Part shown: positions 1-64,000 of the stretch, one piece after another | Position numbering within the stretch: position 1 is the first letter of the stretch | How the letters are laid out: each line of letters opens with the position of its first letter | Origin: Rhizodiscina lignyota | Taxonomy: Eukaryota | Direction: 5' to 3' | NCBI GenBank assembly: GCA_010015805.1 | Contig: ML978127.1 | Location: 248,001 to 312,000 of the forward strand | DNA length: 64,000 nucleotides | The notes under the pieces: model-generated | Database searches by the model: none | Seen by the model: the letters and a program-made list of their open reading frames with translations, nothing else | Told to the model about the DNA's origin: nothing | Translations under genes and position numbers: made by a program

Positions 1-1638
1 GCTGCTGGAGGAATGTTGAGTTGTCAATGCTGTAAGATACAGGTCAATCGTGAATTTCGGGTCTCGTGTCATTGATGCTCGGTTGCGGGACGACTGAAAG
101 TTGTCGGAAGAACTCGTTGTTTTCCAGACACTTTGATGGCGGATCTTGGAACGTTTGATATCTGCTGACAATCAGTTAATACGACCGGCTAGAATGTCTT
201 CCGCTGCGGTTAGAGCAGCCATCATCGAGCGGATGATAGCCGTGCAGGTACAGTCTACAGACCCCCGGAAATCCGATCGGCTTGAGTCTCCAGGCGCCGC
301 TTATTTGCTCCTTGGTGTGTGCTCCACACTTCCCAGCCTCCAGTAGCTGTCTCTTTCATTAAATTCATTGGCTCTGCGGGCTAAGACGAGTGTCGTCACG
401 TAAACATTGATAAGTAGGGGTGACACTAAGAAAGCGCTGAAACGAATGGTCAAATTGAGCTGCGAAGAAAACCATCTGGATTCCAGATGATTGGTAAAAC
501 ATGGGGACCTTTATAAACATTCAAAAGTGGAATACAAGTTGCTGAAGCCGTGACGCCATTTTGCGAATCTCTAGAGGCGTGCCACAGCCATGAGCCACAA
601 TCACATTGACAACATCTTCATGAATGGATGGTCTGTGCAAGTGGCTTTGCTAAATCCAACATCAAAGTGCTGGAGAGGCAAAATTAGTCGACAAAGGATA
701 CGGACAAACATGAGTTAGCCTTTCTCCTCTTCTGTTTAGAGAATTTAGGCTTCCTTAGATGCTCTTCTCGCTCGTAACGTATGGCGAGCAGAGGCTTGAG
801 GTTGACAAGACATGCACACTAAATGGAGACGCCGCTGCCGATCGCCTATGTTTGGTTTAGTCAACAAGTCTGGGGCTTTTTCGCCTAGTAAGAAAACGGA
901 AATACAGCGAAAGCGATATTGTCGGCGTTCGAATTGCGGGGCGTGTGAGCTCAGGGGTACATACATAGCAGTGTCGGTGTGAACGAACAATGTATAGCTG
1001 CGCCCCCGGCTGCACAGTGTGGAGCCACAGATGCCCATGCCTTGTTGCCTTTGAATTGGTTGGCATGGAAAAGGGTCACAAGAGAGATATGAAAGGCGTG
1101 ATTGTGTAGAAACGAGTTATGGGGCCGGGGATGGGCCTGGCTATGAAGTTGAGTCAGCATGGAGCACAACGTCACTCTTTCCCTTTCGAGGCGAAAGTGC
1201 GAGCTTCACGCAGCGTGGGTCCTGCTTGCGCCCTTGTTCAGCCTCAACTCGTGGGCGACTCTAATGTATGTACAGACGTTGATTTCTCCCTACAGCCCTA
1301 CAGTCTCGCGCGGTTCTTTTCATGGCATCTGTAGCCGTTTTGACAAGCATCGGGCGTATTTCCACGCTGTTTCCGGCAGACCAACCTCTGATCTCTGCTC
1401 CTTTCCCACTATTCTGTCGATAGTTTTGGATGGGCACCTTGTGCTGTTTGACGCCGAAGCCCCGCGCGTGGTTGTTCAGCCTTAATTCTTAAATTCAGGG
1501 TGGCGTCTATATGAGATTATCTAAGGGCTCGAGAAACAGCTTGGAGGAACGCTATTTGATTTGATTTTCGCCTTACGCGGGGTGCATCCTTAGTCGGACA
1601 ACATTATCAATTGTATCGGAGTTACACAGAGGAAGAGG

Positions 1639-3603
1639 ATGACACAGATAGGAAAGTGTGATACATGTCGAAAGCGGAAAGTCAAAGTACGGACCTCTCA
1701 GATCTCATCTCGCATTTTCCAGGTCTAACAGTCTCGACCATAGTGCGATGAGAAGAGGCCACAGTGCCGCGCCTGCATGAAGAGAGGTAGGGCTTGCACC
1801 TACAACTCGGCATACAGCAGATTGGCCCAGTTCATGAACGTTGGCAGCAATGCAGACCAAGATTCTGGGTATGATTCTCCTATTCCTAGTGTGGAGGAGG
1901 ATAATTCACCGGAGCCTGAGTATATCGCCGTCGAGGATGCCATAGTCCGTGACATCAGCTTCAAAGCCAAGTCTATCCTCAGTCTGAGGTCATATGCACG
2001 TGCCGAGTCAGGAGTGGGAATTTTTCAGACGTTTGCTCCAGTCGACATATCAACCTGCGATGAGGAGGCTTCGCGTGCGTCAAAGAGAAGTCGACTCGAC
2101 TCCCCACATTCTTGGTCACAAGATGTCGTTCGCCCACCAGTGCCACAAGCACCCCTCTGCAGTCCAACCACCAATCTCGCTGCACAGTGGATATTCATGA
2201 TTGGACCGGTGCCTCCTACCGAAGACCCTCTCTCAATCTTTGGTTCTTTCATGCGACTCGTTCCGACGCGGCTTGGCCGTACCCCAGCATTAGACGCTGC
2301 AGTTGCATGCTTCCTCAGCAGCTACTCCGCTTATCGCCAGCAAAGCTTGGAAAGGTTCGAGGCCGCAAGAAGTTCAAATGCGAAGGCAGTACGATATCTC
2401 CGAGTTGCTCTCCAAGACGGCAAGTCCAGACCGAACCCGCTCGACTTGCTCATTACGACCAAATTGTTGTCATCCCTTGAGGTATTTACACGCTTAAATG
2501 CCCTTTCCATTACGTCCAAGAATCTCACAGAACGCAGTTAATGCTCGGAATCGAATCATGGAGACATGTAGCACATTCCAAAGGCCTGACCTCTATGATG
2601 GTAACGCATGGATCGAACTGGGAGAATGATGCAATCGGTCGTTCGATTTTCCATTCGTCGTACTTTGATGAGGTTAGTAAACTCCTTGACCGGTCTACTG
2701 GCAAGTACAGCAACTAATCTTTCTCCACTGAAGATGGCAGAAGGGGTTCTCGATGGAGAACCTTCAGCTTTTGATAATACATCATGGTTCGACGTCGCTT
2801 CACCTTATATCCCAACAACCAACCACGTCATTCTTGAAGAGGCAATAAAGGCTTGCATACGCCAAGTTGTCCAGATCCCGAGACTGATATGTCTCGTCCG
2901 CCTTTTAAATGCGGATCCAAGTGGCGACGTCGTCCGCGAAGATTCTGTGGATCTCGCAGAATCAATGTACACATCGGATATCGAGCTCAAGATCGCGCGT
3001 CTCATGCAACAGAGCGTTGAAGAGGTTCCTACCACAGTTCCAGACCACAAAGAATCCGTACCATTATCGTTCGCATTCGAGTCTGTCCAAGTGTATGAGC
3101 TCCTCGTGCGCTACTGGACTGCTCGCATCCTCCTCTGCGGCCTCATTCAGACTCTTTGCACTGTCGTGACAGTCACACCGCCCTCATTCGACCTTTACGC
3201 CATTCAAGCCCACGAACTCGAAGCAGCGAACAATATAGCGAAATCCATGGACTATGCCACTACTACTTGCCCGTCCTTCCCACTCATCGCTCTTCGCATC
3301 CTCTTACCTCTGCAAATCGCATTCGGCGCTTGGCATCGGCTTGAGCTGCGCGCTCTCCGCAGGTCCTGCGAGTTCGCTGACATTACCGGAAGCATCAAAT
3401 CCGAAGTTGACGAGGCTCGTAGAAGGAAGAGATGGTGCATTGAGATGATCAATAATATTCAAGAGAAATGGAACTGCCCGCTAACACGATACGATGAGTT
3501 GGAAGCGAAGACGGGAATGTTTTCCGGCGGAGCACTAATGCCTTGGATGAAGCGGAAGATCAAATTAGACGGAGAAGAGAAGTGGGAAAGACTCGGAGCG
3601 TAG
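1639..3603 (+). CDS. Zn(II)2Cys6 fungal transcription factor (spliced)
   Basis: ATG at 1639 gives MTQIGKCDTCRKRKVK, then intron 1687-1743 (gtacgg..ctaac..tag), then CDEKRPQCRACMKRGRACTY, a complete binuclear-cluster motif. Further introns at about 2482-2538 and 2673-2733 join ORFs 1777-2541 and 2608-3603. Confidence 0.88.
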
Positions 3604-3651
3604 GAACGAGATAACGAGTGACAATGTTTCTTTACATGCAAGGATGTCATG

Positions 3652-5078
3652 TTATGTTAGACTGACACAGAATTCATGTGTCGCCTCGTCCTTCGAGGGA
3701 TCTTCCAGTTCAAATGAGCTCTTTACCTGCTGTCTGTCCGAGTTTGGGCTTGAAGTCGCTCGCCAACTTCGGAAGCCACTCGATTTCATCATCGTTTCCG
3801 GATCCATACCATTGGAACGAACAGGAGCCCCACGGCGACTATCCACATGGTAGCGGGATTCTTGCTGCTTCAACAAACCAACATCGGTCTTTCTCCGCTT
3901 TCTTTGTCTTTGCTGGGATCCTTCTCCCGAACGAGTGCCTTGGGCTGCACCCGAAGTGCCAGCTGGATCCTCCTCGTTTTCTTTTCCCTTTGAATATTCA
4001 GATTCCTGGGCCTCAGTTTGTCTTTTGTCCAGGTCTTCATATTCCTTTGCATGCTCTTCCAGCACAATCCTTTGCAAAGTCCAGTAATCCGGAGCGGGAA
4101 TACCGGCCTCTTCGAGTTCTCGCTTGCGCTTCCCGACCTTCTGCCTTATCGTCCTCTGATGCAACATTCCATGAAAAGGATTATCGGGACGAGCAGCTCT
4201 TTGTCTTTTCCTCTCTTTGATGGTTGACCAGCGATATGGATTTTCGGGTCTCGGCATCTCGGAGGGCGTGAGTTCCACTTCGAAGCCCTTTCCTCCAAGT
4301 TTTTGTGATATGAGCGGTGCCAAGCGCATTGACTGCCTCTTGCTCCGTGTCAGACGTGCCTCTTCATTGGATGCTTGAGCCACCAAGCCATCGAACTGAG
4401 GCTGACATTCTCGCAGCACTCTTTCACGCAACTCTTTCTTCTCATTCTCTTCCTCTCGAAGACGACGGCGATATCGGCTCATCTCGGTGTCGAAATGCGG
4501 AGGCACTCTTTGTGTGGGCTCTGAAGGCTGACCATTTTCGTCTTCTCTCTCTGCATCCGCAATATTAATTGCTGAAAGCTCTTCATCGCTGCCCTGCTCA
4601 TGTGAGCTGCCGACGCCATCTTCATCGACATGCGAACGACGGCATTCGTAGTTCTCTTCCGCAAAATGAACGCGTCTTTCGTGTATGATAGATATTTTTC
4701 GAGCCTCCGATGTTCTATTCTGGTTCCACTGCCTTGGTGTTCCGTACGTTCCATGTCCATACGCCTCTTGGAGTTTTAGAAGCCTCTCGACTTCCGAAAT
4801 GCACTTTCTCTTCCTACTGGTGGACATTTTGGGTTGTATCTGATCCACGGCCTGATCCATAACGGGAGCAGATTGTCTGGGGATTTGTCGAGGTGGGGAG
4901 GCGGTTGAGGATTGGTCGAATAAATGCCCGTCCCTCATAGGCACAACTGCTCAAAGACGATCAGCGATGAGTGTAGTTGATACGATACCGACTTACCAGA
5001 CCGTGACCTCGTTTCGACACTTGAAGGTTTCTGCGCAGTTGGCTCTTCTACTTCTGTCGTCGACGCACTCTGACCCAT
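3652..5078 (-). CDS. Hypothetical charged, low-complexity protein with an N-terminal MGQSAS motif
   Basis: 430-aa ORF 3652-4944 is extended by an upstream exon (ATG 5078, MGQSASTTEVEE...) through intron 4996-4947 (gtaagt..cag), in frame. Contains basic NLS-like stretches (RKRK, RKRRK). Confidence 0.65.
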
Positions 5079-5716
5079 ATTGAAGGCTTTGTGTCGTCAA
5101 GCTGAAGATGTGACGTCTGCGAACGGAGCTCGATTTATGCCTAGTCCGTGCACAGTAAATCCGGGGTAGGAGCTAGACAAATCCCTGGTAAGAATTCAGG
5201 GTCTGAGACTTCCCTTTTATTCCTTTGACGTCGAAGTACGAAGCCGGTGGAATGCAGGGCCTGCTCGACTGAAAAGCACCTTCTTTTGTCAGTGAGACAA
5301 AGAGGTGTGATCAATTGAGATAAGCCGCAACCAATAATCAATACACGTGCAGACGAAGATTGGAGAAATTAAGGAGACTCTACGGAGTACAAGCCATCAG
5401 ACCGCATCCAACAAGACCTGCACTATCTCACTGAGTGCCTACTCAATCATAATAGCTACAAACTTTGGACATGCGTCGCTTTCAATGGTGTAGGTCCGCT
5501 AAAGCAATGTTCTCAAAATACACAAGTCCGCGCGCGAAAATTGAGCACATTCCGGCTATCGTTGAACGGTCCTGCAGTAAACCGCGCGATCTGCGCACAA
5601 CTCTCAGCAAGAGTTGTAACCAAATGTATTGCGCATCATACAGGCAGCATGGTGAATATTGATCCGATTTGCTATAACCAATCTGGGTGCTGGGTATTTC
5701 CGCCACTCGCACTACC

Positions 5717-6382
5717 TTACATTACCGCGAACGCTTCCTTATGCCTGCTCTGTTGCCATTGCTCATACCACTCCTCGAGGCCCTGCATCTTCGAGTTGTG
5801 CTCCTTGATGCGCTCAACGATCTCGGCCACCGGTGCAATGACTTCAGGGCTATACATGGTCCTGGCTACATTGAGTATGATGTCCATATTTTCTGACAGG
5901 ACATTTATGTAGGCCCCGAGCTCGAACAACCCAGCGTCCATAATCGCGCATTCGACCTGCTCTGCCTTGTTGACCCAGTGTGGGGTGTAAGGATCCCAGG
6001 CTTGATGGGGGGCTCGGGAGTAGCTGTCGCATGCGCCCCAATCCACGTTGAAGGCGTGGAGGTCTGCGGGGAGTTGGTGCATGATCATCTTGTATTGTTC
6101 CTGATCGTCGGGATGCACATATAGTATCTTGCCCGACATGTCTGAGGGGGTGCCGGACACTGCTCGGAAGAGCGGGTTTCCGTAGCTGTTGATGGTGAGA
6201 TCAATCGTGAAATCAACTTTCCCATCTCCATCATCCGCCGTCATTCTAATGGAGCGGTGCTCGTCATCGGCGATAGAGGAATAGAGCTCTTCCATGGGTT
6301 TAACGATGGCCTCCAGCTGTTTGGCTTGCGCCGGTGACACCTCCGATTCCTGAATTTCATTTCTAATGATCAGTGGGGCCAT
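5717..6382 (-). CDS. Hypothetical protein, 221 aa, intronless
   Basis: Clean ATG-to-stop ORF with coding-like composition, good start context (cacaATG) and an upstream TTTAAA box near 6552. No family recognised. Confidence 0.65.
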   Translation of the reverse strand: MAPLIIRNEIQESEVSPAQAKQLEAIVKPMEELYSSIADDEHRSIRMTADDGDGKVDFTIDLTINSYGNPLFRAVSGTPSDMSGKILYVHPDDQEQYKMIMHQLPADLHAFNVDWGACDSYSRAPHQAWDPYTPHWVNKAEQVECAIMDAGLFELGAYINVLSENMDIILNVARTMYSPEVIAPVAEIVERIKEHNSKMQGLEEWYEQWQQSRHKEAFAVM

Positions 6383-6783
6383 TGTGACCGTTGTGGTGAC
6401 TCGTTGATGGAATAGAGAGTGGGAAGATTGCGAAACTTGGAATTGCGATGGTGTGTGAATTGCTTGCTGTAAGAGGTGGATGGATGACTTGAGTAGTGGA
6501 TGGCTTGAGATGAGTGCTGGATGAGAGAAGGAAAGTGCGGCCAGGGAGGCATTTAAAGCCTCTCTGCAATGCGCCTCATCACAGTAAAGAGGAGGTCACA
6601 TTTCATCGAATGGCAGACGAGGAAAGTATGAAGCAGATACAGATTGGACAGCGCCGTTACCCCTCTCGAGCTTAATCACGCGGCTCATGTCTAAGCTTCA
6701 TGTAAATTGTGGTACAGTGATGATAATACCCATTCATTGAATTCACAAGCCGAGCAATTCAACGGCCAGGAGTCGGCATCAAC

Positions 6784-7550
6784 CTAATACCCAATAGGCT
6801 TGACGAGCTCGAACATTCGGAACGCATTCATGTTCGATTCTGCAATTTGCTTCTTCGTCCAAGGGGTTCCGTTTGTCTTGACGACCTCTGGCGCATTGTT
6901 AATAAACGGGTCAAGAGAATCGTATTCGTGAACCGCAAGGTATTTTGGTGCCTCAGTCACATCACCAATTCCTGGAACTTTTGGCCCAATGACATATCGC
7001 TGCGACCTGCGGTGGCCAGGGACCTTGTGCAGCATCTCCAAATGCTCTTCCAGATACCATTTCTCGAAATCAGCCTCGTCCTTCGGATTCATTTCTGCCG
7101 TCAAGACGAATTTTGTTGGCTCTGTAGAATCGGGTTAGCGATAATAGAACTCTTTGCCAACCCAGTCAAGAACTCCCACTTACTTTCTCCAATATTTTCA
7201 GGGTCGTAATCCTGAATCAACTTGTAATTCCGGCCATTGAATTCTCCGTTTGCATGAATCGTTTTATCTTTTGGAAACATCTCACTTGTCTTCCTGATAT
7301 CTATGAACTTCTGCGTCTTCAACGGTTCTTCGATTTCGGTCTGATACAACGCTAGGTATTTCCGTGGATGCGGAGTTCCACCGAGTGCGAAACCCTCCGG
7401 CACAAGCTCTCGATAGAAGCTCCCACGAGTCGCTACATGGTGGTTGACGAGGTCGGGTACGTGCTCTTCGATGTACCATTTCACCCAAAGATCGTCGTCC
7501 ACTTGGGTAGGGCGCGAGTTCACCCACAGCAGGTATGGAGACGGGGCCAT
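6784..7550 (-). CDS. EthD-like tandem dimeric alpha-beta-barrel protein
   Basis: Two homologous halves: WVKWYIEEHVPDLV...KYLALY and FEKWYLEEHLEML...KYLAVHEY. Joined in frame by intron 7183-7122 (gtaagt..ctaac..cag). Confidence 0.75.
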
Positions 7551-8107
7551 AACGAAAAGGATGAAATCAGCACGTTACAAGAGCTTTGTTATTTTCGACG
7601 TTCCAAAATTGCCCAAGAAAGAGAATGCGGATGAATTAAGGTCGAGAAGAAAGATCAATTAATGGCACTTCCGCAAACCCCGCGCAAAAGTCGTTGAACT
7701 AAGAGGAGCTACTCGGTAATGCCAGCTTTGTGATAAGTTACTGACGGAACACTTTTGCGGTCCAGTGGCTCCATTCGGCCCGCTCCTCGCATATCCATTT
7801 CCTAGGGTAAACGTTGATATGATGGCTATCCATTTACTGTATACTACCCTGGCGTATCCCGAAAACAGTTCATGGCCGATGATGTCGGGTGCAGTCTCAG
7901 CAGGCGACGACGATGACGGTACTCTAGATAAGTGGTGCGGGGCTTGCGATTGCATAGCCACTTCACAGCGGGACATGATGCTTCAAAATCGAACGGCGGG
8001 CCGCGAGGTATCTGACAAGATATGTTGCCTATGATACGTATATAGGATTATTCAGTCGGTCAATATTCTTTACTGTTCGACATCGGACGTCGTCACCATC
8101 CGCACCA

Positions 8108-8989
8108 ATGTTCCGCCCTAAGCCAAGATCGGACTCCGTTACATCTCCGTCCACAGCGACAATTGAGCCTCCAGCGTTCACACTCCAACCATTCCCGAAG
8201 CCTTCATCACCAGGCTCGATTCCCAGCGCGGAGGCCTCCCGGAGTCGTCTTCCCCTGCCAGAGGAGCGCCCACCGGCTTACGAGGTAGAAAGGCTCCCCG
8301 ATTACACACCACTAGACGAGAATATCCTCTCATACAACCTATCCGCTCCCCTCATCTCAGCTGGTACAAGCATACGCTACCAACTCAAGCTCAACCGCGG
8401 CACACGTACCGACAGACCGACACAAATATGCATTCGGCGACTCATGCCGTCGGAGAGTCGACGCCTCTCGCGGACGAGCTCGATTGGCAGTACCAAAAGT
8501 ATTGCATCAAGCGTCGGCGAGTATGACGACAGTGCTACAATGTACACGATTACAAAATTAGCTATATTTTGGGGCGGAGAAGCGCCGTTCGAGATTAAGG
8601 GCCATAGAGCATCCACACTGCCTGGCAATATTCGCCTTGAGCGCTCCGAGAGGCTCGGCTCCCGAAGATGGTACTTCCATCATCACAAGCGCAATCCGGC
8701 AAATGATATGCTCAAGCCAGAGAACGCGAAGAGAATGCAGAAGTACGGATACCATCCGGACGATGAGTGGTGCAAGACCTTACTGTTTACCGCCTCTGGA
8801 AACAAGGATAAGGCCAGGCTGCAGGTCGATTGGAAAAATGGTCAAGATCAGCCCATCGCTGTCGAAACGGATCAAACCTTAACACTCTATGATCTCTTGG
8901 AACCGAAACTGAGAGACTTGCTGGTAACATGCTGGATGGCTCGCGCCTGGCATGCTGCAACGCTCAGATGGGAGGAGGAGTCGCTTTGA
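8108..8989 (+). CDS. Hypothetical protein, 293 aa, with PY motifs
   Basis: Intronless ORF. Pro/Ser-rich N-terminus with PPAY and LPDY; C-terminal RDLLVTCWMARAW motif of a type seen in uncharacterised fungal proteins. Confidence 0.75.
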   Translation: MFRPKPRSDSVTSPSTATIEPPAFTLQPFPKPSSPGSIPSAEASRSRLPLPEERPPAYEVERLPDYTPLDENILSYNLSAPLISAGTSIRYQLKLNRGTRTDRPTQICIRRLMPSESRRLSRTSSIGSTKSIASSVGEYDDSATMYTITKLAIFWGGEAPFEIKGHRASTLPGNIRLERSERLGSRRWYFHHHKRNPANDMLKPENAKRMQKYGYHPDDEWCKTLLFTASGNKDKARLQVDWKNGQDQPIAVETDQTLTLYDLLEPKLRDLLVTCWMARAWHAATLRWEEESL

Positions 8990-10332
8990 GCCCGCGTCTA
9001 TTCCTCCAACTGGAGTCGTGGCGCCCTGTCGCTCAACAAGTGCATTCTCGGCATCGGACCAAATTGTATATGAATGTCTTCCTAAATTTGGATGTGCATG
9101 CATTCTGCATCTACGATGTGCGTCCCATCTTCTAAGGCTTTCGGGTTAATTAGCAAGGTTATGTGACCCGGTTTCCTAATCTCCAGTCTAAAAAACTACT
9201 CCGTACTGTACTCCGTTATAGGAGTCCCACCAGCCCGCCCCCACAGCCTCCCGCTCGGGTCGTACCGTTACCACTTTGACTGCACCCGCCGCACTACATA
9301 CCTACAACAACATCTGATACTTACAAGGAATAGGACTGCCGTTGCTGCTTACGAACTTCACTCCTAGCATTACGTTTAAGGTGCTGACATTTTTTCCTAG
9401 CGAATCGCTTTGCTTTCCGGTTTTCAGTGCTCGAGCGAATTGTAGCCGGTCCTGACCTCATCACAGCACACAATTGAATTTGCCAATTGCGATGCGCACA
9501 ATTGTCGGCGCAAAAGAGCGTAGTCTGTAAAACAACATCCTAGGTGGATTCATTGCAATTCTCTCAATCAGTTTTCTTAGAACATTTCTGTCGCTTATCT
9601 GCATTCTATGTAACGTTGCCAAGGTTTCCCCACGAGAAATTCCTAATCAACACAGCCACTGATGCTTGGGAGCAAAGGACCAGCCCGAGCACATGTATCA
9701 GTTAATGTTTATCCACTTTGCAACCCCTGGGAAATTGAGCCCTCGTGTTTGCCGATCCGCGCGTATTATTTTAACTTCTTCTACTTTGCATTCGGCAATG
9801 TCTTAACGAGGCACGTATGCCAATGGTGGCTTTGCCGGTAATGATATGATAGTGCGTCTGTTTTGGATTCAGATTTCTTGGGCTTCGTTAACACATCGCC
9901 AACGTCTCCGCATTTCTTCAGCGATGGCTATGCTGACGCCGCATCACTTCCTGTTTCGAATCGTCTCAGGGGCCCAAGCCTCGCGCCAGTACTCACCAAC
10001 CGGACGCCAGCTGCACCAACAGCCCTTTGCTATCATCATCTGTGCATACCACCCATACCGTGGTAGAAGTAATTAGAGTTTAGTGATGACTTGAGACGCA
10101 CCGACCCGCTTGCAGAGGACTGGCTGTGCCCGAGTAATTTGTCACCTTGTGTAGCTTCAGTTCATCCAGGCCTCAAATTTCAATGGCAGTAAGATATACT
10201 TAAGACGCCTGTCTACAGTTCTGACTCCCGGCTCCCAACATCACTATACTCCACGGTTAATAACAGCCTTTCCTTGAAATTCTACTCCTGCGACTACAAT
10301 TATATCTACTTATCCTTCCTTATTAATACAAG

Positions 10333-12014
10333 ATGTCCGAAGAACAGCCTCAAATGGTTGAAGCGGAAAGATCGCACTCCAGCACTATGATGAACTCTCC
10401 AGTCACGATGGACTCGCCAATGACAATGACGGGTGCCATGCTCTCACACCCAATGGACGCCACTGACTATGACAATCCGATGAATTGGCCACTGCATCGA
10501 CGAATCTATACCACGGCTTGTTCATGGTTCTATGCCTTCACAGTGTGAGCTTTAATGACGAGGATCCTGCATAGACTAGAGCTAACGATTGTGATAGTGC
10601 GTTTGGTTTAACAGCCTACACCGCGGGCATCGGCGACATTGTCATCCAGTTCAACGTATCTAGGACTGTCGCGGTTCTCCCCTTCGCTATTTTTCTCTGG
10701 GGCGTGTCGTTTGCACCCATCTACAGCCCACATCTTGCGGAGAGATTTGGCCGTTCCATCATTTACTTCATCTGCGTGTTCCTGTTCAGCATATTCACGC
10801 TGGGCGTTGGTTACTCTCAGAACTTTGCGAGCATCGTGGTCTTGCGCTTTTTCGCCGGCTTCTTTGGCGGACCATGCCTTGTCCTGATCGAGGGTACCTT
10901 TGCCGACATCTGGGATGCCAACCAAACGAACACCTACTACGCTTTTCTCGGCACTGCTTCGTACATCGGTGCAGCGTGCGGTCCACTTGTTCTAGGCTTC
11001 GTTGTGCAAGCGACGGGCTGGCGTTGGACCCAGTGGGTCACTCTTATGGTCGCGCTCGCGTCTCTTCTCTTCGGCACCAATATGTCTGAGTCCTACCAGC
11101 GTGAGATCCCGCGCCGTCGCAACAGGACCCGAGGCCTTCCTCCTCCAGAGCAGCCTGCTGCTCTCAGCGGTGTCACGCTCGCGGAGATGGCCAGGACTAC
11201 CATTATCAACCCTGCGATCCAACTGTTCACCGAGCCGGTCGTCATCATGTTCACGATCTACGTCGTTTTCTTATTTGGAACTGTATTTCAGTTCTTCATC
11301 ACGGTTCCCATCGTTCTATCCACCGTGTACAACTTCACGCTCGGATCTGTTGGTCTAGCTTTCATCTCCGCGATCATTGGATCTCTCCTTGCGGCAGGCT
11401 GCTCGATTGCGGTTGAGCAGATCTTTTACCGCCGCAGTCTGAAGACGAATGCGAACGGAATGACTCCTATCGAGCTACGCCTCATCCCAGCAATGTATGG
11501 TGGCTTCCTCATGCTTGCTTCTTTCTTCTGGATCGGCTGGACAGCGAAGCCATCAGTCAATTGGGCAGTTCCTGTTGTCGGCACAGGTGTCTTCGTTTGG
11601 GGCAACCTGTCAGTTCTGGTACGTTTGGCTCCAAATCGCTTTCAGCGCAAAGATAAACGGCTAATTCAATATGATTTGTAGATCTCCCTCGTCCCCTACA
11701 TCTTCGACGCATACCCGCCCGCCGGTACTCTCGCCGCACTGACCATTGGCGCGTCTGCCCGCATTCTTATCGGAGGTCTCATCCCCATGCTCATCATCTT
11801 CGACTTCACAAACATTGGCGGTGATTGGGCCCTCTCCATCTTCGGCTTCATTACAATCGTCCTCATTCCTATTCCATTTATACTATTCAAGTTCGGCCCA
11901 GGCCTCCGCGCTCGCAGCAGATTTTCTGCAAAAAGTCCAGCGGAAGAGCAGATGATTATGATGATGATGGAGGCCCAAAGGAAGGAGATGGCTCAGGAGA
12001 GCATGCAAGCTTAA
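10333..12014 (+). CDS. MFS transporter, DHA1-like drug:H+ antiporter
   Basis: Motifs DNPMNWP, HLAERFGR, LRFFAGFFG, ACGPLVLGF and ELRLIP; many TM segments. Introns 10545-10597 and 11619-11681. Confidence 0.92.
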
Positions 12015-12259
12015 GAAACTGCATCCTCACATGCGATACCCACTGAAGGATCCTGAGCGGCTCGGAGCACGCCCAAGGAGTGGAACTAATAGACGGTTGC
12101 CTCAAGCGGGGGGTTGGGGCGTAGAACGCTTTACGGATCGATTGATTCCGTTATTAAATTCTTTTGAAATGTTCTTTTGTAGCGATTCCTTGCTTTAGCG
12201 AACTTGTGCTATTTACATCTATATCCACCTAAAATAGAGCTTCATGAACCACAACTGAA

Positions 12260-13996
12260 TCAGACGATTTTATCCTTCAACAGATACTCTCTCGACACAA
12301 TCGTCCTCCAGACACCGTACAGACCACTGAAAGGCCCCGCGTTCCAAAACAGAGCCTTAAACATACTAATCAAATTCATGGGGAACGTTGCATCCGATTT
12401 CCACTCAGCTTTGTCTTCCGCTACCACAACCTTGACCTTGTCATATACGCTGGGCAGCCCTGTGGCCTGATACTTCACTCGCAGTGCATCATACCCTTCC
12501 TTATCATAGACGCTCCAGAACTCGTCCTGCGTGTAATACGTGTGCGCATATAGTGCCTTCAGCCCCCGCAGCTCGTGCACCTTACCCTCGATCTCCCTAT
12601 TCAACCGCACGAACTCCTCCGGGCTCTTACTCGGCGCCATGCACCACACGCCCACGTTCACGTACTTCCCGTCCATCGGCGCATCCCTGCCCATGCCGAA
12701 CGAGCGGCCAACGCTCTTGCCAGCGATCTTTTCCGCGGCCGTCGCGCGCAAGGGACACAGCCAGAGGGGATAGCAGTCTAGCCTTGATCCTACGTACGAG
12801 ACGAACTGCGCGGCGTTCGCTACGGGGAACGATACGTCTTGGATGATACCCTGGGCGGCGAGGCCGGACTCGTGCAAGGCCTGGAACATGATGGACGCCT
12901 TCATTAATGGGTCGAGGAAGAAACGAGTGATTCGGTTGAAGGGCACGCCAAAGTAGCGGAAGGCGTACTTCGCGGCCCAGAAGCAGCCCCGGTCGTACCG
13001 GAAGATGTAGTCGCGGATGGGGATGACATCGGTGATGGGTTGCGAGGACTTGCGGGCAGTTGAAGAGTGGAGAAGCTTTTCACAGTGCCGGTAGAAGTGT
13101 TGGTCTTGTGGGCGGGTGAACCGGTGGATTGGCGTGCTGGGAGAGGGTGCAGAGATGAGACGGCCGGTTAGGATGACGCCGCTTGATGGAGAGAAGAGGA
13201 TGCCTTCGACGAAGTCAATGGAGCTGTCTTCGAATGCATGCTCGAGCAGTGTCATAGCCTCATCTGGAGATGAGATTGACTTGTGCTCGAGCTCGACGTA
13301 AGGTTTCGCGTCCATCAGTTCGACTTCGAGGAGAGTCACAACTCCCAAGGTTCCACACGCTCCCGCCGAGCCGTACAGCAGGTCTGAGTTTTGGGTTTTA
13401 GAGGCATGAATGACGCCGCCGTCCGCGAGGACGACCTCAATGCTATTTATGGTGCTGTCGAAGATGCCGTGCTTGAAGGACGAGGACTCTCCCGCTGTCC
13501 CAGCGAATGCTCCGCCAACAGTAATTGCTATGTGGGTATTAGACCGCTGCATTTAATGGCTGAATTGAGAAATGGATAAATTGAAAAGCCATCTCTACAC
13601 GTTGTGATAGATGATGACGAGCCTTCATGTACGGAATATTGAAATAGCATACTTCTGAATTCTGGCACAACCAGAGGCATCAGGCCACTGCTCAAGCAGG
13701 CCTCTAGCAACTTTTCCATCGACACATTGGGCTCAGCAAGCGCAGTTTTGGATTCCGTATCGACCTTGATGACACTGTCGAGGCTGCTGGTGTCAACGAC
13801 ATTGTCTTTTCGTCGTATCGTCGAGCGAGTAGTATTCTGGCACTGCCAGTCAGCGAGACGGACTCATCGAGGTAGCAAGGTCTTCGATAGCGCTTCGTAC
13901 AGTGGAGCCATGGTATATACGGAATTTCTCTCCGCGGCTATGAAATGACTTTACGCGCTCGGAAATGACTGCGACCTTCTCTTCATGACGATCCAT
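12260..13996 (-). CDS. FAD-binding (PCMH-type) oxidoreductase, Delta24-sterol-reductase-like
   Basis: Starts MDRHEEKV..FRIYHGST; motifs PEFRTITVGGAFAGTAGESSSFKHG, GACGTLG, YIFRYDRG, YPLWLCP and LYAHTYY. Introns at about 13903-13847 and 13652-13528. Confidence 0.9.
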
Positions 13997-14691
13997 CAAC
14001 TGGACCCAGCGGAATCGCTGTACGAGAATACAGAACTTAGGAGAAGTATTACGGATCACCGTAATTGGATTTGAATTGATACAAGAAGGGGAATAGGACA
14101 GTGCGAATCATCGTGAGAGGAAGTTCCTGATCAACGAGCTCCGATGGTAGTTGTGGGCCCAAGCGCTCGGCCCACATGGTGGAGTTGCGCCAAAATGATC
14201 CTGTTAGAATATCCCAGAGTATTTATTTGACCTTCGCTGATCCATACTTTGCAAACAGTAGGGAGTCAGACGGGCCGTTATCATGCACGAAATAGTGTAG
14301 TTGGAGCCATATTTGTTGAAATTCACAGCACTGTCATGTAGGCGCAACGGTGAATGGACGACACACCCAAGTCGTATGACAGCACTTAGAAATGCAACAT
14401 AAGTAGGCTATGCAGAAACTTTATATATTCATCAAGTTCGTCACCCATGAATCATTTCGGCCAATCAAAAATCTAGTGGTGGCCGAAACAATGGCCTCAG
14501 TAGCCCTTCTCTCGTTGACCCGATTTTGGATCCCCGCCTTTAACCCGTCTCAAGAGGACTAGAACTATGGCTATGCCAATGAGGAATAGAGCACCAACAA
14601 TAGACGCAAGATGTTTATCAAAGCCGGCTGACCCAGAAGGGAGCCAACCTGATACGTGCTGAACTTTGTCCGTACCTCCCAGACCGGAGAG

Positions 14692-15589
14692 TCACTGCGA
14701 GCCTTCTGGCTTCTTCTCATCTCCAAGTGGCGGGACCACTCTCAAAATATAGTTCTCGAGATCGTCAATTTCCTCTGGATCCGCAGAATGCGTCAAGCCT
14801 CTGGTCGATGTCAGCTCCTCTATTCATAGATTCCCTTCCATCTCGTGCATGTACGTACGGATATGTCTTAAAGTCGACGTCCCAGCCCCACTCCTTCAGC
14901 GTCTCCGCCGTGTTCTTCCCCCACTGATACTGCACAACGGGGTCCTGGTCGCCATGGCCCATGAATATCCTCGTCTCCTTATTCGGGTTCTCCGCTGGCA
15001 CTATGTCCCTCAGCTTCTCCTTGAGCAACAGGTAGCAGCTCAGCCCAAACACGCCACCGAGCTTCTTCTCGTACGTCAGGCCGCTGAGCAGCGCCATCGC
15101 GCCACCCTGGCTGAACCCACCCAAGATGATCCTGTGCGCCGGTATGCCCTTCTCGATCTCGGCGTTGACCAGCGAATGCAGGGTGACGCGGCTGCGCAGG
15201 ATGCCCGCCTCGTCCTCGGAGCGCTTCGAGATGTCGGCGACGGGGAACTCGGCGATGTCGTACCAGCCCGGCATGCGCATGCCCATGTTCACGGTGATGG
15301 GGATGTTGGGCGCGTTCGGGAAGACGAACGAGACTTCCTCGAACTTGTTGCGGCGCCGCCAGTTCTCGGCGAGCCAGATCCTGAATGCATCATTCTCAGC
15401 CTGGAGTCATGTGTCTCGGGGTGTTGGTCGCGTACCATCCTGCTCCGCTATCTAATTGTCAGCTGTTGATCACAGAACGGACGGAACAATGGTTGTGAGT
15501 GAGTACCTGTCGCCTAATCCATGGGCCACTATGACGGTAGCGGTATGCCGCTTGAGAGCGGGTACGACCAATGCTGCAGGACTTGTCAT
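14692..15589 (-). CDS. Acyl-protein thioesterase 1 / lysophospholipase (alpha/beta hydrolase)
   Basis: Motifs HTATVIVAHGLGD, FPNAPNIPITVNMGMRMPGWYDI, GGFSQGG nucleophile elbow, MGHGDQDPVV and a last exon GLTHSADPEEIDDL. Several short introns. Confidence 0.92.
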
Positions 15590-16485
15590 TTTGGTATGGA
15601 TGTCTTATGTGAGTGATCAATTCAAGAGGAAGGTGCAGTGTCACGGCGATCAGGGACAGCGTTGGATCGGGAGAGCTGCCGCGGTACCTGCATGGTGGGG
15701 CTGCCCGCTGCCTCAACTCCCGATTGCTCATCAACCTTGAAGTTCAAAGGAAGCAGGACTATCTCTGAAAGCTTTACTCAACCTTCTTAGGAGTGTTTAT
15801 GATAATAGCGTACTATCAAAAAAGTTATCCACTTCACGAGTAATAGACGCTGTACATCATACCTATCCAATGGCTTGAAAGCTACGGCCAACTTTCTTGT
15901 CACCTCAAACGTGGGTTATATACATAATAAGCATGTTTGACGGTAAAAGAATTGGCCGCCGAACAAGTGCAACCCAATGTTGTGCAACTCTCGCACTTCA
16001 AGGCAAGCAAGACGATCTCCGAAAGGTCCATTGTACGTTCTTTGGAGTGTACATGATGATAGCAACACCATTGGGAAACTTGTACGCATATCAAGTCTAA
16101 AGACTATATATCATAGCTGTTGAGTACCTCGAAGGAGACGGCCAACTTGTTTGTCATCCTCAACATGGATAATACGCATGGCTTCACATTAAAGGAGAAA
16201 TTGAGTCCCAAGTGTATGCAGCAGCAGGAATATCAAGACATATTGGCGGGTATAAATGTTGGCATTAAAAACCTTATCAAGTCGCTCTATGCTACGTGAG
16301 ACCAAAAGGAAATGCACGTGGATATAACCTCAAGCCAAGACTAAATCAAAGAAAGCCTCGTATGGGTAGTGGTATTTCATCGTCGTCGAGCCCCCTCTAC
16401 CGCTCCGCAGATGCACATGTCCGTCCGCCCGCACCCCTCACTAGTCTCCCTCACCCCTGGGCGCCTCCTTCATCGACACACCAAT

Positions 16486-17778
16486 CTACTGGGCAATGTC
16501 CTTCCACTTGGCCTCCTTGGCCCACTTGCTGCCGTTCTGCACCGGCGGCGCCATGCTCGTGAAGTAGTCACGGCCCTTGATCATCCAGACGAAGAAGCTC
16601 GGCAATCTCCATCCGAAGATGGCACCGACACCCTTGCCCCTGCCGACAGGGACCACCTGTGTCTCCTTGGTGTTTGGTGTGAAGGTCATGTCCTCGCCCT
16701 TTGGCGCCGGGAGAGCGTTCTCGCCCTTCGACTCGTTCAACAGGTCGCGCTTCATGTTCGTCATGACTACCGGGATCTCATCGTAGATGGCCATGACACC
16801 GCCAACGCCGAGAGCCGCAACGTCGCCGACAGCATAGATGCGCTTGCCGGCAATATCGAGACGGAGCGTCTGCTTGTCCACCCTGAGGTAGCCCTCGTCG
16901 TTGAGATAGAACTTGTCGATGAACTCTGTGTTCGGCACGACACCGTTAGCCGGGATGAAGATGTCAGCTTCGAGCTTCGCTCCGTTATCCAGGTAGACTG
17001 TCGTCTGTTGGCCACCCTTCTCACCGACGGACTCGACGGTGTAGCCGCTCGTCTCCGGGGAGACCTTTGTCACCTTCGTGCCGTACATGACCTCGACGCC
17101 AACGCGGTTGAGGTACTTCTCAGCTGTTTTGGCGATGGCCGGGCGGAGGGCGGGCAGTAGCTTCTTCGTCGGGCCAGCAACAAGGGTGATCTTGGTCTTG
17201 GGATTCGAGGGGAAGCGCGAGAAGAAGCCAGCGGTTCCATTGAGGAACTCGCCGATCTCACCAGCGGTCTCAACACCTGCCGGACCACCGCCTGCAATGA
17301 CAATGCTCTTCGCCGAGGGAAGGACAGTGCGGAACCTATCGATGGCAGTCTTGAGGTGCTCGGCGTCAGTGGTGACGCCCAAGATCGGGGACCTGGACTT
17401 GACGCCGGTCGCGATGACGATGGAGTGGAAGGGGACCGTCTGCTCTCCGCCCTCCTTGAGTGATACGGTGACAGTGCGGCCGGGGATATCGAGGGTAGTG
17501 GCGGTGCCGACCATGAAGCTGAACTTGTCCGCGCTGTAGGACTTGAAGCCATCGGCGATGGGCAGGAAGGTCTTATCGTATGGCATCAAGTCTTCCTTGA
17601 TGACGGCACGTGGAGCGGCGGGACGCGTGAACCAGTGAGTCGAAGGGTCGACGAGGTAGACATGATAGTCTTTGCCTCCAGCCGGGAGGGAAGGCAGGAT
17701 GTGCTTGAGGAAGTAGTGGGCGGACGAGAGACCAGCATAAGAGGCTCCGAGGATGATGATGTTCTTTTTCTCCGCCAT
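16486..17778 (-). CDS. AIF/AMID-like FAD/NAD(P)-dependent oxidoreductase
   Basis: Rossmann motifs IIILGASYAG and IVIAGGGPAGVETAGE, plus IYAVGD. Strong codon bias. Likely start MAEKK at 17778; intronless. Confidence 0.92.
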   Translation of the reverse strand: MAEKKNIIILGASYAGLSSAHYFLKHILPSLPAGGKDYHVYLVDPSTHWFTRPAAPRAVIKEDLMPYDKTFLPIADGFKSYSADKFSFMVGTATTLDIPGRTVTVSLKEGGEQTVPFHSIVIATGVKSRSPILGVTTDAEHLKTAIDRFRTVLPSAKSIVIAGGGPAGVETAGEIGEFLNGTAGFFSRFPSNPKTKITLVAGPTKKLLPALRPAIAKTAEKYLNRVGVEVMYGTKVTKVSPETSGYTVESVGEKGGQQTTVYLDNGAKLEADIFIPANGVVPNTEFIDKFYLNDEGYLRVDKQTLRLDIAGKRIYAVGDVAALGVGGVMAIYDEIPVVMTNMKRDLLNESKGENALPAPKGEDMTFTPNTKETQVVPVGRGKGVGAIFGWRLPSFFVWMIKGRDYFTSMAPPVQNGSKWAKEAKWKDIAQ

Positions 17779-18932
17779 TGTGAAAGTAGCACACGAAATC
17801 CTACCAAATTGGGTATCAAGTGAAATAGCGTTCCAAGAAGCGTTCAAAGAGCGAAGAAGAATTAGAAATTATAAGGTGGTGCACTCCGTACCTAAAGGGG
17901 AGAGTGTGCGAGAGTGTAAGAGGGAGAAAGTTGAAGGCTCGATTGGTGAGCCGACGTCAATCGATAGTATTTGACCGGGTTGTGCAGAGGGACAAGGATC
18001 AGCTGTAGAACCGCGTCGGCCAATTTTGTGTGAGCCGTGCACCCGCTGCAGGCGTTGGAGGCTCTGTGAGGCAACGCTTGGGGATTCGATGGAGTTTGTT
18101 GTGGGGATGCCGAAGATGTGCAGAGTGCAGCAGCGCGACCTCTGGACAGTCCGACGCGGCCCTTTTGTATGCGTGAAACGAGCGTAGCGAAATTACGAAT
18201 TCGGCAAGAGATTAGAAAAGCAAAGGAGAGGATTGACTTACTGACGATTGCGCTGAGGAACAGTGAAAGAGCGAGGCTTAGAAATTGAAGCTTCGCGGGA
18301 GCTGGAAGACGCGTGCTGGTGGCTTGACATTGAAGGAAATCATCCCTGTTGTGCGCGAATCGGTGGGCAGGAAAGCCGCGCTTCGCCGGCTGAGGGGAAC
18401 TCGCTGCAAAACCAGAGGCACATCTTTTTTGTACCAGCGCTGACCAATTGGCCCAATGCGGTACGGAAGTTGGGTCTTCGGCCATCCGATTGGTAGAGGT
18501 AGAGGTGAGAAGCCGTGCCGAATCATCTCATAATTCCGCTATCACCATCTCCTTCGGCACGGATACCGTACCAAGAGACTCACTGATCAATGCTGTTCAT
18601 GGCCACGGAACTAATTGTAGGAGATTTGCGAGGATAGGTTACTTAAAAAGATGCCACGGCGTGAATCACGCTCTGCTTTATTTCCAATATCACTACTCCA
18701 GCGATACGTTCACCTCTGACTTCGACGAGTAGAGATCTGTGGTCAACAGACAAAGACTCTCATCATCAGCCTTACCAATCGCCGATCAGAGATCTTATGA
18801 CCGACCGTCTGCAGCCTTTGCGAGGTGAATATCTGACAGGGGTGCTTTATCCCGTTTCCATCGTTCCTTTCGCCAAGACAGCAACCGAATCAACATCTTC
18901 AACTGCTCAAAGCATGTTCCAGCTTCCTTCCT

Positions 18933-19412
18933 TCACTCATCCAAACCACAAACAATAATGACCAACAAGGTCAGAAATGCTACCGCCAGAGCACCAATTC
19001 CGAAACATGTCGTTAGGGTAGCGAATGGACTGATTCCTGGCTCTTCCCGTGTGCTCGAGATTCCGCTCTTTGCATCCTTCTCGCTCGAGTCTGTCTCGAT
19101 CGTCTGAGTGGTCGAGACTTTTTTCGGGACAGGCTTCCTCGGAATGAGATTCATCCGTATCTCCTTTAAAGGCTCGCATGATCCTTGATCACCGAGGAGT
19201 GCGGCCGCTTCTGCAGTGCTTAAATTGTTGTCGTGCTTCGCTGTCTTGCGTGCCCCGAACGCCGCCTCCACAGCGGGCATGCCAGCGAAATAGAGGGTAT
19301 GCCAGGTGCGAGAATTCGTCTGAAGTTTTGCCGTCTCACTATCAGCTTTACTGTCAACCTCCTCGCCTGCAGTGGATGTCGTTATGGCGATTGTGGTAAT
19401 GGTATCGGCCAT
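18933..19412 (-). CDS. Small hypothetical protein with a C-terminal transmembrane segment
   Basis: ATG 19412 (MADTITT...) within ORF 18933-19790. Contains IPRKPVP and a terminal hydrophobic stretch FGIGALAVAFLTLLVIIVC. Confidence 0.5.
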   Translation of the reverse strand: MADTITTIAITTSTAGEEVDSKADSETAKLQTNSRTWHTLYFAGMPAVEAAFGARKTAKHDNNLSTAEAAALLGDQGSCEPLKEIRMNLIPRKPVPKKVSTTQTIETDSSEKDAKSGISSTREEPGISPFATLTTCFGIGALAVAFLTLLVIIVCGLDE

Positions 19413-20312
19413 ATCATCGAGAGCGTGATGTGAGGGGAAAGAATAGGTTGATACGAATGTGGGTGTGATTACGACGTCGAGGTAGCAGTTGAGCGGCTGT
19501 TGACAATGGCGTCGAAATTGAGCATGGAGAGTTGGCCGCAGGCAAATATGCTGATACTGACAGTCTCCTGGAAGGTGCAGCACCTTGTCGATGCAATGAC
19601 GACCGACTCTGCATGCAACTTCGTGTTGCAGACCATCTTCAAATCGAAGAAGCTCCTCAGTTTGCCCACTCCTGCCAAACCATTGATGCGAAAGAACAGA
19701 TGAGGGATCCCCAGAGCCGGCGAATTGTATCACGGACACACTTCCTAAGGAGAGAGAGAGCTCAACTAGTGACAGTGGGAAATCTTTCATATTACTCAGC
19801 TACCACCCATAAGAGCAGCAAGCCAGAACTAAGATACAGTGCCATCCACTTTCTCGCATCAGCCATCAAGCAAGGGTGTAGAGCAGGAGGATAAGATGCA
19901 CGCATGGGGGAGGTTTCGCTTGATGAGCAAACGTCTGTCTAGTTGTTGGATGTGAACCCAGTGACCGGACAAAACACGTGGAAGAGGACGAGAATAAACC
20001 AGAAAACCTTTTCACCACTGCTCCGATCGTGTAGCACCCTTCAGCTTGAGAGAAAACCCGTACCGCAACTTCAGAACCCCGAATGTAGAGTTGAGGGTAT
20101 ATCGTTTTGACTGTTGCCAATAACGTTTAAGTATTTTTTCGGTTTTGCAAAGACAGGGATGAGAGAGCAGTCAGATGCGAACCCACCCTCTCCTGTCCAT
20201 TGTCCATTCGTCCATGTGGTTGTCGCCAGGATCAGACTGCTGATAATAATTCATCAGCATGAACGTTCAAGGGAATGGCGACAAAACGGCGACAATCAAT
20301 CAACGGAGGCAA

Positions 20313-21197
20313 TCATCTGTGCTGAGGGTGGCCAGCCATGCCCGCCTGTGCTGGTACTGGGTACGCACCCGCCTGCTGCTGTTGCTGTTGGAGGTAACTC
20401 TGGTACTGAAGCGCCTGCTCTGGCGTCATCCCGTAGTTGGGCGGCGCGATGCCACCGGAAGGCGGGACCATTCCTGCGCGATTGGATCCCACTCCACCTT
20501 GATGCGAGGGGTCTTCGGGAGACTCGACTCCGTTGTCGCCTTCAATTCCATTTTCATTCGAGGCGGGCTCGGGGGCGTTGAGGCAGGCCTGTTGATAATT
20601 CCTATCGTATCAGCATTGCCCTATGAAGGATGGATTTGTGTTAGAATGATTGGCGGAGTTGTACCTGGATCAGATTCTTGCCCTCGGGTTTCGTGACAAG
20701 AGGTTGGAGTTTGGGCGTGGTGAAGGTATAGACAAGACCAGTCTCCGACACGACCAAGAGGAGAACTTGCGTGCCAGTGAGGACAGAAAGCTCGTAGGCC
20801 TGAGGAAAACACGTTAGCGACTGCGCAAACACATGACGCGACGGCGGAAATGCGCGTTGCGATGCAGGTTGATGGATCGCAAGTGTCGCGTCGCGATGGC
20901 ATTGGCTGACCTTCTTCATAATACCGGCCTTTCGCTTGGAGAAGGTGATGTGGCGACGCGACTTGTCCTGGATGAACTTGATCTCGATCTTGCGGCGCTC
21001 GCGACCTGGATTGGGCGGGTTAGAAATTGATTGTTATCGTTTTGCCGTTTACGGAGCGGTCACTCACCGGGCTTGGAGTCTGAATCGTCATCGTCGTCGA
21101 CGCGTTGTCGCTTGCGGCTGTTGTCGAGCGAGGCAAGCGAGTCGTCATTGTCGGCACCCTGAGGTGTTTGTTGATCGCGCTCTGGCTGCTCACTCAT
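20313..21197 (-). CDS. MCM1: SRF-type MADS-box transcription factor
   Basis: Spliced: MSEQPERDQQ...DDDDSDSKP / GRERRKIEIKFIQDKSRRHITFSKRKAGIMKK / AYELSVLTGTQVLLLVVSETGLVYTFTTPKLQPLV / ACLNAPEP...poly-Q tail. Three introns. Confidence 0.96.
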
Positions 21198-22593
21198 GGT
21201 TCTGCGAGGTGAAAGCGTCTGGTGAGTGGAGGTTGTGAAAAGAGGCCTAACCCAAAGTGAGAAGCTGAACGAGTTGGGTAAAGGCCGAGGAGTGCTGTAT
21301 CCTTAAGGAAAGTGATGGGGGAGGCCGGGTAAACGCCGGCCCGCTCGGCTTACGTGACGCGGGAGTGCCTTGCTTCGAGCCTGCTTCAGTGCCCTTCTGG
21401 CTGCGCTGCTGTCGTCGCACGAGTGATTGGCCGCGTGCGCTCTTGGGCTGTGGAGAGGTGGTCTGAAAGAGCGTTAGGAAACAATCAGAAGGGGCAAAGC
21501 TCTAAAAGCAGGCCGCGGCGAGCACAAAAGAGGGCGGCGGACAACGAGAGGGGAAGCGTACGGTACCGTCGCAGACGGCCTGGTGAGGGCTGTATTGGCC
21601 CGTGTACCCGCTGACGCCAATCACAGCAGCCCGCGCCGCCTGCCCTGCCGCCTCCCCTCACGCCGGCCAGCCAGTTGCAGCGGTGGTACGAGGCCTCCTG
21701 TGCGATGCTCCAAGTTTACACCCAGCCCACTCCAAGTTCCACGAGTGTTGGCCGGTCACGTGCGCTTAGTGCATGAGTAAGCTGAGCGGCCACCCACGTC
21801 CACCTGCCGCACTCGGCTTAGTCTCCCTGTACGCCCGCACTTCCCCTTCGTGGCCCTCCCAAGCCTCCGTCGCGCGCAGCCTTAAAATCTCACCAGCGAT
21901 GAGCAGAGGATCAGTCATGGGCACCAGAGCCTCCAGCGGCCATTCAAAGAGCCTCAGCTCTAAATGCCCGAGCCAGCATTATGTCATGCTACATGTGCCG
22001 CCTACTTCTCTATTTGACATGGGCCTCATCTCCCCTACGACAGCTTATCAGCGCTTACGCATACCAACAAATCTCTGCTGCAGAAACATTTAGCGCTCGC
22101 AAGCAAATCGCACGGCTCGCTTCCAGCCTCTAAACATTCCCAATCTGCTTACGTTTCCACGAGGGCTGTCACGTTACTTCGTTTTCTCGACCTCGCCCTT
22201 CTGTCCACTCACCGTGCTCGCGCATACTCGCTCCCTCACAGTCCTGAAACGCGACGCGTTCGGCATCATGTCCCAAAACCCAGTCTCCACCAGGCCTGCC
22301 ATTATGCGCCCGCGAGAGTATACTTGTTCCCAAGCCTCCCAGGCCTTCCTAGATGTGTCTGCGCCCGCTCTCAATCTATTCCTCACTTCGCTTTGCACCT
22401 TCATTCCCTCCTATCCGGATGCATCGTCCTTGAATATATCCGTACAGCGAAGAGACGCAGGCGCTCCGCTGTCGATAGTATCCTTCTAATCTTCTTGTCA
22501 TTCATTCACACATAGACTTGAGCCTGCTGTGCAGCACCTACGACTTGAATTTGCGAGATCAGCCACGCTGGTGCCGCTGCCACTCTCTTCACA

Positions 22594-23338
22594 ATGGCCA
22601 TCAACAAATTGATGCTCAGCTATGGCGGTATTGCCCTCCTCTTTGCCATGACTGGCGGCCTCCTCATGGGCTTCTCTGTCATGAGCGAGAATCTGAACAA
22701 GGCGACGCCAACTATGAATAATGTTGCAACGAACTTGCTCCTTGGACAGTGTCCTCTAACAGGTGAATATCCACAAACCATGCTGGAAAGTACATAAAAC
22801 AGTTACTTACCGCAGTCTTTGAACAGCTGGCATCGCCAATGCCGTCATCGTCTTCTTCACGTTCCTAATGACCATTCCGGTTATCATCCTTCCTTCCAAC
22901 AAGAGCTTCCTGCGCATCCAAGGCTGGTTCGTCACTCTCTGTGCCGTCTTCACCCTCATCCTCGGCTTAGTCATCTGGTTCGACACTCTTGCGACCCGTG
23001 CGAACCTCTCCCACGTCTGGGCCCAGCAAGACGCCACACGCCAAGGCCTGCTCCAGCAGAAGTTCAACTGCTGCGGCTACATGAACGCAACATCACCACC
23101 ATTCGTTCAAGATGCGACCTGCCCGAATGCACTCACTGCGGTGCAGAAGCAGGGCTGCGTTGCACCGTTCACAAAGTTTGCGAACGGCTACTTGGACCTG
23201 ATCTTCACGGCTGCCTTTGGAATTGTGGGCGTGGATGTGTTCCTGCTGCTTACTGTTGTCATGGTTGTTAAGAGGAGGGGGGAGCTGGAGAGGTACAGGC
23301 ACATTGACGAGAAGAATGGTAATGGTTTCGGGATTTGA
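22594..23338 (+). CDS. PLS1: Fungal tetraspanin
   Basis: Four TM segments; EC2 loop has LQQKFNCCGY, CP and GCVAPF; C-terminal RYRHIDEK. Intron 22763-22815. Confidence 0.9.
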
Positions 23339-23888
23339 GACTGAAGGGGGAGTGTGACTGGAGAGAGAGGAGGGCAGAAGAGGAATGAGAAGTCGGAAGA
23401 AGAGACAGTAAGGGCCATGCGAGACTCGGGGTCATGATCAACTTGAGCTTGGCCCTTTTCGGCCGATAGGAGTGGTTATGACTCGATCGTTGTACAGAAT
23501 GTATTCTAGGTAGACTACAGCATGTTCGGAGCTCCAAATCTAACCATCTATTGTCGACCACTTCGCACATTATATATCAAACCCATTAAGATGAGGTTAT
23601 CATGATTCCATATAAAAGGTTGAGTCAGCCACGTGCATGCTGGCTCAGTCCCTTAACTAATGCCTCTGTCCCTGCATCCGCGAGCCATCAAGTCATCACC
23701 CGCTCCACCATGACGCGAAATGACAAAGCGCCGTTTCTTGCTTTGCGATTGAACTCTTTCCCTAAACGTGTCTTGGCGCTCAAGCTTCCTTAACATTCAA
23801 TTGCTTTCCGTCTCCCTTTCTCTAATGTCAGACGCGTTTTAGAGGAGTTTATACGCGTTCGACGGACTTCTGGTGCCCCACCAACGCC

Positions 23889-24824
23889 ATGTCGAGCTCC
23901 AAGGTCACCCCGCGCGTCTTCATCATCCGCCATGGAGAGACGGAGTGGAGTCTTAACGGACGCCATACGGGCACGACGGAGCTCCCGCTGACCGCGAATG
24001 GAGAGAAGAGAATCATTGCGACTGGCAATGCCTTGGTGGGCAATGACAGGCTGATTGTTCCGAGGAATTTGGCGCACATGTGAGAGAGCCTCCGTCTCAT
24101 CTCTCTCCTTGATCTCAAGACGTCGACACCAATCTGTACTCGGCCGACTTTTTAAAAAACAACACTGACGAGACCAATAGCTACGTCTCTCCCAGACACC
24201 GTGCCCAACGCACCCTCGAGCTCCTGGGCCTCGGCTGCCGCGATAAGTTCCCCTGGCACGACGATCGCAAGCACGGCGACGAAGAGGTGCGCACAGATGC
24301 AAAGATCCAAGTGACGAGCGATATTCGAGAGTGGGATTACGGCGACTATGAGGGCCTCACATCCCCGCAGATCCGGCAGCAGCGTGCGGAGCGCGGCGAA
24401 GGACCATGGGACATATGGAGCGATGGCTGCCCGGGGGGCGAGAGCCCAGAGCAGATCACGGAAAGGTTGGATGGGCTAATTGCGGACTTGCGCAGAAAGT
24501 ATCATGAGGCGGCTATTGGGAGGCCTAGAGCGGAGGTGGGACCAAGCGACGTTTTGATCGTTGCGCATGGACATATCCTGAGGGCATTTGCGGCGAGGTG
24601 GGTCAATAAGAACATTGCGAGCAATCCGAGTTTGATCCTGGAGGCGGGTGGTGTGGGTACACTGAGGTGAGTCCAGCTTGGAAGGAGATGTTAGTATGGA
24701 GATTGGTGGAATAAAGGCTAACCCGCCGGACAGCTACGAGCACCACAACATATATGAGCCTGCCATATTACTCGGAGGCGCGTTCATGGTAGACGCAATC
24801 GAGCATGCGGAAGAGAAGAAATGA
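23889..24824 (+). CDS. Histidine phosphatase / phosphoglycerate mutase family, sedoheptulose-1,7-bisphosphatase-like
   Basis: Motifs [34 protein letters not shown] and GGVGTLSYEHHN. Introns 24080-24180 and 24667-24733. Confidence 0.92.
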
Positions 24825-24951
24825 GTAGATTGTTTCTGCTGGTCATGCTTTATGGTTGTCTCTCCCGCGTGTATAGACGCAAGCTAATGGTCCTAACGGT
24901 CTTGTTCATATTCCTTGTCAGGATTCACCATCGGACGCTCTTTTATGGGAT

Positions 24952-25794
24952 TCAGAACCATCCCTTCCGTCCAAATTCCATCGGCTTCCCCTTCTGCGAA
25001 CGGTATTCTCCATTCCCCATATTCTCCTCACCAGCTTCGCGACGCCAGTGCCCTTCTCCACCGTGCTTGAAGCCCGGTTCACCCGCGCCATGCTCGGCCT
25101 TGAACTCTCTCGGGTAATGCACAACTGGGCCATGGCCCTTTTCAGCGTTGAACTGCCCGCCACTGTGCCCGAACGGATTATTCACAGGCTTCGGCTTAGC
25201 TTCCGGCTGCGCAGCACGAGGCCAATGGACACCAGAGCCCTTCTTCGATCCGGGAGGTCCCGCGTACGAGTGCCGGCCACTCTCGCCTTCCTCGCCGTGC
25301 TCATACGGCTCAGCATTGCGAGCCCAATGACCGGATCCTTTCCCTTGCTCGCCGCCAAAGCCGCCATGCTCCTTCTCCCTCTCCGCGCCGTTGCCAGATC
25401 CAAATGAACGCGCCCAACGGCCCGATCCCTTCCCGTGCTCGCCATGCTCCTGCGCCTCCTCCCCCTTTCCAAACTCTCCCTTGAGATAGTCCTTGGCATC
25501 CGTGGCGCGGCGCTGCATCCACTTGCCATACCCATTAGGAAAGCTGTCGGGAAATGCTGTTGGCTTCGGACCCCACTGCTTCTCCCACGTAGAAGGCCAT
25601 GCCTTATCTCTAGGCCACGACTTGGGGAAGCCAGTTGGTTTGGCACCCCAGGAAGAGGGCCAGTTGCTGGGATATTGCGAGGGCCAGGTGAGGTCGTTCT
25701 TCGAGTCCCCGCCGACGAATTTTTCGTAGTCGAATTTAGGCTCTGCGAGAGCGAGGGCCGCAGCGGCAAGGATGAAGAGAGAGTTGATGAACAT
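24952..25794 (-). CDS. Secreted Gly/His/Glu-rich repeat protein, putative kexin-processed peptide precursor
   Basis: Signal peptide MFINSLFILAAAALALA. Repeated units end in (H/R)-W/Y-x-R or RR. Intronless, 280 aa. Confidence 0.8.
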   Translation of the reverse strand: MFINSLFILAAAALALAEPKFDYEKFVGGDSKNDLTWPSQYPSNWPSSWGAKPTGFPKSWPRDKAWPSTWEKQWGPKPTAFPDSFPNGYGKWMQRRATDAKDYLKGEFGKGEEAQEHGEHGKGSGRWARSFGSGNGAEREKEHGGFGGEQGKGSGHWARNAEPYEHGEEGESGRHSYAGPPGSKKGSGVHWPRAAQPEAKPKPVNNPFGHSGGQFNAEKGHGPVVHYPREFKAEHGAGEPGFKHGGEGHWRREAGEENMGNGEYRSQKGKPMEFGRKGWF

Positions 25795-26834
25795 TTTTGG
25801 CAGTTTACGAGGATACGAAATGTGTTTACGAAGAAGAGTGTCAGGCCTCAGCTGGTTCGATGACGGGAACTTGAACTACACACCGTGTAGCGTCTGAAGA
25901 GAATAAAATAAGGGTGCAGGGCATTATCAACTTATGGTCGAAGAATTACGTTGCATTATAGCTGGGAAAACTGGCCCATCACATCGTTCATATTGTCCTC
26001 TGAGCATGAAAGACAACCGTGCAATAGCGAAGCCACAACCGCAGGGTCGGATGACATGAGCGAGAACGCTACTTATTTCACAAAAGAGTGTCAAACGGTT
26101 TGGGGAGCGCCTCTCCAAGATCAGAGATGAACTGGACAGTGTGTCCATATGACTGGATTTCTTTGTGCTTAATGCTGCCGAATCTGGCTGCCAAGCCGGT
26201 GAAGATGGTTGTGGCTGACGGGGCAGCTTCGTGTCATCTCAGCTTGGGAGAACGCAGTCGTTCTCTTTCAGGGAAGACTTCTAAAATTGAAACAGTGATA
26301 GGGAATCGTGAATTGTGTGTTTGATGTACTAAAAGTCCTAAATGCATTGGCTTGAACTGCTCTCGATGACGGGGGCCTCGGCGAAGACATTAAACAAAGA
26401 AACCACTCGATGCCGTGCAGATCTTATGTACACTTCCCATCAAGAGCCGCAAACAGCGGTTCAAGGTATAATTTATGCTCTTTCAGAAATAAGGTGTGAA
26501 TAAAGAGCGTAACATGTAGTAGCGCCAAGTGAGTGCAAGTGAAATTGAAGGTGGAGCTAAGCGTCTTGCCTACCTGGGGCGACGAAATCGTTGAACTCGA
26601 TTAGCTGAATAGCTCTTTTAGGAGCGAGTTTTGTTCATCAACGCGAACGAGAGCATCTCTGAAAGGTCAATTAAAGATACACCAAACAGCCTTCATCTAA
26701 AACGCGTGGCTTTACTGTGTATAATCTGAATTGATTGATGAGGGTATACATACTCGCGAGTCGACATTGTGAAGCCACGATCCAACCTTTTTATCATGCC
26801 CTTGCACACACATCCGGCAGCAATGACACTTATC

Positions 26835-29475
26835 TCATGCGTGAACGAAAGTCTCTCCATCCCAACCAAACTTGCGACCCAGCCTCCGTCCTATTCTCCT
26901 TGCGACCCAGAGCGACAGTTTTGCCTCTGGGTGCGGCTCATGAAAGTTGATGCTCCGATGAGCGCCATCCAAAACGCCTTCAAAGTGCCATACGGAACCG
27001 CACAGCTTCTCCGGGGTGAGACCGGCAGAATCCATAGCGTGGAGGAACTCACGCCAGGTCACCTCCTTGACTTGAGCAGCACTGCCGGCTTCAGAGAACA
27101 GGGTGCGGAAGACTTTAACGGCGCGCTGCGTGACCTAGATCTTCTCCTTTGGCTCAGAGTGCTGCATAGGTGCTACTCTGGCCTCCTCAGGATCGTTGTC
27201 GTCGGTCTCAGGAGCAGTGTATACAGTCTTCTGCGTCTTCTTTTTCTTTCTGCTACCTTCAGCGGCTGCTCTCTTGTCGAACTTTTCTGGTTCCACCTCT
27301 AGAACAAGAGATTGGAGAGCCTTGGTACATTCCATAGTCTGAAAAGCAGTAGGTTTTGACGCTTTGCTTTCCCAAGGAGGTGTTCGGTCCAAGGTCCTGT
27401 GACTAATACCAAGAAATTCATGAAAGGACATCTTGCTATTGATGCGAATATTTTTATCGACATAACGCCAGAACTTGTCGAGCTTGCTTTCAGCCATTCG
27501 CATTGCTGCAGTAGTTTCTTCGGTGCGCCGTTCTTCCGAAGGATAAAAGAAGCGGCCTTCAGAAGGAGTTCCGAATCGATAAAGGTCGTCCAGTGTATCA
27601 ACCTTTGCGTTAATGACCAGTATCTCGTTCATACCGTAGTCCGAGACCGCGTTATTTCCCTAATTGCTTGCAAAGTTGTAATTTGTCCAGATCCTGGCAT
27701 GGAAGAGCTCAAGCTGTCTCTGGCATTCCACGACAGTGCCAAGTTCCGCAAGGCAATCCGCTAGCCAGGAAGAAATCCGAGACTTCTGTAGAGGATTCCG
27801 AAGTATTCTGTCCATCTCATCGAGCACAATTGGCAAACCGATGTGGAAACTCGTCTCACCGCTCACTAATAGTAACGCAAGCCATGTGAGATGATCTTCA
27901 GTGTCGAACCCGAGCTTTACATCAACTCCCCCCATAGTACTCTTGAGGCCCGCAAAAGCTGTCTTCGTGTAGAGGTTCTTGTGGATACCCGGCCAGCATT
28001 TGATCCCACATTCGACATTATTCAAGGTGCAGTTTTTGACAACCTCAAGCACGCAATAGACCCTGTGCAGGGCCATTGCAAAATCCGGAAGTGGTTCGAG
28101 ATCTTGACCAGCAACGTCCGCTTGTGCTTCGTGCAATACAGCAAGGTTGTGCAACTCCTTTTCCAGCCTCGCCCAGAACACATGAGTCGTATACATGTTG
28201 GATACAAATCTGTTGATGACTCGGTTCCAAGACTGACTAATTTCCGAGTCTTTGACGTGAGCACGAACGGATTCGTCGTCAATGACCAATGCGAAAGCCG
28301 GCCAGTGAGCTCGTTCATCATTAACCTGTTCTTCAAAGTACTGCGGGTCCTCACGCAATGCCCAGATATGGTCTTCAGCCTCCTCTCGTTTACACGTCGC
28401 TAAGCACTTAAGACGCTGGAAGTCGGGCTTGCTAGGTACTCGATATGGTGCTTCTGCAATGATGGTGGCCAGAGAGAGATACTCGGAGTCAGCAGGAGCA
28501 GTTGCAGCGATGCGCTCAGGCTCCAGCGGGATTGTTATGCTATCATCGATGAGGTTGTCCAACGGCTGATCCCACAGAAGAACTTGGCAGCACTTGACCA
28601 GAAATTGAAGAAGCCTCTCTTGAAGTTCCATAATAAAAAAGCCTTTGTCCGGAGCCCACCCGTTCTGTTTGCGCTGAGCATGTACATCGGTAGCTTTCAA
28701 CACGATCGTGCCATAGCTGCCCGGTATTACTTGGTCTTCGATCAGCATCACGTATTCGAAAAGTGGACAGGTTTGTTTCGATCCACGTCTTGTGATAAGA
28801 TGCTTCACAATTCCGATACGGGAAGACTCGAGGTCTTGAAGGGCAAAACAATGAGGCAGATGGCGGCTGCGGGAGTTTAGAAGAAGTAAGAACGTCTTCC
28901 CACCTACCAAATCCTCAATATTCATGTATGTCCACATAAAATCTTCCCGCTTCGTTGATCTTTCCCTGAGGGCCCGCATGTCAGGACGGTGCTCAAGGTG
29001 CATGTCCGGCCACAGCTTGAGGAGCATCTCTTTTCGCTGGGTCTTCGATTTCTTCAACCACCTCGAACGTATCGTATCTTCATGCCTCTGCAATATCTTG
29101 TTGAGAGACATCCAAGAGTTGAATATATTCGTGGCCATCTTTCGTGCAGTGAGCATGGCACTCTCGACATCTCTTCGTGTTATCAATTCCTCAGTCTCAT
29201 CAGGAAAAGACTCATGTGTGTATCGTAGCTCGAATCTCTTCGGGAAACTTCCTCCTGTCATCGCTACAAGATCCGCTGTGACCTCTGTGGTAGACCAGGT
29301 AGATGGATCTTCCACGCGGAATAGCTGGAGATCGTCGTGGGTTGTCTGGTGCTTGGCCGCAAACAGCTTCCTAATATCCAGTGTTACTCAAGTTTTGATA
29401 CTGTACAGAATATTCTCTTATAACTCACGCCTTCAGCCTCAAGTATATCAATTCCTCCATGTTCATGGACTCCAT
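26835..29475 (-). pseudogene. Large fungal hypothetical-family gene with a C-terminal FHEPHP (HicA-like) domain, interrupted by two in-frame TAG codons
   Basis: ATG 29475, then an intron at about 29428-29371. ORFs 27660-29315, 27135-27632 and 26835-27062 are all in one frame, separated only by TAG at 27660-27662 and 27135-27137. Family-like motifs: LLLLNSRSRHLPHCFA, EAPYRVP, AEDHIWALREDP and WREFLHAM...SINFHEPHP. Confidence 0.75.
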
Positions 29476-30667
29476 AATTCCTCAGTAGAAGGACTTGGGA
29501 TGAATCTAATGGTGGTGAGAAAATGTGCGAGCTCCGAAGAAAAGTGGTGTTTGAAGAACGCGAATGCTTAAGCGAAAATCCTTGGCGTCATGGTGGGATG
29601 ACTGTGCCAGGTGGTGGCTGAAGTGGTAGAGAAATGTGAAGTGCCATGAGGTCTTCCGCGGATCCGCCACCAGCAAATAATGATTGAAGTCGAGAGAGGT
29701 AATAAGGGGAAGCTCCAAGTAACTGGCAAAAACCGTTAAAAAATTGTATGTCAGTTTTACGATAAGGAGTTGCACATGACTTGATGCTGTTGCAGCTTGC
29801 GTCGTATTCTATTTGATTCCTTCGACTTTGTCAGACCAGATACTGGATGCAGCACCTGTTGTAACATGTTCGGCCATCCGCAAAGAATCTCGCCAGAAGA
29901 AATATGGCCTGCTCAATTAATTGGGGTCAAGACGCGTTTTATTCTTTCTCTTTTCTTATTTTCCTTAATCGTTTGTGCGAAATGAAGTTTGAGAGCAGTG
30001 ACAGCAAAGAGTCCCGATATGAAATACGGAGTCACTTCATGCCTCCACAGCAGCTATCATATGAAGAACTTTATAAGCCTAGTTCAAGCTCGGTATCTCC
30101 GTCCTATAATTGTACTAGACTTGTTCCAAATCCTGCAATTGAGACACCGACAGTGAATGGCTTGGGATGAGCCTATGAGGTCGTGCATCGCCCGAATCTG
30201 TTATAATACCATCTGAACCGCCCGCGGTTGACGATCCAGCTCGTGAGTTCAACATTGCTCTGCTTCGGTTAACGAGAAAAGGCATTATGGATGCCGTCTG
30301 GTCAGATTGAAGAGTTGGGACGAACAGATGCGAGCGATGAAGTTGGGACGACGCCAAGTCGTGCGATCGGCTTCCGAAATTGGAAAGCGCAAAGATCAAT
30401 CACGTGTAATATCTTGGGAGATGGATATATAGTGCAGGAATTGACAGAAGATCATTTGATTTTCCGTAAAATTAGGTATTTAACAATCCAGAGCCAGTAT
30501 CAGGGCAAATTCGAGGCCATGCGTCAACATTGATTTCTTTTTCAGGCCTCTCTCATGTTTCTCCACACGTGCCAACTGCATAGCTCTGATGTTATGGTCA
30601 CAATGCCAATCATAATCACATTTTAGTTCTACTAGAGCGCCCGAAATCCCATCGACACCACATAAGC

Positions 30668-31453
30668 TTACAGCGCAGCCGCAATTCCTACCAAGCCCAC
30701 AGCACCCGCCGCTAATGCGCCCATTACGTTCGCCGTTGCCATAGCTGCGATACCTGTGCTTGAGGAGCTGGCCGCCGCAGCAGTGGAGGCAGAAGAAGAG
30801 CCGGAGGCGCTGCTGGAGGATGATGAGCCGCTTGAACCGGTCTGGCCGGCCTCGGTCGTATTGGCGTTGTTCTTGGTGTTGAGGTACGAGATTGAGACGC
30901 CAGTTGAGTTTTGGCAGTTCGCCTTGAAGTCGGCAGAGGAGAGAGGTGTATCGGTGAGGGTAATGTCCGCGCACTGGTTAAGTTAGATCCATTGTCTCTG
31001 GTTATAGATACCATTTTGTATGGTTGAATCGGAGCTTGATAGAAAGGGACGCAAACATACAGCGTAAAGACCCCCACTAGGGTCTCCATTCGTCACCACC
31101 TGGATCGTCGCGTTCGTACCCGCCTTCGCGTTGGGGATCCTAATGTCGCCCAAGCAGAAGAGCTGCGGGCCTCGCTCGAATAGCGTTGGAACAAGCACGG
31201 TGTGGTAGTCGGCGCCGGAGGGGTTATTGCCGAAGGCGATTAGAACTTCCACATTCGTCTCCGTGTGCTCCATGTTCAGCTGGACGGGCCCGCCGTTGAT
31301 GGGGAACTCGGTACGGTTGCTCTCCACATCGTTGAAGCCACCGCATGGATATTGTACAATCGTGTCCTCGCTGAAGCCACGGGAGTGAGGATAGTGCATT
31401 TGGAAGTGGGCAGCTGCGAGAGCCGGGAAGAGGAATGTGGTTATGCTGTACAT
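30668..31453 (-). CDS. GPI-anchored His-brace copper-binding protein, BIM1/X325 (LPMO-like) family
   Basis: A 15-aa signal peptide exposes an N-terminal His (HFQMHYPHSRGF...PCGG...RTEFP). Second His in LNMEH, then GDPSGGLYA/CADI across intron 31060-30974, a Ser-rich stalk and a hydrophobic GPI-signal tail. About 232 aa. Confidence 0.85.
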
Positions 31454-32716
31454 GTTGGGCAGGGTGGTATGACTATCACCACTGAATGTCGAGAGATGGA
31501 GGGCAATTGAGGTAAGAAGTGTATGAAAGTTGTTGCAGCTCAGAGGACAGTAAATATTAAAATGGCAAGTCTCAATTGCAGATTGTGTACACAAAAATCG
31601 CGATGGAAAGCGTGACCAAGACGATGTGAGGTCTGGTGCGAGAAAAGTTGATAGAGCTCTAGGGCGAGGGGAGTAGCTAGCGGACGGACAATACGCTCTT
31701 ACCAGAGAGGAAAATAGCTCTTTTAAAGGAATGCGGGGGTTTCCAGCGCTGTTGGACAAGCTTCCAATTTCCGTATCGCGTGTGGTGCAAATCGGCGCGG
31801 AGTGTGCTGATGAGGTGCATTCCAGCCATGTTCTAGGACAAGCTTTCTGTAAACTGCATCCACGCGCCTCACCCATGGATCAAGGGACCCTCTCCGTCAT
31901 ACCACAGTCTCAGCATCCTGCAAGTGGCGAGAAGCTTTCAATTAGCATGCTGGAACCTGCATATGTTGCCGGCTAGCGGCTCCGAAGAGCGAGGATAGCG
32001 TGCAAGTGACAAACGCCGCGGGATATACAGCTGCACCATCAAAGGCAAAGGTTCGGTTATTTTGGGTGATGAGCTTGTTTCATTCACGGCCCAACGAGCG
32101 TTTCGCCATCTAGGTGTCGCCGTAGATCAAGCCCGCCGACGCCTGGGCCCCCAGCACGTGTGGCAGGCATCGTCCAGCCTCCATGAACAGGCGGTCTGGC
32201 AGCAGTCTGCTCCGTGCTGTCGGCGGCTGGAAACATGGTGAGCTGCATGATTTGGTTACATGATTCAGGCTGAGGTGAGGTTGCTGGACGATTAAGAGTG
32301 ATGTTAATGGTGGTGGATGCTGAACGAGAGCAATTGAGCAAGTTTTCTGCGTTAGCGTCTCCATATTGAAAGCTAGCGCCGATTGGACGGCATGAGTGCT
32401 TTTCATCAATCAAGGCTGACATTATTCCCGATGAGGTGATCGCATGATCAATTCATAAATTTGGAGCTGAACGAATAATTATTTTCGTCGATGAATGGAT
32501 ATTATTGATTATGAGATTGGGAGAAACTGTTCAGATTAAACTACCGCGGGAGGTGAGTTGTTGGGGAGTATCAAGCCGAGTTACGACTATGCAGCACTAT
32601 GTAGGCCACTGCTCTCCAAGCGTATGTAGTCTACTTTCCAGTCTCATTCTCCCAATGCGAACAATGGGTGTCATATATCGTGAATCCGAAAAAATTCCAG
32701 CCATCTCATCTCTACT

Positions 32717-33378
32717 TTAATGATGCTCCTCCATGTGTACATTAAACCTTCCCACCAAGAGCTCTCCAATAAACGCGCCAGCGAGTACCGAACCGAAATA
32801 GCCAACATTAAGAGTCATGACAGCCAGCATCCTGTTGAAAATCAGTATACGTGAATGTGTCGTATGGAGCAGATAACTTACAGTAAATAGCCGACTCCAA
32901 GAATAACCATAACAAGAAATGAGCGTGGCAGATCTACGCTAAATCTCCACGGCATCGTCGCTGGTCTCGGCCTGTATGCAATCTTCACTTCCTCCTCAAT
33001 CCCATTTGCCGAGAGGACTGCTATCTTCGAATCCTGGCTTGCCCGGATGCGCTCTGACTCTGGGGTCTTGTCTGCAACGACGACATATCTTCTATTGATC
33101 GCGGCGGCCATCCAACGGTTCTCCAGTACTTGCTTGAATGCAAACAGACACCGGTAGAGGATAGCGAGGACGATAAGGAAAATGCATGCGCCGGCATATC
33201 CACCTGTTGTTGAAGGGGTGAATTGCATCGAGTATAGTGATGTGCCAGTTCCGCCAAAAAAGGTCATGCTCATATCGGACGCGGCCATCGACATGCCGGA
33301 CATGTCCATGCTAGCTGTTGTTGTTGGCATGGACATGTCCATTGACGTTGTCGCTTGTGAGAGGGGTACGGTCGACAT
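32717..33378 (-). CDS. Ctr-family copper transporter
   Basis: Met-rich ectodomain (SMDMSM..MDMSGMSM..DMSMTF), TM1 YAGACIFLIVLA, MxxxM (MLAVM) after intron 32881-32832, GxxxG (GAFIG) and a C-terminal HMEEHH. About 203 aa. Confidence 0.93.
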
Positions 33379-34654
33379 GGTGGTGTGACTTGGATAAGAT
33401 GTGGATGAAATAGAGGATGGAAAGCTCCTGTCAAGTTGTCCAGCAACTCTGTGTCTTGAAGTATAGGGACTAAGAGTGGCGATTCTAAGTCGATATGTAT
33501 GTACGTGTTCGAGGATCGATTGTAGCGTAAGCTTCTAGGGCTCGAATTGGGTCGTGGAGATGTCAGAATGAGTAAGTTTGCTCTCGTAGTTATCGAAATA
33601 ATATCTCCCTCGTCGAAGCCGGCAGAAGGCCGTCCGGAACGTTCCCAGTCTTGAATCGCGGGTGATACTGGTCAAGGTTATGCGCAGCTGTAGTCGAGCC
33701 AAATGCGGCTGGTGGAAACGTTCTCCGCACCCAGAAGTGTGAAACGATGAAACGAAAAACTCCGATCACACGAAGGGCAAGCTATTTGAAAGGGCACGAT
33801 CGTCACTTCTTCCCTTGCTTTACCACAGCCCTAGCGGAAGAGAGTCTATGCTTGGGAGTCGACGGAAAGAACAGATGATAGTAGCTATTGGAATGCAGTC
33901 ATTCTGGGCACTTGGCTCCTAAAAAATAGAAATGGCCTACCCGGATGCGAGAATTGCGGCAAGAGCGGGCCATTATCAGAGGATTTGCGCAAGATACAGC
34001 TGGTTTACAAACTGCATTGTTGCCGTTGGGGTGGATAAGGAAAGGCAGGTGTGACTTCGGGCCTTTTGTTTTTGAGGGCGATTGAGCTGGTTTTCATTGG
34101 CTGCGAGTCGGCACAATGCATCGCTCTGCAGTGGCCACATAAAACAGACAAGGCCCAGAAACAAACGCCAAATGATAAACTAGTGTCTGACGACGGCAAA
34201 GCCCATGCGCAGAATTGCTATAGACCGCTTCCTTCGAACGTGCTCCGGGACATGCTCCCGGTGAGACTGAGCCAAGTACCTTGACAAATTGCTCGATTCC
34301 AGTGACCATCTTCTCTCTTTTCTTCGCGAATTCCAGGAATTGACATCAAAGGCTGGAACCCCAAGACCGGATCGTCGACGTTCCGCCTGGAATTTTGCGC
34401 GTTTGCTGTATCGGCACATCAGACACAACCAAAGGTCTGTCGCAACTCCTCACTTCTTGGCCCGGAAGCTCTTTGGCGTTACCTTTCTTTCACCCCATAC
34501 TGCGAAGCTGTATACATTCCGTATTCGAATAGAATGAATTGAGTGATCGGGAGAATCTCCGTGGATATATACGCGAGTTCTGGCCATATCTCTACATTCT
34601 TTTATCCCGCACATTCCCGGCGCTATCGACCTTGGTCATTAAACTGCAGTCAAG
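33379..34654. promoter_or_regulatory. Bidirectional Ctr/FRE promoter with Mac1-type CuRE-like elements
   Basis: TTTGCGCA at 33984-33991 and TTTGCGCG at 34394-34401 match the yeast TTTGC(T/G)C(A/G) consensus. Near matches TTTGCTCT at 33577-33584 and ATTGCTCG at 34288-34295. Confidence 0.5.
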
Positions 34655-36894
34655 ATGGATATGCCAATGGAGGGAATGAATATGGGCGACATGCCCATGG
34701 GAGACGGTATTCCGTCTCTCGCTTCTTTCCAGAAACACTACTGGGTCGTTGTTGGAACAGCCATCGCTGTTGCAACCGTCGCCAACATTCTGAGTTATGT
34801 CCTGTATAGGCAAAGGTATGTGCTCTCTGTGCCAACGAGATCTCAGACGTAAAGCTGACGAGAAGACGCAGATTATCAGCAGCTTCCAGAGGAATACTAC
34901 AACCGGCGAAGCCCAAATCACTTTTCTCTTCAGGGCATGCAACATTAACAGCACTTATCCGCGAATTTTCCAATGCCGCGCTGCCGGCTCTTTCATTTCG
35001 AGGATGGTTCCTGCACATGCCACTGGCCGGAAAGGTATCGCTAGTCATCGCAAATGCCGTCACCTTGCTTGTAATGTGCTTCTACGGTTGGGACTCCTTG
35101 GCCTCCCTCAACTATGAGGATATTGGATACCGGACCGGATTTGTTACCATCATGCAACTTCCACTAATTTTCTTGCTTGCCGGCAAGAATAATATTGTCG
35201 GTTTCCTCACCGGCTTCAGCTACGAGAAGCTTAACTGGCTGCACCGATGGACAGCACGATGCATGTGGCTCACGGCGACCATCCACTTCGGATACTGGCT
35301 TGCTGACTGGTGGCCGTATGGCGACTTTGTGAGCGTGAAAATAAAGACCGACCCGATTACCTGGAGAGGTCTTGTCGCCTGGTGTATTCTTGGATGGATC
35401 AACTTGAGCTCGTCAACACCCATCCGACGATGGGGCCATGAGTTCTTTGTGCTCCAGCATATCGTCTCATTCGCTGTCATGGTTGGCTTCATCTATTGGC
35501 ACGTCCCATCTGAGAACCATGTCTGGATCTGGATTGTAACCGCATTCTTCTGGTTTGATCGCGTCGTCCGAGGAGCGAATGTTCTGTATCACAACTTGTC
35601 CATTTTCCATCCCAAGCAACGAAAGCAGGGAAATATGAGCATCTGGGCTTGCCATGCAGAGTTTACTCCGTTGCCGCACAACACCACCCGCATCACCATT
35701 CACAACCCTCCGATTTCATGGAAAGCTGGACAGCATATGTTCCTTTCTTGTCACTCTCTTGTTCCTCTGCAAAGCCATCCATTCACTGCCGCTTCAATTC
35801 CGGAAGACGGCAAGCTCGAGTTCCTTGTACAGGCGCAGAAAGGCGCAACAAGGCGCTTCTTCCGCCACGCAGAAAAGCTCGCTCAGCTGCCAACATCTGC
35901 GAATGGTACCCGAGTCTCTACCACACGTGCCGTCGCCGTCGAGGGGCCTTATGGACGGATGCGACCCTTGCGACAGTTCGACAGCGTCGTACTATTTGCG
36001 GGGAGTACAGGTGCAACATTCGCTATCCCACTACTCCGCGACATCGTTGCGGCATGGAACTCTTCTACTGAAGGCTACCCAAAAGCAGGAGGCATCTTTG
36101 CAGTACCAAACGTAGCAGTGACTCGACGCATTCGTTTCGTATGGTGCGTCAAGTCGCGCGGCCAACTCGGCTGGTTCGCATCGCAGCTCGCCACGGTGAT
36201 CGAAGACGTCGAGGCTCTAAAGAGGGACGGTGTAGACGTCGAAGTTGAAATGAGCGTTTACTGCACATGCGACGAGAAATTTACTGAAGAGCATAATTCA
36301 TTGCTGTCACAATGGCGGTCATCCACTGATGCTGCCGCGCAACGGAACGGCAAAGTTGAAATTGTGCAAAACTTCGACGAAAAGGCAGCGCTTAAAGGGC
36401 GCGAAGCAACCTCGGCGGTTCGCGAGGTGGACTCCGGTTCAGAATCAGATTTAAAACTGGAAGAGAAAAGACAGGGATGTGGTCCCGATGGGCAATGCTG
36501 TTGTAAAGCCACCGTCGACGAGGAAGCCATCACTACTGATGGCGAGAAGAACCGCGATAACTTCGTCTGCACATGCTGTGCTGGTGACGAAACGGTCACA
36601 TCTGCGCGAGAAGTCGACGGCGATTCGACGCGAAGCGGCTCCACCGTCAGTGCTGTGCCCAAGTTTCTGTGCCATCCACACATCGGGCTGTTCAGCGGGC
36701 GTCCACAGACGAGGAATATCATGCGCAAGAGCCTTGAACAGGCGCTGGGTGAGAGTGCGGTGGTGGTGTGCGGGCCGAGAGGGCTAATTGAGGATGTGCG
36801 GAGAAATTACGTGGCGGTGTGCGATGAGAGAGCAGTGTGTAAAGGCACGGGGGCGATGGGTGTGTGGTTCCATGCTGAAGGGTTTGGATATTAG
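34655..36894 (+). CDS. Ferric/cupric reductase (FRE family metalloreductase)
   Basis: Heme-ligand His residues (LHRW..TIH; LQH..YWH), FAD motif QSHPFT, VEGPYG, LFAGSTGAT, VVVCGP and terminal HAEGFGY. Exon 1 MDMPMEGMNM...; intron 34816-34871. About 727 aa. Confidence 0.94.
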
Positions 36895-37500
36895 TTCGAT
36901 GACTGTATGAACGCATTGGGTGGTGTTTTTATACGGACCTGTTTTGGATATGACACACTACTATGTCGCCTCTGTGGCGGGCAGAACAATTGTAGACATG
37001 AGCAATGTAATGTTGCTGTAAGCCCATGAGACGATTCACATGGCTATTGCAAATTAGTTCTTTACAGTTCCGTGCAGTCTCAAATGTATCATAAAGAAAT
37101 GACTCATTACGCGCCCTCCCATACATATCTGGTATTCCAATCAACCTTAACGTGACATGAGACACGTGCTTGGTCTTTTATCGTGGTTAGGATAACCCCA
37201 TCCACGAAACGATAGCGCCCAGGAGCATGAATTCAGATAATCTAGAGAAAACCCTTCGTTAGCAGAAAGCCGCGTGTTTATTGGAGATTGATCTCTTACA
37301 AGATAAGTAAGTAGCCGTGCTGTGCGGACTGCTTTGCTACCTACTGTAACGTACGAATATACGCTATGCCTTTTTGAGCAGTCGCGCGTTCTGCCTCGAC
37401 GCGTCGCGCATCAGGGGTATCCGCAGACCATCAGATCTCAAGGTTGTCTCCTTCTCCTGTGCTCGCCATTCTTTTCCTGTCTCTGTCAAATTCCGGAGAT

Positions 37501-38661
37501 ATGGCTAGAAAAACAAGAACGAAGCGAGGACGACTCCAACGAGCCGATAAAAGTGTTGCCCATGGCTCATCTCTTGGGGTAGCCAGTGCGGACAGGCCGT
37601 AATCCTAGTCATCCTTGAGTTGAACAGCGATTGATCTGATCTAACTGATTCCTACGGCTAGACTTGGACTGCTCGATCTCCCCACTGAAATCCGTGCCGA
37701 CATCTATGCTCAGCAATTTGAATCAGTCGATTTCGCGCTCCATGATTACTGGAGTCTGCCAAAACCCATACGAGTCCTCGTCGATGAGACTCAGTGGGAC
37801 AATGAGACCCCGTCAGAGGATGAAGCTCAGTCGGACGACGATGATGAGGATGAGGATGAGGATGAGGACCACAGAACATTTTTGATACACCACATGTCAA
37901 CATTCTCCCCGCTGTTCCTTGTGAATAAGCAAGCACATGGGGAGGCCAGGCACGCAAAGTCTCTCACGCTTGGCCAGATTTCCGGCACAATTGCCCGAAA
38001 TTTGTGGAACTGGACAGTAACACCGACGATAGACCCTGCCTTTGCTTCAATATGCGAAGCAGGACGGCTCGTATTTGATACCACCGTGGAGGGGGTCATG
38101 CGTTTCATGGAGAAAAAAGAGTCGACAGTTTGTCGGTATATCCGGTCAATTGTCATTACCCATAGAGTGCTTATGGGTGATGATGGCGACTGCCGAGACG
38201 CATGGTCGAAATCTCCGGAGGAAGCTGACGAGGTCTATACGCCGTTCACGGAAAGTTTGCTTTCGAATATGCCAATGGTTCGGGATGTTGTTATCTTTAT
38301 ACCAATGGCAGGTTCATCGATGTCAGATTGGTACTGCAGTTATGCCCCTACAGAGATGTGTTCGCTGCTCGAAAACGACAGACTTGACACCGTGCGGTTC
38401 TTATATGGAAAACCGAATGTTGATCCTGGCAACTCTTGCAGCTATTTTTCGAGGGCCCTTCACCCTCCACTTCCAGCGGAGAGAACTCGAGGTTTGGATC
38501 GGGACACACTTCTAGCGCTTTGGGATGAGCATGACGAGCAGCCACCGAGATTTCACGCCACACTTGAGAGTGCGCAATATGAGTGGGACTTGGGACGCTC
38601 ATTGAAGACGGACTGGGAGAACGGTGTCAGCGTTTCCACACTCCGGCGACATGCTAGTTGA
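37501..38661 (+). CDS. F-box-like hypothetical protein with an acidic tract
   Basis: ATG 37501 (MARKTRTKRGR), intron 37599-37661 (gtaatc..ctaac..tag), then LLDLPTEIRADIY and a DDDDEDEDEDED tract. In frame with ORF 37882-38661. Confidence 0.7.
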
Positions 38662-39349
38662 CAATCTGCGTTGCGGTACTCAACGACAGAATATCATGTG
38701 CTGGCTCGAGGAAATGAAAAGGAATTATGGCAAAGCCGGATCAGCATGTAGCTTGCGCAGCAGCTTGTCAATATCAGCACGCAATCATGCCGCAGTCAAA
38801 CCGAGGCAATGCATAGTCCATCGCTTCGCATAAGTGTACGGGACCTGATGTGAAGCGTAACTGTACGATACTAGTATGAGCACTTTTGACAGATAACCGA
38901 GTCCAGTCCTTGCACTATGCTATCTATTTGCAAACCTGTGTAGTACATTTTCTTTCGGCAATGTCTCCCTCCATAGTCATCGTACACGATGATTCGTCCG
39001 ACAGCTTCTAGAAATGATCGTCGAGAAGGATTCGTCGCGATCCTTGCTACTAAGACCGATGAGGAAAGTATGGGCACAGGTTAGGATTAGCGCATGTGGT
39101 GGGAGTTCTGTCATGCTTGGGTATGATTGGATTGATATATTGATCCCACAAGATCATGGGCTTTATGTCCATTACATACTCGGCAACATGACTAAAGGCC
39201 GTAATCTCCATACTCATGATTCTATAAAGGCAGCATTTGACTTGGACTGCAACTTGAATTCTTGATCTAAAACTCTCGAGCTCAAGAGATCTAAACGCTC
39301 GCCAACCCGATCTGTCAGCGAAGGCTTTTGCAGAAATCTCAGCACGATC

Positions 39350-40472
39350 ATGGCATCAAGCCAAAAAGCCAAGATGAAAGTCGTTTTCGGTGCAATGTCT
39401 TTTGGCCAACCGAGCCAGGTCACTGAGCCCGAACCGGAAAATCCAATCTTCAACATGTTCCAAAGCAGAATTAGGGTTAATGATGTCGAGACGGGAAATT
39501 CAATCCTGGATGTCCTCCAGAAACATGGGTACGCCGCCAACATATGCCTCCTCAATGACGGTATGACTGATCCAGGTAGATACAACGAGATTGATACAGC
39601 ACGCCTTTACGGCAATGGAACCTCGGAGTCTCTACTAGGCGAATTGAGATGTCAGGAGCGAGGTCTGGTTGTCAGCACAAAGTATTTGCCGATGGCCCAT
39701 TCGATCCCCAGGACAGTCCTTGCTGAAGGCTGGAGTATGTCTACTTGTAAACGTCAAACTGGTCAAAATACTGACGCATGTACAAGACTTTGATCAACGT
39801 TACACTGCCGATATGATTCGCCGAACTATTCAAAAGTCCCTGAGAGAGCTCAAAATGCGTGGCATCCATATTTATTATAATGGTCCGGACCCTACGGTTC
39901 CTCTGACCGAAAGCCTTCCGGCTATCGATGCAGTCCATCGGGAAGGGCTTTTTGTCCAATTCGGCCTCACCAGGGTCCCTGCATGGAGAGTCGCCCAGAT
40001 CTATGATGCGTGCGATCGCTGGGGCTGGGTCAAGCCAACAGTCTACCAAGGCATGTACAACTTCCTGCACCGAGGCGTGGAGCCGGAACTGCTTCCTTGT
40101 TTGCGGCAATACGGCATCCAGTTCTACGCATTCAACCCTATGGCAGGGGGATTTCTCGCCGCCAGTGATCCGCAGGGGGCAAGCAAGGCGAGCTACATAA
40201 ACAATGCTTACGCTGCTGCTGTGGAACTGCTTAATCCGGTCATTGAGAAGCATGGCTTGACGCTTCGGGAGTGTGCTCTGAGATGGCTGGCGCATCACAG
40301 CTTGCTTGCAGCGGACAAAGGCGACGCAATTTTACTAGGCGCAAGTCGTGCGGAGCACTTGGAGAGTAATCTTTTGGATCTAGAGAAAGGTCCCTTGCCA
40401 AAAGAGATTGTTGAGTCGTTAGATCGGGCGTGGGAACAAGTTAAGGGACTAACTCCCAAGTACTTCTTTTGA
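39350..40472 (+). CDS. Aldo-keto reductase, AKR7 (aflatoxin aldehyde reductase)-like
   Basis: Motifs VVFGAMSFG, IDTARLYGNGTSE, VSTK, GWVKPTVYQGMYN, AFNPMAGG, ALRWLAHHS and DLEKGPLP. Introns 39529-39579 and 39735-39786. Confidence 0.85.
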
Positions 40473-40645
40473 TAGTTGAAATTTCCAAATGCCTGATGCC
40501 TACGATATCGATCTGATTCCAATACCCTGAATACTTTTGTAGTCGTCGGACAATCAATTTGTCCAATGATCATCAATCAATCTGTACTTTCCCGAAGAAC
40601 CGACTCCCATTGTCACCATCCGTATCAGATCACTCGCCTCGATTT

Positions 40646-42829
40646 TTAGTTAATGAAGGCCCTTCTACGTCCCTCCCGCGTGATCGATCTCTCCAGTTCT
40701 CCTTCCATCCTTGCCACCTGCAGCTGTGTCTCCACAATGCTCCTCCTCAGGTTGTATGCACGACGTCTGAGATCAACGAGCTCTTCATCTTGTCGCTGAT
40801 CCAGGTAGTGACGGCTGTCAACGCTTCTGGTTCTACGCCGCTTAGGTGGAGGCTGTACCGCCTCTAGGTCTGCACTCTCAATGCTGCGACGGATTGAAGG
40901 ACGATCGATGGCACTGGGAGCATCCGGAGCACATGGAGCTTGCACTACGGGGCCCATGATCTCGGCCGAAGGCGAACGTCCCACACCATGGACCGAAGGA
41001 CTTTGGTCGGCTTCAGCATCAGGTGGATGAGTTCCATCGCTGGCAGAGCTTTCTTGATGGATGTTGTTGAAATCTTTGCCGTGGACTTCATTACTATCCG
41101 CTTCCTCTTCCTCCAGCACGTCTGGGGATTTTGCAAGAATGCCGTTCTCAACAAGGATAGGGCTTGAGAAGCCTCCGCCAAGGTTTCGAGTCTCGTTCAT
41201 ACTCTGAGTAACCGGATGTTGTTCATCGTCCTGCTGCATCTCCGTGTCAGCAACTCCATCGTCCTGGAGCGGAGGAGTATCGCGGAACGGGTCCTCCGTT
41301 TGAACAGAAGTCTCGCGCTCAGGTTTCATCTCGACATCCTTGCCCCCGTCATTTTGGAGTTCTTGGGAAAGCACATCTGGATGCAAAGTCATGACATTGG
41401 CGTCCCGCGGAGAGACAGAATTGCTGTGACGCGCTTCAGTAGTTGGAGGCCCAAAGGTCACAAGGAGACCCGAATCGTCGCTACGATGGCTCTGCACACT
41501 CGATTGACGCGCCCGAGAACTTGCTAGACGTGCTACAGGGCTTGATGGACGCGCCGGAGGGCTCGATGAACTATATCGAGGACTTGACGGATGGCCAGTA
41601 GCTATGCTGTCGCCACTACGTGTAGCATGAGCCTCCATACCAACACCTGCCTTGTCCCCCTTTGAACCATCCTGCCCACGTTCGTGAAGATCGTCCTGAG
41701 TATCTTCTTCGTTGTCGTCCATTCGAAGTTTAACCGTCTCTGGGCCATCTGTAACGGCACCTTGTGCAAGTTGCTCATCGATCTTTTCGTTCGGACCAGA
41801 CAGCTCATTGCCTGTCTGAACGGCTTTCTCGCTCTCAGTATCGGCGGCATGATAAGTTTCGACGGGAGTGTCCTCGGAGTGGGCGCTCTGATCCTTGCCA
41901 TTCAATGCCGGGTCTTTGGAGCGCACTTTTTTCTTTATGTTCGAATGTTCATCAGCTTCGTTGGCGAAAAACTGGAGCGACGATTGGGCGGCATCTGGAA
42001 TGTTCTCTTCCCGTGAAACTTCGTCTTTCTTGCTGGCCTTCGGCGTGGTGGATGTTACCATGACGGCATCTGGGGCCACTGACTGAGCACTGGCGCCCAC
42101 GACGTCTTCCTCTCCCTCTCCCTCCTCGGCCTCCTCTTCAGTAGTCGAATCCTCTCTGTTCAGCATCATTATGGCTTCCTTGACATCTTTCTTCACCATC
42201 CTACTACCCCTCTTCCTCCCTGTCCTCGTCATCGCTCCTACCAGGAGTCTGACTGCCTTCTCCACATTACCCTCAGTCCGTTTCGCCAGCTTTGCCAAGC
42301 CTTTCACGATAGAGTCAGGCCAAGTCCGCAGGTCTTGAGTGGCGCTCGGGCTCGGCAGATGCTTCTCGTCCAGCTTTTTGGCTATGTTGCTGCCCCAAAG
42401 CTCCTCTATTCGCTTCACGTCTTCATTCTCCATGCTCCCCTTCAGCCTCGTAACAACACGTTCGAGGTCACTCGGAAGCACAGCTGGGTGCTTGTCCTTA
42501 TCGTTCCACTTCGGTCCCGGAAGCTTCTCGCCCGAATGGCGCCTGTTAACCTCCTCGATGATCATATCACGTGCCTTATCGGGATCCTTTGGGGTGAGTA
42601 CCGCGACTTTATGAAGCTTTTCGAGTATACCCGAGCTCCAGTCCTGCGGATCAGCGACGACTGGTGCATTTGCATCTCCGCCGTCCACGCGAGGGTAAAG
42701 CGCCTTGGGGATCACACCTGCAACAGATATGCCCCAAGAATCGTTGGCGTTCTTGAGATATTGCTTTCGTTTGGTTTGCTCCCAGGCCTGGCACTCGCTG
42801 AATGAATGCGTTTGGTTTGGTTTCGGCAT
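40646..42829 (-). CDS. Hypothetical acidic, disordered protein, 727 aa
   Basis: Long intronless ORF. The N-terminal part has an internal repeat (DPQDWSSGILEKLHKVA / DLRTWPDSIVKGLAKLA); the C-terminus has an NLS (PPPKRRR) and a coiled coil. Confidence 0.75.
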   Translation of the reverse strand: MPKPNQTHSFSECQAWEQTKRKQYLKNANDSWGISVAGVIPKALYPRVDGGDANAPVVADPQDWSSGILEKLHKVAVLTPKDPDKARDMIIEEVNRRHSGEKLPGPKWNDKDKHPAVLPSDLERVVTRLKGSMENEDVKRIEELWGSNIAKKLDEKHLPSPSATQDLRTWPDSIVKGLAKLAKRTEGNVEKAVRLLVGAMTRTGRKRGSRMVKKDVKEAIMMLNREDSTTEEEAEEGEGEEDVVGASAQSVAPDAVMVTSTTPKASKKDEVSREENIPDAAQSSLQFFANEADEHSNIKKKVRSKDPALNGKDQSAHSEDTPVETYHAADTESEKAVQTGNELSGPNEKIDEQLAQGAVTDGPETVKLRMDDNEEDTQDDLHERGQDGSKGDKAGVGMEAHATRSGDSIATGHPSSPRYSSSSPPARPSSPVARLASSRARQSSVQSHRSDDSGLLVTFGPPTTEARHSNSVSPRDANVMTLHPDVLSQELQNDGGKDVEMKPERETSVQTEDPFRDTPPLQDDGVADTEMQQDDEQHPVTQSMNETRNLGGGFSSPILVENGILAKSPDVLEEEEADSNEVHGKDFNNIHQESSASDGTHPPDAEADQSPSVHGVGRSPSAEIMGPVVQAPCAPDAPSAIDRPSIRRSIESADLEAVQPPPKRRRTRSVDSRHYLDQRQDEELVDLRRRAYNLRRSIVETQLQVARMEGELERSITREGRRRAFIN

Positions 42830-43969
42830 ATTGATTGGGTAGTCCGGTGGATTCGAGGTGCGTTGATGATTTGAGTGAGTTGATTGATGTGGGTGAGGTC
42901 AAGTGCGGGCTGGTTGGTAATGGGTGAGGTTGAGATTGAGGTTGTTTAAGGAATGGAGGGAAGGCAGAGATAGAAGAGAGTATCTAGACTTTGATGGGAG
43001 TGTAGGTTGCGACGGAAGGAAGTTGCGTGCTTTAAGCTTTGAGCAGTGAACTGCTAAAGTGCGGAGTTACTTGCTGAGTGACTCGGGCGGTTGAAGAGAA
43101 GATCGTTGAGTCATTCAAACGTTGTTGGTCTTATATGCTCATATTGTAGATCGCCGTGAGCTGTGCATATATATGCCAGTGGGTTGGATTATGAACAGAC
43201 CCCCTTCGAACCTGCTGCACTGTAAACTTAAAATTTCTCATCGTCTGGCTCCAAGTATAACTATTACCTCTGCAAGCAGTTAGGTAGCTTCGAATGAATG
43301 GGAATGCTGTTTAGTTTGGAAACGGAGTGATGCGTTCCAGAGAGATCGCCATACGACTGACTGCCTGTAAGTGAAGCCAGGAGCGTTGAACCATGTTATG
43401 CTGAAAGCTCGTTGCAGGGATTAGCTACAATGTTGTCGGTAGATAAGCCTGTCGTAGAGAGCCATCAATTTGGTGGGACGGTAGTGAAACCACATAGCGG
43501 GGGAGACTCGATCAATTTGAGTGAATTTTGCTGAAAGCCAACCCTATTGAGACCTATTGCTTATTGAAGCGGAAAAGGAAACTGGCGGTACGATGTGGCG
43601 TATAAGTGGATGAAATTCGGTGACTGCAAATATAGCTAACCTTGCGTGGCAGCCATACAAAAACGGAGAGGCATTAAATGCAGGTATCATGAGAATAACT
43701 GAGATAGATCGATGCAACACCCTATCACATCCACGTCTCCTTGGTATTGCTTGCTCTCCGCCTTCGTCTCCATCCAATTGAAATCACTCCTGAAGTAGGA
43801 ATTATATTGACAACCAGATGCAAGTGGAAAATATCCATTAAATCTTACTCCAAGAACTGCCCAAATCTCTTGCGAAGCAAACGGAACGATCCTGCGTCTA
43901 ATATTCGAAGAAGAATGTTTCTAACGCCGACTCCAAATTGGAAGGACTAAAAGCATTGACTGAAGAACT

Positions 43970-44855
43970 TTAAGAATATACGTCATCGTCACTCTTCTTC
44001 GGCTCTAGTTTTTGAGTCATGTGTGATCCTTCCTTCTTGAAGCCACATTGGCCGTAGAAAGATTCATTTTGCTCTGCGCATTGAACTGTCGTCTATTCTA
44101 CTGTCAGCTTTGCTCATAAGGGAGCTACGAACCAGGATTTTCTTACTCTGTAACAGCCAACTTCCCTGGCGACGTGGAGGACGGCCTCGAGTATTCGAAG
44201 GCCCATCTTCTTGCCTTTCTGATCGCGAGATACAGCCACGTCTTCGAAGTGACCGACGAGGCCCATATTGTGCGTGCTGTATGGAACCTTAGCCAAATTT
44301 TCCAATTCTTCTTTGCAATGTCTCTTACAATTTCCGCTCGACCAGGAGCGTGCCCACGGCAACACATCGTTCGCCTTTGTCGCAGATGACTACTGTGTAG
44401 TACGTCCCATTTCCCATATCATGCAGCCATTCGCACCTCTCATCCCATACGGATTCGCTGACCCATCCCACCTTCTCCTGTACTCTGAGCACATCCAAGT
44501 ATCCCTTGTGGTAGTCCGACTTGCACAGGGGTCGTACTGAGTAACCTTCTGGCAAGCTGAACTCCGATGCACACTTCGCAATATAGCCTTCCAGCAGCTG
44601 AGGAGGCCACAGCGGCTCATCTGAATCAAGAGGCTCGCGAATGCCTTCGGGGATCGCTTGGAGCGCCTGCTCGTTGGCAATGCCTACATCGAGGCCAGGT
44701 GAGAAAAGGGCTCGGGCGAATTTCGACTCATTGAGCTTGGCAGAGTCGAAACGTGAAGTCGGTGGAGGGGATGTGTTTGGGTCGCGGGCGAAGATGGTAT
44801 CAGGGTTGGTGATGGCGCGTACGATGCGCTGGCGCGTTGAGAGTGAGCGCTGCAT
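43970..44855 (-). CDS. GNAT acetyltransferase, GNA1 (glucosamine-6-phosphate N-acetyltransferase)-like
   Basis: LPEGYSVRPLCKSDYHKGYLDVLRV, GTLLVERK / FTHNMGLVGHFEDVAV..QKGKKMG / EVGCYR..NESFYGQCGF. Two introns; start codon uncertain. Confidence 0.82.
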
Positions 44856-46629
44856 GCTGTGGATGATGTTGCAATGGGTATCTGAGAAACTCGATCGCGC
44901 TGAAGACTGCGGTGGAAAGACGTTGAGAAGAAAGATATGCAATTGATCTGCGGAGCGAGGACTGTCTGGAGGTCCTTGAAGCTGCCACTACCCGTTGCCC
45001 AGAACGCCGGGCGTGGAAAAGGGACTAGAGCGGAGGCGTCCCTGGAGCTCGAGCGCGGGAGAGCGACACGACGGTGGATGATCACAGAAATGCAATAAGT
45101 AGATCTTGGGAAGAGAAGCGAATAGAATAGCGTGATGAATCTTGGTGGAGTTACGTGTCAAGGACAATACATTGCTCTGCGCCGGCAGCACATGCTCGCG
45201 CGGCGATGACAGCACCAGCCGCAATTCCCGCAGTCCGGAGAGCGTTTCAGAAACATATTCAGCACCGCCATGGGTCCAGCCGGCGAATTGTTTGCGCTTG
45301 TCGATTGGCCTTCAACGGGTTGGAGTCGGGCTTGCACTCGGGGAGCCGTGGCTGATCATTGCAAAGAGCAAGGGCGCTCGCTCCGCGGGAGGGCAAAGGA
45401 GGCCATTCGCTGCTTATTCAGGGGTCTGCCAACCCGCGCTTGGCATGGGCAACTTTAATTTGAGGTCGCCGAAGAGCCTCAAGACGACTGAAGTGCGTGT
45501 GTTGTCTGCCAGCCGCCACTCTGAGCTGCGATCGAAGGCGGCCTCGTATTAATACCCGCCCGCCTCGAAGGATTCGCTGTCTGAAGGATTGCAGTGAAAA
45601 GTGAGCAGTCGACGTGCAGATGCAATTTTCGTGACGCGCCCGGGGTGGAATGGCGCCAATGCATATTTCAGGAACAGGGCTGAAGCCACGGCACAGATCA
45701 CTGCCCCCTGCCCTGCTGCCCCAAATCGGGCGCCGTGGGACGTTGGAAGCATGGTCTCGGCATCTCCAAGGCATCGCGTCGGGTATTGAAGACCGTGGAT
45801 GAAAAGAGCATTTCCTGAAGACCGTCAGCTTACTGGACTTTATATTTCGGCAGGGTCGAGTCCTTCTGAAAGTCCGCAGCTCAGATTTTGGCTTTGGAAC
45901 TGGAATCTCGCAAAGGCAGATACGGTGCCCAATTTCGTCTCGGCGTCACTGCAATTTCATATGCATCTCTCTCCTCACGTCGCCCTATTTCGTCTCGAGT
46001 CGAGTCCGCCTCGTGATCCCTGATATCGATCTTCGCTACACTAGCCTCTTGCCGCCCAACTTTCCACCCTTCATGTTAGCTTCCGCCTCCGCCAAAGACC
46101 AAGAAAAGGGTCTCTGGCTTTTCTTCCTTTCCACCCCCTTTGACCTTCCTTGACTCAGCGATTCTTCTCTCTCAGCACGTGGCGCTCTGTTGTCATAGCA
46201 TCGTCCTGTGCAGTTCACTCGCCTTGGCATGCTTAATTCCTCCTCGACAGACACCATTCGCTCCCTTAGACGCCATTTAGGGCTTGCCATGACTAGTCGT
46301 GGAACAAGCAACCAAGGAGCTGTGGCTGCTATAGAGGTCGTGTTGCGAGCGATTCGTGGGCCCTATGTTCAATGGCGCAAACTCAGTGCTTCAGCTAGGG
46401 CACTCTACAATACGAGAATTCCGGTGAAGAATTCTTGTGGACGAACATAAATATGGGGAGCATCGCAGATAACGTCTCAGTCTCTCCTCTAAATCTATTG
46501 TGTGATATTCGCCACCGTCAGTCCCTACTAACTTTTCGTTCTTGACGCTCTTTTGAATATCATTCCTGCAAACTTCCGCACATCACAAATTCAACGAGAC
46601 CGAAGAAAAGAGATATTAAAATTAACAAC

Positions 46630-47175
46630 ATGCGTGCCTCATTCGCTCTTCTCGCCCTCACGGCCGTTGCCGTCTCCGCCCAGTCCTTGGACAACAGCTT
46701 CATGACCGCAGTACCAGGCTGCAACGAGGGCCTGGAGTACGTCTCTACTCACTTCTTCTAATCCCAAAGTACTCCGCAGGACCATGACTAACGTATCCCA
46801 CCTAATAGCAAGTATGATGCTTGCGTTTCCTCCGCTGTCGATGCTGTCGACTACGAGAAAGACGGTGCTCTCTGCACGGCGTACAGCGGCATTGCGACCT
46901 GTCTCTCATCGTTCTGTGGCACCGCCGCGACACTCCCTGATTCTCTCACCAAGACGTGCCCTGGTGGCGGCTCTTCTCCCACATCTGGCTCTGGAAGCGG
47001 TTCGAACAACGCAGCAACGACGGGCGCTGGCAGCGGCGGTAGTGGCAGCGGAGCCCAGGAGACCGGTACCGCTCAGCAGCAGCAGGGCAATACGGCAAGC
47101 AGGAATGTTGGCGCGATGGGTGTTGTGATTGGCGGGATTGCCTTTGCAGTCGGATCGTTGGCTGTCATGCTGTGA
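46630..47175 (+). CDS. Small secreted GPI-anchored 6-Cys protein
   Basis: Signal peptide MRASFALLALTAVAVSA, intron 46737-46808 (gtacgt..ctaac..tag), six Cys, a Gly/Ser linker and a hydrophobic tail VGAMGVVIGGIAFAVGSLAVML. Not present in this frame in the ORF track. Confidence 0.8.
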
Positions 47176-47426
47176 GAAGCAAGGCATTAGGCAGACCGGA
47201 TACCGTGTGCTGTTAGCGACGGAGTTGTTGTTGTAAAATGGGAGGAAGCTCCACGGAGCATTGTCAATCGCTTTGGTCTATCCTTAATATTCATGTGGTA
47301 CATATTGAGTAATACAAGTTGCGTCTCTCTTGACGTCGATGTACATTTACTGAGCGGGGTATTGCAATATCGAAAGGCCCTATAAAACGCCAGGCCATGC
47401 AAAAGATCAAAATGCCCATCCCTAAT

Positions 47427-49072
47427 TTATGCATGGTTCTCACCCAAGACAGCGCTCTTTGCATTCGAACCCCCTCTTGATTTCATGGAAGGGGTTCCAC
47501 CTATCGCCCCACGCCCCTGAGCCCTTGCGGCCTGCTGCACCAACCTCATCGCCCTTCTCGGCACCCAGACTCTGCTCCCGAGTACCATCGACATCGTCAG
47601 CAGTGCTAATGCACCTGCCTGATGGCTCGCCGCCAACCATGTTGGCACGAGATAGATGAGTGTACTGATACCCAATATGACCTGCAGCCACGTGAAATGC
47701 ACCACGCCCAATACGCCCCTCCCACCTCTTGGAATCCTCGCCAACGCAGTTCTAGTGCGCGGAGAAAAGCGCGACCACAGCCACAGCGCGTGTACGGCAG
47801 TGAATGTGGTCACTGCAAGCACCCTATGATCCAGCTGTACGAGTGACGGGTTGGCGGTCGCGTTGCGCCAGATCAGGTCCGAGCGGTCCTCTTTGCGAGA
47901 ATAGAAGATGTCGAAGAGTTCTGCTTTGGGAGGCGTGAGGCCAAGACCCATGTAAGGGAATTCGTTGTAGATGAGTCCGGCGTCTAAGCCAGCGACTAAG
48001 GCACCAGACATCGCTGTTGTAAATATCAGTGCGGCGAGCAAGCCGGTAGCTATGCGGAATGGGCGAAAGGCTGGAGATGCGAGATTGTTGAGCTGTTCAA
48101 GTGCGGTGACGGTTGGCATGGAAAGGAAGCGTCGCTCGCGCAAGATAGAGAGGCCCGTGTAGAGCATAGAGCAGTATACCACAAACGCAGCTCCGAGATG
48201 GATCGTCAAGCGGTATTGGCTCACTCTAGGCACCTCGCCCTTCGCGAACAGGTCATCCTTCAGTCCGCTCTTGACCATCCACCATCCAATGAACCCTTGG
48301 AGTCCAATGAGCCCACTTATGCCCACCAAGCTCGCAGCCACCGGTGCAGAGACCCGTCGGCGGGCAATGAAGTAGATGGTTGGGAGCAAAAAGGTTATGC
48401 CAACCACACGACCCCATACCCTGTGCGTCCATTCCATCCAATATATTTGTTTGAAAGCAGCCAGGTCCATGTTTGAATTAAGTTGCTTGAATTCGGGCGA
48501 GAGACGATATTTGGCGAATTCGGCTTCCCAGTCAGTTTCTGAGACTGGCGGGAAGGAGCCTGTTACGGGACGCCATTCAGTTATGCTGAGGCTATAGGTA
48601 CTGTTAGTAATTGCTGGAATGCCAATTGGACGATTTGAGTTGGGATTTGGGTGGGCGGTCTAGAAGTGATATTGAGGGAGATATACCCAGACTCGGTCAA
48701 TCTTGTGAGACCGCCAAAAACTACAATGCCAAATACACTTGCAGCGCTTCCAAGCAACCAGTACGCTACCGATTTATTGGAGCTATGAGGGAAGAATGTC
48801 CTTCTCGCACTCTGCCCACTCGTGCTTCCGCGTTGCGCCGCTTCTGCTTCCAGGAGGCCAATCGTGCCATTGAGAGGATTCAGTGTCGTTGCCTTGCCAT
48901 TGGACAGTGCTCTCGAATTCTGCGTGAAGAAGTTGGCGCTCTGATTCCTGGTTCTACCACCGAAAGGAGCTTGTCGTATGCCGTTCAACAGAGGATGTGA
49001 AGACCGGATGGCTCCGATATTACCATGGGCCTGACAGGTGAAAAATTGTCGACATAAGCGCGCGGAGGCCAT
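47427..49072 (-). CDS. COX15: Heme A synthase
   Basis: Arg-rich mitochondrial presequence; GGLTRLTESG/LSITEWRPVTG across intron 48686-48592; EWTHRVWGR, VSQYRLTIH, GLDAGLIYNEFP, QLDHR and ASHQAG. Confidence 0.96.
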
Positions 49073-49389
49073 GCTTGGCCTGAAGGAGCTGTTCTCTTTG
49101 ACTTTGGCGGTGAGATGAAAACGTAGATACGCCGTCGTGGTCAGAAGGTCTGCGGGTGCAGGGATATAGCTGTGCACGCGGAGCACCTGTGCGTCACGCA
49201 TGCGGCATCACTTGTCGCTTTGAACAACCCCCTCTCCTGCAGCAAGCAGGATCCCATCAATCATAGCAGCAATGATGTTCTCCAGCCGCTCCCTATAACT
49301 CGGCGCTGTTCGCCGAGCATGTCGTGCTGAGCGTCTGACCAGACATTCAGTGCAACATAGCTGCTCTCTCCGAAGATACGCTACCTGCA

Positions 49390-52300
49390 ATGGTGGACGA
49401 TCAGATGGACGAGAACGATACACTTCAGCACCTGGTAGCTTCGTTAAATCTTGAAGCGGGGCGAAATAGACGCTCGTGGGCTTCAGAATCGACTCTCGAC
49501 TCTTCCACTACCGGAGGAGCTGCGTCCTCCGCCAACCAGAGTTATTCCGCAAGACACAGCATCGCACTCCCCACTCCATCTCCTTCGTCCATATTCTCCT
49601 CTGGAACAGATCCTCCTCAAGCGAATGCAGCGCGAAGCACTCCTGCTTTGACCTCGCCTACCGGTTCCGTTCGTCGACTTTCCGCTATGTCAAACACTGC
49701 CCGCACATCATCGGCCTCGCGGCGCTCTGCCCGCTTCGACGACTCTAATCTTTCAATCGTATCTAATACCAGAACATTACCAGAGGTAGAGAAGGATGTC
49801 GATGATCCAACTACGCCAGTCGAGTCCAGAGCAGCGGCAGAGCGCGAGTACACTTCTACACCAACTGCTCTCACCCGATTGTTTGCAGCGGAGATGATTA
49901 TCTCGCCTTCTACTTCGCGGCAACCCTCATACAACAGTTATACTGGTGCAATCACACGCTGTGAGTTTCACTGTGGTAGGACTTCTCACATTTGGCTATC
50001 CGCTGACGATGGAACAGCTCTAGCGACTGACTCAACGACACTTCCCGAACATCTCTACACACGCGGCTTCCTCGGCGGCAGACACAGTGATATCACGATC
50101 CTTGCATTTGGCAACAGTTATGACCTTCATCGCCTTATCCTCGATCGCTCTCCTTTCTTCAGGAACGGCCTATCGGAACCATGGGTCGAAGCTTCTGCCA
50201 AAGAGGTACCCCTCCATCCAGAAGAGCTTGATACGAACATCACGAAGATAAGCTTTGAACTTGCGCTGAAGAAGCTTTATGGCGTGGACATCAGTCAAGA
50301 GGAGGACCAAGAAGCGATTGGCCTATTTGCAACAGGATGCTGGTTAGAGATGCAGGATCTTGTAAACTCTGCCATTGAGTCGATTCTACGGCAGATGGCT
50401 CCCGAGAATCTGGCCGGGTTGATACGCTTGGTTACGAACAACTACTACGGCAAGTCTGGAGAACGTATATTGGCGAGCGCAAGAGCAATGATCTGCAGAG
50501 ATGGCTGGGAGATGCCATTGAAATACTGGGACAATATACCTGCAGAGGTGATCAACGACATTGTTGGTGGAGATGGCTTCTTTGTCCCTGGAGAGTGGGA
50601 TCGATGGGTACTTTCAAAGCGATTACTGGACCGGAGACTGAAGTACAGAGCCATTGACGCAGGAATTATGGGCCAATTTGACAGGGCACGCCCGAAGGCG
50701 CCAAATTCCACTGGCTTCATGACGCTCCGATTTGAACCAAAATGTCGCAAAGACTTCCTTAATTCTAACGCAAACGCCTTCTCTCTAGCTGAACAAGATA
50801 TGTCATGGGCATCACTCTACACTCACCAAGAAATCGAACCAATCCTCACACTGCTTGAACAAGGCGTACATTATCTCCACTTGGAGTTTGAACAACTCAT
50901 GTTCATCCGCCAAGCTCGTGATATCTTTGGCGTACCCGTTTTGTCAGAGCGTGTTGTCACAGATGCGCAGTGGATGCAATTAGAGCTTCGGCACAAAGTT
51001 CTGAGTGCGAGAGAGACTGACATGGAGCTCGGTTTAAGTGCTGCCATTGAGGATGCGGCGGAACAGCAACCTCATCCACTAGAGCAGGAACGCAAGACGG
51101 ACGATGCTGGAAATCTCATGCCAGCGATCCCATCTCGAAAATCTTCTTACAAGGGCAAAGAGAAAGCGACTGAAGGTGCTGATACGTCAGCAGCTGGATT
51201 GCGGCTCGCTAAGGAGGTCTTGCCAGTGAACAACAGTTGGGTCAACGCAATGTCGTCTGCGAACACACCCAGCGAACCGTCTAAATTCCCAATTCCGAGC
51301 CAGGATTGCAACATCGTCATTGGAGGAAACGCCGATCCTGTCATCACGACTTCATCCTCATCCACTCGTCACGCTTCGCAGCTCTCTTCAGACACTACTG
51401 ACCTTCAGTTCGCAACCGAATTTGCTGGCTCACCCCCGAACAATCGTCCAACAACTCCTGGAAGCGGCAGTGACAAAGGCACATCGGTCTCGAACACACA
51501 GCCGAGGCCAACAGCTTACAGTAATTTCCCACCTTTCCGCTTTTCCGCCGAATTTCCCAATCCGCGTTCTCTGAAAGAGAAGAAGCGGGTCTACTCACGC
51601 ACAGTCTTTTATGCCGGCAGTCTCTGGAATGTCTACATACAAAAGGTGCGATCCGCGAAGAACCCACAACTTGGTGTCTATTTGCATCGCGCAAAGGAAC
51701 GAGAAGTCGAGGAAGGAGTCATTAGTGGCATTGGAGCGGGCGCCAACGGTGCCAACCTGAGTGGTTACCAGGGCACGTATGCAGGATACGCTGGTCTTGG
51801 GGGACGAGCAGGAACTGTCGATGAGCAGATCGGTTTGCTGGAGCGGGAGATGCTTCTCCGCTCCGAGCGACGTGAGCGACGCCATGCTCGAGCGACTAGA
51901 TCTTCTGCAGCCGGTCATCGCAGCGTCCAGAGTCAGCCGGTAGATCTAGGAGCAACTAGACACAATGGTGGAGAAGAGTCCAGCGGTAGTGGCGTGGAGG
52001 CAGACACGGGTGCGCAGGCGTCTTCAACTGCCAGGCTCGCAAGCTACGGCCGACGCCGTGACAGGCCCACCCGTTCCAGTCTCGGAGCCGAGCAAAACTG
52101 GACGTTTCCCCAATTGACTTCTTTGTCATCTCCTTCTGGATCAGATACCGACAATTCGGATGACGATGACGACGACGATCTCTTTAATGCCTTCTCTACT
52201 ATTCCACCACCTGGGTACCTATCACATAGTACAACACCTGCCAGCACCTCACCTCCTACAACTCGCCGTCCTCGTAAACTGATGGTTCGCTCTGGAACCG

Positions 52301-52770
52301 GCGGGGCCACAACTAATACTACGACCGCAGCGCGCGACGGACGCCCTGACAGTTCAAACGGAAGACCAGGAATAACACGCACACCGACACTTCCGCCATA
52401 CGTCGATGGGCGCCCCACCATCCGAACATATTTCAAGATCTACTCTCCAAGCAAAGGTGGTCGTTTGCTCTCCGTATACGAAAGCGCACCCGATCGCTTC
52501 AACTTTAGCCAGAGCTGGGGTTGGAAGAGTGGCAGCCTGATGCTGGATGAAGGTTTTGATACATCGGGAACTTCGGCGGGTGTTGGAGGTCTGGAGAATA
52601 ATGTTGATATGGGAGCGGAGAGCGATGGTTTGGGTCTGACTGGTACTTTGCAATCTAACGATACGGGCATTGGCCTGGAGCGCAAAGACTCTCGCGAGGG
52701 GAAGAAGAGGAGGTGGAAAGCGAAAGGAGAAGGTAAACTCAGGTTCATGATTGTCATTGGGAATCTCTGA
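49390..52770 (+). CDS. BTB/POZ-domain protein with a C-terminal MATH-like split domain
   Basis: BTB-like HSDITILAFGNSYDLHRLILDRSPFF; FPPFRFSAEF, YAGSLWNVYIQ..LGVYLHR and FSQSWGW. Probable 57-nt intron at 49961-50017. Confidence 0.85.
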   Translation: MVDDQMDENDTLQHLVASLNLEAGRNRRSWASESTLDSSTTGGAASSANQSYSARHSIALPTPSPSSIFSSGTDPPQANAARSTPALTSPTGSVRRLSAMSNTARTSSASRRSARFDDSNLSIVSNTRTLPEVEKDVDDPTTPVESRAAAEREYTSTPTALTRLFAAEMIISPSTSRQPSYNSYTGAITRCEFHCGRTSHIWLSADDGTALATDSTTLPEHLYTRGFLGGRHSDITILAFGNSYDLHRLILDRSPFFRNGLSEPWVEASAKEVPLHPEELDTNITKISFELALKKLYGVDISQEEDQEAIGLFATGCWLEMQDLVNSAIESILRQMAPENLAGLIRLVTNNYYGKSGERILASARAMICRDGWEMPLKYWDNIPAEVINDIVGGDGFFVPGEWDRWVLSKRLLDRRLKYRAIDAGIMGQFDRARPKAPNSTGFMTLRFEPKCRKDFLNSNANAFSLAEQDMSWASLYTHQEIEPILTLLEQGVHYLHLEFEQLMFIRQARDIFGVPVLSERVVTDAQWMQLELRHKVLSARETDMELGLSAAIEDAAEQQPHPLEQERKTDDAGNLMPAIPSRKSSYKGKEKATEGADTSAAGLRLAKEVLPVNNSWVNAMSSANTPSEPSKFPIPSQDCNIVIGGNADPVITTSSSSTRHASQLSSDTTDLQFATEFAGSPPNNRPTTPGSGSDKGTSVSNTQPRPTAYSNFPPFRFSAEFPNPRSLKEKKRVYSRTVFYAGSLWNVYIQKVRSAKNPQLGVYLHRAKEREVEEGVISGIGAGANGANLSGYQGTYAGYAGLGGRAGTVDEQIGLLEREMLLRSERRERRHARATRSSAAGHRSVQSQPVDLGATRHNGGEESSGSGVEADTGAQASSTARLASYGRRRDRPTRSSLGAEQNWTFPQLTSLSSPSGSDTDNSDDDDDDDLFNAFSTIPPPGYLSHSTTPASTSPPTTRRPRKLMVRSGTGGATTNTTTAARDGRPDSSNGRPGITRTPTLPPYVDGRPTIRTYFKIYSPSKGGRLLSVYESAPDRFNFSQSWGWKSGSLMLDEGFDTSGTSAGVGGLENNVDMGAESDGLGLTGTLQSNDTGIGLERKDSREGKKRRWKAKGEGKLRFMIVIGNL

Positions 52771-53245
52771 TTGCTTCGCTGTGGCGATGATAATCATCGT
52801 CTGGGAATGCTGCTGTCAAATATGGCGTTTGGTAGATGACGTTGCGTGAGTCTTTGCCACGAATCGGACGAACGACGACATGATATACCCCTTTTGCCCG
52901 CAAATATCCATTTTTCTTCCTAAATAAACACACGTGGCGTTTACTCTTCTTCTAGCAAACTTGACATTGCGCGTGTTAGTTGCGGGTTTCTCAAAAGTGC
53001 GTTGGAGATCGTCCTGGCAACCAATTTCTTCACAGCTTCACGTCGTCACTATCCCGCAACGCCAAGAAAAACAAGCAGGTGTTTTGATTGCGATAAATAT
53101 CGCGTCTGTTTCCTCACAATTCCATCCCTTCATACGCGCGTGGATTGGTCTTTCCAGTTCTCTATCTCAGTTGCTTACTTACCTGAACTCTTCGCCACTT
53201 CCTATTTTGACCAGTTCATCACCTCTCTCGGTTTACGCCACGACA

Positions 53246-54569
53246 ATGCGTCCCTCTCCGACCGAAAGTCCAACGGGGGCAAGCTTCGAGCGCTCTGAAC
53301 CCTTCGAATTGGACTTTGAAGTCATGGACGAACAGGACTTCGAGAACGTCGACGTACCATGGGCTGAAAGCCCTAGTCCCGGCAGCAGTGATCCTTCACC
53401 TTCCGAGACGATGGATGCTTGGGGCGAGGTTACTCTGGAGCATCCAAATCCCGAAACCACGTTCCTAGGGCCAATGGGCGAAGACTGGAACCCCAATCTT
53501 AATCCTTCGCATTTTGCGCAAGCGGATGCGGAGTGGGCTCAACAACTCCTGCCCGAGAACGCAAGTATCCCTGATGTTGAATACACGGGTCTCATGCAAA
53601 GTGAGGCAGTCCTAACCGAGCTTCTCGATCCCACGGACTGGGCTTGGAATCGCACGCGACGCTACATGATTCAGCTCTCTGACAACACTTCGAATACGCA
53701 TACCCCTTTGCTCCAAACTGACGGAAGAGAACTCTCGCTGGAGGAACTAGCAACTTGGGTGCATCTCAGCACTACTTGGGAATACTTCCGCCAACTTGAG
53801 CATCGCCATGACTCTGCAGCGTCTGAGCAAGAATGGGCAGACATTCAGGCCGAGTTCGAGCGGCAAGTTGCTGAAGATACAGCCATGTGGCTGCTTCCAG
53901 TGTCGGAGTCTGAGCCAGCACCTGAAGCAGCGAAGGTGGTAGCGGAGAGTCCCGTGGACTCTATGGCGGCTCCTTCGGGCAGCGCCGGCGTCGCTGGCAC
54001 GCAATACGAGGCTGACGAGCGTATGTGGAAATGTTATTCACTGTTGACATTTGCGATGCAGAAGCTAACCTCTGAAAGCGGTAGCGCCAGTTCTTTCTCC
54101 ACTGGCGCCAGCCTTCTCTCCTTTGACGCCGCTTCCGAACTACACGATCGTCCCCACCGACCCAGACTCACCCAACACACCTTATGCTCCCGGTCCCATT
54201 GCACAATCTCAAGTCTCTGGAGACAATGATACGCATACAGCCGTAAATCCGGCGGAACAGGTGCGGAAGGAGATGCAAACCCATCTCGAGCCTCGCCCTA
54301 GCTCTCCAGCGCACAGTGCAACGGAATACCTATCACAAGAAAGCAGTATCATGTGGGAAGCTACGGACAGTATTCCCATTAGACGGGGAAAGGGTCGTCC
54401 CCCAAACCGAAGGCAGCGGAATGAACAAGGCGCTTATGGTATGTGTTCGCTCCTGCAATCAACGCCGATTAATAGAAGGACGATACTACCTCTTACAGTA
54501 GGAACGAAGAGGGTGAGCGCCGGTACAGGCCGCTGCAGCCGAAGCCTGCAGAGTGATAGACAGAAGTAA
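53246..54569 (+). CDS. Hypothetical acidic protein with an AT-hook-like motif
   Basis: ATG 53246 (MRPSPTES), intron at about 54021-54083 (gtatgt..gctaac..tag), then RRGKGRPPNRR. The 3' exon structure is uncertain. Confidence 0.55.
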
Positions 54570-55116
54570 GGCGCCACGCGACACGAAATTAAGGTATCGC
54601 ATCAGCTAATTTGCAAGAACAGGTGTCAAGAGCATGATCCCTTCAGGGGTAGTCATGATGGTCGATGGTTGCGATTTGGTTTCCGAGCGTGAGAACTGGA
54701 GGGTTGATGGAGCAAGTGCGCGGGTTTTCCGTGTACAGATTACTATTGTACTATTATTGAACATTGGTTTCGTGAAGGTTTGCGTAAAAGTGTGTGGCTG
54801 GTAAGGAGTTTATTGTACCTTTGCTATTCAACCCGTCACACTAGTGTCGTCCAACCATCAATGGTCAATGTGTCCATTGTGATTCTACACAATAGGTGAA
54901 AGTTCTCTCCTCTATATCTTCCTTCCTATGTCTTTGCTTCTTCCCTCCTTTCTTTCCAGAACTCTTCTCATCGGTCTTGTAAAGTCAACTTTCACATCAG
55001 AACACTTAATTTCCACCCGCGGAGCCGGCCTCTTAGCAACACACGCAACAGATCATATTCTCAATCCCACTCACCAGCTCCGACCAACTTTCCACCAACA
55101 ATACAGTCCTGACACG

Positions 55117-55920
55117 ATGTCTTCAACCGTTTCTGTTCCAAGCACTCCTGGCCACAAAAACACCAGCAGCCCGCCGTCTCTGCCGCGTACGAACGAAACC
55201 AATATCACAACTCCCACCTCTTCTCCAACACCCTCAGCACCAAACTTACTGCGCAAGAGGCGCGCTCCAAGCATGCTCGACGAGGATGACACTGTGGCTC
55301 CTTCCTCTTCCGAAGGCAATAGCACTAATAACGAAGACCGCCCTCGCAAGCGCGCACGCAGTGCAACCTACTCGCCCGGCCCCGACGAACCGATCAAATT
55401 CGACTGTGGCGGCCTTGTCATCCACACGATCGTGGATGGCCTGTGGAAAATAATGGGCATCGAGAACCTGGTCGAGATGTTCGCGGCTGAGCCCAAAACC
55501 CACGACGATCCAGCCCCGGTCTCGGAGGCCACGCGGGCCTTCATCAAGTCAGAACTGGGCCTTGTGCTGCACCTGGTCCCATGGCCAGCCTTCGGAGACG
55601 ACCAGCTGGAATGCATGCTCCGCATCGTGGAGTACATGGCCCACAGACACAATGACTATGTCGATGTGGATGAGCTGAGGAGCAAGGAATGGTTCCAGCA
55701 GGGATTCGGGCCCCTGCGCGAAGTCGCTGACTTCGCAAATTTCATGTTCTTCGACAAGAGCCTGGAGTTGGAGCAGACGGAGGAGGAGAGGGAGGAGGCA
55801 GAGAGAGAGCAGGCGGCGGTCGTGAAATACAAGAATGCTCTGAAATACGAACAAAGGAAGAAAGAGCTGGCGGGTTGGTACGCGACGGACTCTGAGGACA
55901 GCGGGTCAGATAGCGAGTAG
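55117..55920 (+). CDS. Hypothetical protein with NLS-like motifs and an acidic C-terminus
   Basis: ATG 55117 (MSSTVSVP) inside ORF 54928-55920; contains LRKRR and RPRKRAR; coding-like codon bias; TATA-like box near 54912. Confidence 0.7.
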   Translation: MSSTVSVPSTPGHKNTSSPPSLPRTNETNITTPTSSPTPSAPNLLRKRRAPSMLDEDDTVAPSSSEGNSTNNEDRPRKRARSATYSPGPDEPIKFDCGGLVIHTIVDGLWKIMGIENLVEMFAAEPKTHDDPAPVSEATRAFIKSELGLVLHLVPWPAFGDDQLECMLRIVEYMAHRHNDYVDVDELRSKEWFQQGFGPLREVADFANFMFFDKSLELEQTEEEREEAEREQAAVVKYKNALKYEQRKKELAGWYATDSEDSGSDSE

Positions 55921-55984
55921 TCTGTCTTGTACCATTCCGCGAGTGCCTTCCTTACTTTGCTCGTATTTCAGAGCGTTCTTGTAT
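55827..55984. repeat. Inverted repeat, ~65-bp arms with a 27-nt spacer
   Basis: 55827-55891 (atacaagaatgctctgaaatacgaacaaag...) matches the reverse complement of 55919-55984 (atacaagaacgctctgaaatacgagcaaag...), roughly 80% identical by eye. Confidence 0.9.
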
Positions 55985-56047
55985 CTCTTTTCAATAAAGC
56001 ATCAAGGCTTTGTATAGATATGTATAGTTAGCATCGAACGATATTCA

Positions 56048-56360
56048 AATTGGTGCTCAACACTCACCCACGCTGCGATTTGTGTACCTCATGCGCCAGA
56101 CTTTGCGGTGGTGAATATCAAGGCATATGTGCTACGGTTAGACGAACAGGTATACAGTATCATCCTTTCCCTATATGCTACAGAGTCCTCTCTCTGTGTG
56201 CAAAGATGATTGAATTAATGCTCAGCACTCGTTCGCGCTGCCACTTGAGAATACCACGTGCTGGACTCAGCGGTGGCAAATATCGCGACGCACGTACCAC
56301 GCTTAGACGAACAGGTCTACGGTATCGTCGCTTCTCTATACGCCACAAACTCCTTTTTCT
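56048..56360. repeat. Diverged tandem duplication, period 165 bp
   Basis: Shared anchors: tgctca(a/g)cactc at about 56054 and 56219, gcggtgg..aatatc, and ttagacgaacaggt at 56138 and 56303. Confidence 0.85.
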
Positions 56361-57523
56361 CTCTCCGGATCTCTTCAAATGTGCGGATGGAACACGGTTC
56401 AAATACAAGAACACTCTCTTTAGCCTTAGCGAAACCACGAATTGAGATTACATACCCATAGATAAAACCGACGACTTGGTGCCTTCAATGATGTCCAGAA
56501 GTCCACGCCTCAAACTTCCGACCTTCCCTCTCTGCTACCCATGTATACTAGCCTATTCATTGCAGCAGTGCAATTCTCACTCTTGTATATAGCTAATTAA
56601 CGGTTCAAGAAGGCTGTGGATTCAGCTGCGGACAACCCCTCGGTATTGTTGCGTCCACTGTACGTACTTCGTAGCCGCCACTGAAGTCGATCGCCAAAGG
56701 TACCTGCACTGTTTCAAAGGTTGTGGGTCCTCACATGGACTATGTGCTAAGTCCTGTAAGAATACAATATGCCAAGTCGGCAAGAGAAGAGCAAGAAGCT
56801 CCCGCTGATAACTGAATGGACGATGCACACTCCAGTGCAGCTTGCACGTGTAGTAAAATCTCAGCCTGTTTCAAGGTTCATCTCATATATACCCATAGCG
56901 ACTAAGTCGTGGGGTGAAATACCACGGTCTATGCTCCCTTCTGATCTCGCACAACCTGAAGAGGGTACGCAGAAACGTAAAACGGTGCCCACGCTTGCGT
57001 TCAGTTATACCTGGAGCTGGAATCTTCCTTTCAACACGAGTGTTTGATCAATAAAGACTGACAGCCTTGGATTATAATTACTAGAACGTTCTCAAGATCG
57101 AACAATCCCTTGTACGCGTTGTATATAACGCGCTGTATATTCGAAATCATGCATTGTCAATGTCATGTCACCAAAATGGTTCACTGCAATCATTCGAGTA
57201 CATATATCTCAATCATGAACTGATTAAGAAGGGCAGACAACTGTCTACACATCTCGTCCTCTTCAACTCGCAGTAGCCTGAGCCACTCGAAGATGTCCGG
57301 AAGCACAACTGCGGCAATTGTTGGAGACGCGATGACTGTTAGCCATTTTTCGACGTGTCGAGACTGCAGAAGTTTGGTGTTATTGCGGCAACTGGGGGAT
57401 TCCTTTGATTACTTTGATTCGTCTGAGTCTCCAGCGACGAGTACCTTCCTCTCTGGTCTCTTCAAATCTCTGACCCTGAAGGAGCTCATGTCCATTGAGT
57501 TTACTTTCCGCCACCCCACTCAG

Positions 57524-64000: not shown

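What the first reader, a model, noticed from the sequence alone, without database searches (positions are those of the whole stretch)
30668..36894. Three-gene copper-acquisition cluster: His-brace BIM1/X325-like surface protein + Ctr transporter + divergent metalloreductase
Seen: three consecutive genes with no interloper. (1) A GPI-anchored protein whose signal cleavage exposes His1, with a second His and a GD..GGLYxCAD segment. (2) A Ctr transporter with Mets motifs, MxxxM and GxxxG. (3) A FRE reductase head-to-head with the Ctr. Established: Ctr imports Cu(I), FRE reductases reduce Cu(II), and Cryptococcus Bim1 is an LPMO-like cell-surface Cu-binding protein that acts with Ctr1. Inference: this is a co-regulated capture, reduce and import module physically clustered in an ascomycete. 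Ctr-FRE divergent pairs are known, but I am not aware of the BIM1/X325 gene being described as part of the cluster, which would give genomic-context evidence for this family's function.
Basis: partly seen in the sequence, partly recalled or inferred. Interest (0 to 1): 0.85.

Follow-up and report, generated by a model that had tools for sequence, protein, structure and literature searches.

The report
Conserved fungal copper-uptake gene trio
Three neighbouring fungal genes, for a surface copper-binding protein, a copper importer and a metal reductase, have stayed together in many related fungi and carry a copper-starvation switch, which points to one copper-scavenging unit.

Summary
The window encodes a 232-aa BIM1-like/X325 protein (PF20238; model matches LaX325, Z 19.2), a 203-aa Met-rich Ctr and a divergent 727-aa FRE. 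The same layout recurs in 14 of 18 informative non-redundant metagenome groups. Tags or accessions lie within 3 in 12 of 15 named species; the other 3 share a contig length only. No other neighbour recurs in more than 7 of 22 long loci. The Mac1-type core TGCTCA is in 20 of 23 BIM1-like promoters against 11.5 expected; the window's best site lies in this promoter. It is not wholly new: A. fumigatus Afu6g02800-20 was reported adjacent, co-induced and triple-deleted in 2008, as an unnamed GPI protein; its primers map onto an Aspergillus BIM1-like protein. Best reading: a Mac1-regulated capture, reduce and import module (0.8). No expression data exist for this genome. Direct docking on the reductase has only weak support.

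The parts
31061..31453 (-). BIM1-like/X325 gene, exon 1: signal peptide, His16 (mature His1), His63, Asp124
30974..31060 (-). 87-nt intron of the BIM1-like gene (inferred)
   Evidence: spliced product equals NCBI model P0004
30668..30973 (-). BIM1-like gene, exon 2: last strand, Cys132/Cys151, Ser/Ala linker, GPI-type hydrophobic tail, stop
32333..32345 (-). Mac1-type element AAACTTGCTCAAT, about 880 nt upstream of the BIM1-like ATG
   Evidence: rank 1 in the 64-kb window with a matrix trained on 66 sites from other loci; core enriched in relatives
32717..32831 (-). Ctr exon 2 (MxxxM, GxxxG, stop)
32882..33378 (-). Ctr exon 1 (Met-rich ectodomain, first helices); 50-nt intron at 32832-32881
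33379..34654 (.). Divergent Ctr/FRE promoter: no exact TGCTCA; three near-match sites (33567-33579, 33984-33996, 34081-34093; ranks 6, 13, 9) and three GCCAAG words (33911, 34271, 34456)
34655..34815 (+). FRE metalloreductase exon 1: Met-rich N-terminus and first helix; 56-nt intron at 34816-34871
34872..36894 (+). FRE exon 2: heme domain (His171, 185, 243, 257 invariant in 87 rows, P0135 numbering), FAD and NADPH domains, Cys-rich insert

Best explanation
A Mac1-regulated, high-affinity copper-uptake module kept as a gene trio in many filamentous ascomycetes. Under Cu shortage Mac1 binds AAACNTGCTCA-type sites in both spacers and turns on all three genes (sites shown; binding and induction inferred). 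The secreted, GPI-anchored BIM1-like protein binds Cu(II) at the cell surface with His16, His63 and Asp124 (fold and residues shown; binding inferred from LaX325/Cbi1). The FRE reduces Cu(II) to Cu(I) with cytosolic NADPH, and the Met-rich Ctr imports it (family knowledge). The BIM1-like protein most likely acts as a non-catalytic collector that releases Cu near the reductase and transporter.
For: Fold: LaX325 is the top match, Z 19.2, rmsd 1.8 A over 136 residues, next Z 11.6; Foldseek E 8.7e-11. His16, His63 and Asp124 in 98, 96 and 98 of 99 rows. Layout FRE(-) Ctr(+) BIM(+) in 14 of 18 groups with 4.5 kb or more upstream; Ctr in 20 of 25 groups with 2.7 kb or more. Tags or accessions within 3 in 12 of 15 species named in both homologue lists. 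Two annotation-merged Ctr+BIM models. Ctr-linked loci group with named Dothideomycete, Eurotiomycete, Leotiomycete, lichen and Geoglossum proteins (class labels recalled). Ctr in 17 of 22 long loci, NAC in 7, other neighbours in at most 5. TGCTCA in 20 of 23 BIM promoters (11.5 expected from 30 shuffles), 16 of 19 Ctr/FRE spacers (8.7 expected), 7 of 21 downstream controls (12.8 expected); TTGCTCA was the top de novo 7-mer. F. oxysporum Mac1 ChIP consensus contains TGCTCA. A. fumigatus Afu6g02800-20 adjacent and co-induced. P. destructans BLP2 and a FRE have consecutive tags and both rise in BCS. Cbi1 is reported to interact with Ctr1, not Ctr4, and all 37 cluster Ctrs score better against the window Ctr than against the C2 paralogue.
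Against: No expression or genetic data for this genome. The window's own Ctr/FRE spacer has no exact TGCTCA (one of 3 of 19 without). 4 of 18 groups lack the trio. NAC-beta, which has no known copper role, also stays linked in 7 of 22 loci, so linkage can persist without shared function. P. destructans CTR1a, CTR1b and BLP3 carry tags far from each other, and its CTR promoters were reported to lack the yeast Mac1 consensus. F. oxysporum ctr1a is unclustered and the third gene of its ctr3-fre9 cluster is annotated as a SAM-domain protein. A. nidulans is reported to have no ctrA2 match. Afu6g02820 is listed as AceA-dependently higher in high Cu while ctrA2 falls. The other 5 PF20238 matches here are not beside a Ctr or FRE match. 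Loci are related to each other, so counts are not independent events; the scan patterns select one orthologous group.
Confidence: 0.8

Rival explanations
1. Co-regulated but not an uptake relay: the BIM1-like protein is a Cu-starvation gene that buffers Cu in the wall or supports wall integrity or oxidative-stress defence, and sits in the cluster only to share Mac1 control.
For: Cbi1 has Ctr1-independent wall and melanin phenotypes (PMC9258870). It releases Cu on H2O2 and is barely reduced by ascorbate (PMC7529816). The A. fumigatus triple deletion was menadione-sensitive. BIM1-like promoters keep TGCTCA in 5 of 5 groups that have lost Ctr and FRE, and sites lie upstream of several unclustered paralogues here.
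Against: Mutagenesis of the Cbi1 ligands is reported to matter for Cu import. Menadione sensitivity also fits poor Cu supply to Cu/Zn-SOD (inference). Shared regulation alone does not need tight linkage.
Confidence: 0.12
2. Inherited microsynteny: the BIM1-like gene sits beside an old Ctr/FRE pair by ancestry, as NAC-beta does, with no shared function.
For: NAC-beta is linked in 7 of 22 long loci and merged with the BIM1-like model in five named species. The trio is broken in 4 of 18 groups and, by tags, in P. destructans.
Against: Ctr is retained in 17 of 22 with fixed order and orientation (one convergent case, L047), while NAC varies in side and distance. The BIM promoter has its own conserved Mac1-type site. 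Homologues are Cu-starvation induced.
Confidence: 0.05
3. The His-brace protein is a true LPMO-type enzyme, and the FRE is its electron donor and the Ctr its copper supply.
For: LPMO-like fold: AA15, AA10, AA13, AA9 and AA11 follow at Z 11.6 to 8.2.
Against: X325 stands far above all LPMOs (Z 19.2). The conserved Asp fills the open site in X325, and Bim1 did not cleave cellulose or cycle redox with ascorbate. A Cu-consuming enzyme is not expected under a Cu-starvation promoter (inference).
Confidence: 0.03

Closest known systems
Aspergillus fumigatus Afu6g02800 (GPI protein) / Afu6g02810 (ctrA2) / Afu6g02820 (metalloreductase), PMC2481287
   Same: Same three gene types, adjacent, co-induced. 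The three Afu6g02800 oligos translate to peptides that fall in order at residues 162, 169 and 176 of an A. felis BIM1-like protein; only that protein and its two cluster mates did so among 245 stored proteins. P. destructans BLP3 has AFUA_6G02800 as its listed match.
   Different: The paper did not know the GPI protein's family, tested iron and oxidants and not low Cu in the passages read, and made no synteny claim. Orthology rests on oligos and a third-party match, not on the A. fumigatus sequences.
Cryptococcus neoformans Cbi1/Bim1 with Ctr1; Laetisaria LaX325 (PDB 6IBH)
   Same: PF20238 family, X325 fold, N-terminal His, second His aligned to LaX325 His49, Asp on a Gly-rich loop, GPI-type tail.
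   Different: About 31% identity to LaX325; the Asp is offset by one to two residues in the loop alignment. No clustering with Ctr or FRE was stated for these in the passages read.
Divergent Ctr-FRE pairs: A. nidulans ctrA-freC (110 of 127 fungi, PMC7705104); F. oxysporum ctr3-fre9 and ctr1b-fre12 (PMC11563359)
   Same: Head-to-head Ctr and FRE with Mac1 sites in the shared promoter.
   Different: No BIM1-like third gene is described. ctrA-freC and ctr3-fre9 involve the ctrC/Ctr3 type; this genome has a second pair on C2 whose Ctr is only 23% identical over 56 residues to the window Ctr and is probably that type (type label recalled).
Pseudogymnoascus destructans CTR/BLP/MRed set (PMC12113139)
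   Same: BIM1-like proteins, Ctrs and FREs co-induced by BCS and modelled as one pathway; BLP2 (VC83_03095) and a FRE (VC83_03096) have consecutive tags.
   Different: The Ctrs are elsewhere by tag; the passages read do not remark on the BLP2-FRE adjacency.

Membership tests
BIM1-like/X325 (PF20238) | Profile match above cut-off | tested here: met
   104 bits against cut-off 27, E 1.2e-29
BIM1-like/X325 (PF20238) | X325 fold | tested here: met
   6IBH Z 19.2, rmsd 1.8 A, 136 residues, model 16-156 on chain 1-150
BIM1-like/X325 (PF20238) | His1 after the signal peptide and second brace His | tested here: met
   His16 and His63 align to LaX325 His1 and His49; 98 and 96 of 99 rows. Cleavage site inferred, no predictor run
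BIM1-like/X325 (PF20238) | Asp as fourth Cu ligand | tested here: inconclusive
   Asp124 in 98 of 99 rows on the Gly-rich loop but offset from the LaX325 Asp in the alignment; side-chain geometry could not be read from the model
BIM1-like/X325 (PF20238) | GPI anchor | tested here: inconclusive
   Ser/Ala linker and hydrophobic residues 218-232; no GPI predictor available
BIM1-like/X325 (PF20238) | Binds Cu(II), lacks LPMO activity | not testable with these tools
   needs biochemistry
LPMO (AA9-AA17) | Closest fold and profile are an AA family | tested here: not met
   Pfam gave only PF20238 at E up to 0.1; best LPMO Z 11.6 against 19.2 for X325
Ctr copper transporter | PF04145, Met-rich N-terminus, MxxxM, GxxxG | tested here: met
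Ctr1/ctrA2 subtype | Orthology to A. fumigatus ctrA2 or yeast Ctr1 | tested here: inconclusive
   1 of 3 Afu6g02810 oligos maps convincingly, at residue 96; distinct from the C2 paralogue; no named reference sequence was available for a tree
FRE metalloreductase | Heme domain with four His, FAD and NADPH domains | tested here: met
   three Pfam domains; His171, 185, 243, 257 invariant in 87 rows; their role as heme ligands is recalled
FRE metalloreductase | Cu(II) rather than Fe(III) substrate | not testable with these tools
   context and Met-rich N-terminus only
Mac1 regulon | TGCTCA core in the promoters | tested here: met
   BIM1-like promoter of the window and 20 of 23 groups; the window's Ctr/FRE spacer has near-matches only
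Mac1 regulon | Mac1 binding and induction by Cu starvation | not testable with these tools
   needs ChIP and RNA-seq

The most novel reading that the evidence does not exclude
The three products form one surface machine: the BIM1-like protein docks on its own dedicated FRE, whose conserved Met-rich N-terminus (3 or more Met in 42 of 46 rows with an N-terminus) takes the reduced Cu(I) and passes it to the Ctr, so copper is channelled from His brace to pore without being freed, and the FRE's conserved Cys-rich insert (67 of 87 rows) senses cytosolic Cu. A complex prediction gave weak support: 0.37 against a best control of 0.04. This would supply the missing release step for Cbi1/Bim1.
Probability: 0.22. 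Interest if true: 0.82.

Novelty: new variant of a known kind. Interest (0 to 1): 0.6.

Why it matters
How Cbi1/Bim1 helps Ctr1 is stated to be unclear (PMC9258870). Conserved linkage plus a conserved Mac1-type site gives genome-context evidence that one ascomycete orthologous group of this family serves Cu uptake, separates it from five unclustered paralogues in the same genome, and names a specific reductase as candidate partner. It also re-reads an existing A. fumigatus triple mutant as a deletion of this module, and suggests a copper role for proteins that NCBI names 'expression library immunization antigen 1'. Each gene family and the pathway idea are already known, which limits the surprise.

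Tried and rejected
RNA evidence: no RNA holder listed for the stretch; read laying was not used. F. oxysporum FOXG_07771 as the BIM1-like third gene: rejected, annotated as a SAM-domain protein; FOXG_02393 beside fre10 is 'uncharacterized' and could not be checked. Natural Ctr-BIM or BIM-NAC fusion proteins: rejected as merged gene models, since P0025 joins at the Ctr intron and lacks His1, and P0278 keeps the BIM signal peptide internally. Cryomyces minteri first looked discordant and proved to carry the trio as a merged model beside the FRE. A GCTG-type element (Cuf1/CuSE-like) was not enriched: TGCTGA in 6 of 23 against 11.8 expected. His20, His23 and His84 are not conserved and were dropped as ligands. 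NAC is not near the cluster in this genome. No BIM1-Ctr complex was predicted: the one job went to BIM1-FRE. Earlier scan findings were not available. Rows left out: 33 of 51 groups were too short upstream for the trio count; 'short' loci and own paralogues were left out of the tree.
Full report
Observation. The three genes are there as described. The left gene (minus strand, exons 31453-31061 and 30973-30668) gives 232 aa with His16 after a short signal, His63, the segment GDPSGGLYACAD across the intron, a Ser/Ala linker and a hydrophobic tail. The identical protein is an NCBI model listed under Rhizodiscina lignyota. The middle gene (minus, 33378-32717, one intron) is a 203-aa Ctr with 10 Met in its first 45 residues, MxxxM and GxxxG. 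The right gene (plus, 34655-36894, one intron) is a 727-aa FRE. Pfam confirms all three. The spacers hold only short ORFs, none of which, at 100 aa or more, matched related loci. Splicing is inferred; no RNA was available.

The His-brace protein. An AlphaFold2 model from a 99-row alignment has mean pLDDT 78.8, mostly above 90 over the domain. Its best match among 48,161 representative chains is LaX325 (Z 19.2, rmsd 1.8 A, 136 residues; model residue 16 on chain residue 1), with LPMOs from Z 11.6 down; Foldseek agrees. His16 and His63 align with LaX325 His1 and His49. His16, His63 and Asp124 occur in 98, 96 and 98 of 99 rows; His20, His23 and His84 are not conserved. The Asp sits one to two positions off the LaX325 Asp in a Gly-rich loop, and I could not read side-chain geometry, so the fourth ligand is likely but not shown.

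Conservation of the trio. A scan of metagenome contigs kept the best 80 of 88 confirmed loci. They form 51 groups at 90% DNA identity. Of 18 groups with at least 4.5 kb upstream, 14 show FRE(-) Ctr(+) BIM(+); of 25 with at least 2.7 kb, 20 show the Ctr. The five without Ctr all have NAC-beta directly upstream and fall in two small clades. Ctr-linked loci group in the tree with named Aspergillus/Penicillium, Cadophora/Phialocephala, Heterodermia, Geoglossum and Dothideomycete proteins (53 rows, many deep branches weak; the loci are unnamed and class labels are recalled). Fifteen other species were named in both the BIM1-like and the FRE homologue lists. In 12, tags or accessions lie within 3: Bogoriella, Bathelium, Verruconis, Patellaria, Coniosporium apollinis, Diplodia corticola, Massariosphaeria, Westerdykella, Cryomyces minteri, Aureobasidium subglaciale, A. 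pullulans, Delitschia. Lophiotrema, Clohesyomyces and Byssothecium share a contig length and were not looked up. All 15 are Dothideomycetes by my recall. As a control, among 22 long loci the Ctr occurs in 17, NAC in 7 and any other flanking ORF family in at most 5. The scan patterns select one orthologous group, and related loci are not independent events.

Regulation. In the Ctr-to-BIM spacers the top de novo 7-mer was TTGCTCA (21 seen, 3.7 expected). TGCTCA was present in 20 of 23 such promoters (11.5 expected from 30 dinucleotide shuffles), 16 of 19 Ctr/FRE spacers (8.7) and 7 of 21 downstream controls (12.8); the window is one of the 23 and 19. Density is about twice that of flanking non-ORF DNA for TGCTCA and more than ten times for CTTGCTCA. 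TGCTCA is the core of the F. oxysporum Mac1 ChIP consensus. A matrix trained on 66 non-window sites ranks 32333-32345 first in the 64 kb; the same 13-mer lies in the second Ctr/FRE spacer on contig C2. Against: the window's own Ctr/FRE spacer has only near-matches (ranks 6, 9, 13), and the five groups that lost Ctr and FRE keep the site, as do several unclustered paralogues.

What is in print. PMC2481287 (passages) reports A. fumigatus Afu6g02800 (GPI protein), 02810 (Cu transporter) and 02820 (metalloreductase) as adjacent, higher with normal than CGD neutrophils, and deleted together; the mutants were menadione-sensitive and normal on low iron. Its three 02800 oligos map in order onto an A. 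felis BIM1-like protein, and PMC5810475 (passages) lists AFUA_6G02800 as the match of P. destructans VC83_07867, which PMC12113139 calls BLP3. So this is very likely the same locus. PMC12113139 (abstract, passages, legends and tables) and the 2026 proteome preprint (passages) show BLP2, BLP3, two CTRs and three FREs induced by BCS; BLP2 and one FRE have consecutive tags, the CTRs do not. PMC7705104 (passages) documents ctrA-freC in 110 of 127 fungi and finds no ctrA2 match in A. nidulans. PMC11563359 (passages and one whole section) has Ctr-FRE pairs, an unclustered ctr1a and no mention of Bim1. PMC8425704 (passages) has ctrA2 down in high Cu but Afu6g02820 AceA-dependently up. PMC7529816, PMC9258870, PMC10952591, PMC11509074 and PMC6354809 were read as passages. 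Nine searches showed no paper stating that a BIM1-like gene is clustered with Ctr and FRE; most hits were seen only as listings. The two 2020 Nature Chemical Biology papers on X325 and Bim1 (recalled) did not appear in the listings and were not read, and no supplements were read; any of these could mention the linkage.

Mechanism. Most likely Mac1 induces all three genes in low Cu; the anchored protein collects Cu(II) at the surface; the FRE reduces it; the Ctr imports Cu(I). Shown here: gene content, fold, ligand residues, linkage, promoter sites. Inferred: Cu binding, induction, direction of transfer. Cbi1 is reported to work with Ctr1 and not Ctr4, and all 37 cluster Ctrs are closer to the window's Met-rich Ctr than to the C2 paralogue, which fits. 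Cu-Bim1 is barely reduced by ascorbate and releases Cu on H2O2, so reduction of bound Cu by the FRE is not the default; release followed by reduction is at least as likely.

Bolder reading. The cluster FRE has a Met-rich N-terminus (42 of 46 rows with an N-terminus, of 87) and a Cys-rich insert (67 of 87). A predicted complex of FRE residues 15-300, two hemes and the BIM1-like domain scored 0.37 against a best control of 0.04; runs agreed in at least 92% of contacts, partner pLDDT at least 86. The tool rates this weak: its mark was reached by 51 of 78 solved complexes and 2 of 108 mismatched pairs, but at 0.60 or under by only 5 of the 78 and by all 4 mismatches that passed of 180; on eukaryotes by 39 of 65 solved and 2 of 126 unrelated pairs; 7 of 44 blind neighbours also pass. 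The alignments were not used, the calibration held no ligands, and no interface was given, so even the membrane side is unknown. I put a physical three-part channel at 0.22.

Verdict. A real, conserved module; a new variant of the known fungal reductive Cu-uptake system. The locus itself was noticed in A. fumigatus in 2008. What I did not find in print is the identity of the GPI gene as BIM1-like, the breadth of the linkage and the promoter element.

Noticed in passing
window 34655-34740 and about 36470-36600: The FRE has a Met-rich N-terminus and a Cys-rich insert (CG..CCC...CxC) in its NADPH domain, both conserved in orthologues; possible Cu(I) hand-off and Cu-sensing sites.
   Followed up: partly
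window 33911, 34271, 34456; spacers of L013-L092: GCCAAG is two to three times denser in both spacers than in flanking DNA; it resembles the PacC site (recalled), which would tie the module to alkaline pH.
   Followed up: partly
G000:C2:1435987-1438355 (L007): Second divergent Ctr/FRE pair with the same 13-nt Mac1-type element in its spacer.
   Followed up: partly
G000:C20:71573-73097 (L003, L004); C16:27583 (L002); C7:1992052 (L005); C1:1601434 (L006): Five more PF20238 matches, including a head-to-head pair on C20. L002 has Asn where His1 aligns; the plus-strand C20 gene keeps an N-terminal His. Mac1-type sites lie upstream of L002, the C20 pair and L005.
   Followed up: partly
G000:C10:493045 (L011), C5:574053-574655 (L009): Two further Ctr loci; the C10 one has a very Met-rich N-terminus like the window Ctr.
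   Followed up: no
L013, L025, L040, L064, L084; P0006, P0010, P0021, P0023, P0052: NAC-beta is a recurrent neighbour of the BIM1-like gene and is merged with it in five public gene models; in this genome NAC lies far away on the same contig.
   Followed up: partly
P0079, P0099: NCBI names some orthologues 'expression library immunization antigen 1', the name of a fungal vaccine antigen (recalled); the antigen's own sequence was not checked.
   Followed up: no
L047: BIM1-like and Ctr genes face each other tail to tail in a locus that groups with Geoglossum.
   Followed up: no
window 16489-17868 (-): This ORF, 13 kb from the trio, matches flanks of 5 locus groups: a remnant of wider synteny.
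   Followed up: no
window 27660-29387 (-), 37645-38661 (+), 39266-40472 (+): Flanking genes: two without a Pfam match and an aldo/keto reductase; none is conserved beside the trio.
   Followed up: partly
window 20641-21033 (-), 24113-24670 (+), 24952-25875 (-), 44325-44987 (-), 47427-48659 (-): By eye from the ORF list: MADS-box, phosphoglycerate-mutase-like, a secreted Gly/Glu/His-rich repeat protein, an acetyltransferase-like and a heme A synthase-like gene (labels recalled).
   Followed up: no
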